From a candidate division WWE3 bacterium (GTDB lineage Bacteria > Patescibacteriota > WWE3 > UBA101185 > UBA10185): a stretch of 64,000 bases of DNA. This document shows positions 1 to 64,000 of the stretch, one piece after another (position 1 is the first letter of the stretch; each line of letters opens with the position of its first letter). Below the pieces are notes generated by a model. The model did not search any database. It was not told the DNA's origin and was given only the letters and a program-made list of their open reading frames with translations. The translations under genes were made by a program, and so were the position numbers. The stretch spans positions 113,278 through 177,277 of the forward strand of contig QZJF01000017.1 of NCBI GenBank assembly GCA_003599255.1, in the 5' to 3' direction.

Positions 1-838
1 ATAGTATCCCCGACGCGGACCGCGTGGATGTCTTTTAGACCGGTTGCAACGTAACCTACTTCCCCTGTATTTAAGGTTTCCGTGGCTTTACGGGCCGGGA
101 TAAAAAATCCTATCTCTTCCGGAATGGACTCTGCTTTAGTAGCCAGAAATTTAATCTTTTCTCTTTTGTGTATTAACGCTGATTCGAGTTTACCCTCTTC
201 GATTTTTATTACAGCCACAACCCCGAGGTACTCGTGATAAAAGGAGTCGAAGACCAGAGCGCGTAAAGTAGCCTTATCACTTCCTTTAGGGGAGGGGATC
301 CTGAGTATTGTTTGTTTTAATAGTTCTTCCACGCCTTCGCCTGTTTTTGCTGATACCCGTAAGATGTCATTTTCATTAAAGCCAAAAGTTTGCACCAGTT
401 CTTTTGACAACCCTTCGGATGCTTGAGGATCGATATCTATTTTATTTAAGACGGGGATAATAGCCAGATTTGCTTCCAGAGCCTTATACACATTAGAAAC
501 CGTTTGTGCTTGTATTCCCTGCGTAACGTCTACAACAAGAATTGCGCCCTCGCAGGCAGCTAGAGACCTTGAAACTTCGTACGAAAAATCAACGTGTCCC
601 GGTGTATCTATGAGATTTAATTGATAATCTTCATTATTGAGAGAGTATGCCATGCGCACCGCCTTGAGTTTTATTGTGATGCCCTTTTCCCTTTCCAAGT
701 CCATGCTGTCTAATGTTTGCGATACCATTTTTCTTTTGTCTATAGTACGGGTTATTTCCAAAAAACGGTCAGCCAAAGTCGATTTTCCATGATCGACATG
801 GGCTATGATGCAGAAATTCCTGATATTTTCCTGTTTCA
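1..838 (-). CDS. lepA: Elongation factor 4 (LepA), N-terminal part; gene continues beyond the window edge
   Basis: Reverse translation from ATG at 838 gives MKQENIRNFCIIAHVDHGKSTLADR...DTPGHVDFSYEVSRSLAACEGAILVVD...NKID. This matches the LepA G-domain G1/G3/G4 motifs and the LepA-specific N-terminus. Absent from the ORF track because the ORF is truncated by the window edge. Confidence 0.9.
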
Positions 839-935
839 TAATGGGTATTCTACTATACTTTTATAAAAACAATACGGCTCGAGGGATAGTTAAACTGCAT
901 AATGCAATTCACTTTTCCATCGAGCCGTTGACTGA

Positions 936-1523
936 TTAGCGACTAAAGATCCACATTGATATGTGCGGACCGACAGTCAGTGCCAACCAAACGATAAGCC
1001 CATATGCGCCGCGCCTGAAGATAGGCAGGGCCGTAGGGATGTGCCGTAGCCGGCGGATGAATGCGGCGATGAAATGCCATATCCACCACACCAAGCTGAC
1101 CCACCAAAGTAATGACCTGTAGTTAGGGGCTTTGCTGCCTTCCATGCCTTCCAGAAGTTTGTTCAGATCGAGAAGGATCGCCGCATCTATCAGCAGGGTA
1201 ATAATTCCGACGGTCACCGCAACAAACATTATCGTCAATGTAGTTCTGCGTGTTTGCGGCCCGGCACCGAAGGTAATTTCGACGAGCCACACCAGAAGTG
1301 CTACGACTGCGATTCCTAGTGCGGATCCACCCACATACAACAGTGCCGTTGTTAAAGTAGGGGCTGAAAAATAGGCAATCACCGGGATGGCAATAAGTCC
1401 CATTAAAAGCGCTGCCCGTGCATTGAGACGAATTCTCCCGTTTCCGAACAAAATGCGGATCAAAATGACTAGGGCCATCGCCGTTAGGAAGAGTTTAGCC
1501 GTCTGAAGATAAAATTGTTCCAC
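936..1523 (-). CDS. Hypothetical polytopic membrane protein (GC-rich gene, about 55% GC)
   Basis: 195-aa ORF with 5-6 hydrophobic helices and no recognisable motif. GC content is clearly higher than the flanking lepA and murJ genes. Confidence 0.4.
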   Translation of the reverse strand: MEQFYLQTAKLFLTAMALVILIRILFGNGRIRLNARAALLMGLIAIPVIAYFSAPTLTTALLYVGGSALGIAVVALLVWLVEITFGAGPQTRRTTLTIMFVAVTVGIITLLIDAAILLDLNKLLEGMEGSKAPNYRSLLWWVSLVWWIWHFIAAFIRRLRHIPTALPIFRRGAYGLIVWLALTVGPHISMWIFSR

Positions 1524-1620
1524 AGTGTCCTCCTTTATGGACTAGTGTTTGGATGTATGAGATCTTTTGATGGTATCATTATACCACCCTATAGTAATAA
1601 GTGCAAGACCCCAGGGCGTG

Positions 1621-3267
1621 TTAAACGTGTGTTTCCGGAGTTTCTGTCCTTACAAGTTTTAAGTTTATATTGAGTTTACGCAGTATTTTATAAAAAAGCT
1701 CAATTTCCGCAACTTTGAAAATTTTAGTGAAGTAGAAATATGCAGACATTCCCACTGTTCCGGCTATTCCCGTAAGAAGAAGCAGGTTGAATGTTCTTGA
1801 TGTATCAAATACCACCCTGTCCAGAAGTTTGAGAGGTACGTAGAGGCCGATGCCCATTAACATTGATGCGTAGGAAATTTTAATGAAAGGTATAACAATT
1901 GTTTCAATCCTGAAGCCGCCGAGCTTTTTGCCAAGAAAGTACATGAGCAATGTCATATCAAGAAAGGATGTAACGGCAAACGTGAAAGCAACAGACCATA
2001 CCCCAAATTTTAATCCTAAGACCATAAAAAGGGATGCCGCAACGTTCATTACCAGAGTGACTGCGCTTATCTTTACCGGGGTTGAGGTGTCCTTAAGCGC
2101 ATAGAAAGCTCTTGTAATAAGATAATTTGCACTTTGAGAGAAGATGGAAAAACTGTAAAAAGCCAGCACATAAGAAGTTTTAACAGTTGCTTCCCACGGA
2201 AAGTTGGAAACTCCGTAAACCAGACGTACTACCGGTATTCGCAGGACAAGCAGTATTACGCTCAAAGGTAATACGAGATACATCATTTGATGGAAAGAAG
2301 TAATAAAAGTCTTTTTGAATTTTTCCAAATTATCATCACCGCTTTCCGACGCAAGGGTTGGCAAACTGGCTGCGGCGATAGACGCCCCGAATAGCATAAT
2401 GGGGAAAGACTGAAGCTGAAGTGCAAATTTGAGAAATATAACCGATGACGATGATATAAGAATTGCCAGGCTGTTATTAATTGTACCCAGAAGATTTGAA
2501 ATAAGAACGCTTACGAGCCTGGGAGGAATAAGACGGGAGATTTCTCTAAGTCCCTTATCTTTAAAGTTGAAGGACATAGTTTGAACGAAGCCGGTTCTTT
2601 TGATATATGGAAGTTGTATCAGGATATGAAATGCCGCCCCCAGAATCGTTCCGTATGCGGGTCCGTAAATACCGTACGTATCGGACAGAAAAATTATACC
2701 TATGAGCATCCCCATGTTATAAGCTATGGGAGCTACGGCGGGAGCAATAAAATATTTAAAAGACTGAAGGATACTTGTTACAAGACTTCCGGCTACCAAT
2801 AACATTTGGCTTATCAGCATAATTCGCATGAGGTTTGCACCCAGCGCGACGTCCTGCTGTGGAAACTTACCCAGCGCGAGCAGATCAATTAATGGTCCGG
2901 CGTATATGTAAATTATCGCGCTTACCACAAGAAAGAAAACAAATGTTGTGTTGATAATCGAAGAGGCTGTTTCGAAAGCTTTTTGTTTATTTTTTTTCAA
3001 AAGCTCCGTAAATACCGGAATAAAGACGGTAGATATGGCCCCCACAATTACGATCGAGTAGATGAGATTTGGTATTTTGTCTGCCGTATAGAATACTGCA
3101 AGTTCTTGTGACACCCCGAACTGACGGGCAAAGAATCTGTTCTTAACAAGACCTAAGATGGCATTTATGCCGCTTGCTACCGCCAACACAAAAGCCGCCG
3201 ATAGAATGCTATTTTGTGTTTCCACCAGAAAAGATGTGAACTTGTTATTCCTTATAATAGCTTTCAT
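1621..3267 (-). CDS. murJ: Lipid II flippase MurJ/MviN family
   Basis: 548 aa with about 14 TM helices. The N-terminus (SILSAAFVLAVASGINAILGLVKNRFFARQFGVS...AVFYTADKIPNLIYSIVIVGAISTVFIPVFTE) is typical of MurJ/MviN. Confidence 0.8.
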   Translation of the reverse strand: MKAIIRNNKFTSFLVETQNSILSAAFVLAVASGINAILGLVKNRFFARQFGVSQELAVFYTADKIPNLIYSIVIVGAISTVFIPVFTELLKKNKQKAFETASSIINTTFVFFLVVSAIIYIYAGPLIDLLALGKFPQQDVALGANLMRIMLISQMLLVAGSLVTSILQSFKYFIAPAVAPIAYNMGMLIGIIFLSDTYGIYGPAYGTILGAAFHILIQLPYIKRTGFVQTMSFNFKDKGLREISRLIPPRLVSVLISNLLGTINNSLAILISSSSVIFLKFALQLQSFPIMLFGASIAAASLPTLASESGDDNLEKFKKTFITSFHQMMYLVLPLSVILLVLRIPVVRLVYGVSNFPWEATVKTSYVLAFYSFSIFSQSANYLITRAFYALKDTSTPVKISAVTLVMNVAASLFMVLGLKFGVWSVAFTFAVTSFLDMTLLMYFLGKKLGGFRIETIVIPFIKISYASMLMGIGLYVPLKLLDRVVFDTSRTFNLLLLTGIAGTVGMSAYFYFTKIFKVAEIELFYKILRKLNINLKLVRTETPETHV

Positions 3268-3322
3268 TTGTTTGGTTCCCAGGGTTTACATTTAACTTTC
3301 ATATGTTATCATACGTAGCGCA

Positions 3323-3631
3323 ATGGCAAATACCAAATCTGCAAAAAAGGCTATAAGAAGCTCTGAAAGAAAAAGATCTCACAACGCAATGTGGGAGAAG
3401 AGGATAAAGGAGACCGTAAAGGTCCTTAAAACTGAGCTTGACAACAAAAACGCCAAACCGGAAATTTTGAACAGTCAATTAACTGCGGTACAAAAGGTCC
3501 TGGATAAGGCAGCTAAAGAGAAAGTTATTCATAAAAACAAGTCAAATAGGCTAAAATCTAGATATGCTAAAAGCATCGCTGCCCTTCTTTCGAAAAAAGG
3601 AACCAGAGGTTCCGCAAAATCTTCAGAATAG
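3323..3631 (+). CDS. rpsT: 30S ribosomal protein S20
   Basis: MANTKSAKKAIRSSERKRSHNAMW....VIHKNKSNRLKSRYAK closely resembles the bS20 consensus (MANIKSAKKR....IHKNKAAR.KS). Confidence 0.85.
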   Translation: MANTKSAKKAIRSSERKRSHNAMWEKRIKETVKVLKTELDNKNAKPEILNSQLTAVQKVLDKAAKEKVIHKNKSNRLKSRYAKSIAALLSKKGTRGSAKSSE

Positions 3632-4157
3632 TGCCGTTGAGGGTCTCAATCTTCTTCGTACCCAGCCGGAATTCATTACCTCACATTCACGCCAGAAGTT
3701 TATAAGATTTCTACAATCAGTTATTGCTTTCATTTGCGTTATATTTTTGGGGATGGCGGGTTTTAATTTTTTTCTTGATCTCCGTTTAAAAGAGTTAAAG
3801 AGTAAAACAGACGAATCTTTTGCGAGGATTATGTTGTTTGAAAAAGAAGCTCTCCTTTCCCGTTCTATTGACAGAAAAACTCTTTTTTACAAAGATATTC
3901 TTGATTCACGGCTTTCAGTCGGGGATAAAATGGAAGTTTTATTTGGGAATTTGGGAGGTACTATGTCCGCCTTAGAAAGTAAAGTGGACGCGGATGGCTT
4001 TAAACTCAAGGTTGAGGGCAACACTCCTCTGGATTTTGCAAAGTTGCTTAATACATACCTGGAAAGCGGCGAGATCGATCGAATAGTTATCAAGTCTGCA
4101 GATCTTCAAAGAGGGAAAAGAACCTATCAGGTGGAATTTGAAGGAGTTTTTAAATGA
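3564..4157 (+). CDS. PilN-like type IV pilus assembly protein (start uncertain; the annotated ATG overlaps rpsT by 68 nt)
   Basis: Short cytoplasmic N-terminus with an LNLLRTQP motif (compare the PilN INLLP motif), one TM helix (IAFICVIFLGMAGFNFFL), a coiled coil, then a roughly 100-aa periplasmic domain. A PilO-like gene follows with a 4-nt overlap. Confidence 0.4.
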   Translation: MLKASLPFFRKKEPEVPQNLQNSAVEGLNLLRTQPEFITSHSRQKFIRFLQSVIAFICVIFLGMAGFNFFLDLRLKELKSKTDESFARIMLFEKEALLSRSIDRKTLFYKDILDSRLSVGDKMEVLFGNLGGTMSALESKVDADGFKLKVEGNTPLDFAKLLNTYLESGEIDRIVIKSADLQRGKRTYQVEFEGVFK

Positions 4158-4726
4158 ACATAAATACGGACAGATACGTCACAAGTTTTGTTAGGTCCTA
4201 TAAGGATTCCGAGTTTGTATTAAGACTCTACACTGTTTGGGCTTTAGCTGCGATTGTAGTAATAGGATATTTTGGTATCAGGCCGGCGTTTGTATCGATT
4301 AAGGAAAAGATGCTGCTTATCAATGAGATGGAGCAGATCAACGTAAATCTTGTGGCCAATACGCAGACGTTGGAATCTCTGAAAACGGACATACACACTT
4401 ACAGCAACAATATAAAATATTTAGAGGCATTTATGCCCGCGGAACCGGAAGTTCATTCATATATTCTTGATTTAATCGGGGCGTTGGGGAAGCACGGGTT
4501 TATATTAAGAAACCTTGCTCAATACGATTATCCGGAAGAAGAAAATGCTATAGAAATTAACGTTCAGACGGACGGTACTACCTATCCCGTAGAACTTGTT
4601 AACGAGATCGAAAAACTAAAAAGAATCACAACCGTAAAAAATGTGACCTTTACAAGCCAGTCGCTTTCAACTCGGACTTCGTACAGAGTTGTCATGTCAT
4701 TATATATTTATACACAACCCAGATGA
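4154..4726 (+). CDS. PilO-like type IV pilus assembly protein
   Basis: N-terminal TM helix, a long coiled coil, and a C-terminal domain with a GxY..L..FL-like segment (HSYILDLIGALGKHGFILRNL). Translationally coupled to the PilN-like gene. Confidence 0.4.
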   Translation: MNINTDRYVTSFVRSYKDSEFVLRLYTVWALAAIVVIGYFGIRPAFVSIKEKMLLINEMEQINVNLVANTQTLESLKTDIHTYSNNIKYLEAFMPAEPEVHSYILDLIGALGKHGFILRNLAQYDYPEEENAIEINVQTDGTTYPVELVNEIEKLKRITTVKNVTFTSQSLSTRTSYRVVMSLYIYTQPR

Positions 4727-4905
4727 AGGAATTTATTGTATTAGCAGCCTTAACAACTCTAACCTTAGCGGTACTTTTTTTAAATTCGCTGGGCGATTTT
4801 TCACGTGAAAAATACCTGAATGAAAAAGTACTTGAAATGTCAGTACCAATTGATGTTAAAATAGATACAGAGTTCCTAAAGAATTTAGAACCTGCCAATG
4901 AATAG
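4723..4905 (+). CDS. Small membrane protein (60 aa), possible minor pilus/assembly component
   Basis: ATGA overlap with the upstream gene and a single N-terminal TM helix. No motif recognised. Confidence 0.3.
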   Translation: MKEFIVLAALTTLTLAVLFLNSLGDFSREKYLNEKVLEMSVPIDVKIDTEFLKNLEPANE

Positions 4906-5317
4906 TACACAGCAAGCGCAAAAAGGATTTAAAACATTTTTACTTACACTTTCTATATCCCTTATTATATTCAGTGTTATCTATTATGTGCTGACGAATC
5001 CCTCTTTTAACAAATCCGGCCTTAGCGCAGACATTGAAGACGAACAAGCTGTTTTAATAGAAGAGGAAACTGTGTTCGGAGAATTAGCGAGTCAAAAGAT
5101 GGATGTTCCACAGAGGGCGGTTTTGGCCGGTGCGGATGAAACCGAGGAAACCACACAGGGTACAGCAGCAGTACCGGACAGTGGAACTTTTGAAGTGACT
5201 GTGGGTCTAATTTTATCGGGAATTACTTTTTTGACGGGTTTGTATGTGATCATGCGCGATCCGAGAAAAATGGCTCTTATTGGATTTGAGCGTAGGATCT
5301 TTAAAGATCTGGATTAA
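4898..5317 (+). CDS. Putative sortase substrate: small surface protein with N-terminal anchor/prepilin-like segment and C-terminal sorting signal (VPDSG motif + TM helix + RDPRK tail)
   Basis: The N-terminus (KGFKTFLLTLSISLIIFSV) is pilin-like but lacks Glu5. The C-terminus (VPDSGTFEVTVGLILSGITFLTGLYVIMRDPRK) has the tripartite architecture of LPXTG-type sorting signals. It lies convergent with and adjacent to a sortase gene. Confidence 0.4.
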   Translation: MNSTQQAQKGFKTFLLTLSISLIIFSVIYYVLTNPSFNKSGLSADIEDEQAVLIEEETVFGELASQKMDVPQRAVLAGADETEETTQGTAAVPDSGTFEVTVGLILSGITFLTGLYVIMRDPRKMALIGFERRIFKDLD

Positions 5318-6039
5318 TCTCCGATCAATACCGCTTTTACGATAAGCCTTTTTGCTTTTGTGCCTGCCGGCCAGCAGGTCATTAATGTTACTGTCGATTC
5401 ATTAAGGTATTTTGGTTTATACTCCGCAAGGGGATTTATTTTTTCCGTGGGTAATATCTCAAGACCCTCTACCCGATACTTTAAAGTCTTATCCTTATAA
5501 TCTATGGTGAATTCGTCTCCGGTTTCAAGCCTATCCAGTGTGGAAAAGATAGTTTTGTAATTTTTTGGGTTATAAAACCAGGGCAAGACAGAATGTCCGT
5601 ATATAAACGCATTACCTACTTCTCCCGGCACCGATGAGCCTTTGTAATGACCCAACGCGGTATCAGGACTTAGAGTAGGCGCATTCGTTTCAACTAACGC
5701 CTTTTCTATTTTAAGTTTAGGAATTGTAATATAAGAATACTTTGGTACGTCATTTTCCTGCGCGTCGACATTGTTCTGTGTTTCGAGCTCGGTGAATTCA
5801 AAGTCACTAAAGCCGCTTGCAATCCCGAGTACGCTTGATGCTACGGGGGCGGAAATCTCGTCTTGTGTTTTGAAATAAACAAGCGGATACACTACCTGCG
5901 TTCCCAATATTATAAAACCCAAAGCTAGGAGTAATCCGGGCATAACTCTGGATTTAAACAGAAACTGTTTGTTTACGGTCCTGTAAATAGGGTCAAACGA
6001 CTCATCTTTTATATATATCTTGGGTTTAAAGGCAGCCAT
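5314..6039 (-). CDS. Sortase family transpeptidase
   Basis: N-terminal TM anchor; catalytic His in IYGHSVLP, catalytic Cys in TLMTCWPAGT, and conserved Arg in KRLIVKAV. About 240 aa, typical for sortases. Confidence 0.75.
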   Translation of the reverse strand: MAAFKPKIYIKDESFDPIYRTVNKQFLFKSRVMPGLLLALGFIILGTQVVYPLVYFKTQDEISAPVASSVLGIASGFSDFEFTELETQNNVDAQENDVPKYSYITIPKLKIEKALVETNAPTLSPDTALGHYKGSSVPGEVGNAFIYGHSVLPWFYNPKNYKTIFSTLDRLETGDEFTIDYKDKTLKYRVEGLEILPTEKINPLAEYKPKYLNESTVTLMTCWPAGTKAKRLIVKAVLIGD

Positions 6040-6042
6040 ATT

Positions 6043-6744
6043 TTATGCGATTAATATTTTTTCTATTGCAATTGTAACAGCTAAATCAGGGTTGAGTTCT
6101 CCTATCTTTATCTTTTTGTCCAATTCGTAAAGATCCTGGAAGAGTCCTGGGATGTTCCCGGCATTGAAATTTTTCGCCTGGGACAGTGCTTTGCTTCTGA
6201 CAAACGGTTTTAATTCGGAACTGCTGGGGGAATTGTACACACATGTAGCAACGGTCCTTAGCCCATACAAAATCATACTCAAGATGTGGAACGGGTCGGC
6301 ACCTTCGTCCAATAATTTTTGCAATTCCCGGTATGTTTTGACCCTATCTTTATAAAACAGATTATCCACAAATTTAAATATGCTGGATTCGGCGGTTTTG
6401 ATACTTGTTATGACCTTTGCTCCGATTTCTGTTGTTCCGGACAACAACAAGTTAGATTTAGGGAGAGCCTTTTGTGAAAATAGCACTACGGTGGTATCCT
6501 GAGGGATTTTCTTGAGAACATCAAAAAAGTTTTCGGAAGCTTGTTTGTTTAGGGACGTAACATCCAGCACTATAAAAGGGAGATTACCGAAAAGGTCGCT
6601 CGAAATGGCCATTTCATATAGTTGGGTAGGTTGTATATCTTCGGCATTAAGCTCAACCCTTGTTTCTATGCCGAGTTTTGTCTGCTGATTCAAGATTAGG
6701 GCCCGGGATTGAGCAGAGTTCTCCCCGTGGACTATGTAAATCAT
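6043..6744 (-). CDS. holA: DNA polymerase III delta subunit (HolA)-like
   Basis: MIYIVHGENSAQSRALIL start; the C-terminal half (ILYGLRTVATCV..., LYELDKKIKIG) resembles HolA clamp-loader delta domain III. Reduced size at 233 aa. Confidence 0.55.
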   Translation of the reverse strand: MIYIVHGENSAQSRALILNQQTKLGIETRVELNAEDIQPTQLYEMAISSDLFGNLPFIVLDVTSLNKQASENFFDVLKKIPQDTTVVLFSQKALPKSNLLLSGTTEIGAKVITSIKTAESSIFKFVDNLFYKDRVKTYRELQKLLDEGADPFHILSMILYGLRTVATCVYNSPSSSELKPFVRSKALSQAKNFNAGNIPGLFQDLYELDKKIKIGELNPDLAVTIAIEKILIA

Positions 6745-6747
6745 AGG

Positions 6748-7794
6748 TTATTTGTCGCCAAACACATATTTTTGTACGTACGCGTGTATCTGGGAATAAT
6801 CTCCTGTTCTTGGAATAAGGACATACCTACCACCGTAAAGACTCGTATCTTCAGGAGCATAGAGAAGTCCACCGTCGTTTGCTTCACTCCGGTCATCTAG
6901 GACTATTGCGTTTACTTTTTCAAAATTTATCTTTTGTGAAAGTAAATAAAAACTTTGAACGGTATTTATATCGATGTTTGTATCAATGCTATTAGAATAA
7001 ATATCATACAGTTCTTTAATTTTCATCGGATTAATTAAAGTTTTTAGAGACAACGCCTTATCTTTAATTGCCATTATTACCTTTTGTTGTCTTCTTGATC
7101 TTGCAAAATCAGTACCTTCATCATTGTCGCCTTTTCTCGATCTGGCATACTTAAGCGCCGTGTCTCCGTCCATTGTCTGTTTGCCAGCCTGAAAGCTCAC
7201 GACCTCATAGCGCTCATTCTCGGGAGCGTTTTCCATGCCCTCTACAGGGTAGAAGCGATCGGTAAAAGCCCGTTCTACAGTAACTTCTATACCGCCGAGC
7301 ACGTCAACAGCCTCTCTAAACAGCTCGAAAGTGACAACGGCGTGATAGTGTATGGGAATATCAAGAACCTGTTCTACCACCTTTGATATTTCTTGCGCGC
7401 CTCCGTAAGTGTAAATCTCATTTACTTTAGAATGATATCCTGCAGGGCTTTGTACCCATAAGTCCCTTGGAATTGAAATAAGAACCAAGTCGCGGTCAAC
7501 ATGCCCAATAGAAGCCACGAGAATTGTGTCAGTCAGTTCGGAAGTGACCACCCCAGCTTTTCTTTTGTCGGAGCCAAGAAGCAATACATTGGTTCTTCCG
7601 TCGGTTTCTTTAATGTCCGCCGCCGAAACGCTAGCAACAATTGAAATAGGATCCAGCCCTTTACTTAAAGGCCCTCTCAAAAGCAGAAACATACCCCCCA
7701 GAACCACTACACCAATAAAAAACACTACAAGCCCTGTGGCGCCCTTTTTCTTACCTTTGCGATCATTTGTTACTTTTACGTCCGTGTATTTCAT
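6748..7794 (-). CDS. LytR-CpsA-Psr (LCP) family cell-envelope phosphotransferase
   Basis: N-terminal TM, then LLLGSDKR...TDTILVASI...LISIPRDLWV, characteristic of the LCP domain. Confidence 0.7.
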   Translation of the reverse strand: MKYTDVKVTNDRKGKKKGATGLVVFFIGVVVLGGMFLLLRGPLSKGLDPISIVASVSAADIKETDGRTNVLLLGSDKRKAGVVTSELTDTILVASIGHVDRDLVLISIPRDLWVQSPAGYHSKVNEIYTYGGAQEISKVVEQVLDIPIHYHAVVTFELFREAVDVLGGIEVTVERAFTDRFYPVEGMENAPENERYEVVSFQAGKQTMDGDTALKYARSRKGDNDEGTDFARSRRQQKVIMAIKDKALSLKTLINPMKIKELYDIYSNSIDTNIDINTVQSFYLLSQKINFEKVNAIVLDDRSEANDGGLLYAPEDTSLYGGRYVLIPRTGDYSQIHAYVQKYVFGDK

Positions 7795-7798
7795 ACTT

Positions 7799-8473
7799 TT
7801 AATTTTGTGTTTGATATTTGGTTATGATATCAAAAAAATGATCGGGATCGGTACTGGCATTTCCGACCAAAACCCCATTTAATTCGGATATCCGGGCAAT
7901 TTCTTCTACATTATCTCTATTAACAGATCCGCCGTAGAGCACCGGGGTATCTTTTTTTAAGATTGCCCTTATTTTATTGGCTCCTTCTTGTATTTCAGCA
8001 GAGTCTTTTGGATTGTACACACCGTTTTTCGATATATTTGAGGGGTCTTCCCAGGCGAAAATAGCAGTATCCGAGAAGTTTTTATATACTTCCAAACTTG
8101 ACGTATCAACAAAACATATAATTGGAACGATATCGTTTTGGAGACACTGTTTGGCCTTTTTTGCTACGAACTCCGGAAATTCCTTGCGTTCGCTGTGACC
8201 TACAATACCATATTTACAAAAGTCCCTAATCTGAAAAGCACCGGTTTCTCCGGTATGTGCCCCCTTATCCTCCGCGGAAACATCCTGAGCGGCCAGCCTA
8301 AACCCGGCTTTCTCGGCGTAAGGAGTGGCGAAAGGCATATAAGTAAAAGTAGGGGCTACAATTATTTCGTCTTCCGTTTCTAATTTCTCAGATAGTTTAA
8401 GAAATGAAACTAACCAATCATTGACATTTATAAGGCTCATATTCATTTTCCAGTTGGCTACAATATAAGACAT
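7799..8473 (-). CDS. tpiA: Triosephosphate isomerase
   Basis: ANWKMN, GHSERK and YGGSV motifs are present. Confidence 0.9.
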   Translation of the reverse strand: MSYIVANWKMNMSLINVNDWLVSFLKLSEKLETEDEIIVAPTFTYMPFATPYAEKAGFRLAAQDVSAEDKGAHTGETGAFQIRDFCKYGIVGHSERKEFPEFVAKKAKQCLQNDIVPIICFVDTSSLEVYKNFSDTAIFAWEDPSNISKNGVYNPKDSAEIQEGANKIRAILKKDTPVLYGGSVNRDNVEEIARISELNGVLVGNASTDPDHFFDIITKYQTQN

Positions 8474-8478
8474 AGATT

Positions 8479-9351
8479 TTAACTGAGTTTTTTAAGGGTT
8501 TCTTCGATTAGACCCGGAAGATTTTCAATATCTTCGTGAGTGTAATCATACCCCAAAATATTTAAACATGAAAAAATAATTCCTACATCCGAATATATCT
8601 TTTCGGCGTATTGACAGGCTACAAGGCTGTGAATAAGCACATTTCCCCCCAGCTCTCCTGTCTTGGATCTTTCACATCCCATAGGGCAGTTTACACAAGA
8701 CGGTTGTGAACTTTCATTAACTGAAAGCTCATGCTTTCTGGCTAGCAGTGTGTGATAAAGATTTTGATATTTTTCCATGAGCAAAGGAGAAACAACCTCG
8801 GTACCTGTTAAAGAAATTGTTTTGATATTTTTTTTGGCAAATTTATTCTCCAGGAAATATTCGGGGGTAGTGAAATAGGAATCCAGAAGTGCTTTTGATT
8901 CGTCAAGTGAAAGAATACTTCTTCTGCCCGGAAGTCCTAGAGATCCGGATGATGTTTCCCCGCGTTTGAATGAGACGTCGGAATTCAGGATTTCCAGAAT
9001 TGTTTCTGATTCCGCAGTATTGTTTAAAACGATCGAGTCTATTCCTGTAAATCTCATTCTGGCAGCCATAGTTCCTCCAATATAAAAATCCTCTATTACG
9101 CCGCCGTCATTTACAACGATCGAAGTTTTGGATGCATATGGAAAAAAACCGTTTAACGGCCCTATGGAAATAATAAGAGGATCCTTTTCACCGAACATGT
9201 CCATGAGTTTCAAGCCTAATCCGACACCGCCTACATATCTTTGAAGCTCAGTGTAACTTTTAACTTCATAAGTCAGTTTTTCGAGGTCTATTAATAATAT
9301 TTTCTTACTGGTTAAATTCATCGGAATCTTCCTCTGAAATTGTAAACACAC
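8479..9351 (-). CDS. Truncated aldehyde:ferredoxin oxidoreductase (AOR)-family protein: AOR N-terminal domain plus CxxCxxxC motif, lacking most of the pterin-binding domains
   Basis: Residues 15-125 follow the AOR domain-1 pattern (KILLIDL...YVGGVGLGLKLM...IGPLNGFFPYASKTSIVVNDGG...GGTMAARMRFTGIDSIVL); compare the AOR motifs GGRGL, GP.NG and GG..A..M+.AG.D. A CVNCPMGC (C-x2-C-x3-C) motif occurs near residue 220, like the AOR [4Fe-4S] ligands. Only 290 aa, against about 600 for full AORs. Confidence 0.5.
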   Translation of the reverse strand: MCLQFQRKIPMNLTSKKILLIDLEKLTYEVKSYTELQRYVGGVGLGLKLMDMFGEKDPLIISIGPLNGFFPYASKTSIVVNDGGVIEDFYIGGTMAARMRFTGIDSIVLNNTAESETILEILNSDVSFKRGETSSGSLGLPGRRSILSLDESKALLDSYFTTPEYFLENKFAKKNIKTISLTGTEVVSPLLMEKYQNLYHTLLARKHELSVNESSQPSCVNCPMGCERSKTGELGGNVLIHSLVACQYAEKIYSDVGIIFSCLNILGYDYTHEDIENLPGLIEETLKKLS

Positions 9352-9577
9352 CGGTGGGACATATAGTTTGTAATTTTTTTATGTCCAGCTTGTTAATTCT
9401 GGGGTCCAGTTCGACGGAAAAGCCGATGCCTTTGTCCCCCCTGCCTCTCAGTACTCTGATTAGGGAGCCCTCGAAGCCCACTTTTTGAAGTTGCCGCTGT
9501 GCTTCAAGTACGCAAAGTTCACAACCTATGCATTTATTTGGAAATGTTACTTTCAAAATCATTTTAAAATTATCCAA
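9305..9577 (-). CDS. Small ferredoxin-like 4Fe-4S protein
   Basis: CIGCELCVLEA (CxxCxxC) plus a distal ICPTG (CP) motif. Overlaps the pgk stop by 8 nt and the AOR-like gene by 47 nt, indicating translational coupling. Confidence 0.6.
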   Translation of the reverse strand: MDNFKMILKVTFPNKCIGCELCVLEAQRQLQKVGFEGSLIRVLRGRGDKGIGFSVELDPRINKLDIKKLQTICPTGVFTISEEDSDEFNQ

Positions 9578-10532
9578 GTGCTTCTATGCCTGGCAGGGTT
9601 TTCTTAACCAAGAATTCCAGCATGGATCCACCTCCTGTTGAAACGAAGCTGAACTTTTCCAAGAGTCCCACTCTGTTAGCAGCTGCCACAGTGTCTCCGC
9701 CTCCTATCAAAGAAAAACAATTTGGATTTCCTGTTATTGCCTCTGCGATGGACTTAGTACCTAAGAGATATTTATCTTTTTCGTAAAATCCCATGGGACC
9801 GGCCCATAAAACTGTTTTAGCTGTGCTTATGATATCCACATATTTGCGCACGGTTTCGGGACCTATATCTAACTGGTTTTCGGCATAGTCAAGGGGAAGT
9901 ATCAGATTTTGAGGTATTTCATCTGTCCAATCAAGTCCGATCTTTCCTCCTATTAAAACGTAATCCGCAAGCTGAATAAATTTTGAAACGGTGGGTTTTT
10001 TGCTTTCCAATTTTGCTCCCCCTATAACAACAACAAACGGTTTTTCAGGGGAGTCCAGTATTTTTGTAAGGTGTTGAATTTCTGATTCAAGTCTAAACCC
10101 CGCAAAAGCAGGAAGGATTTTCGGTAGTTGCGCAATAGAAGCGTGTCTCCTGTGCGAAGTTGAGAAATTTTCGTTTACATAAATATCTGCCTTATCTGCC
10201 AATTCCCGAGCGTATTGTTCGTCATTATTTTCTTCCCGTATGTCAAACCTCAGATTTTCCAGTAAAACATAACCGCTAGTTCCAAGCTGCGTGTCAAAAA
10301 AGCTTTTTAAATGTCTTGTACTCAATATATCGTCGACTTTACCGTGTGGGCTACCCATATGACCCCCGAAAATAGGAATACCCCCCTTTTCCACTATAAA
10401 CTTAGTGGTAGGTAGCAGGCCTTCCAGTCTGTATGTTTCTTTTATCACCCCATTTTCTATTGGGACGTCCAGGTCTGCTGCAACAAAGACCCTAGTTCCT
10501 ATTTGTATAGGTGCATCTTTAATGGATTTCAT
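9570..10532 (-). CDS. pgk: Phosphoglycerate kinase (compact form)
   Basis: RVFVAADLDVP near the N-terminus; LENLRFDIREE, GGGDT and STGGGSMLEFLVKKTLPGIEAL motifs. Short at 320 aa. Confidence 0.85.
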   Translation of the reverse strand: MKSIKDAPIQIGTRVFVAADLDVPIENGVIKETYRLEGLLPTTKFIVEKGGIPIFGGHMGSPHGKVDDILSTRHLKSFFDTQLGTSGYVLLENLRFDIREENNDEQYARELADKADIYVNENFSTSHRRHASIAQLPKILPAFAGFRLESEIQHLTKILDSPEKPFVVVIGGAKLESKKPTVSKFIQLADYVLIGGKIGLDWTDEIPQNLILPLDYAENQLDIGPETVRKYVDIISTAKTVLWAGPMGFYEKDKYLLGTKSIAEAITGNPNCFSLIGGGDTVAAANRVGLLEKFSFVSTGGGSMLEFLVKKTLPGIEALG

Positions 10533-10572
10533 ATCAGCTACATTTTATCACTTTACAGTGTGTTTTATGGAT

Positions 10573-11655
10573 TTACGCGGATGCAAGAACCGCCATTTCG
10601 ACAAGACGGTTGCTATATCCCCATTCGTTATCGTACCAGGCTAAGACCTTAACCAGATCCCCGTCAATAACCTTTGTCATACTCAGATCGCAGATAGCAG
10701 AATACGGAGTTCCCACTATATCCGACGATACAAGAGGATCGTATGTGACAGAAAGGACGTTTTTGTATTTAGGATCTTTACTCGCTTTAGAAAGAGCCTC
10801 GTTAATTTCCTCGGCGGAGGTCTTCTTTTCCACCAGCATTGTTATGTCTGAAATTGATCCGGTAACAATCGGTACGCGAATTGATATCCCGTCAAATAAT
10901 CCGGAAAGCTCAGGGATTACGGATGTTGTTGCTTTGGCCGCCCCGGTTGTAGTGGGGACCATGTTAAATGAAGCGGCTCTGGCTCTTCGCATATCGGGAT
11001 GAAGTGGGGGAGGAGGGCCATCTACTACGTTTTGTTCGGCAGTAACTGCATGAACCGTTGTCATAGCAGATTTTAGTATTTTGAAATTTTCGTGAATTAC
11101 CCGAACTACCGGGGAGATGCAATTAGTTGTGCACGAAGCATTAGATATTACATTTTGGCCAAGATATTGTTCGTCGTTTACACCCATCAGGAATGTTTGT
11201 GTTGTTCCGCCTTTTGTAGGTGCGGAAACCACAACTTTTTTTGCCCCCGATTGCACATGAACGGCAGCCGCATCGTCTTTAGTGAAACGCCCGGTGCATT
11301 CAAGGACTACATCCACCTGCATGTCCTTCCAGGGAAGCAGAGCGGGGTCTTTTTCCGACAAAACTTTGATTTTTTTATTATCGACTATCAGATAGGTTTC
11401 TTTGGCGGACTGAGAGAAAAAATCTTTACTTTGATGGAGGGTGTCTTCCATTTTAACTACTTTCCCGTCCTCTTCTAAATGCACTTCCTTGGAGAAAATG
11501 CCGTATGCGGTGTCGTATTTCAAGAGATGCGCGAGAATTCGCGGGTTTGTGAGATCGTTTATGGCAACCACTTCAACGTCCTGTCTATCGGCAGCGATCT
11601 TGAAAGAGGCTCTTCCTATTCTTCCAAATCCGTTTATGGCTATTCGGGCAGTCAT
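10573..11655 (-). CDS. gap: Glyceraldehyde-3-phosphate dehydrogenase
   Basis: INGFGRIGR Rossmann motif; active-site SNASCTTNC; C-terminal WYDNEWGYS. Confidence 0.9.
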   Translation of the reverse strand: MTARIAINGFGRIGRASFKIAADRQDVEVVAINDLTNPRILAHLLKYDTAYGIFSKEVHLEEDGKVVKMEDTLHQSKDFFSQSAKETYLIVDNKKIKVLSEKDPALLPWKDMQVDVVLECTGRFTKDDAAAVHVQSGAKKVVVSAPTKGGTTQTFLMGVNDEQYLGQNVISNASCTTNCISPVVRVIHENFKILKSAMTTVHAVTAEQNVVDGPPPPLHPDMRRARAASFNMVPTTTGAAKATTSVIPELSGLFDGISIRVPIVTGSISDITMLVEKKTSAEEINEALSKASKDPKYKNVLSVTYDPLVSSDIVGTPYSAICDLSMTKVIDGDLVKVLAWYDNEWGYSNRLVEMAVLASA

Positions 11656-11921
11656 TTATTTAAATTAGAATTTATCCAGCTGCGCAATATCTCTTTAGGC
11701 ATTGCACCGACTTTTCTGTCAATCTCCTTATCTTCCTTGAGAATTACAAAGGTAGGAATGCTGAGAACGTTGAATCTGCCGGCGGAATCCGCATCCGTTT
11801 CAACATCCACTCGTTTAAATGTTACTTTACCTTGATACTCTTTTTCTAATTCTTCGAAAATGGGCTCCATTATTTTGCAGGGGCCACACCAGTCTGCATA
11901 AAAATCTACAAGTTGAATCAT
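11652..11921 (-). CDS. trxA: Thioredoxin
   Basis: WCGPCK active site in an 89-aa protein. Stop is 2 nt from the gap start. Confidence 0.85.
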   Translation of the reverse strand: MIQLVDFYADWCGPCKIMEPIFEELEKEYQGKVTFKRVDVETDADSAGRFNVLSIPTFVILKEDKEIDRKVGAMPKEILRSWINSNLNK

Positions 11922-11937
11922 AAAAAATATAGTAATT

Positions 11938-12969
11938 TTGAACTTAGACTATGATAACATAGTCCATGTAAATCAGACCATGCTTTCTCACAGATTCTTA
12001 AGTAAAATTTTATTTTTTGTATTCTTCGGACTTATTCTATTTTTTGCAGGGTCTTTTCTGAAAAAACATTCCCGAACTATTTCTTCTCTACCGCAGTTGT
12101 CCGGAAAAGTATCTTTAATTAATACCGAAACAGCCGCATATTACAATTCTTTAAATAATAAATACGATCCTGAGCTCGGGTGGGTTCTTGCAAAAAAAGA
12201 CATTCAGTACGGTGACGACATGGTTGTTGCAGAAGCCGCTTTACTTTTTAATGCGGACACTGGTGAGATTTTGTATCAAAAAAATTCTTCCGCAAAACTT
12301 AGAATAGCAAGTCTGGTAAAAATAATGACCGCTGTTGTGGCTTTAGAACATGGTAATTTAAATAAGGAGATTACTGTATCGGATAAAGCAGCATCTATTG
12401 GGGAAAACTCTATGGGCATAAGTTCAGGGGAAATCTATTCTCTGGAAGAATTGTTGTACGGTTTGTTGTTGAATTCAGGAAACGATGCAGCATACGCAAT
12501 TGCGGAGGGAATCGCGGGCGACTCACAAGAGTTTGTAAAATGGATGAATATTAAAGCAAAAGAACTAGGACTCTCAAATACATTCTTTGCAGACCCAAGC
12601 GGATTGGACGATACGACTCTAAGTACCACGGACGATTTGGGCAGATTATCCAGGTATGCCATGAAGAATCCGGATTTCAGACGGATAGTAAAAACAACCG
12701 ACATAATTCTGACTTCCGATAGTCACAAGTATCTCTATCTGGAAAATCAAACCAATCTTTTAACTACGTATCCCGGGGTGCAGGGAATAAAAACGGGCTT
12801 CACAGAAGAAGCTGGGCTATGTCTTGTAACTTACGCTGTAAATGAAGGAAAGGAATTAATAGGAGTTGTGCTTAACAGTATAGACAGAAAAGGAGATATG
12901 ATTTTAATGTTGGATCATGGTTTTTCACAGTACGGTATACACGTTGAGCATAATTTACTCGACTATTGA
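11938..12969 (+). CDS. D-alanyl-D-alanine carboxypeptidase (peptidase S11 / PBP5-like)
   Basis: SxxK (ASLVKIM), SGN (LNSGNDAA) and KTG (IKTGFTEEAG) motifs, with an N-terminal signal/anchor. Confidence 0.75.
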   Translation: MNLDYDNIVHVNQTMLSHRFLSKILFFVFFGLILFFAGSFLKKHSRTISSLPQLSGKVSLINTETAAYYNSLNNKYDPELGWVLAKKDIQYGDDMVVAEAALLFNADTGEILYQKNSSAKLRIASLVKIMTAVVALEHGNLNKEITVSDKAASIGENSMGISSGEIYSLEELLYGLLLNSGNDAAYAIAEGIAGDSQEFVKWMNIKAKELGLSNTFFADPSGLDDTTLSTTDDLGRLSRYAMKNPDFRRIVKTTDIILTSDSHKYLYLENQTNLLTTYPGVQGIKTGFTEEAGLCLVTYAVNEGKELIGVVLNSIDRKGDMILMLDHGFSQYGIHVEHNLLDY

Positions 12970-13431
12970 AATTTTATCGCCAATCTTTAAGTTATTCCTA
13001 AGAGTCCACCCACCGTTGAGCTCTAGCACGTAGAGAGCCGGTTTAACAGGTGAATACGTGGGACAGTTAGATTCCTTACATGGAGGAGTTTCCGATGAAA
13101 TGTCTACTATGGAAAATTCTCTGTCAAGCCAAATAATATCCAGCGGGATGACGGTGTTTTTCATCCAGAATGAATGGTGACCTTCGGCCTCAAATATAAA
13201 AAGCATACCTTCGTTTTCCGGTAAGTTTTGGATAAACATTAATCCCCGCGATCTTTTTTCAGGGGTGTTTGCAATTTCTGCTATAACGGATTTATCGGCA
13301 ACATTGATTGTTACGAACCTTCTTAGTTTTTGTTCCGTTTCCCGACCGTGTCCGTTTGTTAAAAAAAATATACTGAGTACAAGAACAAGAGGAACTGCCA
13401 ATGTTAATACTAATAAGTACTTAATTTTCAT
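12955..13431 (-). CDS. DUF192 family protein (secreted)
   Basis: Signal peptide, then GLMF...MLFIFE...FWMKNTVIPLDIIWLD...IV, which matches the DUF192 (COG1430) pattern. Confidence 0.55.
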   Translation of the reverse strand: MKIKYLLVLTLAVPLVLVLSIFFLTNGHGRETEQKLRRFVTINVADKSVIAEIANTPEKRSRGLMFIQNLPENEGMLFIFEAEGHHSFWMKNTVIPLDIIWLDREFSIVDISSETPPCKESNCPTYSPVKPALYVLELNGGWTLRNNLKIGDKISIVE

Positions 13432-13933
13432 TTTTTCTCTTTATGTTAAAGCGCAGAAACCAATTAGGGTTTATTTCCTTAAAAAATAAGAAGTCTTCGA
13501 CAATATCATACATATAGTGCAGACTCCATGATAAAAAAACTACTGAAAGAGAAGGGCTGTCTCTTGTCAGCCCGGCCAACCAAAACAACAAAAGCACAAA
13601 TAGGAGGGTCATTAGATTATGAGAATATATACCGGTGTTGTATTTATGATTTCTCTTTAAATATGCAACAAGTGCCTTTATTTCTCTATCAGCAATATAT
13701 TTTTTGACAGTTCTTGTGTAATCTGATTTAGCTCCATACCAAAGAAAGTAGAATAAATGATCAATATCCGGAAGAATATTTGCCAAAAAGCCGAGAGCGA
13801 GCATTTTGTTTAGATTTGATTCAGGGTAAATGGACTTTATTGCAAGTCCGCTCATCACGCCTAAAACAGCGTGTATTGACATGTGATATTTCTCGCTTTT
13901 TTGTCGCAGGAATGAAATCATTTTTTTTCGCAT
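13421..13933 (-). CDS. Membrane protein, possibly a DUF457/YdjM-like metal-dependent hydrolase
   Basis: HAVLG...LPDIDHL resembles the His/Asp signature of membrane-bound metal-dependent hydrolases. Several TM helices. Confidence 0.3.
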   Translation of the reverse strand: MRKKMISFLRQKSEKYHMSIHAVLGVMSGLAIKSIYPESNLNKMLALGFLANILPDIDHLFYFLWYGAKSDYTRTVKKYIADREIKALVAYLKRNHKYNTGIYSHNLMTLLFVLLLFWLAGLTRDSPSLSVVFLSWSLHYMYDIVEDFLFFKEINPNWFLRFNIKRKNEN

Positions 13934-13976
13934 TGACTAATTATAACTGTGGTCTCATGAATGATAAAATCGACAG

Positions 13977-14609
13977 GTGAATATTATCTTTGATTTTGAC
14001 GGAACAATTTCAGATTCCATGTTGCCTTCGATAAGACACATTGCAAAATGGGTCCCGGGGGTTGACGTGGACGAGTTTATACGAGGGGAACTGGAAGACT
14101 TTCGCGATAGAACAATTCAGGAGAATCTGTCTTTCTTTAAAATTTCAAAGATCAGATTTGCCATAATGTATTTTTTGTACAAAAACGAAATGGAGGATGG
14201 TGTGGGGGAAACAAAGATCTTCGACGGTATGCGGGCCGTTTTAGATCAACTCAGTAGGATGGGACACTCACTGTTTATTGTTACTTCCCATTCAAAAAAG
14301 AATGTTGAAGACTTTCTCATGAGAAACAATATCTCTGTTTTTAAACACGTATATTCGTCCAAAGCCTTGTTCGGAAAGCATCGTTTACTGAAAAAACTCT
14401 TCTTGGAATACAAGACCGGGGCAGATAACAGTGTGTACGTTGGGGACGAAGTGAGGGATATTCAGGCATGTAAAAAAGCCGGCGTACGCATAATTTCCGT
14501 GACGTGGGGATATAACTCAAAAAAACTGCTTGAAAGATATAGTCCGGATTTTATCGCGGAATCCCCCGCGGATATTTTGGAACTGGTAAGTCAGATGCGC
14601 ATGATATGA
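13977..14609 (+). CDS. HAD-superfamily hydrolase (phosphoglycolate phosphatase-like)
   Basis: Motif I FDFDGT at residues 5-10. The C-terminal YVGDEVRDIQACKKAGVRIISVTWGY is typical of HAD-IA. Confidence 0.7.
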   Translation: MNIIFDFDGTISDSMLPSIRHIAKWVPGVDVDEFIRGELEDFRDRTIQENLSFFKISKIRFAIMYFLYKNEMEDGVGETKIFDGMRAVLDQLSRMGHSLFIVTSHSKKNVEDFLMRNNISVFKHVYSSKALFGKHRLLKKLFLEYKTGADNSVYVGDEVRDIQACKKAGVRIISVTWGYNSKKLLERYSPDFIAESPADILELVSQMRMI

Positions 14610-14616
14610 TAGCTAC

Positions 14617-16557
14617 ATGTCCGATGCCTCCGAAATTTTTTCAGACCTGAATGACCAGCAAATAGCGGCCGCAATGCATTTGGATGGCCCTGCTCTTGTT
14701 GTTGCCGGACCTGGAAGCGGAAAAACCCGGTTACTTACCCATCGAATTGCTTATTTAATCAAGGAAAGAGAAATTTCAGAAAATCATATTTTATGTGTGA
14801 CTTTCACCAACAAAGCCGCATCGGAAATTCGCACACGCGTTGAAAATCTTCTTGAGTCAAATTTTAAATTAAGCTGGAGCGGAACGTTCCATTCCATATG
14901 CGCTAGAATCCTGAGAATTGACGGTAGAGAAATAGGTGTTCCGCAATCCTTTGTTATTTATGATAAAGACGATCAGGCAAATCTTATAAAAGGAATCATT
15001 AAAGATTTCGGAATTGATTCAAAAAAATTTTCTCCTAACGCATTGTTGTCAGCTATCTCAAGTGCAAAATCCGAACTGGTCTCCGCCGCATCATATAGGG
15101 ATTATGCTCAAGGTTATTTTCAAAAGACTGTTGCAAGTATTTATCCCGAGTACCAAAAAAGACTCCAGATGAATCAAGCTTTGGATTTTGACGACTTGTT
15201 GGTGAGAACGATTGATCTGTTTAGTAATGTGCCGGCTGTATTGAATAAGTACCAAAGAATATTTAAATATATTTTGGTGGATGAATATCAGGATACGAAC
15301 AAAGCACAATACGTATTAACAAAAATGCTGGCCGAATCCCACAAAAATCTATTTGTGGTAGGGGACATGTCGCAGGCGATTTATAGTTTTAGGGGGGCTG
15401 ATTTCAGAAACATTCTTAATTTCCAGAACGATTATCCTGAAGCAAAGGTTTACAACTTGGAGCAAAATTACAGGTCTTCTCAAAATATACTGGATGCAGC
15501 CAAAAACATTATCAAAAATAATTCCACATACATACCTCTGGATTTGTGGACCCGTAATGGCGACGGAGAAAAACTTCTGGTATTTACTGCAGGGTCGGAC
15601 AGGGAAGAAGCGGAATTTGTTTCCACAAAAGTAATTGAGGAAGTAGTTTCCGGAAAGAATTTCCGGGACATTGCAGTCTTATACAGAACTAATGCCCAAT
15701 CCAGAAACATAGAAGAAAATCTGCTTAGAAATAATATTCCGTATAGGATAGTTGGAGGACTGAGGTTTTATTCTAGAAAAGAGATCAAGGATATTATCGG
15801 TTTTTTGAGAGTCATATATAATCCAAATGATTCAGTTTCCTGGGAAAGGGTAATAAACATTCCACCAAGAGGCATAGGCCAGAAATCGGTGGAAGTATTT
15901 AAGAAAAATAACTGGAATATTACGGAAGTCGAAATGCGCACGGGTCTGCCCTTTTCGGAATGGCATAAAAGTATAGAGACTTTTTCAACACTGGAGCTTA
16001 TGGAGGAAGTCCTGGAAAAAGTAGGCTATGTAAAATGGATCGACGACGGGACAGATGAAAGTAAACAGCGGATTGAAAACATTATGGAATTAAAATCAGT
16101 CGCGGCTCAGTTTGTTGAACTTAAGGATTTTTTGGAGAACGTATCGCTGATTGAAAGCACCGACAAGCCCTCATCAGATGAATATAATGCCGTGACGTTG
16201 ATGACAGTTCATGCTTCAAAAGGCCTGGAGTTTTCTACGGTCTTTATGGTTGGTATGGAGGAAAAACTTTTTCCGCATGTACAATCACTGGGGGAGATTG
16301 ATGAACTGGAAGAAGAACGAAGATTATGCTATGTGGCCGTAACCAGAGCCAAAGAAAAGCTTTATCTTACCCACGCATCTACCAGACTTTATTTTGGGGA
16401 TATCCAAGCAAACCTGCCCAGCAGATTTTTGGCTGAAATTCCGGAACACCTTATAATGTATTTCGGTTCTACTCATGGACAGAGCAGACCGTATAAAGAC
16501 GTCGAGGATTATCTGGATGATTTGGAGTACAGCCGAAAAAATTTTAACTGGAATTAA
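14617..16557 (+). CDS. pcrA: UvrD/PcrA/Rep family ATP-dependent DNA helicase
   Basis: Walker A (GPGSGKTRLL), motif Ia (TFTNKAA), DEYQDTN and FRGA, and motifs V/VI in the C-terminal half (TVHASKGLEF, YVAVTRAK). Confidence 0.85.
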   Translation: MSDASEIFSDLNDQQIAAAMHLDGPALVVAGPGSGKTRLLTHRIAYLIKEREISENHILCVTFTNKAASEIRTRVENLLESNFKLSWSGTFHSICARILRIDGREIGVPQSFVIYDKDDQANLIKGIIKDFGIDSKKFSPNALLSAISSAKSELVSAASYRDYAQGYFQKTVASIYPEYQKRLQMNQALDFDDLLVRTIDLFSNVPAVLNKYQRIFKYILVDEYQDTNKAQYVLTKMLAESHKNLFVVGDMSQAIYSFRGADFRNILNFQNDYPEAKVYNLEQNYRSSQNILDAAKNIIKNNSTYIPLDLWTRNGDGEKLLVFTAGSDREEAEFVSTKVIEEVVSGKNFRDIAVLYRTNAQSRNIEENLLRNNIPYRIVGGLRFYSRKEIKDIIGFLRVIYNPNDSVSWERVINIPPRGIGQKSVEVFKKNNWNITEVEMRTGLPFSEWHKSIETFSTLELMEEVLEKVGYVKWIDDGTDESKQRIENIMELKSVAAQFVELKDFLENVSLIESTDKPSSDEYNAVTLMTVHASKGLEFSTVFMVGMEEKLFPHVQSLGEIDELEEERRLCYVAVTRAKEKLYLTHASTRLYFGDIQANLPSRFLAEIPEHLIMYFGSTHGQSRPYKDVEDYLDDLEYSRKNFNWN

Positions 16558-16558
16558 A

Positions 16559-17299
16559 ATGAAGCCTTATATACTTTATATAATTGCAACGCCGTTGTTT
16601 TTGTTTAGGGCACACTTTGCCGTAACCGATACGGATGTATTGGGAATCACCGATATTAGAGCAAACGCCGAAACATTTTCGGAACACGACATCGAAATTA
16701 ATACAACTTCCAGCTTCCAACAGGAAGAAATAATCGAAACCGAATCGTTACCCTTTGAAATCGTGTACAAAGACGACGATGAGACCGAGTACGGTCAGGA
16801 AGCAGTGTTGCAGGAAGGGGAGGAAGGAAGAAAGGAATACAAATATCTTGTTACTTACTGGTTTGACGAAGAAATCTATCGTAATTTGGTGGATACGCAA
16901 GTATATGAACCCAAGGACGAAATTATAGCCAAAGGCACTAAAATAGTCTGGAGGCCAGTAAATACGGATCAAGGTACGTTCAATTATTGGTACAAGCTGC
17001 GAGTGTGGGCTACAAAATACGATGGCAATTGTGATGGCTGCAGGGGTTTAACGTACAGCGGAACACCGGTGAGAAAAGGAGTTTGCGCAGTTGATCCTAA
17101 AGTGATTCCGTTGGGTACTAACTTTTATGTGGTAGGTTACGGAATGTGTCGAAGTGAAGACATAGGCGGAGCTATAAAAGGCAATAGAATTGATCTGGGA
17201 TATGAAGATGTAATGAAAGGCAGTTGGCGAACCGGTTGGACTGACGTTTACCTTTTAACCAACTCGCCGGAAGGTGATGGAGATTTTTACGATCGATAG
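16559..17299 (+). CDS. G5-domain plus 3D-domain cell-wall protein (YabE/RpfB-like architecture)
   Basis: The ATG at 16559 lies 2 nt after the helicase stop; the track's longer ORF starting at 16475 overlaps the helicase and is rejected. Signal/anchor, a G5-like segment (EIVYKDDDETEYGQEAVLQEGEEGRKEYKYLVTYWFDEE...KGTK), and a C-terminal 3D domain (DPKVIPLGTNFYVVGYG...DIGGAIKGNRIDL). Confidence 0.65.
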   Translation: MKPYILYIIATPLFLFRAHFAVTDTDVLGITDIRANAETFSEHDIEINTTSSFQQEEIIETESLPFEIVYKDDDETEYGQEAVLQEGEEGRKEYKYLVTYWFDEEIYRNLVDTQVYEPKDEIIAKGTKIVWRPVNTDQGTFNYWYKLRVWATKYDGNCDGCRGLTYSGTPVRKGVCAVDPKVIPLGTNFYVVGYGMCRSEDIGGAIKGNRIDLGYEDVMKGSWRTGWTDVYLLTNSPEGDGDFYDR

Positions 17300-17333
17300 T
17301 TTAATTTCCCGCTGAAATGAACTCTGCCCCAGT

Positions 17334-18131
17334 GTGAGATATAATTTAGCTGTGTACGAAGCAAACAAAAACCTTGGGCAAAATTTTTTGCTTGATTATG
17401 AAATAGCGCAGAAACTTATCGACTTGCTCGAGATAAATACGGGCGAAGTTGTTGTAGAAATCGGAGCCGGTTTGGGCGCTTTAACTGAACAGTTGGCAAA
17501 AAAAATGGATTCAATGGATTTTACCGCGTACGCACTGGAAATAGATTCAAGGTTTATTCCCAAGCTGGAAAGCATGTTTGTGGATAGAGAAAAATTGTTT
17601 ATTGAAGATGCTGACGTTCTTTCTTGGTTACCGGAATTTGAAACCGACAAACCGCTAAGAATTCTAGGAGCGCTTCCATTCTATATTACTTCTCCGATAC
17701 TTCACGCCACGGTTAAAATGCACACTCCCCCAAAATCTGCAGTTTTTGTTGTTCAAAAAGAAGTCGGAGAGAAGATTTCCAGTAAAGTGCCGGATGCATC
17801 CTATCTTTCCACCTTTGTTCAAACGTTTTTCGAGGTTACATACGTTGATGAAATTTCCAGAAAATTATTTGATCCCCAACCAAACGTAGACGGGGCTATT
17901 ATTGTTTTAAAATTGCTGGAAGATTACCCGTCGGATATCGATAAGGAAAAATACGAGGGATTTTTACACAGAGCCTTTTCGAATCCACGAAAAATGCTCA
18001 ACAAGGCATTTGCGGCCGAAGATCTTGAACGCGGAGGCATTGACCCTTCTTTAAGGGCAGAGGCAGTACCTGTGGAAAAATGGGTCAGTTTTTTCCGGTT
18101 TTTTTCATCCGCGGGAAGTGATAAGAAATGA
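17334..18131 (+). CDS. rsmA: 16S rRNA (adenine1518/1519-N6)-dimethyltransferase
   Basis: LGQNFL motif and the SAM-binding EIGAGLGALT motif. Confidence 0.8.
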   Translation: MRYNLAVYEANKNLGQNFLLDYEIAQKLIDLLEINTGEVVVEIGAGLGALTEQLAKKMDSMDFTAYALEIDSRFIPKLESMFVDREKLFIEDADVLSWLPEFETDKPLRILGALPFYITSPILHATVKMHTPPKSAVFVVQKEVGEKISSKVPDASYLSTFVQTFFEVTYVDEISRKLFDPQPNVDGAIIVLKLLEDYPSDIDKEKYEGFLHRAFSNPRKMLNKAFAAEDLERGGIDPSLRAEAVPVEKWVSFFRFFSSAGSDKK

Positions 18132-18964
18132 AATTAAGTGTAATAATACCCACCTTAAATGAAGAAGCTTATATTGGACTGCTTTTGGAATGTCTTACGA
18201 ATCAAACTCTTAAGGATTTTGAAGTACTTATTGTGGACGGAAATTCAACCGATGGAACTAAGGACAAGGCCTTGCAATACCAAGGTTTGCTGGATATTAA
18301 ATTTATTAACGCGGGAAAGAAAGGAGTGTCTTTACAGAGGAATCTGGGAGAAAAACACGCTAATACAGGACATCTGCTATTTATGGATGCCGACGGTTAT
18401 ATAGAAGACGATTTTCTGGAAAAAATATACAAATACATAAGACAACACACTGATGTGGACATATTGACCACTTGGGTAGCTCCCTTATCAGATAAGAAAC
18501 GGGACAAAATAATTTTCTATGCCTACAATCAGTTTTATTTGGATATCGTAAAGTATTGGAAACCTGCCGGTGGCGGCGCGTTTATGTATGTTAAAAGGAA
18601 AGCGTTTAGGGAAGTAGGGGGTTTTGACGAGAAGATAGTTTTGGCTGAAGATCATGATCTGATCGTTAGAATGCACAAAAAGGGTTACAAGTACAAATTG
18701 TTAAAGCGTCCGGATATTAAGACATCAATACGACGTTTGGAAAAACAGGGAAGACTTAAGTATATATGGAGTCTAGGAAGAAGTGCGGCATATTTTCACC
18801 TGGTGGGCCCGATTCAGGATTACAATCTTTTTAAGTATGTTATGGAGGGCGGATCGACTTATGAAGGCGTTAAAATAAATTTGGATTTCCTGAAAGACAA
18901 AAAGTTCGGGGCCCGGAAACCGGCGAAAAAATCTGAAAACGATTCTTCGGAAGGTATATCCTAG
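18128..18964 (+). CDS. Glycosyltransferase family 2
   Basis: SVIIPTLNEE...LIVDGNSTDGT...DAD, the canonical GT-A N-terminus. Confidence 0.75.
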   Translation: MKLSVIIPTLNEEAYIGLLLECLTNQTLKDFEVLIVDGNSTDGTKDKALQYQGLLDIKFINAGKKGVSLQRNLGEKHANTGHLLFMDADGYIEDDFLEKIYKYIRQHTDVDILTTWVAPLSDKKRDKIIFYAYNQFYLDIVKYWKPAGGGAFMYVKRKAFREVGGFDEKIVLAEDHDLIVRMHKKGYKYKLLKRPDIKTSIRRLEKQGRLKYIWSLGRSAAYFHLVGPIQDYNLFKYVMEGGSTYEGVKINLDFLKDKKFGARKPAKKSENDSSEGIS

Positions 18965-19095
18965 GCCCCACACCGGAGCGGATTTACCCTTCCGGTTGAA
19001 CTCTCTCTTGCCCCCGTCCATTTAGGACGCGGAAATATATTAATTTTCTTAAAAATAACCTATAAAGCCTTTAACGTCAATGTTATACTCAGGGC

Positions 19096-20034
19096 ATGGC
19101 GGTGCATATAGTACAAACTCAAAAGTGGGCGGATTTTAAAAATTCCTTTGGAACCCCGGCCGTGTCAGTCGGAGGTGTTGTTTATACCAAACATCCCATA
19201 CCATTTACAAACTTATTTTTTGGTTACAGTCCCAAAGCTAATCCGTTTGAGATAAATTTTGAAGAAGTTAAAAAATCTTTGGAAGAGAATGATTGTATAA
19301 ATATCAATTTCGATGTTCCTAATGTTGAGACTGGCACCGAGACCGCTTCTGCGGCCGGAAAAATATTTGAGGATATCGGTTGCACGCCATCTCCAAGAGA
19401 TCAGTTCGCAAAGTCAAATGTGATCCTCGATCTTACTGTTCCTGAAGAGCAACTAATGCAAAACATGCACTATAAGCACAGGTACAATATCAAATATGCC
19501 CAAAAAAAAGGGGTTACCGCTCGGTTAGCAGAGACACAGGAAGATTTTGATATCTTTTACGAACTCTTCAAAGAAACATCCATAAGGCAGAAATATTTCG
19601 TCCGCGCCAAAACTTACTATCAGAAAATATGGGAGATGTTCAAAACCGAAGGAATGGCACACATAATTACAACTTTTTATAAGGACACCCCGCTGGCATC
19701 GTGGATGCTTCTTTCCTATCAGGATATTCTCTATTATCCTTATGGAGGATCTTCAGAAAAATTCAAAAATCTGCACGGAAGCACTTTGGTGGGATGGGAA
19801 GCAATAATGTTAGGGAAACGTTTGGGGTGTCATACCTTTGATATGTGGGGAGCGGCCGAAGATATGAATGATCTAGAGGATCCGTGGTGGGGGTTCACTA
19901 ATTTTAAGTTACGTTTTGGTGGAAAATACGTAAAATATATTGATTCATATGACTACGTACTAAATCCCTCGGTTTACAAGATGTTCTCTGTTGCGAATTC
20001 AATGAGGTGGAAGTTATTGCGGATAATTAAATGA
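19096..20034 (+). CDS. FemAB-family peptidyltransferase (peptidoglycan interpeptide-bridge formation), paralogue 1
   Basis: KHRYNIKYAQKKG matches the FemAB KTRYNIR.A.KKG pattern. Length and GNAT-like C-terminal half (FYKDTPLASWMLLSY...YYPYGGS) also fit. Confidence 0.65.
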   Translation: MAVHIVQTQKWADFKNSFGTPAVSVGGVVYTKHPIPFTNLFFGYSPKANPFEINFEEVKKSLEENDCININFDVPNVETGTETASAAGKIFEDIGCTPSPRDQFAKSNVILDLTVPEEQLMQNMHYKHRYNIKYAQKKGVTARLAETQEDFDIFYELFKETSIRQKYFVRAKTYYQKIWEMFKTEGMAHIITTFYKDTPLASWMLLSYQDILYYPYGGSSEKFKNLHGSTLVGWEAIMLGKRLGCHTFDMWGAAEDMNDLEDPWWGFTNFKLRFGGKYVKYIDSYDYVLNPSVYKMFSVANSMRWKLLRIIK

Positions 20035-20936
20035 ATCACCAAATACACGACGTTCGACAAAGTGACGCATGGGCGGAGTATCTGACTGAAATAGGTTGGA
20101 AAACTGTTACGACTTCGTTCGGAGTAAAAATCTTTTTTCGTCCCTCTATTTTTGGATCTTTGGTCAAAATCCAAAGAACCACGCCACTGAATGAGGAACA
20201 TATTAAGGAGATAGAAGAAACCTGTCTTTCAAAAAGAGCCATGTTTATCAAAATTGAGCCTGGGTACGGACAGGATATAGGAATTCTTGAAAATATGGGG
20301 TATAAGACCAGTCTATTTCCAATGGTTCCTGCAACAACAATTTTTATAGACCTTACATTATCCGAGGGCGAACTTTGGAATAATGTATCAAAAAGCGGAA
20401 AATATTCCATAAAGAGGGCGGAAAGAGAAGGAGCAAAAGTAGAAGTTTACACGAATCCGGGAGATAAAGAATTTGATATTTATTACGCTATATTGAAGGA
20501 AACAGGTACGTTGAAAAAATTCTACGTTCCTCCAATTAAACAGCTGAAGAAAATGCGCAAATCATTTGGTGATAAAGGACACTTAGCAATTGTTTACGAA
20601 AAAGACGGCTCTCCGGCAGGCGCAAAGTATTTTATCGGCTCAGAAGATAATGCTTTATATGTAAACGGAGGCACTTCCGGACAGGGTAGAAACACCAAGG
20701 CAGGTTACGCTCTTTTATGGAAGTCAATATTGTTTCTTAAAAATGCCGGGTATAACCTGCTAGATTTGGAAGGAAAGGACGATCCCAGGTTTCCGAGTTT
20801 TACCAAGAACTGGGAAGGATTTTCTTATTTCAAGGAGAAATTCGGCGGGGAAGAGATTGAGTTTCCTTATCCGCATGTGAAGTATTATAGCCCGATTATT
20901 AAATCAATGGTCGCCCTGACCGGTATGGACATATAA
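20031..20936 (+). CDS. FemAB-family peptidyltransferase, paralogue 2
   Basis: KSGKYSIKRAEREGAKVEVY...HLAIVYEKDGSPAGAKYFIGSEDNALYVNGGTS. Same family as the upstream gene, with a 4-nt overlap. Confidence 0.65.
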   Translation: MNHQIHDVRQSDAWAEYLTEIGWKTVTTSFGVKIFFRPSIFGSLVKIQRTTPLNEEHIKEIEETCLSKRAMFIKIEPGYGQDIGILENMGYKTSLFPMVPATTIFIDLTLSEGELWNNVSKSGKYSIKRAEREGAKVEVYTNPGDKEFDIYYAILKETGTLKKFYVPPIKQLKKMRKSFGDKGHLAIVYEKDGSPAGAKYFIGSEDNALYVNGGTSGQGRNTKAGYALLWKSILFLKNAGYNLLDLEGKDDPRFPSFTKNWEGFSYFKEKFGGEEIEFPYPHVKYYSPIIKSMVALTGMDI

Positions 20937-23798
20937 CTAACCCTTATAAACAAATGGACAGATGTCTTTGTAATCGCACCATGTGCAGTGCATTCCCGGT
21001 GTTGCTTCGTAATCTCCTTTTTTCAGTCTCTCCACCACTTGGATGACCGTTCTTTTTGCCTGCGTTAATTCCTCAGGTGTGTGAGTCGTCGAAATTTTAA
21101 CTCCCTCTTCCAAGAAATACAGGCTTAATAATTTAGGATTCAGTTTGAGTGCTTCCCTGGCGGCTATGTCATATAGGGCCAGCTGTGTATCTTTATCTAC
21201 CTCTTTTTGTGTTTTTGTTGCCCCGGTTTTGTAATCGATAATTTCAACACCGTCCGAATATTCGTCTATTCTGTCGATACGGCCTTTAAACTGAATGCCT
21301 CCCAGATTAAGAGAGAAGCGTTTTTCCAGAGCTATATGTTTTATGGAGTCATTTTTATGCTTGCTATGATATCTTTCCAGCAGCTCCTTTCCGTTTTCAA
21401 AGCGCATCTTTCTGTGTTCTTCGTTCATATACCCAAGCGGCTGCCAGTTATTTTCGTAGGCATACAATAAATCATCCAAACTAACTTCTTTGTTAAACAT
21501 TAATTTCGTGTGGAAATCCCTAAGAGTGTCGTGAATAGTTGTTCCAAAGCTTAACGCGTGACTTGGCAGAGTCGGAAGCTTTAAGACATACTTATATTTA
21601 TATTGAAGAGGGCATGTTGTGTAATTATCAACTGCAGAAAAGCTTAGAGACTCAGGCAGTGTTCCGTTAATTTTAATTATTGCCGAATCCCTAAATCCGG
21701 AGTTTATTCCGAAAAGAGTATTAGTTTCACCGTCCGGTTTAATTTTTCCAGGATCTTTTGTATCCAAACCTATCTCTTGCAGAAATCCGCTCGGAGTCTT
21801 TTCCCGTTTTCCTCCGTAGTCTTTTCCGTAAGTCATGTACAAATATTTTTTAGCCCTGGTCATGCCGACATAAAACAGACGCCTTTCTTCCTGGATATGT
21901 TCGTCTCCCGACGGGAGAGTTTCCTTGATTAGTCTGTCAGGAATCATGATTGCATCTTTTCTGTTTCTGGTCGGGAATCTGTCAGACACAAGGTTCACTA
22001 AAAATACTACGGGGAACTCCAGACCTTTAGCCGAGTGGGCGGTAAGAAGGTTAATTGTATCAATATCTTTGATTTCTGCCTGTGCGGGGTTATCTCCGGC
22101 CTCGATAATTAGTTCCAGATAATCGACAAAGTCCAGCAATGTTGGATATTCCCTATGCTCTTGGTGAAAGTCTATCTCAAACTTTTTTACTATATTTAAG
22201 AATAAGTCCAGATTTTCAATGGCAAGCTGATTTTCTATCGTTTCTTCTTCAGTAAATTGAGATATGTAGTTAATTGAATTGACCGCAGAGAAAACGAATT
22301 CAACTGGAGTGCTTTTGGTAATATTTTTTTGAAAGTCCAAAATTCTTTGATAGAAAAACTGTAAGGAATCGCTTTTACTTTTTTTGATTGTCTCCCACAG
22401 ATCTTCTTTACCAATTCTTGATTTGGCCAAAATTGCCGCCACATCCGTGTATGGGATTTTTAAAGTACTGATATTCAAGGTTCTATACAGACTTATCGGG
22501 TCATTTGGATTTAAAACTGTTTTCAGGAGTGCGATTATGTCTCTAATTTCGTCCCGATCATATAGACCTCTGTTGCCCACCAATTGATAGGGGATTCCCT
22601 TTTGTCTAAGACCCAGCAGAAATGCATCAAGGTGATTATTTGCTCGTGCGAGAATAGCAAAGTCTTTGTAGGTGTACCCCGGTTCTTTTGCGAGTATTTC
22701 CAGAATTTTCGAAACAACAAATTCAACTTCCTCCTCAAGCGTTTCGGTTCTGATTATTTCCGGGGACTCCCCCTGTATGTTAGCCTCACTTGTTATTTTT
22801 TTGGATATTCCTAACTTTGATTCAAGCGTATCCGGGTTGTTGTTTTGGATTAGCCTGTATGCAGGATCCAAAATCTCCTGCGAAGACCGATAATTTTGCA
22901 GAAGAGTCACCATTTCCGAATCAGGGTAATCTCTCATAAATTCAAGAATGTTGGAAACGGCCGCCCCTCTGAATTTATAGATTGATTGAGAGTCATCTCC
23001 CACCGCCACCAGACTTCTCTCTCCTAAAAAAGCGGGGCATAACATTTTAATCAGAATATACTGCGCATAGTTTGTATCCTGAAACTCGTCGACTAGCACG
23101 TGCCGGAATTGTTTTTGATATTTTTTTAATATTGCCGGTCTGTCATTAAATAATTTTATTGTCCATGTAATTAAATCTCCGAAGTCGAGTCTTGATTTTT
23201 CAATTTTTATTTTCGTATATGTCTCGTAAATATGTGCCAGTTCCTGCCATCTTTGAATCTCGTCCCCGGTTTCAAAATTATCTTTGGAATTTTCCACGTA
23301 TTCCCGTAGATTATCCGGCGATATGTTTTCGTCCTGAAGTCTTGAGATAAATTTAAGCGCATCGGAAATAAATTTAGTGGGATTGCCCAAGGGTCTGAAA
23401 TAATTCATTTGCATTTTGAAAAGGCCCTTTCTCAAAAGCAGCCATTGCTCGGGTCCTGAAAGTATTTTGTATGAGGGGTCCAGACCAATCTCTATTCCTT
23501 CGGATTTTAAAATGCGATCGGCGAAGGAGTGAAAAGTGTATACCCATGGTTCTTCATAACCCAATGGCATTACATCCCCAATTCTTTCCAGCATTTCTCC
23601 TGCTGCCTTCTCAGTGAAGGTAAGCGCAAGAATTTCGTGGGGTTTTACGTTTTTATCCAGTATTAAATGGCGGATTCTTTCGGTTATAACGCGCGTTTTG
23701 CCTGTGCCGGCACCGGCAACCACAAGCAGAGGACCGTTTTCGTGCATGATTGCCTTCTTTTGATTGTCGTTCAGCTCGATTTTGGATTTGTTTGCCAT
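20937..23798 (-). CDS. UvrD-like helicase fused to a C-terminal PD-(D/E)xK (RecB/Cas4-like) nuclease domain with a Cys4 iron-sulfur motif
   Basis: N-terminus has AGAGTGKTRV (Walker A), DEFQDTN and FRGA. The C-terminus has TTCPLQYKY... GRIDRIDEYSDGVEIIDYKTG (RecB-nuclease motif) ...CTWCDYKDIC, the Cas4/AddB-type cysteine arrangement. Confidence 0.8.
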   Translation of the reverse strand: MANKSKIELNDNQKKAIMHENGPLLVVAGAGTGKTRVITERIRHLILDKNVKPHEILALTFTEKAAGEMLERIGDVMPLGYEEPWVYTFHSFADRILKSEGIEIGLDPSYKILSGPEQWLLLRKGLFKMQMNYFRPLGNPTKFISDALKFISRLQDENISPDNLREYVENSKDNFETGDEIQRWQELAHIYETYTKIKIEKSRLDFGDLITWTIKLFNDRPAILKKYQKQFRHVLVDEFQDTNYAQYILIKMLCPAFLGERSLVAVGDDSQSIYKFRGAAVSNILEFMRDYPDSEMVTLLQNYRSSQEILDPAYRLIQNNNPDTLESKLGISKKITSEANIQGESPEIIRTETLEEEVEFVVSKILEILAKEPGYTYKDFAILARANNHLDAFLLGLRQKGIPYQLVGNRGLYDRDEIRDIIALLKTVLNPNDPISLYRTLNISTLKIPYTDVAAILAKSRIGKEDLWETIKKSKSDSLQFFYQRILDFQKNITKSTPVEFVFSAVNSINYISQFTEEETIENQLAIENLDLFLNIVKKFEIDFHQEHREYPTLLDFVDYLELIIEAGDNPAQAEIKDIDTINLLTAHSAKGLEFPVVFLVNLVSDRFPTRNRKDAIMIPDRLIKETLPSGDEHIQEERRLFYVGMTRAKKYLYMTYGKDYGGKREKTPSGFLQEIGLDTKDPGKIKPDGETNTLFGINSGFRDSAIIKINGTLPESLSFSAVDNYTTCPLQYKYKYVLKLPTLPSHALSFGTTIHDTLRDFHTKLMFNKEVSLDDLLYAYENNWQPLGYMNEEHRKMRFENGKELLERYHSKHKNDSIKHIALEKRFSLNLGGIQFKGRIDRIDEYSDGVEIIDYKTGATKTQKEVDKDTQLALYDIAAREALKLNPKLLSLYFLEEGVKISTTHTPEELTQAKRTVIQVVERLKKGDYEATPGMHCTWCDYKDICPFVYKG

Positions 23799-23909
23799 GT
23801 CCAGGTAATTATAAGCATATTTGCCAAAATCCGGAAAATAGCCTATAATAAATCTTATCGTAAACCAACCTTAAAAAAAGGGTTAATGTATCAGGAAAGG
23901 AGCTTTTGG

Positions 23910-24050
23910 ATGGAAATTTTCGTAGGTCTTTTGGTAGTGGCTATCATCGTTGGAGGAGCAAAATTTTTGCACCTCTCTCCTGAGGAACGAAAAGCCGCAG
24001 GAATTGTAACACCAGAGGAATCCCGGGCTATTCACCATCCCAACCCCTGA
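23910..24050 (+). CDS. Small membrane protein (46 aa), hypothetical
   Basis: Strong SD (GGAAAGGAG) 7 nt upstream of ATG 23910, one TM helix, then SPEERKAAGIVTPEESR. The longer track ORF 23667..24050 is not credible upstream of this start. Confidence 0.3.
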   Translation: MEIFVGLLVVAIIVGGAKFLHLSPEERKAAGIVTPEESRAIHHPNP

Positions 24051-24155
24051 TTCTGTCCGGTCCGACTGCAACATATGGAGAAAAGTTTTCATGAAAACGT
24101 AAAAATACTCTTTCCATAATATAACCAGCCCCGGCCAGCCGCGCTCCGCCCGCTA

Positions 24156-24217
24156 CCCTGCAAGTAACGCTTAATCGCGTGAATCGACTAAAATCGAACT
24201 TGCAGGGTAATTTTTTG
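24156..24217 (+). terminator. Hairpin (10-bp stem CCCTGCAAGT/ACTTGCAGGG) followed by a T-run; candidate intrinsic terminator or 3' end of a small RNA
   Basis: Perfect 10-bp inverted repeat at 24156-24165 and 24198-24207, followed by TAATTTTTTG. Embedded in an unusually GC-rich intergenic segment. Confidence 0.4.
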
Positions 24218-24242
24218 CAAAAAACCGAGGAATAAGATCCGC

Positions 24243-25337
24243 CTAGTTGTTGCCGTTCTCGACAACCTCATCCGCGGAATCAAGAAGCGGCTGCTGTTCT
24301 GCCTGACCCAGCGCCTGAACACTTTCAATTTTTCCGAATAACCTCATAAATTTCACTTTTACCTTGTCCATTGACTTGTATGTATCGGATATATGTCCCT
24401 CTAAAACCCCCAAATCTCCATTGAACTTTTCAGCTTCCAGACTGATTCCCGCCAGAGACTTTAGTATTTCACCCGCGTGTTTCTGCAGCTCTTTTTGTTG
24501 AAAGGCAATAAGCAAAACTCTAAGAAAGTAGGAAATTGTATTCGGAGATGCCAACACTACACTTTTCTGTTTTGCGTACTCTTCTATTTCCGGAGTATTT
24601 ACAATTAGTTCGTAATAAATATTTTCCGAAGGGATGTACATAATTGCCTGCTCCGATGTTCCTTCTTCCGGAAGGATATATTTTGAAGTTTCGTCAATTC
24701 TTTTCTTTATATCATTAATAAAAGTTTTCTTTATTTTGTCCCTTTGTTCCTGTGTTTCCGCGACAACCATAGCCTTAAAGTTTTCGGCAGAGAATTTCGC
24801 ATCAATCGGGATAATTCCTTTATCAGTGAAAACTGCGGCGTCACATTTTGTCCCGTCTTTAAAAGCATATTGTGTTTTAAACCTGTCATTTGGTAGTGCA
24901 CTTGCCAAAATATCGTACAAGAGTTGTTCTCCAAGACCTCCTCTTAGCTTTGGTGATTTAAGAATGTTGCTTAAATCTTTGATGTCGGTTCCGAATTCCT
25001 GGATGCCCCCGATTTGTTTTTGAACATTTCTTATAACTTCCGAGGCGTTGTCCAGTCTTTCCCAGATCAATTTGGTTTGCTGAGTCATGGCATGTCTTTG
25101 ATTTTGAAGCTGTTCTTCAAGGGTACTTCTTTGATCCTTAAGTTGTTTCTCCAACACGTCGGAGTTCTTTTCGACAGACACTTTCATTTCTTTAAGCCAC
25201 TCCATAAGAATCTGATCACTGTCATTTTGCAGATCTTTTTTTAACCCACGGATTTGCGATGTAAAAATGTATATAAGAACTCCCGCGACAATAATTACCA
25301 GTAATGCTATGAATAAGAAAGTTTCGAATGTGATCAT
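24243..25337 (-). CDS. rmuC: DNA recombination protein RmuC
   Basis: N-terminal TM, a long coiled coil, and a segment (LKSPKLRGGLGEQLLYDIL) resembling the RmuC LRG.WGE conserved region. Confidence 0.7.
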   Translation of the reverse strand: MITFETFLFIALLVIIVAGVLIYIFTSQIRGLKKDLQNDSDQILMEWLKEMKVSVEKNSDVLEKQLKDQRSTLEEQLQNQRHAMTQQTKLIWERLDNASEVIRNVQKQIGGIQEFGTDIKDLSNILKSPKLRGGLGEQLLYDILASALPNDRFKTQYAFKDGTKCDAAVFTDKGIIPIDAKFSAENFKAMVVAETQEQRDKIKKTFINDIKKRIDETSKYILPEEGTSEQAIMYIPSENIYYELIVNTPEIEEYAKQKSVVLASPNTISYFLRVLLIAFQQKELQKHAGEILKSLAGISLEAEKFNGDLGVLEGHISDTYKSMDKVKVKFMRLFGKIESVQALGQAEQQPLLDSADEVVENGNN

Positions 25338-25414
25338 ACGGATATTCTACCAAGTATTTACCGTTTCGAATGGATAATAATGTAGAACGAATGAAACAGT
25401 GATAATATCTTATT

Positions 25415-25780
25415 ATGCCTAGGTTTCTTTATGCATTGATTTTCTCAACATTTATAGTTTGGTTTTGCTTAATTTGGGTTGGGAGTACCTACATGCCGGA
25501 CACCCTACTGACTATCGGGATGTTTTTAACATTATTGTTTTTTGCACTTAGTCTTACATTTACAACAATTATCTTTTTGATTTTTCACAAAACTCACAGC
25601 AGACTTTCAGCCCCCAAAAAACTTCCGGGTAGAAGTTTAAAATACGGATTTTTTATGGGCCTTGTAGTTGCAGGGACTTTAGGTTTCAAAGCTTTCGATC
25701 TCATCAACCCGCTAAATTACGGTTTATTTTTAGTATTCTGCATACTGATTTATTTTCAGCTGCGAAGTCCGAAAATTTAG
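25415..25780 (+). CDS. Hypothetical membrane protein (4 TM)
   Basis: Hydrophobic 121-aa ORF with no motif. Confidence 0.3.
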   Translation: MPRFLYALIFSTFIVWFCLIWVGSTYMPDTLLTIGMFLTLLFFALSLTFTTIIFLIFHKTHSRLSAPKKLPGRSLKYGFFMGLVVAGTLGFKAFDLINPLNYGLFLVFCILIYFQLRSPKI

Positions 25781-25794
25781 GGTATTCTTCTGAC

Positions 25795-26577
25795 ATGCTT
25801 ATAGATTCCCATTGTCATTTGACGCACAAAAAATACGCTAAATCTGTTCAGGATTTGGTTTCGGGGGCAGTTTCCGAGGGCGTTACAAAAATAATTGATA
25901 TAGGAACTTCCATAAAAGAAAATGCTCATGTGATTCATAATATTGTCGAGTTTGATGAAGTGTACGGTGCTTTGGCGATATATCCCCACGATGATATCGG
26001 TGTAGAACCAGGGCGTCTGATTGAATCATTAAGACAACAGGTTGTAGAAAATAAAAAGATTATAGGTATTGGGGAATGCGGTATTGATATTAGTTCTTGG
26101 GAGCATGGCAGGGCAGTAGAGGAGCAGAAATTTTTGTTTGAGGAACAACTTAAGTTGGCAGTGGAACTAAATTTGCCTGTAGTCATTCATAACAGAGGTG
26201 GTGATGAAATAATATTAAATTTGATCAAAAAATATCTGTCGAAAGATTTAACCGGAGTTTTTCATTGTTTTGCGTCGGAGTGGGAATTTGCTAAAAAAGT
26301 TTTGGATCTTGGTTTTCACATTTCTTTTACAGGTATGATTACTTATCCGTCTAACAAACGTTTGCTGGAATCAGTTAAAAAAGTTCCTCAGGACAGATTC
26401 CTAATTGAGACTGATGCGCCGTATTTACCGCCTCAAGATATGCGTGGGAGTGTAAATGAACCCAAAAATGTAAAATATGTAGCAATGAAGATTGCCGAAG
26501 TAAGAGGGGAGTCATTTGAAAACATCTCAGAATTGTCCTATAGTAACACCTGCGCATTATTCAAAGGAATAATATGA
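25795..26577 (+). CDS. tatD: TatD-family metal-dependent DNase/hydrolase
   Basis: MLIDSHCHL start with the His motifs and a conserved downstream glutamate (GIGECGID). 260 aa. Confidence 0.85.
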   Translation: MLIDSHCHLTHKKYAKSVQDLVSGAVSEGVTKIIDIGTSIKENAHVIHNIVEFDEVYGALAIYPHDDIGVEPGRLIESLRQQVVENKKIIGIGECGIDISSWEHGRAVEEQKFLFEEQLKLAVELNLPVVIHNRGGDEIILNLIKKYLSKDLTGVFHCFASEWEFAKKVLDLGFHISFTGMITYPSNKRLLESVKKVPQDRFLIETDAPYLPPQDMRGSVNEPKNVKYVAMKIAEVRGESFENISELSYSNTCALFKGII

Positions 26578-26617
26578 CCCGTCCCTCAAAGTTTGAAATG
26601 AGATAAACTTAATATAT

Positions 26618-28162
26618 ATGTTGGAAAATCTGGTAATTAAATACGATAAACAGGTACATAGAATGCTTGAGCTCTCTCTTGGGATGCTTACGTGGGCACT
26701 TCTGTCATCGCCTATATGGCTTGGTTTGCTATATCCTCCAGCCATTGTGTACTTGCTAACCTTCTTCACTGTCTACTGGTCATACATGGCATTCAGGCAC
26801 ACGATGGGAATGTATATCGGTTATAGGAATTACAAAAGGGAAATGGCGCAAGATTGGATGGACGAATGCAATAAGCTAAACTTTTCCTTGCTTCCCGACA
26901 CTGGTACTCTTCCGCAATCGTTGGCGGATGTGCGGCACCTGTTTCTTATTCCTGTGTATAGCGAACCCGAGGGAGTTTTAAGAGATACTATCGGGAGTAT
27001 CTTATCGCAAACTTTCCCAACGGAGCAGGTTGTACTGGTTTTTGCTGTCGAAGAAAAGTATTCCGATACCGTTGTTCCCAATATTTATAAAATAATTAAC
27101 GAATCTGAAAGAAAATTTCACAAAGTGAAGCATTACGTACACCCTGCCGGAATTCCGGGAGAGGCCATAGGAGCGGCTGCAGCAAATAGGACCTGGGGAG
27201 CAAAACATGCCGTTGATGATTTAAGAGCTGAGGGAGAAAATCTCCGCAATTATATTTTCAGCACAATCGATGCGGACCATGTGTTAAATAATCAGTACAT
27301 TGCCAGACTCACCCACCTTTATCTGACTGCCGACAGAAGGGATTACCACTATTATTCTACGGCGGTACACCTTTTTAATAACAATCTTTGGAGGGTGCCT
27401 TCAATGATGCGAATAGAGGCGAACGCTGTTACTTTAGGCAGCCTTTCGGACTGGGTAGTATCAAACAGAGAGTTTAAAGACACATTTTCTTCTTACTCCT
27501 CATCTTTGCAGACATTAATAGACGCCGATTTTTGGGATGTATCTTTGGGGGTAGACGATACTATATTTTACTGGAGAGCTTTTTTTGTGAGAAATGGAGA
27601 TTTTGACGGGGTTCCCCATTACATTCCCTATTCAGCGGATGCCGTAGAAGGAAAGAATTTCCTGGACTCGCATGTGCGTTTATACAAACAGCTTCTTCGA
27701 TGGGGGTGGGGTGCAATAGATTTTCCGTTATCGGTCAAAGAGTTTATGAAGAACAGAAAGATTGCGACTACTAAGAAGATAAAATGGATAATTAAGCATA
27801 TAGAAAAAAGAGTGATACTTATTAATATTGTATTCTTAATTACGTTCGGATTTGGCATGGTTACTCTTGTGAATCCGTATGTTAAGCAGTCAAATTTTGC
27901 CTATAGCCTTCCGAATATAATGAGTGTGATTTTGACCATCACATTGATCTTCCTGATTCCCGGCACGTACTTCAGAAACAAATTCACAAATCCCGTTCCA
28001 AAGAATTGGCCTTTATGGAGAAAGTTTATGGTGCTTATGGAGGGTCCGCTTATCATTCTCAATTTATTGACATTTTCCTTTTTCCCTTGGATAGAAGCCC
28101 AAACAAGAATGATGATGGGTAAAAAACTCAAAGACCTGTATCACACACCTAAGGTTAGGTGA
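26618..28162 (+). CDS. Membrane-embedded family-2 glycosyltransferase (processive synthase-like, QxxRW motif)
   Basis: N- and C-terminal TM bundles flank a cytoplasmic GT-A domain with DADH (DxD-like) and QLLRWGWG (QxxRW) motifs. Confidence 0.6.
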   Translation: MLENLVIKYDKQVHRMLELSLGMLTWALLSSPIWLGLLYPPAIVYLLTFFTVYWSYMAFRHTMGMYIGYRNYKREMAQDWMDECNKLNFSLLPDTGTLPQSLADVRHLFLIPVYSEPEGVLRDTIGSILSQTFPTEQVVLVFAVEEKYSDTVVPNIYKIINESERKFHKVKHYVHPAGIPGEAIGAAAANRTWGAKHAVDDLRAEGENLRNYIFSTIDADHVLNNQYIARLTHLYLTADRRDYHYYSTAVHLFNNNLWRVPSMMRIEANAVTLGSLSDWVVSNREFKDTFSSYSSSLQTLIDADFWDVSLGVDDTIFYWRAFFVRNGDFDGVPHYIPYSADAVEGKNFLDSHVRLYKQLLRWGWGAIDFPLSVKEFMKNRKIATTKKIKWIIKHIEKRVILINIVFLITFGFGMVTLVNPYVKQSNFAYSLPNIMSVILTITLIFLIPGTYFRNKFTNPVPKNWPLWRKFMVLMEGPLIILNLLTFSFFPWIEAQTRMMMGKKLKDLYHTPKVR

Positions 28163-29670
28163 TTAATATGAACTTATTTAAAAAGATTTTAAAAAGTATA
28201 GATTTTTCCGGTCCGCACAGGAAATACCCATTTATATTTATTAATGGTGCTTTAATATTATTTCAAGTCTTGTATATCTGGCTCCGCTACAAATATATAA
28301 ACACTACGATTCCTTTTTGGTACGTATTGCCCTGGGGGGATTTCCAGTTAGCATCAAAAGATGCTATCTACCTTCTGCCGCTGACATCAGCAGGAATTCT
28401 GGCGGCGGGGCTGATAATTTCATTACTCGTTAACCGATTTTATATCAGGTACTCATCAGAAATAGTGGGTATTTTTACCACCTTTAGTGTTTTTGCACTA
28501 ACTTATTCTTTAGTGAGAATCATACTCATATCTTCCGTACCATTTGATCCGATAATTAATCCAACCCTACTTTCTTTATCAGTCCCGTTTATGATAGCTT
28601 TTGCTACCGCATATTTTCTTATTCCGCTTTTCATAGAATATGCCAAAGATAAGGGACTTGTTACAAATCCTAACCTTCACATGCACCCAGCAATGGTTCT
28701 TATAAAACCTTCAGTGCGCGGAGCAGGTTTTGTTTACGCAATAATATTTCTAGCATTGACTTTGATTTTTGTTGGTTATTCGAAAAACACGGCCGGTATT
28801 TATTTGTCAGTACTTATGCTCGGAATTCTTGGGATCGTGGATGATTATCAAAATACTCATCAGAAGTCTATGTTCAGAATCCTTGAAAATCCTCTACTTA
28901 GATTATTTCTTCTTTTCTGTGGTGTTTCTGCGGTCGTACTTTCCGGAATTCAGATAGAATTTGTAAGCAATCCGTTTGCTAAGGGTACGTTTGACCTTTT
29001 AACTTTCACAATTGAGATTGGGGGCAGCGCGATACCTGTATTGGCCGATATTGTGACTATGTTATGGATAGTTTGGTTATTAAATTTGTTATCCTGGTCC
29101 AATGGTATTGATGGCCAATATAGCGGGATAATAGGTATTTCATCGATCTTTCTGTGTCTCTTAGCACTCAGATTCGTGCCTTTGGAACCGATACATTTAC
29201 AAGTTGCCACTATGGCTGCCATAAGTGCCGGTATAGCTCTTGGATTTACAAAGAAAACGTGGTATCCGTCCAGCGTGATGTGGGGCTTTGGGGCCATGTC
29301 TGCAGGGCTTGTTGTGGCAGTGTTGTCGATTCTGATAAATACCAAAGTTGTAACAACCGTTCTTTTCCTGCTAATACCTTTCTTAGACGGTGCGGTAACA
29401 ATTATACGGAGGATAATCCAAAAGAAGAATCCTTTATCCGGAGATAGGGGACATTTGCACCATCTTCTTCTTGACCGTGGGTGGAGTGTTCCAAAAATAG
29501 CGATGTTCTATTGGTTAAGTACGGCCTTGTTCGGTATTATCGGGCTGATATCCTCGGATAAGTACATAATCCAGGTTGTTCTAATATTGGGGGGAGTAGT
29601 CGCCTCTCTTATAGTGCTATTGAACTTGAGATCAATAAAAAAGCAAAAGCAGATACAAGAATCTGTGTGA
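28159..29670 (+). CDS. Polyprenyl-phosphate sugar-1-phosphate transferase (MraY/WecA family) with ~200-aa N-terminal membrane extension
   Basis: IVDDYQN (DD motif), NLLSWSNGIDGQYSG (N..N..DG.DG motif) and GDRGHLHHLLL (His-rich motif) match the MraY/WecA/WbpL superfamily signatures. Confidence 0.65.
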   Translation: MINMNLFKKILKSIDFSGPHRKYPFIFINGALILFQVLYIWLRYKYINTTIPFWYVLPWGDFQLASKDAIYLLPLTSAGILAAGLIISLLVNRFYIRYSSEIVGIFTTFSVFALTYSLVRIILISSVPFDPIINPTLLSLSVPFMIAFATAYFLIPLFIEYAKDKGLVTNPNLHMHPAMVLIKPSVRGAGFVYAIIFLALTLIFVGYSKNTAGIYLSVLMLGILGIVDDYQNTHQKSMFRILENPLLRLFLLFCGVSAVVLSGIQIEFVSNPFAKGTFDLLTFTIEIGGSAIPVLADIVTMLWIVWLLNLLSWSNGIDGQYSGIIGISSIFLCLLALRFVPLEPIHLQVATMAAISAGIALGFTKKTWYPSSVMWGFGAMSAGLVVAVLSILINTKVVTTVLFLLIPFLDGAVTIIRRIIQKKNPLSGDRGHLHHLLLDRGWSVPKIAMFYWLSTALFGIIGLISSDKYIIQVVLILGGVVASLIVLLNLRSIKKQKQIQESV

Positions 29671-30085
29671 GTAAACCGAAAATAACCGGCGCAGAAAATT
29701 GGAGTGCACTTTGTATTTTTCCAAGTAGTTTTGAGATAAAGTTAGGATTTTTACTAAACATGACCGGTGCCGTAAGTGCATCAGGCAAGACTGCAGCTAT
29801 CCCGCACAAAAATATGTTCAAAGCTAAGGACGCATCTCCCGCTATCCAGAGCGCATACAAAGTGAAAAACGTTCCGGTTGCTATCCCCAAACCGAAATCT
29901 GCCATAACGGCAATCGGCCTCCATCCGGTTTGTCTCTGCTCGATCGTAGTATCAGTGTAAAAATCCCAATGCGGAACCATATCCCCCATAAAATGCATCA
30001 CAAACGCAAGGGGAACCGCAATTTGAGGGTTGGGTATCGACGCACCTATAGCTATTCCGACCAATGTATGTGGTGTCAGCAACAT
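29609..30085 (-). CDS. Hypothetical membrane protein (possible DUF457-like hydrolase)
   Basis: HTLVGIAIG...MHFMGDMVPHWD His/Asp cluster and four TM helices. Convergently overlaps the MraY-like gene's 3' end by 62 nt. Confidence 0.3.
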   Translation of the reverse strand: MLLTPHTLVGIAIGASIPNPQIAVPLAFVMHFMGDMVPHWDFYTDTTIEQRQTGWRPIAVMADFGLGIATGTFFTLYALWIAGDASLALNIFLCGIAAVLPDALTAPVMFSKNPNFISKLLGKIQSALQFSAPVIFGLLTQILVSAFAFLLISSSIAL

Positions 30086-30217
30086 GACATCAAGGATACT
30101 ACAGTTTTTTCGAGCAGTAAATTTTGTATTAGCCGCCGGGTTTTTCTTTTTTTTAATTTTCTTTTAACATAAAATAAGTAAAACTTTTGTAATATAGTAT
30201 TTAGTAAGGGGTCTGCC

Positions 30218-30883
30218 GTGCGAATGTTACTTATCGAAGATGAGACAGAATATATTGAACCCTTTATAACGGAAATCGAAAAGCAATACGTTGTTGACGT
30301 GGCCTATAACGGAATTGAAGGTTCTTATTTGTCGTCGATAAATGAATACGATGTAATTATTCTGGACACCAGTCTCCCGGATATGGATCCCGTAGTACTG
30401 TGCAGTGACGCCAGGGCGTGTAATATATCAAGTCCGATATTACTATTGTCCGACAGAGGGACCTCTAACAGTGCGATAAAATCTCTTGAGGCGGGGGCGG
30501 ACGCACTGCTTTATAAGCCGGTAAAATCCCACGAACTTTCGGCGCAGGTTTCTGCGCTCATAAGAAGATCCAACGGTCTTCCGGTCCCTCAAATAAAAAT
30601 TGGTGAATTCGTGATCAATATTTTTTCAAAAACCGTCTTTTGCCAGGGAAAGCCAATTAAGATTAGGCGTAAGGAATACGATATTTTAGAATATTTGTGT
30701 GTAAATTTGAACGAGACCGTTACTAAAGAAAAACTGCTCGAGCACATTTGGGGAGACGGAATTTATATGCAGTCAAATACTTTGGAAGTGCATGTTAGAA
30801 ATTTAAGAAAGACATTAAGTAACTTTTGTGACAAAGAGCTAATTAAGACTGTACGCGGTTACGGATACAGAATTGAATCCTAA
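30218..30883 (+). CDS. OmpR-family response regulator (orphan in this window)
   Basis: Receiver domain (LLIEDE...IILDTSLPDMD...LYKPV) plus a winged-helix output ending in TVRGYGYRI. GTG start inferred from the track. Confidence 0.8.
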   Translation: MRMLLIEDETEYIEPFITEIEKQYVVDVAYNGIEGSYLSSINEYDVIILDTSLPDMDPVVLCSDARACNISSPILLLSDRGTSNSAIKSLEAGADALLYKPVKSHELSAQVSALIRRSNGLPVPQIKIGEFVINIFSKTVFCQGKPIKIRRKEYDILEYLCVNLNETVTKEKLLEHIWGDGIYMQSNTLEVHVRNLRKTLSNFCDKELIKTVRGYGYRIES

Positions 30884-30947
30884 AACAAAGGCGTTCGCTC
30901 CCCAAAATTTTGGAAAATTGAACGCCCTCTTGCATTGCGGCAGGTCT

Positions 30948-31268
30948 TTAGTTGCGTGTTTGCTTTACGCCCTTGATTACACTGCCTTTGGTTGCCGAGA
31001 TGGTTTGTGATCCTGATCCGGTTCCGGTGGATTCCTGTTCCACAATTGTTTTTCCGTCAGAATCGATCACGCGAATTGATCCCCGTCCCGTTAAAGACTG
31101 ATCTACAACCTGGTTGTTCTCGATAATCAGGCGGGCCAGTCCTTTCCATCTGACCAAGTGGGTAGTGGTATCAATGGGAATTACGTCCGGCGCACCCATG
31201 TCTTTTTGGTACAGAATTGTCAGGCGCTGCACTTCAAGAACGTCCATCTCAACAGAATCCGCATCCAT
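30948..31268 (-). CDS. Hypothetical protein (106 aa) in a GC-rich island
   Basis: Strong SD (AAGGAGG) upstream of the ATG at 31268 and a hairpin plus T-run downstream. No recognisable motif. About 45-50% GC against a genome background near 37%. Confidence 0.35.
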   Translation of the reverse strand: MDADSVEMDVLEVQRLTILYQKDMGAPDVIPIDTTTHLVRWKGLARLIIENNQVVDQSLTGRGSIRVIDSDGKTIVEQESTGTGSGSQTISATKGSVIKGVKQTRN

Positions 31269-31431
31269 TTGTGTGCCTCCTTTTTTCTAAAGAGTCCGAT
31301 GAGTTTCCATATTATATATCCCATAGCCAGTCATGTAAAATGGCGCGGTTTAAACAAAGTTGCTCATTTTATCCTAATTGATACAATACCTTAACCCCGA
31401 ACTAGCACAACTAAAAAGGAAGGAGGTAGCC

Positions 31432-31668
31432 GTGAGCAAAGGTAAAGGACACAAGGCCAGGCCAAACATTCCCAAGAAAAAGACTGCCCAATGTGCACTA
31501 TGCGTTGAAGCACAAGGGATCATTAAGGGCACACGTCCGGAATCCTGGGGTAGAACCGTCGGGTGGGCATGGGATCATATTGATACCTGCAAGACCGAAT
31601 ATGCCGCGCAGATTAAAAGGAAAATGCGTGCCAGTACCCCAAAAATTCATTTCGTTAAGAAAGGGTAA
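31432..31668 (+). CDS. Small basic Cys/His-containing protein (about 78 aa), hypothetical
   Basis: Likely GTG start at 31432 with SD GGAAGGAGG 8 nt upstream; the track's ATG at 31378 has no SD. C-x2-C...H-x3-C arrangement (QCALC...HIDTC). Followed by a strong terminator. Confidence 0.35.
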   Translation: MSKGKGHKARPNIPKKKTAQCALCVEAQGIIKGTRPESWGRTVGWAWDHIDTCKTEYAAQIKRKMRASTPKIHFVKKG

Positions 31669-31697
31669 AGGAATGTTCGGAGAATGCACTCGGCTAT

Positions 31698-31755
31698 GGG
31701 GCAGGTCCGTTAATATCACTTAACCTATGATATGCGAACCTGCCCTTTTGTTTTT
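31698..31755 (+). terminator. Rho-independent terminator
   Basis: GGGCAGGT ... ACCTGCCC stem (8 bp, with an internal ATATCA/TGATAT sub-stem) followed by TTTTGTTTTT. Confidence 0.5.
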
Positions 31756-31797
31756 AAGTTGTGAAAATCACAAAAACCTAATAATATTCTAATTGTA

Positions 31798-32751
31798 ATG
31801 ATAAATATCCTCTATCAAATAATCCGTACGGCCCGTCCGAGACAATGGCTAAAAAATTTCAGTCTTTTTGCTGCGGCTTTGTTTTCGGGCAGAATACTGA
31901 TGCAATCAGTATTTTTCAACAGCGTTGATGCTTTTCTTGCTTTCTGCGCCATATCTTCCGGGGCCTATTTTATTAATGATATTATCGATGCACCTAAAGA
32001 CAGGCAGCACCCTGTAAAAAAGAACAGGCCAATTGCCTCAGGAAAACTACCTGTCTGGATAGCATGGGTATCCGCAATAGTTTTGATAGCGTGGTCTTTG
32101 TTTTTTTCCGCAAATAATATTGGCAGCTATTTCACGTTTACCCTTGTTGTTTATATAGTCATGCAGTTGTCTTATTCGCTGTATTTTAGGAACGTGATAA
32201 TAATGGATTCACTTGTTGTCGCGTCAGGTTTTGTTATCCGCGTTTTTGCGGGGGGTTTCGCTTCAAATACGTCAATTTCTTCGTGGCTTGCTTTAACTAC
32301 AATCGGTATTTCACTGCTCCTTGCATTTGGCAAAAGACGCTCAGAGAAAACACTGGTTTCTAAATACAGTGAAAGCAACGATAACGCTACCAGAAAAACA
32401 CTTCGTCATTACCCTGATAATCTTTTGGACAGCATGATTTCTATGGCCGCAACTTATACAATAATCACTTATTCACTGTTTACTTTTCAGGCGTCGCCTC
32501 AATACGTCAGCAGCGAATTGTCTTCTATTCTCCCTTCGATTTTAAGAAGTCCCAAATGGATGATGCTTACAATACCTTTTGTGATTTATGGTGTAGCACG
32601 ATATTTGTATATCATTTACGAAAAACAAGAAGGTGAGTCACCTGAAAGAGTTCTGCTATCCGATAGGCCTTTACTTCTAACGGTTGTACTGTGGTCGCTG
32701 GCGGTATTTGCGATAACCTATTTAATTCCCGGCGGGATCCAAAACGGCTGA
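31798..32751 (+). CDS. UbiA-family prenyltransferase (decaprenyl-phosphate phosphoribosyltransferase-like)
   Basis: RPRQWLKN near the N-terminus and NDIIDAPKDRQHPVKKNRPIASG (the Asp-rich UbiA motif), in a polytopic membrane protein. Confidence 0.65.
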   Translation: MINILYQIIRTARPRQWLKNFSLFAAALFSGRILMQSVFFNSVDAFLAFCAISSGAYFINDIIDAPKDRQHPVKKNRPIASGKLPVWIAWVSAIVLIAWSLFFSANNIGSYFTFTLVVYIVMQLSYSLYFRNVIIMDSLVVASGFVIRVFAGGFASNTSISSWLALTTIGISLLLAFGKRRSEKTLVSKYSESNDNATRKTLRHYPDNLLDSMISMAATYTIITYSLFTFQASPQYVSSELSSILPSILRSPKWMMLTIPFVIYGVARYLYIIYEKQEGESPERVLLSDRPLLLTVVLWSLAVFAITYLIPGGIQNG

Positions 32752-33006
32752 TTCGGTGGATTCTTCAACAGTTTCCTTATAGTCTTTAACCCCTGTAGTT
32801 TTCAGTTTAGGTTTTGGGATATCTGATGTGTTTTCAGGAGCAACATACTTTTGAGTATTGGTGTCTTGTGTGGATAACACTTCCTGATTTTGTATATTTC
32901 CTACTTTCATTAGCCCAAAAGAGCCAATAGGGATTACAAGCATACCCAAAAGAACTAAAAGAAGCATGGCGTCAAAGATTACCTTCGATATTTTATGCAT
33001 ATTCAT
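32722..33006 (-). CDS. Small secreted/membrane-anchored protein, hypothetical
   Basis: One N-terminal TM helix; 94 aa. Confidence 0.25.
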   Translation of the reverse strand: MNMHKISKVIFDAMLLLVLLGMLVIPIGSFGLMKVGNIQNQEVLSTQDTNTQKYVAPENTSDIPKPKLKTTGVKDYKETVEESTESAVLDPAGN

Positions 33007-33578
33007 ATCAGGTGCGTATCCTTTCCTGTTTCCAAATATTCCAGTGTATCGTCGTAAACAGCCTCTCCCTCGTCGTTTACCTTTATTTCGTTTTCCACAT
33101 CTATTACTAATAAGACTGTGGATATAAGTGTTAAAGCCAGAGCACTATAAAATACCCACGGATACATAAGTTTAAAAAGATACATAAACCCTGTGGCAAA
33201 AGTAATCAGATATGAGTACGAGAGCCAAATTGAACCTTGTGAGTACAGGTCGAACGAAGATTGAATAAAACTGGATAATTTCAGTGTAAATAATTTAGCT
33301 GTCATACCCGGAGTTATATGTGATTCGTGAAACATATACGATTTAAGCAATATATACAATAGTCCCACGGTTAGAATTACCACCATTACAAAAGTGGAAT
33401 ACGAGTTAACAAGAATGTAATCCTCCTGGGAATTAAAAACAAAACCTCCGGGTCCGATTCTGAAGTTGATGTCAAAGTATCTGGAAATCATCACTACGGA
33501 AATAAGTCTGGTCGACAATAAAAGAATTGCCGGTGTAATAGATTGGTCTACAAGTTTGACTAATATCCTAGAAAACAT
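33003..33578 (-). CDS. Hypothetical polytopic membrane protein
   Basis: 191 aa with about 5 TM helices and an acidic C-terminus. Confidence 0.3.
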   Translation of the reverse strand: MFSRILVKLVDQSITPAILLLSTRLISVVMISRYFDINFRIGPGGFVFNSQEDYILVNSYSTFVMVVILTVGLLYILLKSYMFHESHITPGMTAKLFTLKLSSFIQSSFDLYSQGSIWLSYSYLITFATGFMYLFKLMYPWVFYSALALTLISTVLLVIDVENEIKVNDEGEAVYDDTLEYLETGKDTHLI

Positions 33579-33616
33579 AGGCAGGTAATTTAAACTACTT
33601 ACATTATAATACTAGC

Positions 33617-34891
33617 ATGAAACTTTTAAATCTTGTTGAAAACAAGTATTTCTACATTTTATCTGTTTTGGTATTTTTTCTTCCTTTAACTTACTCTAGA
33701 AGTACAAACGAATTGTTTGAATTTCCCAAGATGTTTTTTGTTTATTTTGCAGGGACAATTTTGGTCACCGCTTTCGCTGTTGAAGTAATCCTAAGAAGCA
33801 CAAAAATCAAAAAAATAGCCTTTTTACCATTGGTATATTTATTTACATTTCTTTTGTCAGTAATATTTTCTTCGCACATATACACTTCTTTGTGGGGGTA
33901 CTACACAAGATTTAATGACGGACTTTTATCGGTTTGCTTTTTTATTTTTATATATTTCGTCATAAAAAACGTTTTGTCGAAAACTCAAACAGACGCATTA
34001 CTGAAGATATCCGTAACAACACTGATTCCTGCAGGGATAATTTCTATTGCCCAGCATTATGGTATTAGTGCATTGTGGAGCAGTACTCCGGTTGAGAGGG
34101 CATTTTCTACATTCGGTCAACCCAACTGGTTTGCGCAATACGTTGTTTTGATCCTTCCTCTAAGTATTTATTATTACGTTTTTGATCGCAATTCCCTGTT
34201 TTGGTTTACGACTTCAGTCATTGGGTTTGCCGGAACGTGGTTTTCTTATTCTTTATCTGGATTGCTGGGACTGTTGATAAGTTTGTTAATATTTGCCCTT
34301 TTATTAACTGGAAAAATTTTAACCGATAGGGGTAAGTTTAAAAAAATTGTAATTTTATTCACAATATATTTTTTAATAGGGGTACTAAATCCGGGGTTAC
34401 TCACAGACAGATTTCACGATTTAAATCAGGATATCCACAAATTCTTTGTAATCACACCAAAAGTGTATGCGCAGGAGTTATCCGGCACTTCAGAATATAG
34501 GGTTTCGGACCCAGGGTTTATCAGGTCGGGATTGTGGCAGGGGACATTGAATCTGATCTTTTCTTCACCAAAAGTATTTTTGATTGGCACCGGTCCTGAA
34601 ACATACCCTTACGAATTTCAACCTTTTAGAACCGGAGATATTAATTATTCTTCGGAGTGGAATTTTGTAATGAACAAACCTCACAATTATTATCTTGAGA
34701 TATGGTCGGAACAAGGGATACTTGGTCTATTTACGTACATATTGCTTATCTTTTGGCTGTATATGAAAACCCCTTATAAATATAAACCGGGTTTGGCCGG
34801 GTTTTATGTGACTAATATATTTGGGTGGCCGACGGTAGCAACAAGTCTGCTGTTTTGGATTTTATTGGCCGGAACGGAGGCAGATAAATGA
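33617..34891 (+). CDS. O-antigen ligase/polymerase-like (Wzy_C-type) membrane protein
   Basis: About 10-12 TM helices with one larger external loop in the C-terminal half (YAQELSGTSEYRVSDPGFIRSGLWQGTL...), resembling the O-antigen ligase domain. Confidence 0.5.
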   Translation: MKLLNLVENKYFYILSVLVFFLPLTYSRSTNELFEFPKMFFVYFAGTILVTAFAVEVILRSTKIKKIAFLPLVYLFTFLLSVIFSSHIYTSLWGYYTRFNDGLLSVCFFIFIYFVIKNVLSKTQTDALLKISVTTLIPAGIISIAQHYGISALWSSTPVERAFSTFGQPNWFAQYVVLILPLSIYYYVFDRNSLFWFTTSVIGFAGTWFSYSLSGLLGLLISLLIFALLLTGKILTDRGKFKKIVILFTIYFLIGVLNPGLLTDRFHDLNQDIHKFFVITPKVYAQELSGTSEYRVSDPGFIRSGLWQGTLNLIFSSPKVFLIGTGPETYPYEFQPFRTGDINYSSEWNFVMNKPHNYYLEIWSEQGILGLFTYILLIFWLYMKTPYKYKPGLAGFYVTNIFGWPTVATSLLFWILLAGTEADK

Positions 34892-35481
34892 AAAAATTAC
34901 TTTTGACAATGCTTGTTATGTTTGTCGGTTTTTACATGATTAAATATTTTTCTTCAGTTTATTCAGCGGACGTTGCATTTGAGGAGGGGCAAAAATATAT
35001 GTCTGCTGGAGATTATGAAACTGCTTTGTTAAAGGCTAATAAGTCAATTCGTCTTAATCCCATGGAACCGAATTATTACAGGGGACGCGCTAAAGTATAC
35101 CTTGCGTATCTTGTCGAGGTGAACAACAGAGACTCACAGAAGATTCTGAAACAGGCCGCACTAGAAGACTTAAAAACCGCATATTCTCTGAATCCTCACA
35201 ACCTGGTGACTATCAGAAATTCTATTCCTCTATATTATTTTCTAGCCGCCGAGGATTTAACAAGACCGGGAAATGAGGACAATGTTGATGAAGAATTTCT
35301 ACCCGAGACGATTTATTTTTATAAATTAGTGAAAGACATTTCTCCAGATGATGTCGGTGTTTATGTATTACTAGCAAAATATGAAAAAAGATTAGGTTTG
35401 TTTGAAGCTTATCAGGAGAGTGTAGAAAAGGTGAGGGAATTACGACCGGACCTTTTGGAATGGCACGAGTCGTTTAAGTAA
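34888..35481 (+). CDS. TPR-repeat protein with N-terminal signal/anchor
   Basis: Repeated 34-residue helical pattern (YETALLKANKSIRLNP..., NYYRGRAKVY...). 4-nt overlap with the upstream gene. Confidence 0.55.
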   Translation: MKKLLLTMLVMFVGFYMIKYFSSVYSADVAFEEGQKYMSAGDYETALLKANKSIRLNPMEPNYYRGRAKVYLAYLVEVNNRDSQKILKQAALEDLKTAYSLNPHNLVTIRNSIPLYYFLAAEDLTRPGNEDNVDEEFLPETIYFYKLVKDISPDDVGVYVLLAKYEKRLGLFEAYQESVEKVRELRPDLLEWHESFK

Positions 35482-35601
35482 CACTACAAAGTTACATTGG
35501 CACCTACTTCTTTTTCCGGAAAAAAACTACTAACGGAAGTGCTAAACCCCAGCGATTCTAATAATTCAAAAAAAATTTGATTTGTAACTTGACATATAGG
35601 C

Positions 35602-36786
35602 TTACTCTGTCACTTCGACATAATCTGCAGAGACCCAGCCTTCTACTGTATCCGAAACCCTGATTTTTACCCAGCCTGTTGTTTCTTCCAGGACAGGATA
35701 ATCGGTGCCGACGTTCACACGAGCTATCTCGGTTCCGTTAAGGCCGGCAATGTCACGGACTCGCAGCCACCCGGTACCTGTTTCTATTACCTTTGCCTTT
35801 TTACCACCAATTCCTGCCGCGGTTTGAAATGTCTGCAATGTCGTCTTAGCTTCAGGAGTTAGCCCAGCCCCATCTGACATTCGCCCGAGATACGCTCCTT
35901 TATCAACGTCTTTGAAGTTTTTATAGTCGTCTTTGTTTTCTACAATATTGCCCTCGTTATCAAAGATATTTCCTTTAAAATCTAAGAAGTAATCAAATAA
36001 AGGTTCCTTATTTACGCCAAGATCAGCAATGCTTATTCCCCGGGTCTTGTTCCAGTAATATACTGCACTCGCCCAGCTTTGGGTGTCAGAGACAACGTTT
36101 ACATTGTCTGAGGAAAGATCGTATAAATTGTCGCTTCCTTCAAAAGCCCTTACCTTTGACGGCACAGGTACGGGAAATAGTTTCATAGAAATATTCAGAG
36201 TGTACCCTTTTTTAATGTTAATTCTCGCAGTTTGAGACTCATATCCCGGGAATTCAACCCGTAAATCATATTCACCTTCAGACAATTTGTCTGAAGAGTA
36301 AGGAGTATTATCAACTTCTGAATTATCAATAAATACCATTGCGTCAGATGGTTCGGACAATATTCTTATCACATTGTCTGATTTTTCCTTTTCAAACCAG
36401 AACAACTGGCCGGAAGAGAACATATCGGAAATGCCCAGATCCCGGAAAATCCCAACGGTGTGTATATATTTTTTGTCGTTGGGTATGAAATCAATGGTAG
36501 TTTCATATGTTCTTCCGCCTGCGGAAATGGTAATTTTATTCTCGCCCGGGGCGATTTCTTTGTTGCTATAGGGGGTTGTTCCTACCTTTTCTCCGTTTAG
36601 CGACACATCCGCTTCTGTGTTAAGTACATCTACAGTTAAGGCAGCTTTGCCTTTTAAGTTATCAAGATTCTTAAGGACCTCGGTTCCAAAGTAAATGACA
36701 AGACCTATTCCGGCAATAGCCAGTACATAAAGTATGATGTTAGAAAGCTTATTTGAATTGTTGTTTGAGATTGTTGATACAGACAT
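35602..36786 (-). CDS. PEGA-domain surface protein with C-terminal bacterial SH3 (SH3b) domain
   Basis: Start revised to the ATG at 36786; the track ORF extends to 36939 only by translating the antisense of a tRNA. N-terminal TM, repeated PEGA-like segments (SEPSDAMVFIDNSEVDNTPY, VEFPGYESQT), and a C-terminal GWLRVRDIAGLNGTEIARVNVGTDYPVLEETTGWVKIRV (SH3b-like). Confidence 0.6.
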   Translation of the reverse strand: MSVSTISNNNSNKLSNIILYVLAIAGIGLVIYFGTEVLKNLDNLKGKAALTVDVLNTEADVSLNGEKVGTTPYSNKEIAPGENKITISAGGRTYETTIDFIPNDKKYIHTVGIFRDLGISDMFSSGQLFWFEKEKSDNVIRILSEPSDAMVFIDNSEVDNTPYSSDKLSEGEYDLRVEFPGYESQTARINIKKGYTLNISMKLFPVPVPSKVRAFEGSDNLYDLSSDNVNVVSDTQSWASAVYYWNKTRGISIADLGVNKEPLFDYFLDFKGNIFDNEGNIVENKDDYKNFKDVDKGAYLGRMSDGAGLTPEAKTTLQTFQTAAGIGGKKAKVIETGTGWLRVRDIAGLNGTEIARVNVGTDYPVLEETTGWVKIRVSDTVEGWVSADYVEVTE

Positions 36787-36845
36787 TCCGCTAGTATATA
36801 AGGTATCATGTTGATGGTACAATATCAATTGTCCTTTGGGCACCC

Positions 36846-36919
36846 GGCCTGGTCGCCAAGTGGTAAGGCAAGGGTCTGCAAAACCCTTATCAGGGGTTCG
36901 ATTCCCCTCCAGGCCTCCA
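36846..36919 (+). tRNA. tRNA-Cys (anticodon GCA)
   Basis: 74-nt cloverleaf read by hand: acceptor GGCCTGG/CCAGGCC, D-arm GCC-AAGTGGTAA-GGC, anticodon stem AGGGT/ACCCT with loop CTGCAAA (anticodon GCA), T-arm AGGGG-TTCGATT-CCCCT, discriminator T, encoded CCA. Confidence 0.85.
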
Positions 36920-36962
36920 ATGTTTATCTTGTAAAACACGTATTATTACCTATAATAACAAC

Positions 36963-38786
36963 ATGACCACGCAGGAAATACTGACAAAATATTTAGAATT
37001 TTATAAAAAAAGAGGGCACAAACAGGTTCCGAATGTTTCTCTCGTTCCCGAAGGTGATTCTACTCTTTTATTTGTAAATAGCGGAATGTTTCCGTTGGTT
37101 CCTTATCTTTCCGGGGAGTCTCATCCTTTGGGAAAAAGGCTGGTTAACGTACAAAGAGCCGGCAGGTTTGCTACGGATTTAGATGAAGTGGGAGACAGAA
37201 CTCATACCGTAGCATTTCATATGATTGGTAACTGGAGTTTGGGAGATTATTTTAAAGATGAACAGCTTCCGTGGGCGTATGAGTTTTTGATTGAGGAGAT
37301 CAAACTTGATCCCAACAGATTAATCGCGACGGTTTTCGAAGGGGACGAGAGTGCTCCTAAAGATGATGAATCAATAAAAATCATTCAGGAAATATTTAAG
37401 AAATACGGAATAGACGCCAAGGAAGGAGTAAGAATTTTCCCACGTCCAAAAGAGGATAACTGGTGGCAGCGAGGCGAAGCAGTGGGCGAACTGGGCGGAC
37501 CAGATAGTGAGGTCCATTACTTCCTTGGTGAAGGTTCCCCTGAGGGGAAAGACCCGATTGAAAATGAAAGTGAATTTATCGAGATAGGAAATTCGGTTTT
37601 TATGCAATATCGAAAGACAGAAACCGGATGGGAGGAGCTGCCTCAGAAAAATGTGGATTTTGGCGGAGGTCTGGAGCGATTAGCCATGGTTGTGCAAGGC
37701 AAGAATGATATTTTTGAAACCGACAGCTTCTGGCCAATCATCGAAAAAGCGCAGGAAATTACAGGAAAACGATACGGGGAAAGCGAGGAAGTTACTATAG
37801 CAATGCGAATATTGGCCGACCACATGAGGGCATGTGTGCTTCTGGCTATGGACGGTGTGCGTCCAAGCAACAAAGATCAGGGATATATGCTGCGCAGACT
37901 GATTAGGAGAATGGTACGTGCTGCAAGGAAACTTGGTTTTGAAAAAGATTTATCTACAAGGTTGGTGGGAGTGGTGACCGAAACATTGTCCTGGTTGTAT
38001 CCTGACTTGCCCGGCATGGAATCGGAAATAAAAACGGTGTTTGAGAATGAAGAAGTTAAGTTTTTGAAGACTCTGGAAAAGGGAACAAAAGAAGTTGATA
38101 AAAGTTTAAAAAAACTTACCGGAAACAATTTGGACGATTTGGTAAATATTGCTTTTGATTTGTATCAGTCGCTGGGATACCCGGCGGAAATTTTTATTGA
38201 GGACGTAAAAGATAAGGGAATCTCTGTTAATCAAAATGATTTTACAAAGGCTTTTGACGAAAAGTTTGAGCAACATCAGGCACAGTCCCGTGCCGGTTCG
38301 GAGCAGAAATTCAAGGGAGGACTTGCCGACCATAGTGACACCGTTGTCAAATACCACACAACTACGCATTTACTTCAGCGAGCGCTTAAAAATATTTTAG
38401 GAGATCATGTAAGACAGATCGGAAGTAATATTACATCTGAAAGGCTTCGTTTCGATTTTGTTCACGATAAGAAACTTACTGATGAGGAGATAACCCGGGT
38501 AGAGAAATTTATTGCCGAATCCGTTGAACAGAAATACCCCGTCAATTTTGTGATGCTGCCAAGAGAGGGCGCTATGCAGAGTGGGGCGTTATATCTTGCA
38601 GGAGAAACATATCCTGAAGAGGTCAAGGTTTATTACATAGGAGAAAGCTTGGAACGGGCACTTAGCAAAGAATTTTGCGGTGGCCCACATGTAAGTAATA
38701 CTTCTGAATTAAGCGAAGTTGAAATTTATAAGCAGGAAACCTTAGGTGACGGAAAACAAAGAGTTTACGTCCGATTTATTAATTAA
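36963..38786 (+). CDS. alaS: Alanine--tRNA ligase, short form (catalytic + tRNA-recognition + editing domains, no C-Ala domain)
   Basis: The N-terminus (FYKKRGHKQVPNVSLVPEGDSTLLFVNSGM...FHMIGNWSLGDYFK) matches AlaRS motifs. Editing-site HTTTHLL...H and CGGPHV motifs are present. 607 aa. Confidence 0.85.
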   Translation: MTTQEILTKYLEFYKKRGHKQVPNVSLVPEGDSTLLFVNSGMFPLVPYLSGESHPLGKRLVNVQRAGRFATDLDEVGDRTHTVAFHMIGNWSLGDYFKDEQLPWAYEFLIEEIKLDPNRLIATVFEGDESAPKDDESIKIIQEIFKKYGIDAKEGVRIFPRPKEDNWWQRGEAVGELGGPDSEVHYFLGEGSPEGKDPIENESEFIEIGNSVFMQYRKTETGWEELPQKNVDFGGGLERLAMVVQGKNDIFETDSFWPIIEKAQEITGKRYGESEEVTIAMRILADHMRACVLLAMDGVRPSNKDQGYMLRRLIRRMVRAARKLGFEKDLSTRLVGVVTETLSWLYPDLPGMESEIKTVFENEEVKFLKTLEKGTKEVDKSLKKLTGNNLDDLVNIAFDLYQSLGYPAEIFIEDVKDKGISVNQNDFTKAFDEKFEQHQAQSRAGSEQKFKGGLADHSDTVVKYHTTTHLLQRALKNILGDHVRQIGSNITSERLRFDFVHDKKLTDEEITRVEKFIAESVEQKYPVNFVMLPREGAMQSGALYLAGETYPEEVKVYYIGESLERALSKEFCGGPHVSNTSELSEVEIYKQETLGDGKQRVYVRFIN

Positions 38787-38837
38787 TTAAGTTCCAAGTT
38801 AAATCCGACGCTGGTATTTTGCGTATAATCAAAGTAC

Positions 38838-39842
38838 ATGTCGGAAAAAATAAATTCTTTAATCCCCGCGGAAGATATCCCAGAAATATACATTGAGCCT
38901 AATGAGTTTGAGAAGAGGACCAATCTTGAAGGGCTCGCTTCTGCTTTGGACAAAGCGTACAGCGCGGGAACTTATATTTCAAAAGCTGCCTTAGAGGCCG
39001 CCGGCTACGAACATCCGGAACACTATATTTTTGCCCGAAGATTTGAAGGTAAGGGCGTTCCGGACTTAACGAAGGAAAGATTGGAAAGAGTAAAGTTCGC
39101 AATAGAAGAAAATTTTAAGTTGGACTATCCCGAACAATTAAAAGAAGCAATTGTAGGAATTGAGGAATATTTTAAAAGTTTGAGTATGCCGGAACCCGGT
39201 GCCGGAGAGACATCCGCACAGGTAATTGCAAGAGAAAAAACATTGAGGGAGATAGATCTAATTCATCTTAGACACGAATCAACCCATTGGCAGCAGGATA
39301 AAGAATTAGATTATATTAAAGCAGTAATAGCTCTGGAAGAAGCAAGGGTAACCATTGTAAATAATGTTGATTTGTCCCAGCACCCGGGTGGTGAGGCATT
39401 AGATATGTTAACGCGCCAAGTTAACGCAACGCTTGCATATACGGAACTAGAGGCATTTCTGGCCCAATATATAGGTAGGGAAAACTCTTCCGAGGCGGCA
39501 TTAAGATTTACAGCATCGGAGCTGGCAACATTAGGAGTGGTTTATCTTTATAATCAGAGTGGTTACAAATCCGAAGAGATGAAAAGAACTATGTTTTTAA
39601 TGAATGACAGCCATGTACTTGCAGCTTTGGCGATTTTGACAGAGGACGTTAGTTTGGTGGAGAAAGCCCGCCACGGAGAAGTAGATATTGGTGCAATCGA
39701 TGAGAAAGTTGCATCTGCCCTGGAAAAGTTTATTCAGGGGGATAATTTAGTACCGGAAAATTTGTTGAACGAAAGTACTCATTCAAGGGTTCATAAGCAT
39801 TTAGTCGAAAATGCCGCTATCTGCCAAAATTTAGCCTACTAA
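38838..39842 (+). CDS. Hypothetical cytoplasmic protein (334 aa)
   Basis: No recognisable motif; moderately elevated GC. Confidence 0.4.
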   Translation: MSEKINSLIPAEDIPEIYIEPNEFEKRTNLEGLASALDKAYSAGTYISKAALEAAGYEHPEHYIFARRFEGKGVPDLTKERLERVKFAIEENFKLDYPEQLKEAIVGIEEYFKSLSMPEPGAGETSAQVIAREKTLREIDLIHLRHESTHWQQDKELDYIKAVIALEEARVTIVNNVDLSQHPGGEALDMLTRQVNATLAYTELEAFLAQYIGRENSSEAALRFTASELATLGVVYLYNQSGYKSEEMKRTMFLMNDSHVLAALAILTEDVSLVEKARHGEVDIGAIDEKVASALEKFIQGDNLVPENLLNESTHSRVHKHLVENAAICQNLAY

Positions 39843-39930
39843 ACTATAGGTTGCCGAAATAAGCGTTTGGCGCTATAATCGTGCTTATCTAACCGATCCA
39901 CAAATCATAATACAGAAGGGATGAGGAGAA

Positions 39931-40668
39931 ATGAAAACGCTGATAGCTTGGTTGTCATTTTTTGCAATGTTGGCGTCGTTTCAGTTTTGGCTGAAGGACT
40001 GGGCACTGACCGCTCTCGTGATGTCAGCCGTGGTGTTGCATGAGTTTGGGCACGCTATCGTCCTTTGGTCCAGAGGTGTACAGATAGGGATGATATTTGT
40101 CCCGTTTCTCGCAGCGGCGGTGTATTATACGCCCGAACAAGCCAAAAAGCTGAACGACTTTGAGGACGCAATTACATCTCTGGCGGGCCCGCTTGTCAAC
40201 ATCGGTTTGGCTGTCCTTGGTGCCGTCTTACTGGCCGCAGGATATGAGCCAAAATACACGTTGGCCATGATCAGTCTCAACGTGGGGCTGGCTTTCTTTA
40301 ACCTGCTACCGATTCCCGGGCTTGACGGCGGAAGATTCCAGGCCAGCATCTTTAAGAGTCTGGACGAGTCCGAAGACAGGCAAGTGGTTATGATCGTGTC
40401 CGTACTTGCCGTAAGCTTTGCCGTCATCATGCTTCTTATGGGCGCTTATTCAGTAACGTATATTTTGGTGATTTTCCTGACCAGAATGAACTCGAATAAA
40501 GACAACCCTGCGGATGCTAGGAGCAGCAAGGCAATGAGCCGCGATACGGCATTTAGTCTTGTAAGAGTCTATGCCGTGGTACTATTTGTGCTCATGATTG
40601 CTAATTCGGCAGTTCCTGTGTGGACCGAATTTTTTGAAATTTGGCCCTTTTACCTGATCGGAAAGTAA
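39931..40668 (+). CDS. Site-2 protease-like M50 family membrane metalloprotease
   Basis: HEFGH zinc motif in TM helix 2 and a downstream NLLPIPGLDGG motif. About 53% GC. Confidence 0.7.
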   Translation: MKTLIAWLSFFAMLASFQFWLKDWALTALVMSAVVLHEFGHAIVLWSRGVQIGMIFVPFLAAAVYYTPEQAKKLNDFEDAITSLAGPLVNIGLAVLGAVLLAAGYEPKYTLAMISLNVGLAFFNLLPIPGLDGGRFQASIFKSLDESEDRQVVMIVSVLAVSFAVIMLLMGAYSVTYILVIFLTRMNSNKDNPADARSSKAMSRDTAFSLVRVYAVVLFVLMIANSAVPVWTEFFEIWPFYLIGK

Positions 40669-40682
40669 TTTCGAAAGGCGCT

Positions 40683-40737
40683 TCCTTTTGGTTGAACTTT
40701 AACCATTTGGCAGCGCCTTTTTGCTTTGCTCATATAT
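40683..40737 (+). terminator. Hairpin terminator after the M50 protease gene
   Basis: AAAGGCGCT ... AGCGCCTTT inverted repeat followed by TTGCTTTGC. Confidence 0.4.
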
Positions 40738-40754
40738 TATTTTTTATTTTGGAA

Positions 40755-40800
40755 ATAAAAAAACAGGGTCTGATGTTGAAATTAAATTCACCAGGACCCT
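40755..40800 (-). terminator. Rho-independent terminator for the minus-strand gene 40832..41326
   Basis: Minus strand reads CAGGGTC...(loop)...GACCCTG followed by TTTTTTTATTT. Confidence 0.55.
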
Positions 40801-40831
40801 GTTATAAGGTTTATTAGGACGGACACACCAA

Positions 40832-41326
40832 TCAAAGAAGATATGAAAGATCCAAGTCTTCGTTGATGGCATCCCACGAGGGGATTTCCGGAATATGCAT
40901 GCCCCAGTTGCCGCCCTTTTCGTAGAGCATCCACAGTTCGCTGAATCTTAACTTTGCAATCTGCAGAGCATAGGTACCGAGCGGTTCTTCAACAGCATGT
41001 TGGGCCAGTAAATCTTTCATGACGATGAGGCCATGTTTAAGTTCTGAAAGACTTAGGCCGGGGCAAACCACAAATACCAGGCCGATATCCCAATGTGAAA
41101 GACCAACGTATCTGTTAAAGCGATGCTTGCCGAACACCTCTTTCAGTGTAGCCAGCAGGTACCAGAGATACGCAGTATCAGCTTTCACATGAGCCATCCC
41201 GCGGGGAATCTTTTTCCAGTTTCCAAATCTTGCGCGGGGCATTCGATTCAGCAGATCCAGTCTGGATTGGAGATCACGGCCGTAGTTCACATATTTGCCC
41301 ACACTATCGTAACGACTTGCGCACAT
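40832..41326 (-). CDS. Hypothetical protein (164 aa), GC-rich
   Basis: No motif recognised; about 50% GC. Confidence 0.35.
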   Translation of the reverse strand: MCASRYDSVGKYVNYGRDLQSRLDLLNRMPRARFGNWKKIPRGMAHVKADTAYLWYLLATLKEVFGKHRFNRYVGLSHWDIGLVFVVCPGLSLSELKHGLIVMKDLLAQHAVEEPLGTYALQIAKLRFSELWMLYEKGGNWGMHIPEIPSWDAINEDLDLSYLL

Positions 41327-41437
41327 TTATGCCTCCTTACTTTTATATAGAGGGCTACTGTTTAGGATGAGAGGATTGTAGCATATAGGACCTATAGGAA
41401 GCAATGCGCTCCCGCGGTTGTGATAGAATAAACAGGC

Positions 41438-41464
41438 TTGACACTCTAAATGTCTGAGTGCTAT
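41438..41464 (+). promoter_or_regulatory. CIRCE (HrcA operator) inverted repeat overlapping a sigma-A-type promoter upstream of groES
   Basis: TTGACACTC-N9-GAGTGCTAT against the CIRCE consensus TTAGCACTC-N9-GAGTGCTAA (15/18 matches, 9-nt spacer). TTGACA is the left half and TATAAA follows 18 nt later, about 45 nt upstream of groES. Confidence 0.6.
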
Positions 41465-41509
41465 AAATTTTAACGTTATAAAATTAGTTTAGGAGGAATA
41501 TAAGAAGAT

Positions 41510-41815
41510 ATGACAACTACAGTAAACAAAGTAAGGCCTCTTTCAGATTACATATTAATAGAGCCCCTGGAGAAGGAAACAACTTTGCCCTCGGGTATTG
41601 TTATCCCCGACACAGCTAAGGAAAAACCCCAGGAAGGAAAAGTTGTTTCGGTCGGACCGGGACGCAGAGATGATGATGGTGACCGTGTCCCGATGGAAAT
41701 TAAAGCCGGGGATATAATCATGTACAAAAAGTGGGGCGGCACTGAGATAAAAGTTGAAGGAAAAGAATATCTTTTAGTTAAAGAGGAAGATATTCTTGCA
41801 GTAATAGAGAGTTAA
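41510..41815 (+). CDS. groES: Co-chaperonin GroES
   Basis: VRPLSDYILIEP...TLPSGIVIPDTAKEKPQEGKVVSVGPG...; about 100 aa. SD AGGAGG upstream. Confidence 0.9.
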   Translation: MTTTVNKVRPLSDYILIEPLEKETTLPSGIVIPDTAKEKPQEGKVVSVGPGRRDDDGDRVPMEIKAGDIIMYKKWGGTEIKVEGKEYLLVKEEDILAVIES

Positions 41816-41839
41816 TTTTTTAGTTTATTTAAAGGAGGT

Positions 41840-43501
41840 ATGCATATGTCAGCAAAGATGATTATTTACGGGGAACAGGCCCGACAAAAACTCAAGAAGG
41901 GTGTGGACGATCTGGCGAAAGCGGTAGCAACTACCCTGGGTCCAAAGGGAGGAAATGTTGCTTTGGAAAAGAGTTGGGGAGCCCCTCAGGTTGTTCATGA
42001 CGGTGTTACCGTCGCAAAGGAGATAGAACTCCAGGACAAATTTGAAAATATGGGAGCTCAGCTCGTAAGGGAAGCCGCATCCAAGACAAATGAAAAGGCA
42101 GGAGACGGAACTACTACGGCTACTGTTTTGGCGCAGGCTTTGGTGGAATCCGGTTTAAAGAATGTATCCGCCGGTGCTAATCCGATGATTATCAGAAGAG
42201 GGCTAGAAAAGGCATACAACGTTGCAGCCGAAGAAATAAAGAAGCTGGCAAAGCAGATCACTACCAAAGAAGAAAAAATTCAGGTGGCCACAATCTCGGC
42301 ACAAAATGATGAGATAGGCAACCTGATTGCTGATGCCATGGAGAAAGTCGGAGATAGCGGGGTAATAACAGTCGACGAATCAAAAGGTTTCGATATTGAG
42401 CTAGAGTACAAAGAGGGTATGCAGTTTGATAAAGGATATGCTTCGGCATATTTTGTTACCAATTCTGAGAGAATGGAAGCAGTTATTGAGAACCCATACA
42501 TTCTTGTTACTGATTCTAAGGTATCCAGTATCAATGAACTTCTTCCCATGCTTGAAAATTTTGTGAAGATTTCAAAGAATTTGGTGATTATAGCCGAGGA
42601 CGTTGATGGTGAAGCTCTTGCGACACTGGTGCTAAACAAGTTAAGAGGAACATTTAACGTTTTAGCTGTGAAAGCTCCAGGTTTTGGCGACAGAAGAAAA
42701 TCTATGCTTCAGGATATAGCCGTATTGACTGGCGCAACATTTATCAGTGAAGAAACAGGAAGGAAACTCGATTCCGCTACTGTAGATGATTTAGGCACTG
42801 CAGAAAGAGTGATTTCCGACAAAGACAACACGACTATCGTTGGCGGTAAAGGTAAGGAAGATGAAATCAATAAACGTATAGAACAAATCAAAAACGAATA
42901 TGATTCCTCAACATCTGATTACGACAAAGAAAAACTACAGGAAAGATTAGCTAAAATGACAGGCGGAGTAGCTGTCATAAAAGTGGGTGCGGCAACTGAA
43001 TCTGAACTCAAAGAGAAGAAACTAAGAGTCGAAGATGCGGTGCACGCAACCAAGGCAGCAGTAGAAGAAGGTATAGTCCCGGGTGGCGGTGTTACATTTT
43101 TGAGAGTTAGAGAAGCTATAAAGGACATGAAACTTGAGGGTGACGAGAAAACCGGAGCCAAGATCTTATACGAAGCTTTGGAAAAACCTACAAGGGTTAT
43201 AGTTACCAATGCAGGTGTTGATGCGGGTATGGTTTTGGGCGAACTCGACAGAAGATACAAAGATCAAGGCAACCCCAATCTTGGATTTAACGTTATTTCC
43301 ATGGATTATGTGGATATGGTAGTCGATGGTATTACCGATCCCGCAAAGGTTGCAAGAACAGCACTGCAAAACGCAGTATCAGTTGCCACAATGATTTTAA
43401 CTACGGAGTCACTGGTCGCAGAAGCTCCAAAGGAAGAGTCGAAAGAAGTACCAGGAATGCCTGGGGGTATGGGCGGCATGGACATGGGCGGTATGATGTA
43501 A
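41840..43501 (+). CDS. groEL: Chaperonin GroEL
   Basis: [11 protein letters not shown]..., [13 protein letters not shown], and the C-terminal [12 protein letters not shown] tail. Confidence 0.95.
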
Positions 43502-43515
43502 CGATGTTGCTGAAC

Positions 43516-43546
43516 AAAAGGCCCCCTCCGAGAGGGGGCCTTTTCG
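43516..43546. terminator. Bidirectional rho-independent terminator between groEL and hsp20
   Basis: GGCCCCCTC-CGA-GAGGGGGCC (9-bp GC stem) flanked by A-run and T-run on both sides. Confidence 0.7.
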
Positions 43547-43566
43547 TTAGTGGAGACCCGGTTGAT

Positions 43567-44007
43567 TTAAGACTTCTTTGAAACCTCAATTCTCTTTGGT
43601 TTATCAGCTTCAGTCTTTGGTACTGTTACGGTAACTACTCCATTTTCCACTTCAGCTTTGGCCTTGGTAGAATCTACAGCTCTAGGAAGACTGGTTGAAT
43701 AATTGAAACTTGTTTGTCGTGTGCTTTTGTATACAGTCTTTTTCTTTTCTTTCTTTTCCTCTACTTCTTTGGCCTCGGCAGCTATCGTAAGAACATTTCC
43801 CTCTACGGTAACCTCGACATCGGAATCTTTGATTCCCGGAACTTGCGCTTCCACGACAACCGCTTCGTCTGTTTCATATATATCAAGCCCTGTATTTGAG
43901 GAGGAAAGATCCGGCCAATTGAACAGTTCATTTGTTGATTCGTCGTCAAACATTGCAGGCCACATAGGACCCCATCTTCGCCATTTTACTATTGCCATAT
44001 GATTCAC
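43567..44007 (-). CDS. Small heat-shock protein (Hsp20/alpha-crystallin family)
   Basis: Alpha-crystallin domain pattern: DIYETDEAVVVEAQVPGIKDSDVEVTVEGNVLTI...SFNYSTSLP...AEVENGVVTVTVPK. Start at M1 or M4. Confidence 0.85.
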   Translation of the reverse strand: MNHMAIVKWRRWGPMWPAMFDDESTNELFNWPDLSSSNTGLDIYETDEAVVVEAQVPGIKDSDVEVTVEGNVLTIAAEAKEVEEKKEKKKTVYKSTRQTSFNYSTSLPRAVDSTKAKAEVENGVVTVTVPKTEADKPKRIEVSKKS

Positions 44008-44087
44008 CTCCTTTTCTATTAATAATTATTTGGATTAAAAGTTATTAAAGTATCTCACTGTCACTTTATCACCGCGAGTGCCAGACG

Positions 44088-44942
44088 TCAATATTTTTTA
44101 AAAGCTTCAAGAATTCTTGGACCGTTGTCATGTTTGTTGAAGTGTATTATGTGTTTTTCGGTAATTTCTTTTGTTTTCTTTTTGCGCATGTAGCTGATTT
44201 GCAGTCCCATCACGTACTTTTCTATTTCATCAACGATGCTTTTTTTACTTTTTACTTTAAATGCTTCCGGGTAGTCGAGTACAAAGTTAGGGAAATATTT
44301 TTTCACCCAATCATTGGCTTTCAAGAATCGGAAATAAGCATCGTCCCGTTGAAATATTGGCTGTAACATGCAAATTTCATGGGCAGTATAGACATTTCTT
44401 TTTTCCGGAGGCCAGGTCAGATATGACTCGTCAATAAATAAGTTCGGGCAGATTTTTCCGGGTTCGGCATCCACACGCACGTACGCGTTCACGATCTTCA
44501 AAAGTAGTGCCGTAAACCCTCTGGTTAACCACAATCTATTTTTCGAAGTAATTATAAATATGTCGATATCCGACCTTTTATCTGCGTTATATGCCGCTAC
44601 AGAACCTGTAACACCGAGGAGTTTTATCCACGGTATTGTCTTCAAAAGATCAAAAATGTGCTTATTCTCTGCGAGTATTTGTTCGGTATATTTTTTTCTT
44701 AATTCCCAGCTCACAGGTTTTATGCTATTGAGATAGAACTTTCCGCCTTTTGTCTGAATGTAATTCTTTTTTGCCATTTTTTGCAATTCGTTTTTGAAAA
44801 AGACATAATCAAAAGTTTTACTCGAGATCAAAAAGGTTGAGAGTTGATAGAAAGTCAGTGGATATTTAAATATGGACCTATAAGTGAGGGTAGTTTTGAT
44901 TGCCTTATCACATGCTCTTTCATTTGCACGTTGTCTTGGCAT
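44088..44942 (-). CDS. Pol-beta-superfamily nucleotidyltransferase-domain protein of unknown specificity
   Basis: LLGVTGSVAAYNADKRSDIDIFIIT (GS...D.D NTase signature) around residue 110 of 284, with a C-terminal helical region. Confidence 0.45.
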   Translation of the reverse strand: MPRQRANERACDKAIKTTLTYRSIFKYPLTFYQLSTFLISSKTFDYVFFKNELQKMAKKNYIQTKGGKFYLNSIKPVSWELRKKYTEQILAENKHIFDLLKTIPWIKLLGVTGSVAAYNADKRSDIDIFIITSKNRLWLTRGFTALLLKIVNAYVRVDAEPGKICPNLFIDESYLTWPPEKRNVYTAHEICMLQPIFQRDDAYFRFLKANDWVKKYFPNFVLDYPEAFKVKSKKSIVDEIEKYVMGLQISYMRKKKTKEITEKHIIHFNKHDNGPRILEAFKKY

Positions 44943-44944
44943 TG

Positions 44945-45349
44945 TTAGTTCAGGGAATCCAATACTTGGTTGACGATTTTATCGGCTTCTTTGTTTTTAT
45001 CTCTAAGAATGTGGGTATAGGAGACCGTTTTAAATTTTTTCTCAATTGATTTAGTCTTTTCCCAAAGCACCTGCATCCGCTCGTTTTTAACTTTATATAC
45101 CCCTTTCAATTGATTTACTACAAATTCGCTGTCAAGGTAACAATCAACTATCGAAGCCTTCTTTTCCAGAGCGGCGGATAAGCCCTCGATAATTGCTTCA
45201 TACTCGGCTTCGTTGTTAGTTTTCTCCCCGATGTATTTCCCGATTTCCTTAATAACTGTACCCTCGTGATTTTTGATGACAACTCCTATTGCGGCTGGTC
45301 CGGGATTACCCCTTGCTCCGCCGTCAGTGTTAAGTACTAATCTGATCAT
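44945..45349 (-). CDS. rnhA: Ribonuclease HI
   Basis: TDGGARGNPGPAAIGVVI, NNEAEYEAIIEGL, DSEFVVNQ and DKNKEAD match the DEDD catalytic motifs of type-1 RNase H. Confidence 0.8.
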   Translation of the reverse strand: MIRLVLNTDGGARGNPGPAAIGVVIKNHEGTVIKEIGKYIGEKTNNEAEYEAIIEGLSAALEKKASIVDCYLDSEFVVNQLKGVYKVKNERMQVLWEKTKSIEKKFKTVSYTHILRDKNKEADKIVNQVLDSLN

Positions 45350-45951
45350 TTTTTAAAATACTCCTTGAATGAAATAAACAAAATACCTGCTATCAATCCC
45401 AATCCAAACCCGGCGGATAAGTTAATCCAGATAGATTTGTATTCTTTTTTTACTACCGGTTCGTCGGTGATCTTGGATATGCTTAAATTTGCGTCACCAG
45501 ATTTATTTATGTCGACCGTTGTATCAATTAATGATGATGAGAGGGATTCCCAAAGACCTTTTGACTCCTCATGTGTATTGCCTTTAACTGTAAGTGAGAT
45601 TAACTGGGGGCCGTCCTTATTAACCGAGATAAAACGCTGATATTTTCTAAGGGTAACTTCATTTACTGGGACATTAAGTTTAGCTAAAGCCAAGGTTCTT
45701 AAATCTACGCTTTCGAGCAAAGCCGCTACGGTGTTTGTATAAGAAAGTGCGGTTTGTTGTCCGTAATATCCTTCATACGTAAAATAATTGCTGCTGTTTT
45801 CAGTAGTTCTTTGTATGTAAAAGGATCCTGTAGAAATATATTTGGCGGGTATGTTGTAAAGTACTAATCCGAGGCCCGTTCCGACCAATACGAACATAAC
45901 CAAAGACCTTATTTCTTTTTTTAATTTTTTTATCAGATCTTTCAGTTCCAT
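45346..45951 (-). CDS. Wzz-like / polysaccharide chain-length-determinant-like bitopic membrane protein
   Basis: TM helices near both termini flank a roughly 150-aa external domain. Assigned by topology alone. Confidence 0.35.
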   Translation of the reverse strand: MELKDLIKKLKKEIRSLVMFVLVGTGLGLVLYNIPAKYISTGSFYIQRTTENSSNYFTYEGYYGQQTALSYTNTVAALLESVDLRTLALAKLNVPVNEVTLRKYQRFISVNKDGPQLISLTVKGNTHEESKGLWESLSSSLIDTTVDINKSGDANLSISKITDEPVVKKEYKSIWINLSAGFGLGLIAGILFISFKEYFKK

Positions 45952-46042
45952 AGAAAATCAGGTCCATTATACCACCGAGGCAAGTTTATCCTTGTAAAAA
46001 CTGCATTTAAAAAATATACTAAACATAGCAAAAACTGCCCAT

Positions 46043-49000
46043 ATGCCGAAGAAAAATGTAATTAAAAAATCTGCCATGGTACCTACTGCGCTTATTGCGG
46101 GTGGCGCCGGTTTCATAGGGTCTCACTTATGCGAAGCACTTCTTTCACGTGGGGCACGTGTAATTGTTCTTGACAATTTCAACACCGGCAAAGAAATTCA
46201 TATAAATCACCTTTTGCAAAATCCTAATTTTGCCCTTTATAACGTCGATATAAATACTGGGCTTCCGCCCGAAATCGAAAGTGTGGATTACATATTTCAT
46301 CTGGCGGGATTAGAAGAATATCTATATAGCAAGGAAAGTGTGAACTTGAACTCGCTTCTGACCAATGCTCTCGGCACTAAAAACTTATTGGATCTTGCCC
46401 AGAGATCTCAAGCAAAATTCCTTTTGGTCTCCAGCATTGACGTATACGAAGGTAGGATGTCACAACTTGAACTCGAAGAATACTTCGGTAGCACAAAAAT
46501 TGATGAGAACAAGTACATGCTCACTGAGGCAAAGAGGTATGCCGAAGCGCTTGTTTGGGAGTATTACAAGAAAAATGATACGGACTTGAGAATTGTCCGG
46601 TTGCCGGAAATTTTTGGTCCCAGAATGGATTTGTCCGCCAGCGGCAGCTTGGGCATGTTTCTAAAAGACCTGATTGAGCATCGCGATATCACAGTTTACG
46701 GGGAGGGATCTAACAAGGAATATTACCTTTACATTACAGATGCGATTTCCGGGATTTTGAAGACATTGTTCGGCGATAAATCCAAGGGAAATATTTATTC
46801 GTTGGTCTGGAATGTTCCGACAACGGTTCTTCAACTTGCTTATGTTGTAAAATCTGTTGCCGATAGAGAAGTAAATATTGTATTTAAAAACAATACTTCG
46901 AAAGATAACTACAGACCGAATCCCAAAATACCAGACTCATTCAACCTCCGCCAGCTCGGTTGGGAACCACGCATGGATATAAAGGACGGAATAGTCAAGT
47001 CGCTAGAATATTTCGGATATAAACCAAACGCGCACAGTTTCAAACCGGCGGAACTGATTGAAAAAAAGACCTCAATCACTCAGGAGTTACCGAAAGAGGA
47101 AACAGGTGAGATTTTTACTTTGCAAGATGTAAAGGAACCAGAGAAGGAAATTGCAGTTCCGGTTCTTCACGAGATTTCCGAGCCCGCACCCCCGGCGGGC
47201 CCGTCCGAACCGGTTCAGTCGATCCAGAGCGCTCCGGTGACCGCTGAAAATCCTTACGGTAATCTTCAAAGTTTTCACACCGGACAGCCTGAGATAGCAG
47301 TGAAACAAAAACAAAAAATTAAGCTGCTGAATTTTGGAAAATTATTCTCAGTAAAAGTCTTAAGTATTTTCGGCGTATTGTTTTCGGCAATGCTAATATT
47401 TTTTGCTCTTCCCGGTGTACAGACATATTTCTATACCAGAGCAAGTATGAACTCAATGTCAGCACTGGCAACATCGGCCGGCCAACTCGATTCGGCGGGT
47501 GTACGGTCAAACGCACGCAGTTCTTATCAAAATCTTGTAAAAGCTAAAAATTCATTCGCCAATCTCAAGTGGTTCTTTTTAGTATCGGGAAAACAAAGCC
47601 AATTTGAAAGTATGGATAAACTTTATAGCTCGTTGGCTTACTTCTCAAAATCCGGATATCAGATGGCGGAGACCATAGAACCGTTTGAAAATCTTTGGGA
47701 AGTTGTGCGTCCGGACACGGCGGAGGAACTCGATCCCGCGAGCTTTGAAAGTGTTAAATCCAATGTAGATCAGGCAAAAAACACTTTCCAGCTTGCCCTG
47801 GCTGATTTTAAGCAGGTTAACATTCAGGATTTGCCCGTACAAGTCAGGGAAAAAGCTGTTGAATATCAGAAAGTTTTAGACATAACTTCGAAAGGTTTAG
47901 ATATGGCCGCTCCTGTGCTTTCTTCTTTTCCAAACATATTGGGTGCGGATGAATCTAAAAAATACATGATCCTGTTTCAAAACTCTAACGAAATAAGACC
48001 TACCGGTGGATTCATCGGGTCATATGGTTTGTTGACTTTTGAAAAGGGAAAAATAAAAGATCTATTGATAGACGATATATACAATCCGGATGGACAAATA
48101 GAATTGCGGAATATAAATGTTGCACCCCCTGAACAAATTAAAGAATTTCTTAACGAAGAAAGATTGTATATAAGAAATGCAAATTGGGATCCGGATTTTC
48201 CGGTCTCAGCCAATACGATTTCTGATCTTTATTTTAAAGTAACAGGAGAGAGTCTCGACGGGGTTATCGCAGTTGATCTATATTTTGTTCAGAATATTCT
48301 AAAAGCTACCGGGCCAATATTTTTAACTGCCTATAATGAAGAAATTAATGCCGAAAATCTTTATGAACGGGCTGAGTTTCACAGCGAGTTCAATTACGAG
48401 AACGGTTCGGACAGCAAACGATCTTTTCTGACTGTTTTAGGAAGCAAGCTTCTTGAAAAAATATTCTCGTTATCAAGAGAACAACTTCCGCAGCTATTTA
48501 CCGAAATGGGGTACGCACTCAATGACAGACATTTACTAATAACGCTGGCAAACGACCCCCTAAACGCTTTATTGGAGGAACAGCATTGGAATGGAGGTGT
48601 TGTTGACACAACAAGTGATTATCTCTATGTGGTAAATGCAAATGTGGGCGGAACCAAAGCAAATTATTATGTAAAAAATAAAATGAATTACCACGTGAAG
48701 TCTCTAACCAGGGATGGACTATTGAGAGGGGTTCTCGTTTTGGAATACGTACATACCGGTACAGACGATGCTTGGCCTGGGGGACCTTATGAAAACTATG
48801 TTAGAGTGTTGACCCAGGAAGGATCCAAGTTAACAGGTGCGACATTGAAAGTAAACGATGGAGAGGAAAAAGATGTTCTAAATGAAATAAGGGTATCTAC
48901 TTTGAGTAAGTATAATGTTTTTGGCACAAGTTTTACGCTTAATCCGACTGAAAAAATAACCCTGACAATAGAATATGATTTGCCTGCAGCATTCACATTG

Positions 49001-49198
49001 ACTAAGGAGCAAAAAGAATACGCATTGTATTGGCAGAAACAATCCGGGACTCATCATGACGAATATGAATTTTCGTTTGACGTGCCGTTCGGTTTTGAGA
49101 TCTCAACAACCACGGAAGGTTTAGTTAGGGAGGATGGTACGTTAAAGTCCATTGGGTCTCTTAATGAAGACAAAAAGTTTTATGCTAAACTTCAGTGA
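46043..49198 (+). CDS. Giant fusion protein: N-terminal NAD-dependent sugar epimerase/dehydratase (UDP-glucuronate decarboxylase-like) + Pro-rich linker + TM helix + ~600-aa extracytoplasmic domain of unknown function
   Basis: Residues 15-330 carry GGAGFIGSHL (Rossmann), YSKES-type and Y..AK catalytic positions typical of extended SDRs. Then a PAPPAGPSEPVQSIQSAPV linker, a TM helix (LFSVKVLSIFGVLFSAMLIFFAL), and a large external domain with a conserved-looking QNSNEIRPTGGFIGSYG segment. Confidence 0.6.
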   Translation: MPKKNVIKKSAMVPTALIAGGAGFIGSHLCEALLSRGARVIVLDNFNTGKEIHINHLLQNPNFALYNVDINTGLPPEIESVDYIFHLAGLEEYLYSKESVNLNSLLTNALGTKNLLDLAQRSQAKFLLVSSIDVYEGRMSQLELEEYFGSTKIDENKYMLTEAKRYAEALVWEYYKKNDTDLRIVRLPEIFGPRMDLSASGSLGMFLKDLIEHRDITVYGEGSNKEYYLYITDAISGILKTLFGDKSKGNIYSLVWNVPTTVLQLAYVVKSVADREVNIVFKNNTSKDNYRPNPKIPDSFNLRQLGWEPRMDIKDGIVKSLEYFGYKPNAHSFKPAELIEKKTSITQELPKEETGEIFTLQDVKEPEKEIAVPVLHEISEPAPPAGPSEPVQSIQSAPVTAENPYGNLQSFHTGQPEIAVKQKQKIKLLNFGKLFSVKVLSIFGVLFSAMLIFFALPGVQTYFYTRASMNSMSALATSAGQLDSAGVRSNARSSYQNLVKAKNSFANLKWFFLVSGKQSQFESMDKLYSSLAYFSKSGYQMAETIEPFENLWEVVRPDTAEELDPASFESVKSNVDQAKNTFQLALADFKQVNIQDLPVQVREKAVEYQKVLDITSKGLDMAAPVLSSFPNILGADESKKYMILFQNSNEIRPTGGFIGSYGLLTFEKGKIKDLLIDDIYNPDGQIELRNINVAPPEQIKEFLNEERLYIRNANWDPDFPVSANTISDLYFKVTGESLDGVIAVDLYFVQNILKATGPIFLTAYNEEINAENLYERAEFHSEFNYENGSDSKRSFLTVLGSKLLEKIFSLSREQLPQLFTEMGYALNDRHLLITLANDPLNALLEEQHWNGGVVDTTSDYLYVVNANVGGTKANYYVKNKMNYHVKSLTRDGLLRGVLVLEYVHTGTDDAWPGGPYENYVRVLTQEGSKLTGATLKVNDGEEKDVLNEIRVSTLSKYNVFGTSFTLNPTEKITLTIEYDLPAAFTLTKEQKEYALYWQKQSGTHHDEYEFSFDVPFGFEISTTTEGLVREDGTLKSIGSLNEDKKFYAKLQ

Positions 49199-49216
49199 AC
49201 AATGTAGAATTAATGT

Positions 49217-50818
49217 ATGCCTTTAGCTGATTTACCACAAACAAATAAACAGCACGCGGTCCCTCAAAACATAATGGATGTTGAATTCAAGCTGATAGGG
49301 GATTTGACGATGAGACAATTTGCTTATCTGATGATTTGCGGCGGTATTAGTTATTTGGCCGCAGTCTCCGTAATAGGATTGTTCAAATGGCCTATTGTGG
49401 TGTTTTTTACATTACTGGGTTTAGGACTGGCTTTTGTTCCGATACAGGAAAGAGGTCTGGACGAATGGATAGTCAACTTTTTTAAAGCAATATATTCACC
49501 TACACAACGGATATGGCGAAAAGAGCCTTCGGTGCCTTCCGCGTTTATGTACGAAAATATTCAGTTAGTACGTCAGGAAATGATAACGCTGGCACCGACA
49601 TCCAGCAGAAGAAAACTGGAAGATTATTTGGAATACCAGCTTAAAGAGGAAAAAGAAGACCCTCTTGATATTCCGGAGAAGGAGTACATTATGAAAGTAA
49701 GGGAAATGGTAGGTATTATAGAGCCTGCGGAGCCTGCTGTTTCAGTTACATATGAGGAAGAGGAAGTGCAGGAAGTTGAAGAGCCCTCTGCTTTACCGCC
49801 GCAGGAACAACCTCAGTTCCAAGGAGAACCTCAAAAGCCAGGTGAGGAAACAAAACCCGAAAAACCGATAGTTCAAAAACCGGAACCGGCTTCTGATGAA
49901 AAGAAAAAAACTCCGGAAGAATTTGAAAAGAAATCTCACAGGATTAAAAGAGCGCGTGAGAGAGAAGCAAGAAGACAGCAAAGCGTTTCGGTAACACCGC
50001 TGACTCCGGATATGCATTCCGGAAGAAAGTTTGTAAACCTTCTGCCGTATGGCGGGGAACTCATTCTACCGATTCGTGGCGAAAAAGTATTACAAACTTC
50101 CGAACAGTTGGAGATTGAGGATGATATTCAGGAAAAAGCCGACAAACTTCAGAAACTTCTCGAACAAATAAAAGGCAGCGGTGCTATTAAGAAAGAAATT
50201 ACACCGGAGGTCCGGGTAGAACCCGAAAAGCTGGATGTTCAGCAAGGCGGAGAAGTCAATGTCGAAGCAGTTGAGGTAATAGAAGGTTTGAAACAAGAAA
50301 AGGATAGACTTTCCCAGGAGATCGAAAATCTTAGGATATCTAAAGAAACCGAGACTACTCCGAGTGTGGCAGAAGCAAAAGAAGAAATGATCAGGAGACT
50401 TCAGGCTGAGAAAGAAAAGACCCAATCTGAGTACGAGTCCCTGCAAAGACAGATTCTTGATTTACAAAATAAACTTAAAGAAAAACAAGAATTCGATTCC
50501 GGTCCCCAGGCCCCTTCAAAACCTGTGTATGCAAAAATACAGCCATTAACAAATAGGCCAAATGTGGTTTCGGGGGTTGTTAAGAAACAGGACGGAACCG
50601 TACTTGAGGGTGTATTATTAATCATTAAGAATCAAAAAGGAGAGGCGGTTAGGGCTTTGAAGTCAAATACCTTAGGACAGTTTACTCTTACAACGCCTTT
50701 ATCTAACGGAGTTTATACGGTAGAAGTTAGCTCTAATAATGGCACTGCATCCTTTGATATAATTTCTGTAGAGGCAAAAGGAGAAATAATCCCTCCAATT
50801 GAATTGGTGGGCAAATAA
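49217..50818 (+). CDS. PrgI/VirB3-like membrane protein with a long coiled-coil/Pro-Glu-rich extension and C-terminal carboxypeptidase-regulatory-like beta domain
   Basis: Residues 20-110 (MDVEFKLIGDLTMRQFAYLMICGGISYLAAV... two TM helices ...IYSPTQRIW) resemble the PrgI family of Gram-positive conjugation systems. These are followed by an E/P/K-rich segment, heptad-like coiled coils, and a C-terminal VVSGVVKKQDGTVLEGVLLIIKNQKGEAV...GVYTVEVSS segment. Confidence 0.5.
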   Translation: MPLADLPQTNKQHAVPQNIMDVEFKLIGDLTMRQFAYLMICGGISYLAAVSVIGLFKWPIVVFFTLLGLGLAFVPIQERGLDEWIVNFFKAIYSPTQRIWRKEPSVPSAFMYENIQLVRQEMITLAPTSSRRKLEDYLEYQLKEEKEDPLDIPEKEYIMKVREMVGIIEPAEPAVSVTYEEEEVQEVEEPSALPPQEQPQFQGEPQKPGEETKPEKPIVQKPEPASDEKKKTPEEFEKKSHRIKRAREREARRQQSVSVTPLTPDMHSGRKFVNLLPYGGELILPIRGEKVLQTSEQLEIEDDIQEKADKLQKLLEQIKGSGAIKKEITPEVRVEPEKLDVQQGGEVNVEAVEVIEGLKQEKDRLSQEIENLRISKETETTPSVAEAKEEMIRRLQAEKEKTQSEYESLQRQILDLQNKLKEKQEFDSGPQAPSKPVYAKIQPLTNRPNVVSGVVKKQDGTVLEGVLLIIKNQKGEAVRALKSNTLGQFTLTTPLSNGVYTVEVSSNNGTASFDIISVEAKGEIIPPIELVGK

Positions 50819-51521
50819 TATGGCGGAAAAGATTGTATCTACATCGCAAGATCACTTGGATATACTTGAAATCAAGAATGATATGGTAGTTTTGAAAAAT
50901 GGGGTGGTTTGTGCTGTTCTGCAGACTACGGCGGTTAACTTTGATCTCCTTTCTGAAATCGAACAAGACGCAATTATTGCCGCGTTTTCTATGCTGCTTA
51001 ACTCAATAACATTTCCGGTCCAAGTAGTGTTGCGATCTAAAAAACTCGACATCTCAAAATATATCGAAAAAATACAGAGAGTAGAAAGCAAAATCAGCGA
51101 TCCTTTAATGAAACATCAAGCTGAGGCATACAGGAAGTTTGTTCAGGAAGTTATAAGACAGAACGATGTTCTTGATAAAAAATTCTATGTGGTTGTTCCT
51201 TCGGGTGGGGGAGTTGACGGAGACCCAAACAGCGGTGCCTTTGATTGGCTCGCACGCCTTGCGGGTACACATAATAAGAGGATTGATGTAAATGTAGATA
51301 AAACCCTTAAAGACGCATCAATTCAGTTAGTTCCAAAAGTAGATCACGTCATAAAAGAGTTTAATAGAATAGGCGTCAGATCCAGGCAACTGACAACCCA
51401 GGAGTTAGTGGAAATTTATTTTGATATTTACAATCCAAGCAGTATTCATGGACAAAGAATCCGAACAAATATAGATGATTATACGACGGCGGTTGTAAAT
51501 CCGGCGATTATTGAGGAATAA
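50799..51521 (+). CDS. VirB4/TraE N-terminal-domain-like protein (possibly a detached first segment of the downstream ATPase)
   Basis: HLDILEIKNDMVVLKNGVVCAVLQTTAVNFDLLSEIEQDAIIAAFSMLLNSITFPVQV resembles the N-terminal segment of Gram-positive VirB4 homologues. The stop lies 2 nt before the next ATG, in another frame. Confidence 0.45.
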   Translation: MNWWANNMAEKIVSTSQDHLDILEIKNDMVVLKNGVVCAVLQTTAVNFDLLSEIEQDAIIAAFSMLLNSITFPVQVVLRSKKLDISKYIEKIQRVESKISDPLMKHQAEAYRKFVQEVIRQNDVLDKKFYVVVPSGGGVDGDPNSGAFDWLARLAGTHNKRIDVNVDKTLKDASIQLVPKVDHVIKEFNRIGVRSRQLTTQELVEIYFDIYNPSSIHGQRIRTNIDDYTTAVVNPAIIEE

Positions 51522-51523
51522 GA

Positions 51524-53938
51524 ATGGCAAAAAAGAAATTTAATTTATTTACAATGTTCAAAAAAAATAAACCCGTGGAAGGTCAGGAAGGCTCTCCGGA
51601 AGGAGCTACTTCCGGTGGAAAAACGCCTGCACAGATCCTCGCCGAAGGGATGGTTAATGTACGCGATATCATTGCGCCATCTGCGATGGAAATTGACTTT
51701 AATCATGTAAAGATCGGAAACACTTTTTACAGAACTCTTTTTGTCTCAGGGTACCCTAGGTTTGTTGGTGCCAACTGGATGTCTCCCGTCATAAATTTTG
51801 ATCACTCTTTGGACATTTCGATGTTTTATTATCCGGTTAAATCCAAGATGATTCTCGATGACCTTAGAAAGAAAATTACCGAGTTGGAAGCAACTATAAT
51901 GACCACCAGGGAAAAAGGGAGAATAATTGACCCTGTTGTTACCGCAGCATTGGAAGATGCTAATGCTCTTCAAGAACAGTTGGTCAAGGGTGTTGAAAAA
52001 TATTTTAAATTTTCCTTTTATATAACTATACCCGCGGCTTCTCAGGAGGAACTTGAAACGGTTACAGCCAGGCTGGAATCCACATTGGGTTCGCTGCTGT
52101 TAATCTCGAAAACAGCTTCGCTCCAAATGGAAGAAGCATTTCAGTCTACTATTCCTGCGGGATTGGACAAGCTTTTGATTACACGAAACATGGATACTAC
52201 CAGTTTGGCTACCACTTTTCCTTTCACTTCTTCGGACCTTACCATGGAGGAGGGAATTATGTACGGAATCAATCGACACAATGGTTCCCTTGTTATTTTC
52301 GAGCGGTTCTCAATGGAAAACGCGAACACAGTTGTCTTTGCGAAATCCGGTTCAGGTAAATCTTATTTCGTTAAATTAGAAGCTTTGCGACTAATGGTTT
52401 TTGGTGCGGAGGTCATGATCATTGACCCGGAGGAGGAATACAGATCTTTGTGTGACGCCGTCGGCGGCAATTATATAGACTTTTCGGCTAATTCACCTGC
52501 TAAAATTAACCCTTTTGACTTGTCGGGAATTGCAGTCGAGGGCGAGAACGAACTTGGCCAGAAACTTATTGCGTTAATTACGTTGTTTAAACTGATGTTG
52601 GGAGGTTTAACTCCTACCGAAGAAGCAATTCTGGACCGTGCACTTATTGAAACTTACAGAATAAAGGGTATTACCACAGATCCGGATACGCAGTCTACAA
52701 AAGAGCCTCCGGTTATGGAAGATCTGTACAAGATACTTTTGGGAAGTGATGAACCTGAAGCCAGGAGCATGGCAGAGAGACTGGAAAAATTCATTAAAGG
52801 TTCAATGACCGGTATTTTTGATGCCCAATCCAATATTGATTTAAACAGCAAGATGACCGTTTTCTCTACCAAAAATCTTGAAGAAGCATTGAGACCCATC
52901 GCGTTTTATATGATCCTCGATTTTATTTGGACAAGAATCAGAAAGGATCTAAGAAAGAGGATTTTGATTGTTGAAGAGGCCTGGTATCTTATGCAGAACG
53001 AAGATAGTGCCCGCTTTATTTACGGTATAGCAAAGAGAGCAAGAAAATATTATCTAGGATTAACTACGATTTCACAGGATGTTGACGATTTCTTAACGTC
53101 CGAGTACGGCAAGGCGATTGTTACCAACTCATCAATTCAGGTTTTGCTTAAACAGCACCCTGCGGCAATTGATAAAGTAGCGGAAACATTTTATTTATCG
53201 GAGGGAGAAAAAAGATTACTTCTTTCGGCTGCAGTAGGTGAAGGGCTTTTCTTTGCGGGGGCAAATCACGTGGCAATCAAGGTTATGGCTTCCGATGCGG
53301 AGCATAAGCTGATTACAACAAACCCGGAGGAGATTTTAAGACTCAAAGCGGAAGGGAAGATTCAGTCGAAGCAGCCAACAAAACCTGTATACAAACCCTA
53401 TACCCCACCGTCAGATCCCGGTAAATATACAACTTATGATTCTGAAGGTAATGTAAGACCAGAGTTTAAACCCGGTGCCGTTCCTCCGACACCCGCCCCG
53501 ATTCCCGCTCAACCAAAGCCGGAAGAACAAACGGTACAAAATCAGAATAAGGACACCGTTGAATCTGTAGCGCAACCTTTACCGAAAGAGGAAGAGACTC
53601 AGGAAGAAAAAATGCCCACAGCGGAACAGATTTTAAGTTCCGTTCAAGCAACAAAGGCAGAGAATTCACAACCTCCTGCCACTTCTCCTCAGGAGAACAA
53701 GAGTACTCCGAATCAGGGAACTCAGGGTAATGAACAAATAATAAAAAGTACGTTGACCGGTGAATCGATGCAGAAGAACCCACCGCAGGTTCCTCCGGCC
53801 AAACCTTCCTGGTTAAATTCCTCAAATCAACAGGTTGTCCAGAACAAGCCGCAGGAACAGCAGAGTCCTACTAACGAACAAAACAAAGAATCGGAAAAGA
53901 ACATGGATTCTCCTCAGGGTACGATAAGTCTCACCTAG
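51524..53938 (+). CDS. VirB4/TrbE/PrgJ-family type IV secretion ATPase with ~200-aa Pro/Gln/Asn-rich C-terminal tail
   Basis: Walker A (VVFAKSGSGKSYFV) and Walker B (ILIVEEAWYLMQ) are present. The N-terminal region (GNTFYRTLFVSGYPRFVGANWMSPV) is like the VirB4 membrane-proximal domain. Residues from about 600 to 804 are low-complexity (PTKPVYKPYTPPSDPGK...QPKPEEQTVQNQNK...). Confidence 0.75.
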   Translation: MAKKKFNLFTMFKKNKPVEGQEGSPEGATSGGKTPAQILAEGMVNVRDIIAPSAMEIDFNHVKIGNTFYRTLFVSGYPRFVGANWMSPVINFDHSLDISMFYYPVKSKMILDDLRKKITELEATIMTTREKGRIIDPVVTAALEDANALQEQLVKGVEKYFKFSFYITIPAASQEELETVTARLESTLGSLLLISKTASLQMEEAFQSTIPAGLDKLLITRNMDTTSLATTFPFTSSDLTMEEGIMYGINRHNGSLVIFERFSMENANTVVFAKSGSGKSYFVKLEALRLMVFGAEVMIIDPEEEYRSLCDAVGGNYIDFSANSPAKINPFDLSGIAVEGENELGQKLIALITLFKLMLGGLTPTEEAILDRALIETYRIKGITTDPDTQSTKEPPVMEDLYKILLGSDEPEARSMAERLEKFIKGSMTGIFDAQSNIDLNSKMTVFSTKNLEEALRPIAFYMILDFIWTRIRKDLRKRILIVEEAWYLMQNEDSARFIYGIAKRARKYYLGLTTISQDVDDFLTSEYGKAIVTNSSIQVLLKQHPAAIDKVAETFYLSEGEKRLLLSAAVGEGLFFAGANHVAIKVMASDAEHKLITTNPEEILRLKAEGKIQSKQPTKPVYKPYTPPSDPGKYTTYDSEGNVRPEFKPGAVPPTPAPIPAQPKPEEQTVQNQNKDTVESVAQPLPKEEETQEEKMPTAEQILSSVQATKAENSQPPATSPQENKSTPNQGTQGNEQIIKSTLTGESMQKNPPQVPPAKPSWLNSSNQQVVQNKPQEQQSPTNEQNKESEKNMDSPQGTISLT

Positions 53939-53946
53939 ATTAAAGA

Positions 53947-55056
53947 TTAAATCTGCATAGGCATTATTATATGTATGAAGTTCTCGTGTGCGTCTGAGAG
54001 AAGTAGGCATGGGGAGATATTTCCGTTAGTTCTAAAGTGAATTCTCTCGGTTTTTATGTTGTTCAGGTAGTCCAAAAGATATCTGGAACTAAAGGCAATT
54101 TCCAGCAGATCCCCCTCTATTTCCGCTCCCAGTTCACTAATGTGTTCCCCGGCCTCTTCTGCAAGAGAAGAGATTCTAATTAAGTTTTCTTCGGGGTCAA
54201 ATCTGACTTTAATCGCATTATTGCCCTCTTTAGCAAACACATTTGTTAATTTTACGGCTTCAACAAACTCGTCGGTTGAAAAAGAGGCGCTTAAGACTTT
54301 TTCTGAAGGGATAATTTTTTTATAATCAGGATACTGTCCGTCCAAGATTCTCGTGGCAACAGTAGTGTCCTCCGAACTAAACAAAGCAAGATTCTCACCT
54401 TCATTAAGAGCGAATTTTATTTTTTCCTGGGAGCCGGCAAAGATTTTGCTTACTTCAAGCATGGTTCTTGCCGGTATAACTGCCGAAAAATTTCCGACGG
54501 AGCTTTCAATTTTTAGTATCTTTTCTGAAAGTCTAAAACCGTCAGTGGATGCAATTGTGAGTACTCCTTCCTGATAATTCAAGAATATTCCGGTAAAAAT
54601 CGGCCTACTCTCGTCATTTCCGGAAGCGAATGCAACATATGCAACGTCATCACCGAATTCCTTAGGATCAAGTTCAAAATATGAAACATCTTCCGGAAAC
54701 ACAGGCAATTCCGGATATTCATCGGCGCTGATACCGTTGAATTTAGATTTGGTTTTTTCCGATGTTATGTGGAGTACATCGTGGTTGAGGGATGCTTTGA
54801 TTGTCCCAGGTCTTAATGTGGAGACAAAGTCTTTTATCAGTTTTGCAGGTATTGTAACGCTACCCTCTTCTTCGACCGAGCACGGGACATAGGTTGTAAC
54901 GGCGGTTTCAAGATTGGTTGCGGCGAGTTTGAGTCTGCCGTTTTCCGCAACAAATAAAATATTCGAAAGTATAGGAAGGGAACCCTTGTTAGGTACTGCA
55001 CGGCTGACGATCTGCAGACCTTTTTCTAAATTTTCCTGTAGGCATGTAAATTTCAT
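53947..55056 (-). CDS. dnaN: DNA polymerase III beta subunit (sliding clamp)
   Basis: MKFTCLQENLEKGLQIVSRAV...LPILSNILFVAENGRLKLAATNLE and the three-domain length (369 aa). Confidence 0.85.
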   Translation of the reverse strand: MKFTCLQENLEKGLQIVSRAVPNKGSLPILSNILFVAENGRLKLAATNLETAVTTYVPCSVEEEGSVTIPAKLIKDFVSTLRPGTIKASLNHDVLHITSEKTKSKFNGISADEYPELPVFPEDVSYFELDPKEFGDDVAYVAFASGNDESRPIFTGIFLNYQEGVLTIASTDGFRLSEKILKIESSVGNFSAVIPARTMLEVSKIFAGSQEKIKFALNEGENLALFSSEDTTVATRILDGQYPDYKKIIPSEKVLSASFSTDEFVEAVKLTNVFAKEGNNAIKVRFDPEENLIRISSLAEEAGEHISELGAEIEGDLLEIAFSSRYLLDYLNNIKTERIHFRTNGNISPCLLLSDAHENFIHIIMPMQI

Positions 55057-55514
55057 GACGTTTTATTTTTTGGTTTTAGGTGAACTCTTCTGTTGCGTCC
55101 CTCACCTTGACTCTCTGATATTACATCGTCGTATTCGGAAATTAAAGTGTGAACTTGACGTCTTTCCCAGGGGTTCATATACGGAAGAATCACCTCGCTT
55201 TGAAAGAATCTTACTTTATCAATGGATCTTCGCGCTATGCTGTGTAATCTTTCAATTCTTTGACTGTTGTAATCATTAATGTCTAACAAAAGTACGGGCC
55301 ACTCGTTACTCTTTTTGTAGTAAATATGGGTAAGAATGCTTTGAAGTGCATCCAGCGATTGTCCTCGATACCCGATGAGAAAACTCAAATCGTCTCCTTG
55401 AATACTAATTTTTATGTTTTCATCACCATCTACCGATATGTCCGTTTGCGGTTTGATATCAAAATGGTGGAGCAAGTCGTCCAGTATTGATTTAACTAAT
55501 TCTTTTTTATCCAT
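55053..55514 (-). CDS. jag: Jag/KhpB-like RNA-binding protein (KH + R3H domains)
   Basis: KH-like GYRGQSLDALQ and the R3H motif region (MNPWERRQVH). Lies immediately downstream of yidC. Confidence 0.75.
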   Translation of the reverse strand: MDKKELVKSILDDLLHHFDIKPQTDISVDGDENIKISIQGDDLSFLIGYRGQSLDALQSILTHIYYKKSNEWPVLLLDINDYNSQRIERLHSIARRSIDKVRFFQSEVILPYMNPWERRQVHTLISEYDDVISESQGEGRNRRVHLKPKNKTS

Positions 55515-56291
55515 TTATTTTGCAAATTTCAGCTTTTTTAACAGAGGGGTTAATCCGCCCCATCCGCTGCTAAAATAATTTTGTACTATTGTAAATAGTG
55601 TTGTAACTACTATATAAAGCACAACACCCGCGGGCAGAGTAATGCCTATTATCACATTCATGACCGGCATCATATATAAAGATTGCTGTTGCATTTGAAA
55701 TGCGATGTCATCCGATTTGGGCTCGGTTGCTTTTGCCGCTTTCTCTGCTTTCTCAACGTAGGGCAGTGTCATCTTTGAGGCTATGAACTGCAGTATACCC
55801 GATAAAACCGCCAAAATAAAGTAAGGGTCGGGTTTTGACAAATCCATATATAGAAAATTTGTATTTACGGTTTCTCCGGCACTGATCTTGAACTGATCCG
55901 AATATATTTTACTGTTGATTAAGGAATAATCCCCATTAATTGTGAAAAGGCGAATTACATTGAACAACGCTATAAGAACAATAAGCATGGCAATTTGAGA
56001 CAGACATCCTGATGCCGGATTAATCCCGTGTTTTTTAAACAATGCCATCTGCATCTCAGCCATCTTTTGCTTGTCGTGTTTGTATTTTTTCTTCAGTTCA
56101 TCTAGTTCAGGCTGAAGATCCCTCTGTTTCTTCATGCTTTTAAGGGAAGGGTTCATAACAGGAACAAGAATAAACCTTATTAATATTGTTAAAACTATGA
56201 TTGCTACACCGAGATCTCCTGCCACTCTATAAAGTACAACAAGAACATTTAACATCGGATTCACAAGTAATGTGTTCCAGAGTAATGACAT
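55515..56291 (-). CDS. yidC: Membrane protein insertase YidC/Oxa1 (short Gram-positive/CPR type)
   Basis: LVPVMNPSLKSMKKQRDLQPELDELKKKYKHDKQKMAEMQMALFKKHGINP and five TM helices. rnpA-yidD-yidC-jag synteny. Confidence 0.8.
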   Translation of the reverse strand: MSLLWNTLLVNPMLNVLVVLYRVAGDLGVAIIVLTILIRFILVPVMNPSLKSMKKQRDLQPELDELKKKYKHDKQKMAEMQMALFKKHGINPASGCLSQIAMLIVLIALFNVIRLFTINGDYSLINSKIYSDQFKISAGETVNTNFLYMDLSKPDPYFILAVLSGILQFIASKMTLPYVEKAEKAAKATEPKSDDIAFQMQQQSLYMMPVMNVIIGITLPAGVVLYIVVTTLFTIVQNYFSSGWGGLTPLLKKLKFAK

Positions 56292-56312
56292 AACTTTACC
56301 ATTGTAGGACTT

Positions 56313-56528
56313 TTACTCTACAGGATCAAATCCTCCTTCAGATAATGGATTACATCTTAAGATGCGGTACCCTCCCATTATGCTTCCTTTTAGTACGCCA
56401 TATTTTTCAATAGCCTCATAAGTATAATCAGAACAACTCGGCACAAAACGGCAGGTATGTATTCCGAAGTTAACGGGTGACAAGAATTTCTTGTAAAGTT
56501 TTATTAATGTCAGTGCTAATTTCCGCAT
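56313..56528 (-). CDS. yidD: Membrane protein insertion efficiency factor YidD
   Basis: [19 protein letters not shown]...[19 protein letters not shown] matches the YidD/DUF37 signature. Start taken at the internal Met (56528); the track's start at 56567 overlaps rnpA more extensively. Confidence 0.7.
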
Positions 56529-56829
56529 AACTTTTTTCCAGAATACCCTTTTTAGCGTAGATGACAAGCCATAGATTCTCAGGCACTTCTATATCAGAAT
56601 TTTTCAGCATATTCCTGATAGACTCTCTGATTAATCTTTTGGGTCTGTTTCGTTTTACTGCTTTGTTATGTACCGAGTTAGGCACGACTATGCCTATTTT
56701 TAAAGGCCCCTTATAATTCCTTGGAACAACGGCAAATACAGTAATAAACTCCCCGGTAAATTTTTTGCCGTATTTTTTTGTAACGTTAAATTCAAAGTTA
56801 GAGGTAAGTCTGTTAGATTTTTTTAGCAT
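56470..56829 (-). CDS. rnpA: RNase P protein component
   Basis: 119-aa basic protein with [13 protein letters not shown]...[24 protein letters not shown], the RnpA RNR-motif region. Positioned between rpmH and yidD. Confidence 0.75.
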
Positions 56830-56849
56830 CAGGGTGTGCTGCGCGAGGC

Positions 56850-57002
56850 TTATTTGCCGTTATACTGTACAACCAAGGCCTTTCGCCCCTTTTGACGTCG
56901 TCTTTTTAATACATTCTTTCCGCCCGGACTCTGCATTTTCTTAAGAAATCCGTGCTTCTTTACTCTTTTTCTTTTTTTTGGTTGCCAGGTTCTTTTAGGC
57001 AT
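56850..57002 (-). CDS. rpmH: 50S ribosomal protein L34
   Basis: [43 protein letters not shown] matches the bL34 consensus (MKRT.QPS..KR.R.HGFR.RM.T..GR.VL..RR.KGRK.L). Only the last 50 codons of the 158-aa track ORF are real. Confidence 0.75.
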
Positions 57003-57084
57003 AACAAGGTTGATCTTAGAGCAAAAAGTCCGAAGCGTCAACCCCGGCGTTAACATTTCCGGTAAATATATTATAATCTCACGT

Positions 57085-57405
57085 ATGATTAAGTTTGATG
57101 ATTTTGCAAAGGTGGACATCCGGGCCGGAAAAGTTCTGATTTGTGAAAAGGTTGAAAAATCCAATAAATTGCTCCGAATGGTAGTTGACTTCGGAGAACT
57201 GGGTGAAAAACAGATTCTGACCGGTTTGGGCGAATTTATCCAACCGGAAGAAATTAGCGGAATAACAGCACTCTTTGTGGTAAATCTGGAGCCAAGAAAG
57301 CTGATGGGATTCGAGTCGGAAGGCATGATAATGGGTACAGATGACGAAACTCCAAAAATCGTGCAGGCTCCTCAAGGTACTTTGCCGGGTACACGAGTAA
57401 TTTAA
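57085..57405 (+). CDS. tRNA-binding domain protein (Trbp111/CsaA-like)
   Basis: [42 protein letters not shown]...[22 protein letters not shown] matches the OB-fold tRNA-binding domain (MetRS C-terminal/EMAP-like). Start chosen at the ATG at 57085; the upstream part of the track ORF overlaps rpmH. Confidence 0.6.
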
Positions 57406-57425
57406 TCATTTTAATTCCTAAGATT

Positions 57426-58643
57426 ATGAATATTTACATACCCAGGAAATATCACATTAAAACATTTGGTTGTCAGGCAAATATAGCCGACTCCGGCACG
57501 CTTTCCGGAATACTGGAGTCTTTAGGATATGAATATTCATCAGTAGAGGATGCAGAAAATGAAAATCTTGCGCTGATCAGAACATTGTCTGATGTAGATC
57601 TCTTTGTCATAAATACGTGTTCCGTCAGACAAAAAAGCGAAGATAAAGTTTATGGTATTGGAAAGGCTGTGAATCATGTGCAAAAGGAAAAGGGAAGCAG
57701 ACCTTTTATTGTAATGGCAGGTTGTATGGTCGGTTCTGTTACCGGGGAACGCCAGAGATATGAATTTGACGAATTAAGAAAAAAGACTCCTTGGGTTGAT
57801 TTGTATATAAATCCCTCTCAGATTTTTGATCTTCCTTTGAAATTACAAGAAAGTCATGTGCTGGATGAATGGGCCGTCCAAAAATTCGACCCCGCCGGGA
57901 TAAACTCAAAACAGGAAGATTCGAGACGCGCTTTTGTAAATATATCCTATGGATGTGATAATTTTTGTACTTTTTGTGTAGTGCCCTATGCTCGGGGAAG
58001 GGAAGTATCCCGAACAGAGGCTGATATACTTGCTGAGATTAATCACCTTGTTAAGCGAGGGAAGTCCGAATTTACGTTATGCGGTCAGAATGTTAATTCC
58101 TGGGGTTTGAGCATGAGTGACAAATTCGAAATCAGGACAGGAAGTGACGATAAAACGCCTTTTGCCGACCTCCTAAGGAAGATACACTCACTGGAAGAGG
58201 TAGAGAAGATTGACTTTATCTCGTCAAACCCATTCGATTTTACCTCCGATCTTATTGAAACCCTAAAATTACAAAAAATATCAAATTATCTCCATATTGC
58301 GGTGCAATCGGGGAATAACGACGTTCTGAAAAAAATGAACAGAAGACATTCCATTGAGGACTTTTATTCGCTTGTAGAGTCAATAAAACAGGCACGTCCG
58401 GAAATTGAGCTTGGAACGGATCTGATTGTAGGCTTTCCCGGAGAAACCGAGGAACAGTTTTTGGATACCATTGAATTGGTCAAAAAAATTAAATTCAACG
58501 TTGCTTTTATTGCCATGTACTCACCAAGGAAAGGAACCCCGGCGCAAAAGTTTTACCCCGACGATGTTCCAGCGAAAGAAAAAAAAAGAAGACATAAGCT
58601 TCTGACCGAAGCCTGGAAAAAATCAAAAGATGAGAATAACTAA
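57426..58643 (+). CDS. miaB: tRNA methylthiotransferase (MiaB-like radical-SAM enzyme)
   Basis: UPF0004 N-terminal domain (IKTFGCQANIADSG), radical-SAM CDNFCTFC (CxxxCxxC), and location directly upstream of miaA. Confidence 0.75.
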   Translation: MNIYIPRKYHIKTFGCQANIADSGTLSGILESLGYEYSSVEDAENENLALIRTLSDVDLFVINTCSVRQKSEDKVYGIGKAVNHVQKEKGSRPFIVMAGCMVGSVTGERQRYEFDELRKKTPWVDLYINPSQIFDLPLKLQESHVLDEWAVQKFDPAGINSKQEDSRRAFVNISYGCDNFCTFCVVPYARGREVSRTEADILAEINHLVKRGKSEFTLCGQNVNSWGLSMSDKFEIRTGSDDKTPFADLLRKIHSLEEVEKIDFISSNPFDFTSDLIETLKLQKISNYLHIAVQSGNNDVLKKMNRRHSIEDFYSLVESIKQARPEIELGTDLIVGFPGETEEQFLDTIELVKKIKFNVAFIAMYSPRKGTPAQKFYPDDVPAKEKKRRHKLLTEAWKKSKDENN

Positions 58644-59583
58644 AATATACAATGGAAAAAGGCCCATTCCTGTTATTGTAGGCCCTACTTCCTCAGGAAA
58701 AACATCACTAGCTTTAGAATTGGCAAAAGTAACGGAGGGTGTAATCATTTCCGCGGACTCGCGCCAGATATACAGGGGAATGGATATTGGGACGGGAAAA
58801 TTGCCCGTAGAATCAGATCTCGATGTTATAAAGGGAGATTCCCTGTGGAAACTGAATGGTATTGAAGTGTGGGGATATGATCTTGCAGATCCGGACGAGT
58901 ACTTTTCCGCTTATGATTACGCCAAGTTTGCATGGAGGAAGCTTGAAGAGTTGGGAAGTACTGAAAAAACGACGTTTATAGCCGGCGGAACCGGTTTTTA
59001 TGCGGATATTTTAACCGGCCGGTCAAAACTTTCGGAAATAAAACCTGATTTGGAACTTAGAAAAACATTGGAAAACGAATCACTGGAAAATCTCCAGAAA
59101 AAGCTAATGTCGTTAAACCCATCACCCATGAATATCAGTGACACAAGCAACAAGGTCAGATTAATAAGGGCAATTGAAAGAGAATTAGGTCCCCGAGACG
59201 TCGACGATCCCCTACCCTTCCCCGAGTTTAAATATGTTTATATAGGACTTAAGGCTCCGAACGATTTTCTTTATAAACGTGCGGATGATTGGCTTAAAAA
59301 GATATGGCATAACGGACTTATTGAAGAAGTTGAAAGTCTAATTGAGTCAGGATATTCCGGTTCCCCCAAGCTTCAAGGTTTGATATACAAATCGGTTTTG
59401 GCATATCTAAATTCATATATGACGGAAGAGGATGCACAACAGCGGGCAATATTCGATTTGCATGCTTATGTTCGTAGGCAGTTAACTTGGTTTAAACGTA
59501 ATAAGAATATTGACTGGTTCGACATATCCGATCTTCCATCCAAAGAAATTACATCGATTATTCTTGATAAGTATTTATCATGA
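58630..59583 (+). CDS. miaA: tRNA dimethylallyltransferase
   Basis: P-loop GPTSSGKT; ISADSRQIYRGMDIGTGK. Confidence 0.85.
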   Translation: MRITKIYNGKRPIPVIVGPTSSGKTSLALELAKVTEGVIISADSRQIYRGMDIGTGKLPVESDLDVIKGDSLWKLNGIEVWGYDLADPDEYFSAYDYAKFAWRKLEELGSTEKTTFIAGGTGFYADILTGRSKLSEIKPDLELRKTLENESLENLQKKLMSLNPSPMNISDTSNKVRLIRAIERELGPRDVDDPLPFPEFKYVYIGLKAPNDFLYKRADDWLKKIWHNGLIEEVESLIESGYSGSPKLQGLIYKSVLAYLNSYMTEEDAQQRAIFDLHAYVRRQLTWFKRNKNIDWFDISDLPSKEITSIILDKYLS

Positions 59584-59610
59584 GTTTGAAAAACATATAT
59601 AATAATCTCA

Positions 59611-60600
59611 ATGGATAAACAGGTTGTGATTTCGACTAGAACTATAATTACTACTCTACTGCTGGTTTTAGCAGGTTTTGTGGTTTATCGTCTGGGAACG
59701 GTTATTAGTATATTTCTTATTGCTTTGCTTATTGTCTTTGCATTGGAGCCGGTAATCCGCTATATGATGAGGGGAGTGATTCTTAATAGACAAGTTTCCC
59801 GGGGTCTCGCCGTCATTGTTACGTATGTGGTTATGCTTTTACTTTTGGCCGGTGTGATTTCGGTTGGATTACCTCCATTTATAATCGAGTCGCAGAAACT
59901 TTTGAAATCACTGGGAACTATTCTTCAAAGCTTCCAGCTTACAGACAATACGGCAGTGAAATTGCCGGACATTTTGCCGGAAGCCTCCAAACTTTCGGGA
60001 GGTGTTTTGTCTGCCACATTATCCATATTCTCAAATCTTGCCACGATTTTCAGCATATTTATTATGTCATTGTATATGTCACTTGATTGGGAAAATCTCA
60101 AGATCAAGTTTGCTTCTATGTTTCCGGATAAAACTAAGGAAGCAGTGGCAGATACGATAAATGAGATTGAGACCAGCATAGGACACTGGGTAAAAGGCGA
60201 AATGGTGTTAATGGTAGTTGTTGGGCTACTCAGTTTGATTGGACTTTTGGCTTTGGAGGTCAAGTATCCGTTGGCATTGGCACTAATATCGGGTCTTTTG
60301 GAAATTGTACCTATGCTGGGGCCAATTCTAGCTGCTATTCTGGCTGCAATTATTGGTTTTGCCGATGCCCCCGTGAAAGGTATAGGGGTAATTGTAATGT
60401 ATACGGTAATACAACAATTCGAGAACAACATTCTGGTTCCCAAGGTGATGCAAAAAGTCTCAGGTTTCAGTCCTCTTATAATCCTGCTGGCCCTGCTTAT
60501 TGGCAGTGAGTTTTTTGGTGTTGTCGGAGCAATAATGTCCGTTCCTTTTACTATGATCCTTACTATCTTGCTTAAGCGTTTTCTCCGCAATCAGGTTTAG
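59611..60600 (+). CDS. AI-2E family transporter (UPF0118/PerM-like)
   Basis: Eight TM helices with the characteristic conserved LSLIPMLGP-like segment (GLLEIVPMLGPILAAI). Confidence 0.75.
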   Translation: MDKQVVISTRTIITTLLLVLAGFVVYRLGTVISIFLIALLIVFALEPVIRYMMRGVILNRQVSRGLAVIVTYVVMLLLLAGVISVGLPPFIIESQKLLKSLGTILQSFQLTDNTAVKLPDILPEASKLSGGVLSATLSIFSNLATIFSIFIMSLYMSLDWENLKIKFASMFPDKTKEAVADTINEIETSIGHWVKGEMVLMVVVGLLSLIGLLALEVKYPLALALISGLLEIVPMLGPILAAILAAIIGFADAPVKGIGVIVMYTVIQQFENNILVPKVMQKVSGFSPLIILLALLIGSEFFGVVGAIMSVPFTMILTILLKRFLRNQV

Positions 60601-60615
60601 CGGATGTTTTGTTCT

Positions 60616-60940
60616 TTAGAAGGAAGCTCATAAGCCAGGTTCTGTTCGTGTCGATCATCTATCTACGCCCCATCTTCTTGCCTCGCCGAACAAGCTAATA
60701 ACGGCAAATTCGTGGGTTGCTGCAGGTAGGATTGCCCGTTTCATACTTTTCCCATAGTTAGAAACCTTAGGGTTAAGCTCGTCTCTGTTGCTCTCAAACG
60801 ACGTCATTCGCCGTCTGTTCCTCCGCTTTTCAGCTTCGGACACTGGCAGTTGCCTGCCGGAGGTTGCCCTCCGTCCCCTGTTCTGTGCAGCCTGGACTTT
60901 CCTCCCGTTGTGCGGGCGATCGACCGGCTTCCTTCATATG
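60616..60940 (-). ncRNA. rnpB: RNase P RNA (bacterial type A)
   Basis: The minus strand carries both universally conserved P4 strands: GGGAGGAAAGTCCAGGC near 60908..60892 and ACAGAACCTGGCTTA near 60645..60631. A P1 pairing (GAAGGAAGC at the 5' end with GCTTCCTTC at the 3' end) encloses about 325 nt. The region is GC-rich, and the overlapping 62-aa ORF is an artefact. Confidence 0.8.
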
Positions 60941-60973
60941 AGATTTTACCACACAATGTGATATCATAACTGC

Positions 60974-62053
60974 ATGTCTGAGCCGTTGGACCCGCAAAAA
61001 TTTCATATCTTTACAACTGAAAAAAAGATTTCGGCCGCAATTATCATAGGACTAATATTGTTAATTATCCTTCCCCCTTTAGCGTTTACGTACTACAGGT
61101 TCAGCATAGGCAGACCGTCGCAAACGTCGGATGAAGTTACTTTCGAAATTAAGAACGGTCAGCCGATTTCGGAAACGGCTAGTCTTTTATATTCCGAGGG
61201 TGCTATTAACTCGGAATTTCTCTTTACACTCTACGTTTTTTTGAATAATTACGATAAAAATATTCAGGCAGGTACCTACCGCATTCCGGCGGGTATTTCG
61301 ATAGTTGATCTTGTTGAAATGTTCCAGCACGGTGTCAATGATATATCTATTACCTTTCTTGAAGGATGGCGTGTAGAAGAAATTGCTAGAGAGGCCAGCA
61401 GAAAACTGGATAAGATTGACTACACGGATTTTGTCACTAGAGCCAAGAACCTGGAAGGATATCTTTTCCCTGATACTTATCTGGTTAACAAAGATATAAC
61501 GGAAGAAGAATTGGTAAAACTTTTGAATGACACGTTTTACAATAAAACGTCAGAATTATTAAATGAGGAGAGGGTTAAATCTACAGGGCTGACTCCGGAT
61601 GAAATTGTTAAGTTTGCCTCTATTGTTGAACGCGAGGTTTTTAAGCTTGAAGATAGACGTATAGTTGCCGGTATTCTTATTAAGAGATACAAAGAGGGTA
61701 TGAAAATAGACGCTGATGCGACTACTCAGTACGTCGCTGCTGCATATGATGTGTGTGGAAGTATGCCGTCCCCGGATTGTATACCTACTGTGGAGGACTA
61801 TTATGAATTAGAGTGGTGGCCCAAAGAACTGACGTTTGAAGACTTGGAAATTGATAGTCCCTACAACACAAGAAAGGTTGTGGGTCTGCCTCCAACTCCT
61901 ATTAGCAATCCGGGACTGGATGCTATCTCCTCGGTTCTTGAGTATGAGGATACCGTATATTATTACTATTTAAATGACAAATTCGGCAACACGTATTTTG
62001 CGGTAAATTTGGACGAACATAACGCGAACATCTCAAGATATTTATCCAATTAA
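60974..62053 (+). CDS. mltG: Endolytic murein transglycosylase MltG (YceG-like)
   Basis: N-terminal TM; GTYRIPAGISIVDLV, LEGYLFPDTY, ASIVEREV, TTQY and SPYNTRKVVGLPPTPISNPG match the YceG family signature. Confidence 0.8.
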   Translation: MSEPLDPQKFHIFTTEKKISAAIIIGLILLIILPPLAFTYYRFSIGRPSQTSDEVTFEIKNGQPISETASLLYSEGAINSEFLFTLYVFLNNYDKNIQAGTYRIPAGISIVDLVEMFQHGVNDISITFLEGWRVEEIAREASRKLDKIDYTDFVTRAKNLEGYLFPDTYLVNKDITEEELVKLLNDTFYNKTSELLNEERVKSTGLTPDEIVKFASIVEREVFKLEDRRIVAGILIKRYKEGMKIDADATTQYVAAAYDVCGSMPSPDCIPTVEDYYELEWWPKELTFEDLEIDSPYNTRKVVGLPPTPISNPGLDAISSVLEYEDTVYYYYLNDKFGNTYFAVNLDEHNANISRYLSN

Positions 62054-62511
62054 TCAATAGCAAGAGAATTTTCAAGTAATTCCTTTGTGATTTTTATGCC
62101 CTGAAAAGTTAGGATGTTCTCCTCTATCATTATTGGAATCTTAAGATTTGCAGCTAATTTTATACTCTCAAAGAAGTCGGTTTGTATTTTTGATAATTCG
62201 GAGTTTATTTCTGCTATTAAATATGTGTTTGGTTTGTCCTCTGACATAGATCCGCTAATCTGAATGCCTACGATGTGAATACCGGCAACTGAAAGGACAC
62301 CCAGCAAAATTTTTACCGGCTCTGAAATACAGTCGTAAACTTTGTCCACGTCTACAGGAAAAACAATTTTATTTTCCCTATTGTAAAAGTACATTGTTGT
62401 ATAAAACTCGTGTCTAATGCATGTAAGAAGCTGAATCTCTTTTAATATTGAACTTGGACTGTGGAATTTATTAACGGTATAATAACTTTGATTCATGTTT
62501 GATCTGCTCAA
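62050..62511 (-). CDS. Hypothetical protein (153 aa)
   Basis: No motif recognised. Confidence 0.3.
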   Translation of the reverse strand: MSRSNMNQSYYTVNKFHSPSSILKEIQLLTCIRHEFYTTMYFYNRENKIVFPVDVDKVYDCISEPVKILLGVLSVAGIHIVGIQISGSMSEDKPNTYLIAEINSELSKIQTDFFESIKLAANLKIPIMIEENILTFQGIKITKELLENSLAID

Positions 62512-62926
62512 AAAAACTTACAACAATATTGAGAACATCCGGGGAAAAAAACTCGTATATACTCTTTTTGGGGTGTTCGTTTCCTTTGTATTTATAGGCA
62601 TACTGATAGGTTATTATAGAGAAACGAGATTAAACGGGAATGAAGCGGTTCCTACTGAAATTATCAGTGAGAACGTAAATGAGGATGTTTCGTATGAGGG
62701 TATCGTCAGGTATATTGGCGATGGATTTTACACTGACGACGGGATTTCCTATGTGCTCACCGATATTTCGGGAAACGAAATAATCCTTTTGAAAGCCACG
62801 GATGATAAACTTACTATTGTGGAAGGGTTAAGCGTGGAAGCCGTAGGAAGGCTCGGTAAGACACAAGATGGCCAAAACGAAGTTTTATTTGTAAAGGAGC
62901 TTTTATTTAAAAATGCCACAGATTGA
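62495..62926 (+). CDS. Hypothetical membrane-anchored protein (143 aa)
   Basis: Single N-terminal TM; no motif. Confidence 0.3.
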   Translation: MFDLLKKTYNNIENIRGKKLVYTLFGVFVSFVFIGILIGYYRETRLNGNEAVPTEIISENVNEDVSYEGIVRYIGDGFYTDDGISYVLTDISGNEIILLKATDDKLTIVEGLSVEAVGRLGKTQDGQNEVLFVKELLFKNATD

Positions 62927-63599
62927 GTTTATAAATGTAACAAAAGAATATGAAAGCGGTAATATTGCCTTGGACAACGTTTCTTTTCAAATAGAACCTG
63001 GGGAATTTGTATTTGTGGTAGGGCCTTCGGGGGCGGGAAAATCCACACTGGTAAAACTTCTAATAAGAGAAGAGTATCCTAATTCCGGGCAAATTCTATT
63101 CAACGGAGCGGATATATTATCCATAGACCCGGAGAACGTGCATGCATACAGAAGGCGTATAGGTGTAGTTTTTCAGGATTTTAAACTTTTGGAATCCAGA
63201 AATGTGTTTGAAAATATCTCAATTGCGTTAGAGGTGTCGGATGCTACTGATCACGAAATTAAGAATATTGTCCCTAATGTATTGAATATGGTGGGTCTTT
63301 CAGCAAAAATGTTTAAGTACCCAAGACAATTATCGGGGGGTGAAAAACAAAGGGTATCCATTGCGCGGGCACTTGCGCACGAACCCGACATTTTGGTAGC
63401 AGATGAGGCAACAGGAATGATTGATCCCGATTCATCCAACAGTGTCGTTGAGATACTGGAAAAAATCAACGCTTTGGGTACCACTGTTTTTATGGCAACA
63501 CATGATGAGAAGATTGTGGATAAGCTAAAAAAAAGAGTAATCAGAATTGAAGACGGAAAGCTTATTTCCGATAAAAAAGGAGGTAAATATCGTGGGTAA
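62913..63599 (+). CDS. ftsE: Cell-division ABC transporter ATP-binding protein FtsE
   Basis: Walker A GPSGAGKST, ABC signature LSGGEKQRVSIARAL, and Walker B ILVADEATG. Confidence 0.85.
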   Translation: MPQIEFINVTKEYESGNIALDNVSFQIEPGEFVFVVGPSGAGKSTLVKLLIREEYPNSGQILFNGADILSIDPENVHAYRRRIGVVFQDFKLLESRNVFENISIALEVSDATDHEIKNIVPNVLNMVGLSAKMFKYPRQLSGGEKQRVSIARALAHEPDILVADEATGMIDPDSSNSVVEILEKINALGTTVFMATHDEKIVDKLKKRVIRIEDGKLISDKKGGKYRG

Positions 63600-64000
63600 A
63601 ATCTGGAAAAATTTAAAGGCTAATTTAAGAAGAGAGCGTCTTCTGACAATCGCGAATATATTTGTAATGACTATTACGTTTTTGCTTTTAGGGACACTAA
63701 TTTTCATAATTTCAGGTTCCCAGACGGCTTTGAGATACCTCGAAGAACAGGCACAAATTACTGTTTTCTTTAAAGATGATTTTCCGGAAGAGAATATATT
63801 GACTTTTAAATCGCAGATCGAAGGGGATCAAAGAATATCCGGTGTCAAATACGTTTCGAAAAATGACGCATTTGAGATCTTTTCTCAGTTAAACAAAGAC
63901 GAACCCGTGTTGCTTGAAAATATATCTCCAAATATTTTACCTGCAAGTCTTGAGGTTAAGGCATTGAATATTGGTGACCTCGATACTTTAGCCGATGAGT
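63592..64000 (+). CDS. ftsX: Cell-division permease FtsX (5' part; continues past the window end)
   Basis: GTG at 63592 with AAGGAGG 7 nt upstream. N-terminal TM, then a periplasmic domain beginning IISGSQTALRYLEEQAQITVFFKDD, typical of FtsX. Absent from the track because it has no ATG start and no stop within the window. Confidence 0.6.
   Translation, partial: MGKIWKNLKANLRRERLLTIANIFVMTITFLLLGTLIFIISGSQTALRYLEEQAQITVFFKDDFPEENILTFKSQIEGDQRISGVKYVSKNDAFEIFSQLNKDEPVLLENISPNILPASLEVKALNIGDLDTLADE

What the first reader, a model, noticed from the sequence alone, without database searches (positions are those of the whole stretch)
46043..49198. 1051-aa fusion of a cytoplasmic NAD-dependent sugar epimerase/dehydratase to a transmembrane anchor and a large extracytoplasmic domain
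Extended-SDR sugar-nucleotide enzymes (GGAGFIGSHL...YSKES...Y..AK) are soluble and about 320 aa. Here one is followed by a proline-rich linker (PAPPAGPSEPVQS), one TM helix, and about 600 aa of external sequence containing a conserved-looking NSNEIRPTGGFIGSYG segment. Covalently coupling a nucleotide-sugar-modifying enzyme to an outside domain suggests a trans-membrane signalling or scaffolding role in glycopolymer export. It sits directly upstream of the T4SS-like genes.
Basis: partly seen in the sequence, partly recalled or inferred. Interest (0 to 1): 0.6.

Follow-up and report, generated by a model that had tools for sequence, protein, structure and literature searches.

The report
Dead sugar enzyme fused to LCP-like ectodomain
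This real, conserved 1051-residue membrane protein of an uncultured WWE3 (Patescibacteria) bacterium joins an inside domain that looks like a sugar-nucleotide enzyme but lacks its catalytic tyrosine to an outside DUF4012 domain whose predicted fold is that of the LCP enzymes, which attach sugar polymers to Gram-positive cell walls.

Summary
ORF 46043-49198 (+) encodes 1051 aa: an extended-SDR domain (closest solved structure human UDP-xylose synthase), a variable Pro/Glu-rich linker, one N-in/C-out TM helix, and about 590 external residues matching Pfam DUF4012. The fusion is not an artefact. All 113 listed relatives of 985 aa or more carry both domains, and the three shorter hits inspected are assembly gaps or contig ends.

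A Wzz-like gene lies upstream. Adjacency to the T4SS genes is WWE3-specific.

Best reading: an LCP-like extracytoplasmic enzyme acting on polyprenyl-linked glycans, with a cytoplasmic nucleotide-binding scaffold or sensor. This is a new variant of a known kind, and its function is untested.

The parts
46043..49198 (+). Whole ORF, 1051 aa: pseudo-SDR, linker, TM helix, stalk, LCP-like core, C-terminal beta-rich region.
   Evidence: 100% identical to P0001, a WWE3 protein.
46088..47017 (+). Cytoplasmic extended-SDR (UXS-like) domain, aa 16-325.
   Evidence: PF01370 E 1.1e-30. Human UXS1 4gll E 2.7e-45, 32% identity. 60% mean identity among 113 relatives.
46100..46120 (+). GxxGxxG dinucleotide-binding motif (G20-G26), conserved.
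   Evidence: G 111-112 of 113 at each Gly column, and the following D(N)F is conserved.
46520..46534 (+). Degenerate YxxxK: L160-T-E-A-K164. The catalytic Tyr is replaced by Leu.
   Evidence: Alignment to hUXS1 'CYDEGK'. The column holds L 92, M 6, V 5, F 3, A 3 and a few others, with Tyr 0 of 113 (Tyr count). Lys is kept in 110/113.
47018..47341 (+). Variable Pro/Glu/Lys-rich cytoplasmic linker, aa 326-433, ending in a Lys-rich juxtamembrane stretch.
   Evidence: 18% mean identity. Length 50-126 aa in relatives.
47342..47413 (+). Single TM helix, about aa 434-457, N-in/C-out.
   Evidence: The only Kyte-Doolittle peak above 1.6 (2.41). Flank charges +4 and +1.
47414..47938 (+). Extracytoplasmic helical stalk, aa 458-632. 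Sequence is poorly conserved but length is fixed.
   Evidence: AF2 model: helices H2-40 to H159-192 of the fragment. 30% identity. TM-to-core spacing has a median of 164 aa, with 10th-90th percentile 152-170 in 137 representatives.
47939..48622 (+). DUF4012 alpha/beta core with an LCP-like fold, aa 633-860.
47981..48028 (+). Signature loop NSNEIRPTGGFIGSYG (aa 647-662) between beta1 and beta2 of the core.
   Evidence: N647, E650, R652, G655, G656, F657, G659 and S660 are invariant in 15 relatives with 37-48% identity to the window sequence.
48623..49195 (+). C-terminal beta-rich region, aa 861-1051, with conserved NANxGxxKANYY, TRDG..R and WPGGPY motifs.
   Evidence: The model shows strands from fragment residue 419 to the end. 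51% identity. N867, G869 and K872 are invariant.
45346..45951 (-). Divergent neighbour: 201-aa protein with a TM segment at each end, Wzz/PCP-like.
   Evidence: PF02706 E 0.0033 here. 13 of 16 orthologues hit PF02706, best 1.1e-8. Adjacent in WWE3 and in some other lineages.
49217..53938 (+). Downstream PrgI-like, TraC-like and VirB4-like genes (the chromosomal T4SS of Patescibacteria). There is an 18-bp gap and no terminator after the fusion gene.
   Evidence: Adjacency occurs only in the WWE3-type loci.

Best explanation
The protein is a bitopic (N-in/C-out) envelope protein of a monoderm-type WWE3 bacterium.

Shown:
- A helical stalk of conserved length (about 164 aa) carries an alpha/beta domain outside the membrane. 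The only structural relatives of that domain in the PDB are LytR-CpsA-Psr (LCP) glycopolymer ligases. A conserved beta-rich region follows it.
- The cytoplasmic part is a UDP-xylose-synthase-like extended SDR. It keeps the Rossmann dinucleotide motif and is as strongly conserved as the ectodomain core, but it has lost the catalytic Tyr.

Inferred:
- Like an LCP, the ectodomain binds a polyprenyl-(pyro)phosphate-linked glycan made by a Wzy/PCP-type pathway. It then transfers the glycan to a wall or surface acceptor, or otherwise processes it.
- Its catalytic residues differ from those of classical LCPs. The candidates are E650, R652, D677/D678, D683, R711, E782 and K792.
- The pseudo-SDR does not turn over sugar nucleotides. 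It more likely binds NAD(H) and/or a UDP-sugar and acts as a dimerising scaffold or an inside sensor, tying the outside reaction to cytoplasmic precursor or redox state.
For: Architecture and reality of the fusion:
- ORF, domains and topology are confirmed.
- All 113 listed relatives of 985 aa or more carry both domains.
- The three shorter hits inspected are assembly gaps or a contig end.
- An N-terminal SDR-like domain is present in 122 of 146 representatives at 50% clustering.

Pseudoenzyme:
- The catalytic Tyr column holds Leu 92/113 and Tyr 0/113, with Lys 110/113 and GxxGxxG kept in at least 111/113.
- The Arg aligned with hUXS1 'SQTRAF' is Glu in 99/113.
- All NCBIfam equivalogs score far below their cutoffs, for example 71.9 against 365 bits.
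- The SDR shows 60% mean identity, against 62% for the core and 18% for the linker. This indicates purifying selection.
- A few distant fusions keep YxxxK, which suggests an active ancestor.

LCP-like fold:
- The TM-plus-external-domain topology is the same as in LCPs.

Glycan context:
- The neighbour is Wzz/PCP-like.
- GT4, UbiA and Wzy_C genes lie in the window.
- DUF4012 lies between the priming glycosyltransferase and wzz in the B. longum EPS cluster.
- DUF4012 is listed among envelope-linked families enriched in CPR bacteria.

Accessory nature of the SDR:
- SDR-less versions with the same stalk length exist (L065).
Against: - No sequence-level homology to LCP was found. PF03816 hits 1 of 15 members at E 0.15. 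The profile search against the PDB finds nothing. hhalign of 259 DUF4012 cores against 120 LCPs gives probability 0.8% and P 0.066. BLASTP against the window's own LCP gives E above 2.
- The Arg-rich pyrophosphate site of LCPs is not recognisably conserved. The residues conserved in DUF4012 are more acidic.
- The tools gave no residue-level superposition, so the active-site equivalence rests only on the order of secondary-structure elements.
- The genome already has a canonical LCP at 6748-7794, so a second ligase is not required.
- Foldseek against the PDB with the whole ectodomain returned only low-TM helical or aminopeptidase matches in the 50 rows shown.
- Both models are predictions. No ligand binding or activity was tested, and the role of the SDR domain is pure inference.
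Confidence: 0.5

Rival explanations
1. One reading: an active UXS-like sugar-nucleotide enzyme is tethered at the membrane and feeds its product (for example UDP-xylose) directly into a glycopolymer export machine. The ectodomain serves as scaffold.
For: - Clear homology to UXS1 (E 2.7e-45, 32% identity).
- Intact GxxGxxG, Ser/Thr and Lys.
- Strong conservation of the domain.
- Six distant fusions retain YxxxK.
- From my own knowledge, membrane-anchored SDR dehydratases exist (PglF, WbpM, CapD).
Against: - The catalytic Tyr is absent in 113 of 113 close relatives and no compensating conserved Tyr lies nearby. The position two residues upstream is Y 57 / F 56.
- The Arg aligned with 'SQTRAF' of hUXS1 is Glu.
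- All equivalog models score far below cutoff.
- In the more distant lineages the domain decays beyond recognition while the ectodomain stays conserved.
Confidence: 0.1
2. It is an accessory part of the Patescibacteria chromosomal T4SS. It could be a wall-spanning or wall-remodelling component, or an adhesin, co-transcribed with PrgI, TraC and VirB4.
For: - Same strand, an 18-bp gap and no terminator before the PrgI-like gene.
- The order fusion, PrgI, TraC-like, VirB4 is conserved in the WWE3-type loci that extend far enough downstream.
- A fixed-length stalk would suit a wall-spanning part.
Against: - In the non-WWE3 loci the gene follows RNase H and yidC, and VirB4 lies 6-8 kb away beyond dnaN. 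The adjacency may therefore reflect only the shared origin-proximal location (PMC12102498).
- DUF4012 occurs in a B. longum EPS cluster with no T4SS gene listed.
- The fold search gives LCPs and no T4SS component.
- That paper's supplementary files do not list PF13196 or PF01370.
Confidence: 0.15
3. The ectodomain is a non-catalytic, LCP-derived glycan- or lipid-binding module. The protein would then be an outside-in sensor or a scaffold, for example partnering the small PCP to set chain length, with no chemistry of its own.
For: - The classical LCP Arg/Asp motifs are not recognisable.
- The protein pairs with a pseudoenzyme domain inside.
- The neighbour is PCP-like.
Against: About 25 polar or Gly residues are invariant across members sharing only 37-48% identity with the window sequence. 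They include E650, R652, D678, D683, R711, N714, E782, K792, N867 and K872. That pattern is more typical of an active site than of a binding scaffold.
Confidence: 0.2

Closest known systems
LytR-CpsA-Psr (LCP) glycopolymer phosphotransferases (S. aureus LcpA 6UEX, S. pneumoniae Cps2A 2XXP, B. subtilis TagT/U/V, A. oris LcpA 5V8C)
   Same: - Same order of strands and helices.
- Short or cytoplasmic N-terminus, one TM helix and an extracytoplasmic domain.
- Association with polysaccharide-assembly genes.
   Different: - No detectable sequence homology.
- The conserved residues are different and more acidic.
- There is an added 164-aa helical stalk, a 190-aa beta-rich C-terminal region and a 325-aa cytoplasmic SDR domain.
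- The genome also has a canonical LCP.
UDP-glucuronate decarboxylase / UDP-xylose synthase (human UXS1, PDB 4GLL/2B69), extended SDR family
   Same: - 32% identity over about 300 residues.
- Rossmann fold motifs, Ser/Thr and Lys of the catalytic set.
- Full-length coverage.
   Different: - The catalytic Tyr is replaced by Leu in the whole clade.
- The Arg of 'SQTRAF' is Glu.
- The domain is fused through a linker and a TM helix to an external domain.
Stand-alone DUF4012 proteins (PF13196), e.g. BL105A_0406 in the Bifidobacterium longum 105-A EPS cluster
   Same: Same Pfam family and same signature motifs. It sits next to wzz and the priming glycosyltransferase. SDR-less members in the representative set have the same TM-stalk-core layout.
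   Different: They have no cytoplasmic SDR domain and are about 576-633 aa. Function is likewise unknown; the paper annotates the gene only as an 'auxiliary protein'.
Non-catalytic SDR-fold nucleotide sensors (NmrA/HSCARG atypical SDRs; Tic62/Tic32 at the chloroplast translocon). This comparison comes from my own knowledge and was not tested here.
   Same: SDR fold with the dinucleotide-binding motif retained, the catalytic Tyr lost in NmrA-type proteins, and use as a regulatory or scaffold module attached to another machine.
   Different: The subfamily is different (extended, UXS-like). No evidence here for NAD(P)H sensing. The domain is covalently tethered to an extracytoplasmic domain.

Membership tests
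Extended SDR, NAD-dependent epimerase/dehydratase (PF01370) | Profile match above the curated cutoff. | tested here: met
   107.3 bits against a cutoff of 20.9, aa 16-243.
Extended SDR, NAD-dependent epimerase/dehydratase (PF01370) | N-terminal GxxGxxG dinucleotide-binding motif. | tested here: met
   GGAGFIG at aa 20-26. The Gly columns are conserved in at least 111/113.
Extended SDR, NAD-dependent epimerase/dehydratase (PF01370) | Catalytic Tyr of the YxxxK motif. | tested here: not met
   Leu160 aligns with the Tyr of hUXS1 'CYDEGK'. Tyr is 0 of 113 in the clade, and the Lys is kept.
UDP-glucuronate decarboxylase (UXS) as an enzyme | Equivalog-level profile score and complete catalytic set. 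| tested here: not met
   No NCBIfam equivalog reaches its cutoff. The best is 71.9 bits against 365. The Tyr is missing.
UDP-glucuronate decarboxylase (UXS) as an enzyme | NAD+ binding and decarboxylation of UDP-GlcA. | not testable with these tools
   Needs biochemistry.
DUF4012 (PF13196) | Profile match above the curated cutoff. | tested here: met
   106.3 bits against a cutoff of 28, aa 636-775. 15 of 15 diverse relatives also match.
LytR-CpsA-Psr (LCP, PF03816) | LCP alpha/beta fold. | tested here: met
   [not shown]
LytR-CpsA-Psr (LCP, PF03816) | Sequence-profile membership. | tested here: not met
   - No PF03816 hit for this protein.
- 1 of 15 relatives hits at E 0.15.
- hhalign probability 0.8-1.7%.
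- BLASTP against the window's own LCP gives E above 2.
LytR-CpsA-Psr (LCP, PF03816) | Conserved Asp and Arg residues that bind Mg2+ and the pyrophosphate (LGxD, RSDT, PRD, RxR..GDxGRxxRQ). | tested here: inconclusive
   These motifs are not present as such. DUF4012 has its own invariant residues in the corresponding loops by secondary-structure order (FQNSNEIR, DDIYNPDG, RNANW, GSxxK). No residue-level superposition was available.
LytR-CpsA-Psr (LCP, PF03816) | N-in single TM helix with an extracytoplasmic catalytic domain. | tested here: met
   Hydropathy and flank charges.
LytR-CpsA-Psr (LCP, PF03816) | Transfer of a polyprenyl-PP-linked glycopolymer to peptidoglycan or protein. | not testable with these tools
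   Needs biochemistry or genetics.
Polysaccharide co-polymerase / Wzz (PF02706), for the upstream 201-aa gene | Profile match and two flanking TM segments. | tested here: inconclusive
   The window protein scores 18.2 bits against a cutoff of 25.5. 13 of 16 orthologues match at E below 0.1, best 1.1e-8. Hydrophobic segments lie at both ends. The weak PDB hits are Wzc and PslE.
Type IV secretion system component | Homology to a known T4SS protein, or conserved linkage to VirB4 across lineages. | tested here: not met
   [not shown]

The most novel reading that the evidence does not exclude
The protein is a transmembrane coupling device that is widespread in WWE3 and Microgenomates-type lineages. 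A cytoplasmic pseudo-dehydrogenase senses NAD(H) or a UDP-sugar. Through a dimeric TM and stalk it gates a previously unrecognised, sequence-divergent branch of LCP-fold enzymes, held at a fixed distance from the membrane. Surface glycan attachment would then be tuned to the metabolic state of an epibiont that depends on its host for precursors, and in WWE3 it would be co-expressed with the T4SS used at the host interface.
Probability: 0.15. Interest if true: 0.75.

Novelty: new variant of a known kind. Interest (0 to 1): 0.55.

Why it matters
DUF4012 is a very large uncharacterised family, with 11,214 clusters at 50% identity reaching E of 1e-3 or better. It has been singled out as one of the envelope-linked families enriched in CPR bacteria and shared with Gram-positives (PMC6744442).

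Placing its core in the LCP fold gives a concrete, testable biochemical hypothesis: handling of polyprenyl-pyrophosphate-linked glycans outside the membrane. That applies to a family for which the three open-access papers that mention it give no function, in Bifidobacterium EPS loci as well as in Patescibacteria.

The conserved but catalytically disabled UXS-like domain is a clear example of an SDR enzyme recruited as a non-catalytic module of a membrane protein. If it senses nucleotides, it would be a new inside-to-outside control point for cell-surface assembly in organisms whose surface mediates their episymbiotic life.

Tried and rejected
- **Assembly or frameshift artefact: rejected.** Among the 120 best hits, all 113 proteins of 985 aa or more carry both domains. 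P0030 and P0104 are split by runs of N, and P0120 starts at a contig end.
- **Sequence homology between DUF4012 and LCP: tested four ways, all non-significant.** These were a Pfam scan at E up to 10, a profile search against the PDB, hhalign with thin and deep profiles, and BLASTP against the window's own LCP. Only the local motif 'vDGViaiDL..v..lL..GPi.L' resembles LCP 'IDYyv.vNMeGFkdiVDAVGGVtV'.
- **Foldseek against the PDB with the whole ectodomain: uninformative.** It gave only M1 aminopeptidase and helical matches at TM about 0.17.
- **The afdb50 library was unavailable**.
- **A compensating catalytic Tyr near the lost one: rejected.** The position two residues upstream is Y 57 / F 56.
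- **An earlier idea that UXS 'Arg277' is Glu here: withdrawn.** The Arg in question is the one in 'SQTRAF', and I had mis-numbered it (note).
- **DUF4012 replacing a missing LCP: rejected.** A canonical LCP is in the same window.
- **Literature:** only three open-access papers mention DUF4012 and none gives a function. None mentions PF13196. The Patescibacteria T4SS paper does not list DUF4012, PF13196, PF01370 or PF02706 in its supplementary files.
- **Taxonomic names for the distant representatives** could not be obtained from cluster look-up.
Full report

Yes. The window holds an uninterrupted ORF at 46043-49198 on the + strand, 1051 aa with an ATG start.

- Pfam places an NAD-dependent epimerase/dehydratase domain at aa 16-243 (E 1.1e-30; the GDP_Man_Dehyd model covers aa 17-317).
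- Pfam places DUF4012 (PF13196) at aa 636-775 (E 2.6e-30, 106 bits against a cutoff of 28).
- The quoted strings GGAGFIGSHL, PAPPAGPSEPVQS and NSNEIRPTGGFIGSYG are present.
- Only one segment is hydrophobic enough for a membrane helix: aa 439-457 in a 19-aa window, Kyte-Doolittle 2.41. Its N-side flank is Lys-rich (net +4) and its C-side flank is +1. By the positive-inside rule the SDR domain is in the cytoplasm and the C-terminal ~590 aa are outside.
- An identical protein (P0001) is deposited as 'DUF4012 domain-containing protein [candidate division WWE3 bacterium]', so the window comes from a WWE3 (Patescibacteria/CPR) genome.

**2. Is the fusion an artefact?**

No.

- A search with the ectodomain alone listed its 120 best hits. 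All 113 of these that are 985-1069 aa long carry both the SDR and DUF4012 Pfam domains.
- I inspected three of the seven shorter hits. P0030 and P0104 are broken by runs of N in the scaffold (XXXX in the translation), and P0120 begins at a contig end. Three more sit on contigs too short to hold the gene.
- The protein N-terminus matches the family consensus MP.K..IKKSA..PT.LIAGGAGFIGSH, so the start codon is right.
- An exhaustive HMMER search of 1.84 billion cluster representatives found 11,214 DUF4012 relatives at E of 1e-3 or better. The best 150 are mostly 800-1100 aa, with the DUF4012 part starting around residue 400-600.
- With an HMM built from the WWE3 SDR domains, 122 of the 146 newly retrieved representatives have an N-terminal SDR-like match.
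- In species-representative genomes there are at least 572 relatives. The top 80 are WWE3, followed by genomes whose informative record titles are mostly Microgenomates-group (Davies-, Shapiro-, Woese-, Curtiss- and Gottesmanbacteria).

**3. The cytoplasmic domain is a UXS-like pseudoenzyme.**

- The closest solved structure is human UDP-xylose synthase UXS1 (4GLL/2B69, E 2.7e-45, full-length alignment; 32% identity).
- In that alignment the catalytic Tyr of 'CYDEGK' faces Leu160 of 'MLTEAK'.
- Across 113 full-length relatives this column is Leu 92, Met 6, Val 5, Phe 3, Ala 3 and never Tyr. The Lys four residues later is kept in 110/113, the Ser/Thr in 113/113, the three glycines of GxxGxxG in at least 111/113, and the Asp of the following '(L)DNF' in 113/113.
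- The nearest Tyr, two residues upstream, is Tyr in 57 and Phe in 56, so it is not a conserved substitute.
- The Arg aligned with 'SQTRAF' of UXS1 is Glu in 99/113. From memory, the equivalent Arg contacts the UDP phosphates in GalE. This is a lead, not a test.
- No NCBIfam equivalog comes near its cutoff.
- The domain is nevertheless not decaying in WWE3. Mean identity to the query is 60% with 35% of columns at least 90% conserved. The ectodomain core shows 62% and 34%, the linker 18% and the stalk 30%.
- Six more distant fusions still have YxxxK. In most of the non-WWE3 loci the N-terminal ~350 aa can no longer be aligned to the SDR model, although the extension persists.
- SDR-less versions also exist, for example 576-633-aa proteins with an N-terminal TM and L065.

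My reading is that an active UXS-like enzyme was fused in an ancestor. It lost catalysis and was kept in WWE3 as a ligand-binding or structural module. Elsewhere it decayed further or was lost.

**4. The ectodomain.**

AlphaFold2 with a 102-sequence alignment gave a confident model of aa 441-1051 (pLDDT 89.3, pTM 0.86). It has three parts:

- five long helices (the stalk);
- a mixed alpha/beta domain that begins with the strand YMILFQN and the signature loop;
- a beta-rich C-terminal region.

The ectodomain has no sequence match in the PDB.

- S. aureus LcpA 6UEX, 11.4;
- Cps2A 2XXP, 11.2;
- 3OKZ and A. oris 5V8C, 10.8 each;
- MsrR 9GN3, 10.7;
- 3OWQ, 10.6, and 4OBM, 10.4;
- TagU 6UF6 and TagT 3MEJ, 9.6 each;
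- BrpA 9CY9, 8.6.

The order of secondary-structure elements in the model is three strands, helices, strand, helix, strand, short strand, three helices, strand. From my knowledge of the LCP fold, this is the LCP order.

**5. Is it an LCP by sequence?**

Not demonstrably.

- PF03816 does not hit this protein. It hits only 1 of 15 diverse relatives, at E 0.15.
- A family profile finds no LCP in the PDB.
- I collected real LCP sequences. hhalign of 259 DUF4012 cores against 120 LCPs gave probability 0.8% and P 0.066.
- BLASTP against the canonical LCP encoded in this same window gave E above 2.
- The only recurrent local resemblance is 'LDGVIAVDLYFVQNILKATGPIFL' against LCP 'IDYYVVVDFDGFKKLVDALGGVEV'.

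The residues that are invariant among relatives sharing only 37-48% identity with the window sequence are Y641, N647, E650, R652, G655, G656, F657, G659, S660, D678, Y680, D683, G684, R711, N714, P720, G757, E782, G788, K792, L796, G851, N867, G869 and K872.

By element order they fall in the loops that carry the LCP motifs LGxD, RSDT, PRD, KINxAY and GDxGRxxRQ. Their chemistry differs, with more carboxylates and fewer arginines. This positional equivalence is an inference, because the tools gave no residue-level superposition.

**6. The stalk.**

Its sequence is poorly conserved (30% identity). Its length is tightly fixed. The distance from the TM helix to the start of the core has a median of 164 aa and a 10th-90th percentile of 152-170 in 137 representatives, including SDR-less ones. 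That pattern fits a spacer that sets the height of the catalytic domain above the membrane. This is an inference.

**7. Genomic context.**

Around the gene:

- Divergently upstream lies a 201-aa protein with a hydrophobic segment at each end. It scores below the Pfam Wzz cutoff here (E 0.0033). However, 13 of 16 orthologues match PF02706 (best 1.1e-8), and a family profile weakly picks Wzc and PslE in the PDB. It is probably a small polysaccharide co-polymerase.
- Downstream, after 18 bp and no terminator-like site, come a PrgI-like protein with a CarboxypepD_reg domain, a TraC-like protein and a VirB4-like ATPase. After these come dnaN, jag/khpB and yidC on the other strand; the relatives' loci also show rnpA and rpmH beyond yidC.
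- This is the origin-proximal chromosomal T4SS described for Patescibacteria (PMC12102498).

Across lineages:

- The order RNase H(-), Wzz-like(-), fusion(+), PrgI, TraC-like, VirB4 is conserved in the WWE3-type loci that extend far enough downstream.
- In the non-WWE3 loci the gene follows yidC and RNase H on the same strand, and VirB4 lies 6-8 kb away beyond dnaN.
- The T4SS adjacency is therefore lineage-specific and may reflect only the shared origin-proximal location.
- A Wzz-like gene directly upstream on the same strand recurs in some non-WWE3 loci (L031, L038, L062, L070, L073).

Elsewhere in the window are other parts of a monoderm-type envelope toolkit:

- MurJ;
- a sortase;
- a canonical LCP (6748-7794, PF03816 E 1.5e-37);
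- a D-Ala-D-Ala carboxypeptidase;
- a GT4 polyprenyl-phosphate sugar-phosphate transferase;
- a UbiA-family protein;
- a Wzy_C protein.

In Bifidobacterium longum 105-A a DUF4012 gene sits between the priming glycosyltransferase and wzz in the EPS cluster (PMC5412050). Méheust et al. list DUF4012 among envelope-linked families enriched in CPR (PMC6744442). Neither paper gives a function.

**8. Most likely mechanism.**

Shown:

- topology and domain order;
- loss of the catalytic Tyr with retention of the dinucleotide motif;
- purifying selection on the SDR domain in WWE3;
- the LCP-type predicted fold of the core;
- the fixed stalk length;
- the PCP-like neighbour.

Inferred:

- The external core binds a polyprenyl-(pyro)phosphate-linked glycan produced by a Wzy/PCP-type pathway.
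- It transfers the glycan to a wall or surface acceptor, or otherwise processes it, using a catalytic constellation different from classical LCPs.
- Because the genome also has a canonical LCP, the two probably differ in substrate or acceptor.
- The cytoplasmic pseudo-UXS binds NAD(H) and/or a UDP-sugar without turnover. It acts as a dimerisation scaffold or sensor, since extended SDRs are typically dimers (from my own knowledge).

I give this reading about 0.5. The rivals are:

- an active tethered UXS, 0.1;
- a T4SS accessory part, 0.15;
- a non-catalytic binding or scaffold ectodomain, 0.2.

**9. Comparison with what is known, and novelty.**

The protein is a member of DUF4012 and of the extended-SDR superfamily. 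It fails the catalytic-residue test for an SDR enzyme. It meets the fold test for LCP but fails the sequence tests, so I do not file it as an LCP family member, only as LCP-like.

The fusion is already in public databases under generic names. In the open-access literature searched, no function for DUF4012, no LCP relationship and no SDR fusion is described.

I rate it a new variant of a known kind, of moderate interest. It gives a large uncharacterised envelope family a testable biochemical hypothesis. It also gives a clean example of an enzyme domain recruited as a non-catalytic module. Everything functional rests on predicted structures and context.

Noticed in passing
window 44945-45349 (-); L021-L085 immediately upstream of the DUF4012 gene: A small RNase H (RVT_3/RNase_H Pfam) gene lies next to the DUF4012 gene in almost every locus. 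In WWE3 it sits beyond the Wzz-like gene on the opposite strand. In the non-WWE3 loci it is directly upstream on the same strand. The pairing is unexplained.
   Followed up: partly
window 6748-7794 (-), 5314-6039 (-), 1621-3267 (-), 11938-12969 (+): A canonical LCP (PF03816, E 1.5e-37), a sortase, MurJ and a D-Ala-D-Ala carboxypeptidase are present. The genome therefore has a classical LCP in addition to the LCP-like DUF4012 protein.
   Followed up: yes
window 28159-29670 (+), 26618-28162 (+), 31798-32751 (+), 33617-34891 (+), 34888-35481 (+), 35602-36939 (-): A loose group of envelope-glycan genes lies upstream of the finding:
- a 503-aa GT4 (MraY/WecA-type) protein whose domain starts only at residue 213, preceded by a 514-aa ORF with no Pfam hit;
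- a UbiA-family protein;
- a Wzy_C protein;
- a TPR protein;
- a PEGA+SH3 protein.
   Followed up: partly
window 41510-45349 compared with L001 5467-8004: Relative to WWE3 RIFOXYC2_FULL_40_11 (L001), where alaS is followed directly by the fusion gene, this genome has extra genes in between: an M50 peptidase-like gene, a possible GroES (not scanned), GroEL, Hsp20, a nucleotidyltransferase, RNase H and the Wzz-like gene.
   Followed up: no
window 49217-50818 (+): The PrgI-family T4SS protein is 533 aa and carries a C-terminal CarboxypepD_reg (Ig-like) domain. The same combination appears in relatives L002-L004.
   Followed up: no
window 8479-9351 (-) and 9570-10532 (-): Between TIM and GAPDH there is a 290-aa ORF matching only the N-terminal domain of aldehyde:ferredoxin oxidoreductase, and a short (320-aa) PGK matched in three stretches. 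These may be truncated or unusual glycolytic genes.
   Followed up: no
L021, L024-L027, L032, L034-L035 and many others: Many MAG records titled 'uncultured Gammaproteobacteria', 'Pseudomonadales' or 'Saccharibacteria' carry typical CPR-type loci (dnaN, yidC, RNase H, DUF4012). Their titles look like mislabelled taxonomy.
   Followed up: no
P0146, P0157, P0173, P0189, P0200; L031, L061: A minority of distant SDR-DUF4012 fusions retain Tyr at the catalytic column, and the five proteins listed also keep the Lys (YxxxK). These may be active and may mark the ancestral state. Their taxonomy could not be obtained.
   Followed up: partly
[not shown]
   Followed up: no

What the first reader, a model, noticed from the sequence alone, without database searches (positions are those of the whole stretch)
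49217..50818. PrgI/VirB3-like protein expanded to 533 aa with a coiled-coil, Pro/Glu-rich and beta-sandwich extension
PrgI/VirB3 proteins are normally about 100-130 aa with two TM helices. Here the conserved N-terminal module is followed by more than 400 extra residues: an EEEEVQEVEEP / PQKPGEETKPEKPIVQKPEP low-complexity linker, long heptad coiled coils, and a C-terminal carboxypeptidase-regulatory-like beta domain (VVSGVVKKQDGTVLEGV...GVYTVEVSS). A VirB3-like component fused to an extracellular-looking stalk and adhesin-like domain is, to my knowledge, not a described architecture.
Basis: partly seen in the sequence, partly recalled or inferred. Interest (0 to 1): 0.6.

Follow-up and report, generated by a model that had tools for sequence, protein, structure and literature searches.

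The report
Oversized VirB3-like anchor of Patescibacterial T4SS
This gene encodes the normally tiny membrane anchor (PrgI/VirB3) of a type IV secretion-like machine in an ultra-small WWE3 (Patescibacteria) bacterium, enlarged about five-fold by a conserved tail that most probably hangs into the cytoplasm rather than projecting from the cell; the fusion is real, but it is a variant of a machine already described.

Summary
ORF 49217-50818 (+) encodes a 533-aa protein. Its N-terminus is a PrgI module (PF12666, above Pfam's threshold). After that come an acidic/Pro-rich linker, a helical hairpin and a C-terminal CnaB/transthyretin-type beta-sandwich.

It is not a merged gene. In 70 of 80 related genome loci one ORF joins the PrgI module to the beta-sandwich. 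There are at least 677 50%-identity clusters at E<=1e-30.

The genome is candidate division WWE3. The gene is the first of a tight PrgI-TrsD-VirB4 module next to dnaN. That is the chromosomal Patescibacteria T4SS described in 2023-2025, whose PrgI is essential in Southlakia epibionticum and is already 300 aa there.

There are four conserved, length-fixed blocks (aa 1-75, 76-165, 259-320, 447-533) plus a less conserved helical hairpin (347-430), separated by hypervariable linkers.

The "extracellular stalk/adhesin" reading is not supported. There is one tight two-helix hairpin, no third TM segment in 119 of 120 relatives, and no signal peptide or LPXTG. VirB3 termini are cytoplasmic. The tail is therefore most likely a cytoplasmic accessory arm on the split VirB4 ATPase; its function is only inferred.

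I rate it a new variant of a known kind, of moderate interest.

The parts
49217..50818 (+). Whole gene: extended PrgI/VirB3-family protein, 533 aa (identical to hypothetical protein C4561_04175 of a candidate division WWE3 bacterium)
   Evidence: ORF and translation. Exact database match P0001. Pfam PrgI plus CarboxypepD_reg.
49217..49318 (+). aa 1-34: pre-TM N-terminal segment (HAVPQNIMDVEFKLIGDLTMRQF), the most conserved part of the protein; inferred cytoplasmic contact for TrsD/VirB4
   Evidence: 80% mean pairwise identity across 120 relatives. Lies within the Pfam PrgI match 15-99. VirB3 alpha1 and its wrap around the VirB4 N-domain are described for R388; applying that role here is inference.
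49319..49441 (+). aa 35-75: two transmembrane helices forming a hairpin with a one-residue loop (F-K57-W-P)
   Evidence: Kyte-Doolittle 19-residue windows >1.5 occur only at window starts 34-60. AF2 helices 32-51 and 57-73 have pLDDT >90.
49442..49711 (+). aa 76-165: conserved, length-invariant post-TM helical block (invariant LAPTSSRR 125-132, DPLDIPE 148-154). Only its first ~24 residues belong to the Pfam PrgI model.
   Evidence: 65% mean identity and length 89-90 in all relatives. AF2 helices 81-93, 115-125, 128-141, 154-165 at pLDDT 58-82.
49712..49990 (+). aa 166-258: hypervariable Glu/Pro/Lys/Gln-rich disordered linker ending in a basic cluster (KKKTPEEFEKKSHRIKRAREREARRQQ)
   Evidence: 19% identity and length 52-345 aa across relatives. 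pLDDT <50. No DNA tandem repeat.
49991..50176 (+). aa 259-320: conserved 62-aa motif (P-[IL]-TPDMHSGRxFxNLLPxxGELxLPIRGE) followed by an amphipathic helix 295-320; a candidate partner-binding element
   Evidence: 57% identity and length 61-64. The first half has low pLDDT in the monomer and the helix has pLDDT about 90. No homology to TrsD or the VirB4 N-domain.
50255..50506 (+). aa 347-430: helical (coiled-coil-like) antiparallel hairpin
   Evidence: AF2 H347-378 and H382-427 at pLDDT about 90-95. Weak profile hits to keratin/GCN4 coiled coils. 38% identity. Heptad signal weak.
50555..50815 (+). aa 447-533: C-terminal CnaB/transthyretin/CarboxypepD_reg-type beta-sandwich
50820..51521 (+). TrsD-like protein (233 aa from ATG 50820): a free-standing homologue of the first part of the VirB4 N-terminal domain
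   Evidence: NCBIfam VirB4_plasma profile positions 109-233 at 1e-10 and TrsD/TraD at 2e-7. Start codon read. Homologues are 230-237 aa, 70-91% identical, with PF26593.
51524..53938 (+). VirB4-like ATPase (804 aa, CD1110 family) with a ~200-aa Pro/Gln-rich C-terminal tail
   Evidence: NCBIfam NF045971 380.5 bits (cut-off 325). Pfam P-loop_TraG. Tail composition.

Best explanation
The gene encodes the VirB3/PrgI subunit of the chromosomal, origin-proximal type IV secretion-like machine of a WWE3 (Patescibacteria) bacterium. Its N-terminal 75 residues do what VirB3 does elsewhere. A two-helix membrane hairpin, with cytoplasmic flanks, anchors the VirB4 ATPase to the membrane. In this lineage VirB4 is split into a TrsD-like N-domain protein and the ATPase proper. 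The stoichiometry is presumably one anchor per ATPase subunit, six per machine. The other ~430 residues are a lineage-specific addition that stays on the cytoplasmic side. First comes a fixed-length helical block (76-165) directly after the membrane. Then two hypervariable disordered tethers carry a conserved 62-residue motif, a helical hairpin and a CnaB/transthyretin-type beta-sandwich. I infer that these tethered modules act as accessory arms around or beneath the VirB4/TrsD hexamer. They would dock on the ATPase or recruit a partner or cargo in a system that has no coupling protein, VirB11 or relaxase nearby. Shown here: identity, conservation, module boundaries, operon context and same-side topology of the flanks. 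Inferred: that this side is the cytoplasm (by homology with VirB3 and the positive-inside rule), and all of the arm's function.
For: PrgI profile hit above threshold in the query and in 31 of 31 relatives. The operon is tight: PrgI-ext stop at 50818, TrsD ATG at 50820, VirB4 ATG at 51524. VirB4 is of the Gram-positive CD1110 type. The same order PrgI-ext, TrsD, VirB4, then convergent dnaN-jag-yidC, is seen in essentially every one of 80 species-level loci. This matches the published Patescibacteria T4SS of VirB4 + TrsD + PrgI near ori without a relaxase (PMC12102498). The PrgI homologue SEML1_0010 of S. epibionticum is essential and sits in the same PrgI-TrsD-VirB4 order (PMC10633639). On topology: there is a single hairpin with a one-residue loop, and no other segment with KD19>1.6 beyond residue 95 in 119 of 120 relatives. 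K+R counts are 2.0 (N flank), 1.0 (loop) and 2.0/4.9 (C flank, 15/30 residues). VirB3 has cytoplasmic N- and C-termini and wraps the N-domain of cytoplasmic VirB4 (PMC12857230; PMC9259494). Natural VirB3-VirB4 fusions exist. The hairpin flanks are the most conserved parts of the protein (80% and 65% identity), as expected if they contact the very conserved TrsD (70-91% identity). Purifying selection on the tail shows as length-fixed blocks at 57% identity separated by linkers at 18-19% identity whose length ranges 52-345 aa. VirB4's own cytoplasmic tail has the same low-complexity composition. The sandwich fold also occurs in cytoplasmic enzymes: 4v4c_B is the top Foldseek hit, and HIU hydrolases also match.
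Confidence: 0.65

Rival explanations
1. The hairpin is inserted N-out/C-out and the tail is extracellular. The Pro/Glu-rich linker spans the wall, the coiled coil forms a stalk and the CnaB-like sandwich binds the wall or a host cell. This would supply the surface component that the minimal three-gene module otherwise lacks.
Against: This topology would leave a single residue (K57) in the cytoplasm, so nothing could bind the cytoplasmic TrsD/VirB4, which is the defining role of VirB3. There is no signal peptide and no LPXTG motif in the sequence (read directly). No third TM is found in 119 of 120 relatives. The positive-inside count favours N-in/C-in. A strongly basic cluster (aa 233-254) would have to be translocated. 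The identically composed VirB4 tail is cytoplasmic. The first-strand Lys that a CnaB isopeptide bond needs is not conserved (alignment). The MSCRAMM model hits are thousands of bits below their cut-offs.
Confidence: 0.2
2. The tail is evolutionary ballast. It would be a mostly disordered, non-specific spacer of the kind often seen in Patescibacterial proteins, with no function beyond that of the PrgI module.
For: About 160 residues have pLDDT below 50. Linker length and sequence are hypervariable. VirB4 in the same operon also carries a long low-complexity tail. PrgI-ext length and VirB4 length do not correlate (Spearman 0.18, p=0.22).
Against: Three blocks of the tail (76-165, 259-320, 447-533) are length-invariant and 57-65% identical in relatives whose linkers have diverged to 18-19% identity. 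63 of 80 loci keep all blocks in one ORF. The family counts at least 677 clusters at E<=1e-30.
Confidence: 0.08
3. The ORF is an artefact: two genes (a small prgI and a separate surface or coiled-coil protein) merged by a sequencing or assembly error.
For: Three of 80 related loci show the reading frame split (L056, L064, L068).
Against: Those three splits lie in the linkers far downstream of the PrgI module, and each pair of pieces together still carries all blocks. 70 of 80 independent assemblies have one ORF that joins the PrgI module to the beta-sandwich; 63 of these have all three tested blocks and 7 have a divergent motif. Six more run off a contig end. The exact protein is present in three public contigs, and a 92%-identical one comes from another source.
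Confidence: 0.01

Closest known systems
PrgI of Enterococcus plasmid pCF10 / VirB3 (TrwM of R388, VirB3 of Agrobacterium)
   Same: Pfam PrgI profile match. Two-helix membrane hairpin. Gene placed immediately before the VirB4 gene(s). Presumed role as membrane anchor wrapping the VirB4 N-domain.
SEML1_0010, the 'PrgI family protein' of Southlakia epibionticum ML1 (Saccharibacteria)
   Same: Patescibacterial chromosomal T4SS. Same gene order PrgI, TrsD-like, VirB4. PF12666 at the N-terminus. It is also enlarged (903 nt = 300 aa) and essential for epibiotic growth (PMC10633639; PMC12102498).
   Different: It is about 230 aa shorter. The structure-based annotation there lists only small helical domains after the PrgI module and no beta-sandwich. 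I could not obtain its sequence, so homology of the two tails was not tested.
VirB3-VirB4 fusion proteins of some conjugative systems, and the actinobacterial SCO6880 family (NF042935)
   Same: The C-terminus of a VirB3-like hairpin continues into a large cytoplasmic polypeptide. 13 of 31 relatives give weak hits of the hairpin region to the N-terminus of the SCO6880 model, and the window's VirB4 hits its C-terminal part.
   Different: Here the added sequence is not VirB4-derived: hhalign probability is below 1% against TrsD and the VirB4 N-domain. The SCO6880 hits are far below the curated cut-off (13 versus 60 bits).
'Extended' VirB6 subunits (for example Rickettsia and F-like systems)
   Same: A small inner-membrane T4SS subunit enlarged by big hydrophilic domains of unknown role (PMC12857230).
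   Different: It is a different subunit family with a different topology and no sequence relationship.
CnaB / transthyretin-like / CarboxypepD_reg beta-sandwich domains
   Same: The fold of aa 447-533, and the family's apparent hallmark pattern, here T-N-x-L-G-x-F ... G-x-Y (hallmark recalled from my knowledge of the family, not tested here; alignment).
   Different: The Pfam score is 1.2 bits under the gathering threshold for this sequence. The isopeptide-bond residues are not conserved. The context is probably cytoplasmic.

Membership tests
PrgI family (PF12666) / VirB3-like T4SS subunit | Sequence match to the family profile above the curated threshold | tested here: met
   31.1 bits against gathering score 27, aa 15-99 covering profile positions 2-90 of 91. 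31 of 31 relatives match, best E 6e-11.
PrgI family (PF12666) / VirB3-like T4SS subunit | Two transmembrane helices forming a hairpin | tested here: met
   Hydropathy. AF2 helices 32-51 and 57-73 with pLDDT >90.
PrgI family (PF12666) / VirB3-like T4SS subunit | Gene directly adjacent to virB4 | tested here: met
   PrgI-ext, then TrsD-like (a VirB4 N-domain homologue), then VirB4, with 1-2 nt gaps. Conserved in 80 loci.
PrgI family (PF12666) / VirB3-like T4SS subunit | Small size (about 10-15 kDa) with only short cytoplasmic extensions | tested here: not met
   533 aa here, and 397-890 aa in relatives, against 117 aa for PrgI.
PrgI family (PF12666) / VirB3-like T4SS subunit | Structural similarity to a solved VirB3 (TrwM) | tested here: inconclusive
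PrgI family (PF12666) / VirB3-like T4SS subunit | Physical 1:1 binding to the VirB4 N-terminal domain | not testable with these tools
Patescibacteria chromosomal T4SS (MPF-FATA-like; PMC12102498) | VirB4 of the monoderm (FATA) type | tested here: met
   NF045971 CD1110-family VirB4 at 380.5 bits (cut-off 325).
Patescibacteria chromosomal T4SS (MPF-FATA-like; PMC12102498) | Separate TrsD-like protein next to virB4 | tested here: met
   TrsD/TraD model at 2e-7 and VirB4_plasma N-part at 1e-10. PF26593 in homologues.
Patescibacteria chromosomal T4SS (MPF-FATA-like; PMC12102498) | Chromosomal location beside replication-origin genes, with no relaxase | tested here: met
   dnaN, jag, yidC, rnpA and rpmH lie immediately downstream. 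No relaxase or T4CP domain was found in any ORF of the window scanned.
Patescibacteria chromosomal T4SS (MPF-FATA-like; PMC12102498) | VirB6 and VirB2-like pilin genes near virB4 | tested here: not met
   None was detected by Pfam in the 64-kb window. The paper notes that VirB6 is scarce in some classes. The rest of the genome was not available.
Patescibacteria chromosomal T4SS (MPF-FATA-like; PMC12102498) | Required for epibiotic growth | not testable with these tools
   Shown only for S. epibionticum ML1.
CarboxypepD_reg (PF13620) / CnaB-transthyretin beta-sandwich | Profile match above the gathering score | tested here: inconclusive
   31.1 bits against 32.3 for this sequence, but 30 of 31 relatives match at E<=1e-3, best 8e-9.
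CarboxypepD_reg (PF13620) / CnaB-transthyretin beta-sandwich | Seven-stranded prealbumin-like sandwich fold | tested here: met
Gram-positive surface adhesins / pilins (MSCRAMM, CnaB-containing) | Signal peptide, LPXTG sorting signal, and conserved isopeptide Lys/Asn(Asp)/Glu triad | tested here: not met
   There is no hydrophobic N-terminal signal; the first hydrophobic stretch starts at aa 35. No LPxTG occurs in the sequence. The first-strand Lys is not conserved. SdrC/SdrD models score 10-11 bits against cut-offs of 1700-2500.
VirB3-VirB4 fusion proteins | The sequence following the VirB3 hairpin is homologous to the VirB4 N-domain | tested here: not met
   hhalign of blocks 76-165, 255-325 and 440-533 against TrsD and VirB4(1-270) alignments gives probabilities of 0.2-0.8%.

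The most novel reading that the evidence does not exclude
Six tethered PrgI tails assemble into a cytoplasmic collar or cap around the split VirB4/TrsD hexamer. The conserved 62-aa motif would latch onto the ATPase. The helical hairpins and beta-sandwiches would form a gate or cargo receptor that replaces the missing coupling protein and VirB11. That would be a previously unseen way of building the cytoplasmic entrance or exit of a type IV machine, in a lineage where the machine may import host macromolecules.
Probability: 0.2. Interest if true: 0.7.

Novelty: new variant of a known kind. Interest (0 to 1): 0.4.

Why it matters
The Patescibacterial T4SS-like machine is essential for the epibiotic lifestyle in the one species tested. 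It lacks the usual DNA-transfer parts, and what it moves, and in which direction, is unknown. A VirB3 subunit that carries about 430 residues of conserved, modular, probably cytoplasmic sequence is a concrete handle on that question. It points to specific motifs (LAPTSSRR, DPLDIPE, TPDMHSGR...LPIRGE and the sandwich) for mutagenesis, pull-downs and multimer modelling. It also warns that beta-sandwich and Pro-rich features in these organisms should not automatically be read as surface structures. It does not reveal a new kind of system.

Tried and rejected
1. Profile search of the whole family against all PDB sequences gave only coiled-coil noise and a weak SdrD hit. Nothing matched blocks 1-165 or 259-320.
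3. hhalign of the tail blocks against TrsD and the VirB4 N-domain showed no homology. I therefore rejected the idea that the tail is a remnant of a VirB3-VirB4 fusion.
4. tblastn of aa 1-110 against 72,556 plasmids found no match, so the link to plasmid PrgI exists at profile level only.
5. The Foldseek afdb50 library was unavailable.
6. A search with the TrsD-like protein, meant to reach other Patescibacteria classes and read their PrgI lengths, returned only WWE3-type relatives in its top 120 listed hits. How widespread similar tails are outside WWE3 therefore rests on the single S. epibionticum data point.
7. Promoter and terminator scans and the tandem-repeat scan gave nothing above chance.
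8. PrgI-ext length does not correlate with VirB4 length.
9. GC content is uniform across the locus, so there is no sign of recent acquisition.
11. The supplement of PMC12102498 lists the components but not protein lengths.
Full report
**1. Observation**

- Pfam places a PrgI domain (PF12666) at aa 15-99. The score is 31.1 bits, above the gathering score of 27.
- Pfam places a CarboxypepD_reg domain (PF13620) at aa 451-509. The score is 31.1 bits, just under the cut-off of 32.3.
- In a 31-member sample of the family, all 31 hit PrgI and 30 hit CarboxypepD_reg.
- The acidic and Pro-rich strings and the beta-domain strings are at aa 180-190, 205-224, 450-466 and 498-506.
- AlphaFold2 with a 120-sequence alignment gives a confident TM hairpin (H32-51, H57-73), a disordered stretch 166-292, a helix 295-320, a confident helical hairpin (H347-378/H382-427) and a confident beta-sandwich (445-533).
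- The heptad signal in the single sequence is only marginal.

**2. Not an artefact, and a large family**

The exact protein is public as hypothetical protein C4561_04175 from a candidate division WWE3 bacterium.
- The word-indexed search found 366 relatives, and this number is limited by the candidate cap. Nearly all are 480-700 aa and carry both Pfam domains.
- An exhaustive phmmer against 1.84 billion 50%-identity representatives found 2122 clusters at E<=1e-3, 1637 at E<=1e-10 and 677 at E<=1e-30.
- A scan of one genome per GTDB species found 118 genomes encoding a relative, and 80 loci were retrieved. Nearly all are labelled WWE3 or generically Patescibacteria/Saccharibacteria.
- Of the 80 loci, 63 have a single ORF (397-890 aa) containing the N-terminal block, the middle motif and the beta-sandwich.
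- Seven more loci have a single ORF with the N block and the sandwich but a divergent middle motif.
- Six loci run off a contig end. Three are split inside the linkers and not at the PrgI/extension junction. One is short.

**3. Context**

The gene is the first of a tightly packed, co-directional set.
- PrgI-ext stops at 50818.
- A TrsD-like protein of 233 aa starts at ATG 50820. It matches the first part of VirB4 models (VirB4_plasma profile positions 109-233 at 1e-10; TrsD/TraD at 2e-7).
- A VirB4 ATPase of the Gram-positive CD1110 type starts at 51524 (380.5 bits, cut-off 325).
- Convergent with these are dnaN, jag/khpB, yidC, rnpA and rpmH, which is a replication-origin-type neighbourhood.
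- The order PrgI-ext, TrsD, VirB4, then convergent dnaN-jag-yidC recurs in essentially all 80 loci.
- This is the chromosomal Patescibacteria T4SS described by Quinonero-Coronel et al. 2025 (PMC12102498). That system comprises VirB4, TrsD and PrgI/VirB3, often close to ori, usually without a relaxase.
- In Southlakia epibionticum the same gene string (SEML1_0010 PrgI, 0009, 0008 VirB4) is essential for epibiotic growth (PMC10633639).
- Pfam scans of the other ORFs in the window show ordinary chromosomal genes. No VirB6, VirB8, VirB1, pilin, coupling-protein or relaxase gene was detected.
- GC content is uniform across the locus.

**4. Anatomy of the family**

Alignments of 31 and 120 relatives and block statistics show a modular protein.

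| Residues | Module | Mean pairwise identity | Length across relatives |
|---|---|---|---|
| 1-34 | pre-TM segment | 80% | 34 (median) |
| 35-75 | TM hairpin | 55% | 40-42 |
| 76-165 | post-TM helical block | 65% | 89-90 |
| 166-258 | Glu/Pro/Lys-rich linker | 19% | 52-345 |
| 259-320 | motif plus helix | 57% | 61-64 |
| 321-346 | second linker | 18% | 8-118 |
| 347-430 | helical hairpin | 38% | 63-144 (median 84) |
| 447-533 | beta-sandwich | 57% | 73-89 (median 88) |

- The post-TM block contains the invariant LAPTSSRR and DPLDIPE motifs.
- The 62-residue motif reads P-[IL]-TPDMHSGRxFxNLLPxxGELxLPIRGE and is followed by an amphipathic helix.
- The 'extension' is therefore not just a stalk plus a domain. 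It holds three strongly constrained, length-fixed blocks on hypervariable tethers.
- None of the blocks is homologous to TrsD or the VirB4 N-domain (hhalign probability below 1%).
- None has a detectable relative among PDB sequences.

**5. The C-terminal fold**

- Many of the neighbours are Gram-positive pilins and adhesins.
- The top Foldseek hit, however, is a cytoplasmic enzyme subunit (pyrogallol transhydroxylase, 4v4c_B), and HIU hydrolases also match.
- The conserved residues appear to be the fold's own hallmarks (T-N-x-L-G-x-F, G-x-Y), judged from my knowledge of the family rather than tested here, so they need not mark a special site.
- The Lys needed for a CnaB isopeptide bond is not conserved.

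**6. Which side of the membrane?**

- The two TM helices are joined by a single residue (K57), so both flanks are on the same side.
- No other segment reaches TM-like hydrophobicity beyond residue 95 in 119 of 120 relatives. Whatever side the flanks are on, the whole tail is there too.
- The flanks are the best-conserved parts of the protein.
- In VirB3 the corresponding parts are cytoplasmic and wrap the N-domain of cytoplasmic VirB4, six copies per machine (PMC9259494; PMC12857230).
- Natural VirB3-VirB4 fusions require a cytoplasmic VirB3 C-terminus.
- K+R counts are 2.0 (N flank), 1.0 (loop) and 2.0/4.9 (C flank, 15/30 residues), which fits N-in/C-in.
- There is no signal peptide and no LPXTG motif.
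- The VirB4 ATPase of the same operon carries a 200-aa tail with the same Pro/Gln/Glu/Lys composition. That composition is therefore not a mark of exported segments here.
- I put the probability of a cytoplasmic tail at about 0.75. It is an inference, because no predictor or experiment was available. The extracellular bias of the fold is the main counter-argument.

**7. Mechanism**

- Shown: the protein is a VirB3/PrgI-family membrane hairpin encoded with a split VirB4, and it carries conserved modules on flexible tethers.
- Inferred from established VirB3 biology: residues 1-165 anchor TrsD/VirB4 to the membrane.
- Inferred and weakly supported: the motif, helical hairpin and sandwich act as cytoplasmic accessory arms. 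They would dock on the ATPase and/or recruit a partner or cargo in a module that has no coupling protein, VirB11 or relaxase nearby.
- Rivals are an extracellular stalk/adhesin (0.2), functionless ballast (0.08) and an assembly artefact (0.01).

**8. Comparison and novelty**

- By profile, hairpin and synteny, the protein is a member of the PrgI/VirB3 family. It fails the family's 'small size' feature.
- Its operon is the known Patescibacteria T4SS.
- Enlargement of PrgI is not unique to WWE3. The essential S. epibionticum PrgI is 300 aa with PF12666 at aa 5-90. No sandwich is reported there.
- The domain pair is auto-annotated in public databases. Neither the Patescibacteria T4SS paper nor the 2025 T4SS review discusses an extended PrgI, and further literature searches found nothing else.
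- I therefore rate it a new variant of a known kind, of moderate interest (0.4). It is a useful handle on an enigmatic essential machine, not a new system.

Noticed in passing
window 51524-53938 (+), especially aa ~600-804 (nt ~53321-53935): The VirB4 ATPase ends in a ~200-aa Pro/Gln/Glu/Lys-rich low-complexity tail. VirB4 length varies from 622 to 918 aa across WWE3 loci, so this tail is hypervariable, like the PrgI linkers. Its function is unknown.
   Followed up: partly
window 46043-49198 (+): A 1051-aa fusion of an N-terminal SDR sugar epimerase/dehydratase, a hydrophobic segment and a DUF4012 domain lies 18 nt upstream on the same strand. Together with the Wzz-like and RNase H genes, it is syntenic with the T4SS module in roughly 45 of 80 loci. 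It may be co-transcribed. Its link to the T4SS is unknown.
   Followed up: partly
window 50799-51521 (+): The mechanical ORF starts at TTG 50799 and overlaps the PrgI-ext stop. The likely real start is ATG 50820 (233 aa, the length seen in nearly all homologues). VirB4 is thus split into a TrsD-like N-part and the ATPase, as reported for Patescibacteria.
   Followed up: yes
window 53947-57326 (-): An origin-type gene string rpmH-rnpA-yidC-jag-dnaN lies on the minus strand, but no dnaA was found anywhere in the 64-kb window. The T4SS module abuts dnaN, with 8 nt between the convergent stops. The rpmH ORF (158 aa, with the L34 domain at 111-152) is clearly over-extended at its 5' end.
   Followed up: partly
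window 35602-36939 (-) and 36846-36919 (+): A PEGA + SH3 domain protein, with a weak CarboxypepD_reg hit, has a called GTG start that overlaps a tRNA-Cys gene on the opposite strand. The ORF start is probably over-called.
   Followed up: no
window 3564-6039: A weak PilO-like hit (4154-4726), flanked by two small ORFs without any family match and by a sortase gene (5314-6039, minus strand), may be part of a type IV pilus or surface-assembly cluster.
   Followed up: no
window 8479-9351 (-) and 9570-10532 (-): A 290-aa ORF carries only the N-terminal domain of aldehyde:ferredoxin oxidoreductase. The phosphoglycerate kinase ORF is short (320 aa) and matches the PGK model in three pieces. These may be truncated or divergent glycolysis-region genes.
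   Followed up: no
loci L056, L064, L068: In three related genomes the PrgI-ext reading frame is broken inside the variable linkers, yet the pieces together keep all blocks. These are probably frameshift or assembly errors in low-complexity DNA, but natural splitting was not excluded.
   Followed up: partly

What the first reader, a model, noticed from the sequence alone, without database searches (positions are those of the whole stretch)
50799..53938. VirB4-like ATPase apparently split into two ORFs at a 2-nt junction; both pieces look like VirB4 N-terminal regions
The 240-aa ORF ends at 51521 and the 804-aa ATPase starts at 51524 in a different frame. The first resembles the extreme N-terminal segment of Gram-positive VirB4 homologues and the second begins with the next VirB4 segment. 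Combined length is 1044 aa. This is a genuine two-protein split, a frameshift from pseudogenisation or sequencing error, or a recoding site.
Basis: partly seen in the sequence, partly recalled or inferred. Interest (0 to 1): 0.5.

Follow-up and report, generated by a model that had tools for sequence, protein, structure and literature searches.

The report
Naturally two-gene VirB4 secretion ATPase
[quoted passage not shown] It is not a frameshift, a sequencing error or a recoding site.

Summary
The ORF pair exists as described: TAA at 51519-51521, a 2-nt gap, ATG at 51524, different frames. The real start of ORF1 is ATG 50820 (233 aa), not TTG 50799. ORF1 and ORF2 are consecutive, non-overlapping segments of VirB4. 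Against a fused Patescibacteria VirB4 of 787 aa, ORF1 5-210 covers residues 6-204 and ORF2 50-610 covers 213-773.

The split is stable. All 120 closest ORF1 homologues are free-standing proteins of 229-235 aa. In 76 other species none of the pairs is fused, the gap ranges from -4 to +127 nt, and all three relative frames and all three stop codons occur. Both genes are under strong purifying selection (pN about 0.06-0.07, pS about 0.8).

The ORF2 frame is closed by a TGA at 51512-51514. That leaves only 51515-51518 for a frameshift, with no slippery site. A GAGGA Shine-Dalgarno sequence, formed by ORF1's last two Glu codons, lies 6 nt before the ATG.

The same order (VirB3-like, TrsD, truncated VirB4) occurs on staphylococcal pSK41 and B. 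thuringiensis pBMB68. The Patescibacteria version, close to dnaN/rnpA/rpmH, is published (PMC12102498). Verdict: already known, low interest.

The parts
49217..50818 (+). VirB3-like (PrgI family) membrane protein, 533 aa. It has an N-terminal PrgI domain (residues 15-99), a long E/K/P-rich linker and a C-terminal CarboxypepD_reg-like domain. It is the first gene of the three-gene module.
   Evidence: Pfam PF12666 PrgI scores 31.1 bits against a cut-off of 27. It lies directly upstream of the ORF1 homologue in 75 of 80 related loci. Its TAA ends 1 nt before ORF1's ATG.
50820..51521 (+). TrsD-like protein, 233 aa (the finding's '240-aa ORF'). It is the detached first ~200 residues of the VirB4 N-terminal domain plus a clade-specific 25-residue tail ending in NPAIIEE.
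   Evidence: NCBIfam VirB4_plasma profile positions 112-233/894 (E 1.8e-10) and TrsD/TraD NF041427 (E 2.8e-7). BLASTP to the N-termini of fused VirB4s: residues 6-193 of the 754-aa Carboxydocella protein (E 2e-25) and 6-204 of the 787-aa Patescibacteria protein P0199 (44% identity, E 8e-54). There are 704 homologues, and the best 120 are all 229-235 aa. In the Foldseek search of the AF2 model, the top 14 PDB hits are all TrwK/VirB4.
51513..51517 (+). Shine-Dalgarno-like GAGGA for ORF2, formed by the last two Glu codons (GAG GAA) of ORF1, 6 nt upstream of ATG 51524.
   Evidence: Read directly from the sequence. An SD-like purine motif lies within 16 nt upstream of the ORF2 start in 46 of 77 loci, and the terminal dipeptide is EE in 59 of 77. 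That it functions as an RBS is inferred.
51519..51526 (+). The junction: TAA stop of ORF1 (51519-51521), 'GA' spacer, ATG of ORF2 (51524-51526).
   Evidence: The ORF2 frame carries TGA at 51512-51514, so the two frames are both open only over 51515-51518, and there is no slippery heptamer there.
51524..53938 (+). VirB4 ATPase lacking the first part of its N-terminal domain, 804 aa. Its parts are a Lys-rich leader plus linker (residues 1-47), the remainder of the N-terminal domain (about 48-236), the ATPase domain (237-598) and a low-complexity P/Q/E/N-rich tail (about 615-804).
   Evidence: NF045971 CD1110-family VirB4, 380.5 bits, covering profile positions 184-735/752 only. VirB4_plasma covers 292-893/894. 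Pfam P-loop_TraG E 5.8e-32. PDB 4AG5 VirB4 C-terminal domain E 3.9e-51. ORF2 50-610 matches residues 213-773 of the fused P0199 at 64% identity.
52340..52363 (+). Walker A motif (AKSGSGKS).
   Evidence: AKSG(A/S)GKSY is present in 65 of 80 related loci.
52961..52984 (+). Walker B motif, ILIVEEAW. The usual Asp is Glu, a trait conserved in this clade.
   Evidence: EEAW occurs in 47 related loci and DEAW in 16 others.

Best explanation
This is the PrgI(VirB3)-TrsD-VirB4 core of the chromosomal type IV secretion system of a WWE3 (Katanobacteria, Patescibacteria) bacterium, next to dnaN near the replication origin. VirB4 is encoded as two separate, translationally coupled genes. The 233-aa TrsD-like protein supplies the first ~200 residues of the VirB4 N-terminal domain. 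The 804-aa protein supplies the rest of that domain plus the ATPase. Shown here: the two are consecutive segments of one VirB4 chain. The two-gene state is conserved across dozens of species with independently conserved termini. Both genes are under purifying selection. No frameshift or readthrough signal is conserved. Inferred: ORF2 is initiated independently from the GAGGA/ATG placed at ORF1's stop, which would give roughly equimolar synthesis. The two polypeptides then re-associate non-covalently to rebuild the complete N-terminal domain. In the R388 structure this is the part of VirB4 that VirB3 wraps around at the membrane (PMC9259494). The PrgI-like protein would thereby anchor the ATPase hexamer. 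No relaxase or coupling protein lies nearby, so the machine probably does something other than conjugation, as proposed in the literature.
For: Collinearity:
- NCBIfam profile coordinates are consecutive: ORF1 covers VirB4_plasma 112-233 and ORF2 covers 292-893; ORF2 covers CD1110 184-735/752.
- Against the fused Carboxydocella VirB4 (754 aa), ORF1 4-226 covers residues 6-193 (E 2e-25) and ORF2 48-611 covers 186-754 (E 9e-79).
- Against the fused Patescibacteria VirB4 P0199 (787 aa), ORF1 covers 6-204 and ORF2 covers 213-773. P0199 recurs in four assemblies.

Stability of the split:
- The 120 best ORF1 homologues are all 229-235 aa.
- In 76 other species none is fused; the gap runs from -4 to +127 nt; relative frames are 0/1/2 = 15/32/30; stops are TAA 56, TGA 13, TAG 8. 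These tallies are over 77 loci, including the window.
- The closest relative (91% identity, L001) has the two genes in the same frame with the stop retained.
- Among the 150 best 50%-identity representatives, 149 lack the ATPase.
- Selection against L001: pN/pS is 0.072/0.841 for ORF1 and 0.055/0.793 for ORF2.
- Termini are conserved independently.

Synteny and precedent:
- PrgI-like, then ORF1, then ORF2 in 75 of 80 loci, with dnaN downstream in 47.
- pSK41 has TrsC, TrsD (227 aa), then TraE (672 aa). ORF2 61-596 matches TraE 49-626, so the split point is the same.
- pBMB68 has PrgI, a 227-aa protein, then a DUF87 protein with a 3-nt gap.

Fold: in the Foldseek search of the ORF1 model, the top 14 hits are exclusively TrwK/VirB4 (prob 0.91-1.00), and the next hit has E 0.41.

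Literature:
- TrsD homologues are the most abundant T4SS component of Patescibacteria, mostly adjacent to virB4 and near dnaA/dnaN/rnpA/rpmH. The TrsD homologue is essential in S. epibionticum (PMC12102498).
- VirB3 wraps the VirB4 N-terminal domain (PMC9259494).
Confidence: 0.88

Rival explanations
1. A single VirB4 gene was broken by a frameshift, either a sequencing or assembly error or recent pseudogenisation.
For: The 2-nt gap and the change of frame look like a 1-nt indel, and the two ORFs are consecutive VirB4 segments.
Against: The same two-gene state occurs in 76 other species, with variable gaps, all three relative frames and all three stop codons. The 120 closest homologues are 229-235 aa. 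Both genes show strong purifying selection with saturated synonymous sites. ORF1 has an invariant C-terminus and ORF2 its own conserved leader, which are absent from the fused forms. An SD sequence and an ATG are correctly placed.
Confidence: 0.01
2. A programmed recoding site (-1/+2 ribosomal frameshift or stop-codon readthrough) produces a full-length fused VirB4 in addition to, or instead of, the two separate proteins.
For: The gap is very short and the genes are tightly coupled. A fused form exists naturally in another lineage (P0199).
Against: The ORF2 frame has a TGA at 51512-51514. A shift could therefore occur only within 51515-51518, where there is no X XXY YYZ slippery heptamer. The frame relation is not conserved (0/1/2 = 15/32/30), nor are the gap length or the stop codon. 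No conserved downstream structure was looked for, because the spacing itself varies from -4 to +127 nt. A fused product would include the ORF2 leader/linker, which natural fused proteins lack.
Confidence: 0.02
3. ORF1 is an independent paralogue: a duplicated VirB4 N-terminal module with its own regulatory or adaptor role, rather than the missing piece of ORF2. On this view ORF2 is functionally complete.
For: Many TrsD-like representatives carry long low-complexity tails with conserved C-terminal peptides, which suggests adaptor-like behaviour. The literature assigns TrsD no function. In Gracilibacteria, TrsD homologues are reported as not adjacent to virB4.
Against: ORF2 lacks the first ~185-290 positions of every full-length VirB4 profile, and ORF1 matches exactly those positions. 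Fused proteins contain a single copy of each segment, with only about 8 residues between them. Adjacency and tight coupling are conserved.
Confidence: 0.08

Closest known systems
TrsD-VirB4 pair of the Patescibacteria (CPR) type IV secretion system (Quinonero-Coronel et al. 2025, PMC12102498; essential T4SS of Ca. Southlakia epibionticum, Wang et al. 2023, PMC10633639)
   Same: A free-standing TrsD-like protein lies immediately upstream of virB4, with a PrgI/VirB3 homologue beside it. The location is chromosomal, next to dnaN/rnpA/rpmH near the origin, and no relaxase or coupling protein is nearby.
   Different: Nothing essential differs. This is a WWE3 (Katanobacteria) instance. Clade-specific details are the 25-residue tail ending in NPAIIEE on the TrsD-like protein, the Walker B motif EEAW, and the ~190-residue low-complexity tail on VirB4.
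TrsD/TraD + TrsE/TraE of staphylococcal conjugative plasmids pGO1/pSK41 (the pGO1 subclass of MPF-FATA), and the equivalent pair on B. thuringiensis pBMB68
   Same: The gene order is the same: VirB3-like, a ~227-aa protein, then a truncated VirB4 of 632-672 aa, with short gaps. The split point is the same (ORF2 61-596 matches TraE 49-626). The VirB4 N-terminus has a Lys-rich leader.
   Different: Sequence similarity is only remote: NF041427 gives 30.5 bits against a cut-off of 200, hhalign gives 46.7% probability to pSK41 TrsD, and 96.6% to the pBMB68 protein. Those systems are plasmid-borne conjugation machines with a relaxase, VirD4, VirB6 and VirB1. Here the module is chromosomal and stands alone.
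Full-length single-chain VirB4 (TrwK of R388; CD1110-family VirB4 of Firmicutes; fused Patescibacteria VirB4 MEK7091100.1, here P0199)
   Same: ORF1 plus ORF2 are collinear with the whole chain. The ATPase domain and Walker A motif are conserved. The fold of ORF1 matches TrwK.
   Different: There are two polypeptides instead of one. The break lies inside the N-terminal domain, not at the boundary between the N-terminal and ATPase domains. The split forms add a tail to the first protein and a leader/linker to the second.
VirB3-VirB4 fusion proteins (for example on Campylobacter plasmids)
   Same: This is another case where the boundaries between VirB3, the VirB4 N-terminus and the ATPase are rearranged at gene level while the parts stay adjacent.
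   Different: The direction is opposite: fusion rather than fission. No VirB3-VirB4 fusion was reported in Patescibacteria. One low-coverage MAG here (L038) shows a possible PrgI-TrsD in-frame fusion.

Membership tests
VirB4 family T4SS ATPase (ORF2) | Scores above the curated cut-off of a VirB4 model | tested here: met
   NF045971 (CD1110-family VirB4) scores 380.5 bits against a cut-off of 325, E 1.6e-113. Only profile positions 184-735/752 are covered.
VirB4 family T4SS ATPase (ORF2) | C-terminal ATPase domain homologous to a solved VirB4 structure, with a Walker A motif | tested here: met
   PDB 4AG5, E 3.9e-51, over residues 237-598. AKSGSGKS lies at 52340-52363.
VirB4 family T4SS ATPase (ORF2) | Canonical Walker B motif hhhhDE(A)W | tested here: inconclusive
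   The motif is ILIVEEAW, with Glu in place of Asp. The change is conserved in 47 related loci, so it is not decay. Its catalytic consequence was not tested.
VirB4 family T4SS ATPase (ORF2) | Complete N-terminal domain in the same polypeptide | tested here: not met
   ORF2 starts matching at profile position 184 (CD1110), 292 (VirB4_plasma) and 238 (TIGR00929). The missing part is encoded by ORF1.
TrsD/TraD family (ORF1) | Scores above the curated cut-off of NCBIfam NF041427 | tested here: not met
   30.5 bits against a cut-off of 200, E 2.8e-7, profile positions 17-95/201. ORF1 is a remote homologue, not a member of the narrow NCBIfam subfamily.
TrsD/TraD family (ORF1) | Free-standing ~200-230-aa protein homologous to the VirB4 N-terminus, encoded between a VirB3-like gene and a truncated virB4 | tested here: met
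   The arrangement matches pSK41 and pBMB68.
TrsD/TraD family (ORF1) | Match to Pfam PF26593 ('TraC-like domain', as named by UniRef) | not testable with these tools
   All 120 close homologues carry a precomputed PF26593.2 annotation. The Pfam copy searched here returned no such hit for ORF1, presumably because it lacks that model.
Programmed ribosomal frameshift / recoding site | Slippery sequence within an overlap of the two frames, with a conserved frame relationship among relatives | tested here: not met
   The two frames are both open only over 51515-51518, with no slippery heptamer. Relative frames across the 77 loci (including the window) are 15/32/30, and gaps run from -4 to +127 nt.
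Pseudogene / assembly frameshift | Disruption not shared by relatives; relaxed selection | tested here: not met
   The arrangement is shared by 76 of 76 informative species. pN/pS is about 0.07-0.09, with saturated pS.
Conjugative MPF-FATA T4SS (complete system) | Relaxase, coupling protein (VirD4), VirB6 and VirB1 encoded with virB4 | tested here: not met
   None was found among the window's larger ORFs or the neighbours of the module, which are housekeeping genes only. Small ORFs such as pilins were not examined.

The most novel reading that the evidence does not exclude
The split may be more than a neutral fission. Across Patescibacteria, TrsD-like proteins keep lineage-specific short C-terminal peptides. 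Among the 150 best representatives, 32 end in LPP(I/L)(A/P)EI at the extreme C-terminus, 22 carry PF(V/I)VEEL near the end, and the WWE3 clade ends in NPAIIEE. These peptides are tethered by linkers of 0 to about 450 low-complexity residues. The split VirB4s keep a Lys-rich N-terminal leader. These could be docking motifs that let the N-terminal module be recruited separately. That might allow a stoichiometry different from the ATPase, as with the VirB3-bound 'central' and VirB3-free 'outside' VirB4 copies in R388. It might also link VirB4 to other envelope partners. If so, the two-gene state would be a regulatory or assembly feature of the essential Patescibacteria T4SS.
Probability: 0.15. 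Interest if true: 0.4.

Novelty: already known. Interest (0 to 1): 0.12.

Why it matters
For genome annotation, this junction should not be 'repaired', flagged as a pseudogene or annotated as a recoding event. The upstream 233-aa 'hypothetical protein' should be labelled as the TrsD-like N-terminal module of VirB4.

Biologically, it is one more instance (WWE3/Katanobacteria) of the origin-proximal T4SS core, which is widespread in Patescibacteria and essential in the one species tested. The comparison with natural fused forms pins the break point precisely, between about residues 204 and 213 of the fused chain and inside the N-terminal domain. It gives a concrete, testable proposal for the so far unassigned function of TrsD: completing the VirB3-binding N-terminal domain in trans.

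Tried and rejected
1. The first AF2 model of ORF1, built from a 15-sequence alignment, had mean pLDDT 42 and was unusable. A 121-sequence alignment gave pLDDT 67.
2. A profile search of ORF1 against PDB sequences found nothing meaningful (best E 0.4, unrelated protein). Only the fold search recovered TrwK.
4. Pfam gave only a sub-threshold TraC_F_IV hit for ORF1 (E 0.034).
5. I tested the idea that ORF1's C-terminal peptide (VVNPAIIEE) is a duplicated copy of the strand where VirB4 resumes (IIAPSAMEI). BLAST had aligned both to the same 9 residues of the fused Carboxydocella protein. A PSSM of the VirB4 strand, scanned over 141 TrsD-like tails, placed its best hit at the C-terminus no more often than chance (24 observed, 24.0 expected; only 4 hits were significant, none of them C-terminal). 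Rejected. The gapless PSSM would miss a match that needs one gap.
6. dN/dS could not be computed because synonymous sites are saturated even against the closest relative. Raw pN and pS are reported instead.
7. I looked for further T4SS genes in the window and found none among the larger ORFs.


Full report
**Observation.** The window has an ORF ending with TAA at 51519-51521 and an 804-aa ORF starting at ATG 51524. The spacer is 2 nt ('GA') and the frames differ. The 240-aa reading from TTG 50799 overlaps the end of the upstream gene. The upstream gene's TAA (50816-50818) is followed after 1 nt by ATG 50820, and all 120 closest homologues are 229-235 aa and align from that ATG. The first protein is therefore 233 aa. 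A GAGGA motif (51513-51517), made by the final Glu-Glu codons of ORF1, lies 6 nt before ORF2's ATG. The ORF2 frame carries a TGA at 51512-51514, so both frames are open together only over 51515-51518, and that stretch has no slippery heptamer. The A6 run at 51529-51534 lies after the ATG and cannot join the frames.

**What the two proteins are.**
- ORF2 passes the curated cut-off of the CD1110-family VirB4 model (380.5 bits against 325), but matches only profile positions 184-735 of 752.
- ORF2 matches the Mbov_0397 VirB4 model at 292-893 of 894.
- It has the P-loop_TraG domain.
- Its residues 237-598 match the solved VirB4 C-terminal domain 4AG5 (E 3.9e-51).
- Walker A is AKSGSGKS.
- Walker B is ILIVEEAW. 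The Asp-to-Glu change is conserved in 47 related loci, against DEAW in 16 others.
- ORF1 matches the same Mbov_0397 VirB4 model at positions 112-233, and the stand-alone TrsD/TraD family at E 2.8e-7, far below that family's cut-off.

**Collinearity with natural fused proteins.**
- Carboxydocella plasmid VirB4 (754 aa, L081): ORF1 4-226 aligns to residues 6-193 (E 2e-25) and ORF2 48-611 to 186-754 (E 9e-79).
- Fused Patescibacteria VirB4 (P0199, 787 aa, NCBI MEK7091100.1, four 787-aa members from independent assemblies): ORF1 5-210 aligns to 6-204 (44% identity, E 8e-54) and ORF2 50-610 to 213-773 (64% identity). Only 8 residues lie between the two segments.
- The two ORFs are therefore consecutive, non-overlapping VirB4 segments. 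The break lies inside the N-terminal domain, not at its boundary with the ATPase.

**Stable split, or frameshift or recoding?**
- A scan of one genome per species returned 80 loci (WWE3, Dojkabacteria/WS6, Beckwithbacteria and others; 39-91% ORF1 identity).
- In all 76 loci that contain both parts, the genes are separate.
- The tallies in this and the next item are over 77 loci, counting the window itself. The gap ranges from -4 (ATGA overlap) to +127 nt, the relative frame is 0, 1 or 2 in 15, 32 and 30 loci, and the stops are TAA 56, TGA 13 and TAG 8.
- The last two residues are EE in 59 loci.
- The closest relative (L001, 91% identity) has the two genes in the same frame with the stop retained.
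- ORF1's C-terminus (...VNPAI(I/V/L)EE) is essentially invariant in the clade. ORF2 begins with a conserved M.LN.F.MFKKK leader, then a variable 15-70-residue linker, then the conserved ...LAEGM.NVRDIIAPSA.E.DF. The fused forms lack both the tail and the leader.
- Against L001, pN/pS is 0.072/0.841 for ORF1 and 0.055/0.793 for ORF2. Synonymous sites are saturated and amino-acid change is strongly constrained.
- An exhaustive profile search found 2474 representatives at 50% clustering. In the top 150 the domain is always N-terminal, and only P0199 carries the ATPase.
- These results exclude sequencing error, pseudogenisation and a conserved recoding signal.

**Context and precedent.** The order PrgI-like (VirB3 homologue, Pfam PF12666 above cut-off), then ORF1, then ORF2 is kept in 75 of 80 loci. 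dnaN lies on the opposite strand downstream in 47 loci. The rest of the window is housekeeping: murJ, uvrD, gap, alaS, groEL, hsp20, RNase H, dnaN, jag, yidC, rnpA, rpmH. No relaxase, VirD4 or VirB6 occurs among the larger ORFs.

The same gene order occurs on bona fide conjugative plasmids. In S. aureus pSK41 it is TrsC-like, TrsD (227 aa), then DUF87/TraE (672 aa). ORF2 61-596 aligns to TraE 49-626, which is the same split point. In B. thuringiensis pBMB68 it is PrgI, a 227-aa protein, then a DUF87 protein of 632 aa with a 3-nt gap. The hhalign probability of the ORF1 family to that 227-aa protein is 96.6%. To pSK41 TrsD it is only 46.7%.

**Literature.** Quinonero-Coronel et al. 2025 (PMC12102498) report the following:
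- It is the most abundant T4SS component in Patescibacteria: 2,272 homologues, of which 1,664 are associated with virB4.
- PrgI/VirB3 homologues accompany it.
- The locus commonly lies near dnaA/dnaN/rnpA/rpmH.
- The TrsD homologue is essential in Ca. S. epibionticum.

Wang et al. 2023 (PMC10633639) showed that this T4SS is essential and lacks a relaxase and a coupling protein. The arrangement in this window is therefore already known.

**Mechanism.** Shown: two coupled genes encode consecutive VirB4 segments, and both are conserved and constrained. Inferred: ORF2 is translated independently from the SD/ATG at ORF1's stop. The TrsD-like protein then re-associates with the truncated VirB4 to rebuild the N-terminal domain. 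In R388 this is the part around which VirB3 wraps at the membrane (PMC9259494). The adjacent PrgI-like protein would thereby anchor the ATPase. This supplies a specific hypothesis for TrsD's unassigned function. It was not tested here, because no multimer prediction or experiment was available.

**Rejected idea.** BLAST aligned both ORF1's tail and ORF2's first conserved strand to the same 9 residues of one fused protein, which suggested a duplicated strand at the break. A PSSM test over 141 TrsD-like tails gave no enrichment at the C-terminus (24 observed, 24.0 expected).

**Verdict.** Of its three explanations, only the genuine two-protein split holds. The arrangement is an already described feature of the Patescibacteria T4SS and of pGO1-type Gram-positive conjugation systems. 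Interest is low.

Noticed in passing
L067:5325-8909 (contig CAZTHI010000003.1): The VirB4 homologue in this related locus is 1194 aa because an intein is inserted next to the P-loop. It matches Intein_splicing over residues 296-861 and carries a LAGLIDADG_3 homing endonuclease at 511-594.
   Followed up: partly
window 49217-50818: The VirB3-like PrgI protein is unusually long (533 aa). It has a PrgI domain at 15-99, a ~350-residue E/K/P-rich linker, and a C-terminal CarboxypepD_reg-like beta-sandwich domain (451-509, just below the Pfam cut-off). The C-terminal part is conserved in 70 of 80 related loci.
   Followed up: partly
window 46043-49198: This is a 1051-aa fusion of an NAD-dependent sugar epimerase/dehydratase (residues 16-243) with a DUF4012 domain (636-775). 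It lies directly upstream of the T4SS module and is conserved there in 35 related loci.
   Followed up: no
window 52961-52984: The Walker B motif of VirB4 reads ILIVEEAW, with Glu replacing the usual Asp. EEAW is conserved in 47 WWE3-type loci, whereas 16 other Patescibacteria loci and the fused P0199 keep DEAW.
   Followed up: partly
window 53366-53935: ORF2 ends in a ~190-residue P/Q/E/N-rich low-complexity tail that other VirB4s lack. ORF2 length varies from about 590 to 926 aa among non-intein relatives, mostly through this tail.
   Followed up: no
L038:3438-5696 (JBAZBO010000012.1, assembly coverage about 0.86x): In this locus the PrgI-like gene and the TrsD-like gene form one 752-aa open reading frame (...EIVGKYSTPKVTATTQEHLD...). 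This is either a natural VirB3-TrsD fusion or an error in a very low-coverage assembly.
   Followed up: partly
proteins P0121-P0270 (TrsD-like representatives); window 51498-51518 for the local version: TrsD-like proteins carry lineage-specific conserved C-terminal peptides after linkers of 0 to about 450 low-complexity residues. Of 150 representatives, 32 end in LPP(I/L)(A/P)EI (that core occurs only twice in 53,147 other positions), 22 have PF(V/I)VEEL near the end (none elsewhere), and the WWE3 clade ends in NPAIIEE. Their function is unknown.
   Followed up: partly
window 51524-51571; L083:5637-5670; L084:26584-26620: Split VirB4 proteins start with a short hydrophobic, Lys-rich leader in distant lineages: MAKKKFNLFTMFKKNK here, MAKAKEKKKK in pBMB68 and MIMAFLKKKKQ in pSK41. 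Fused VirB4s lack it.
   Followed up: no
P0199 (NCBI MEK7091100.1) and cluster members P0272-P0275: A minority Patescibacteria lineage encodes the TrsD-like segment and the ATPase as one 787-aa chain. The form was recovered from several independent assemblies. Whether it is ancestral or a secondary re-fusion was not determined.
   Followed up: partly
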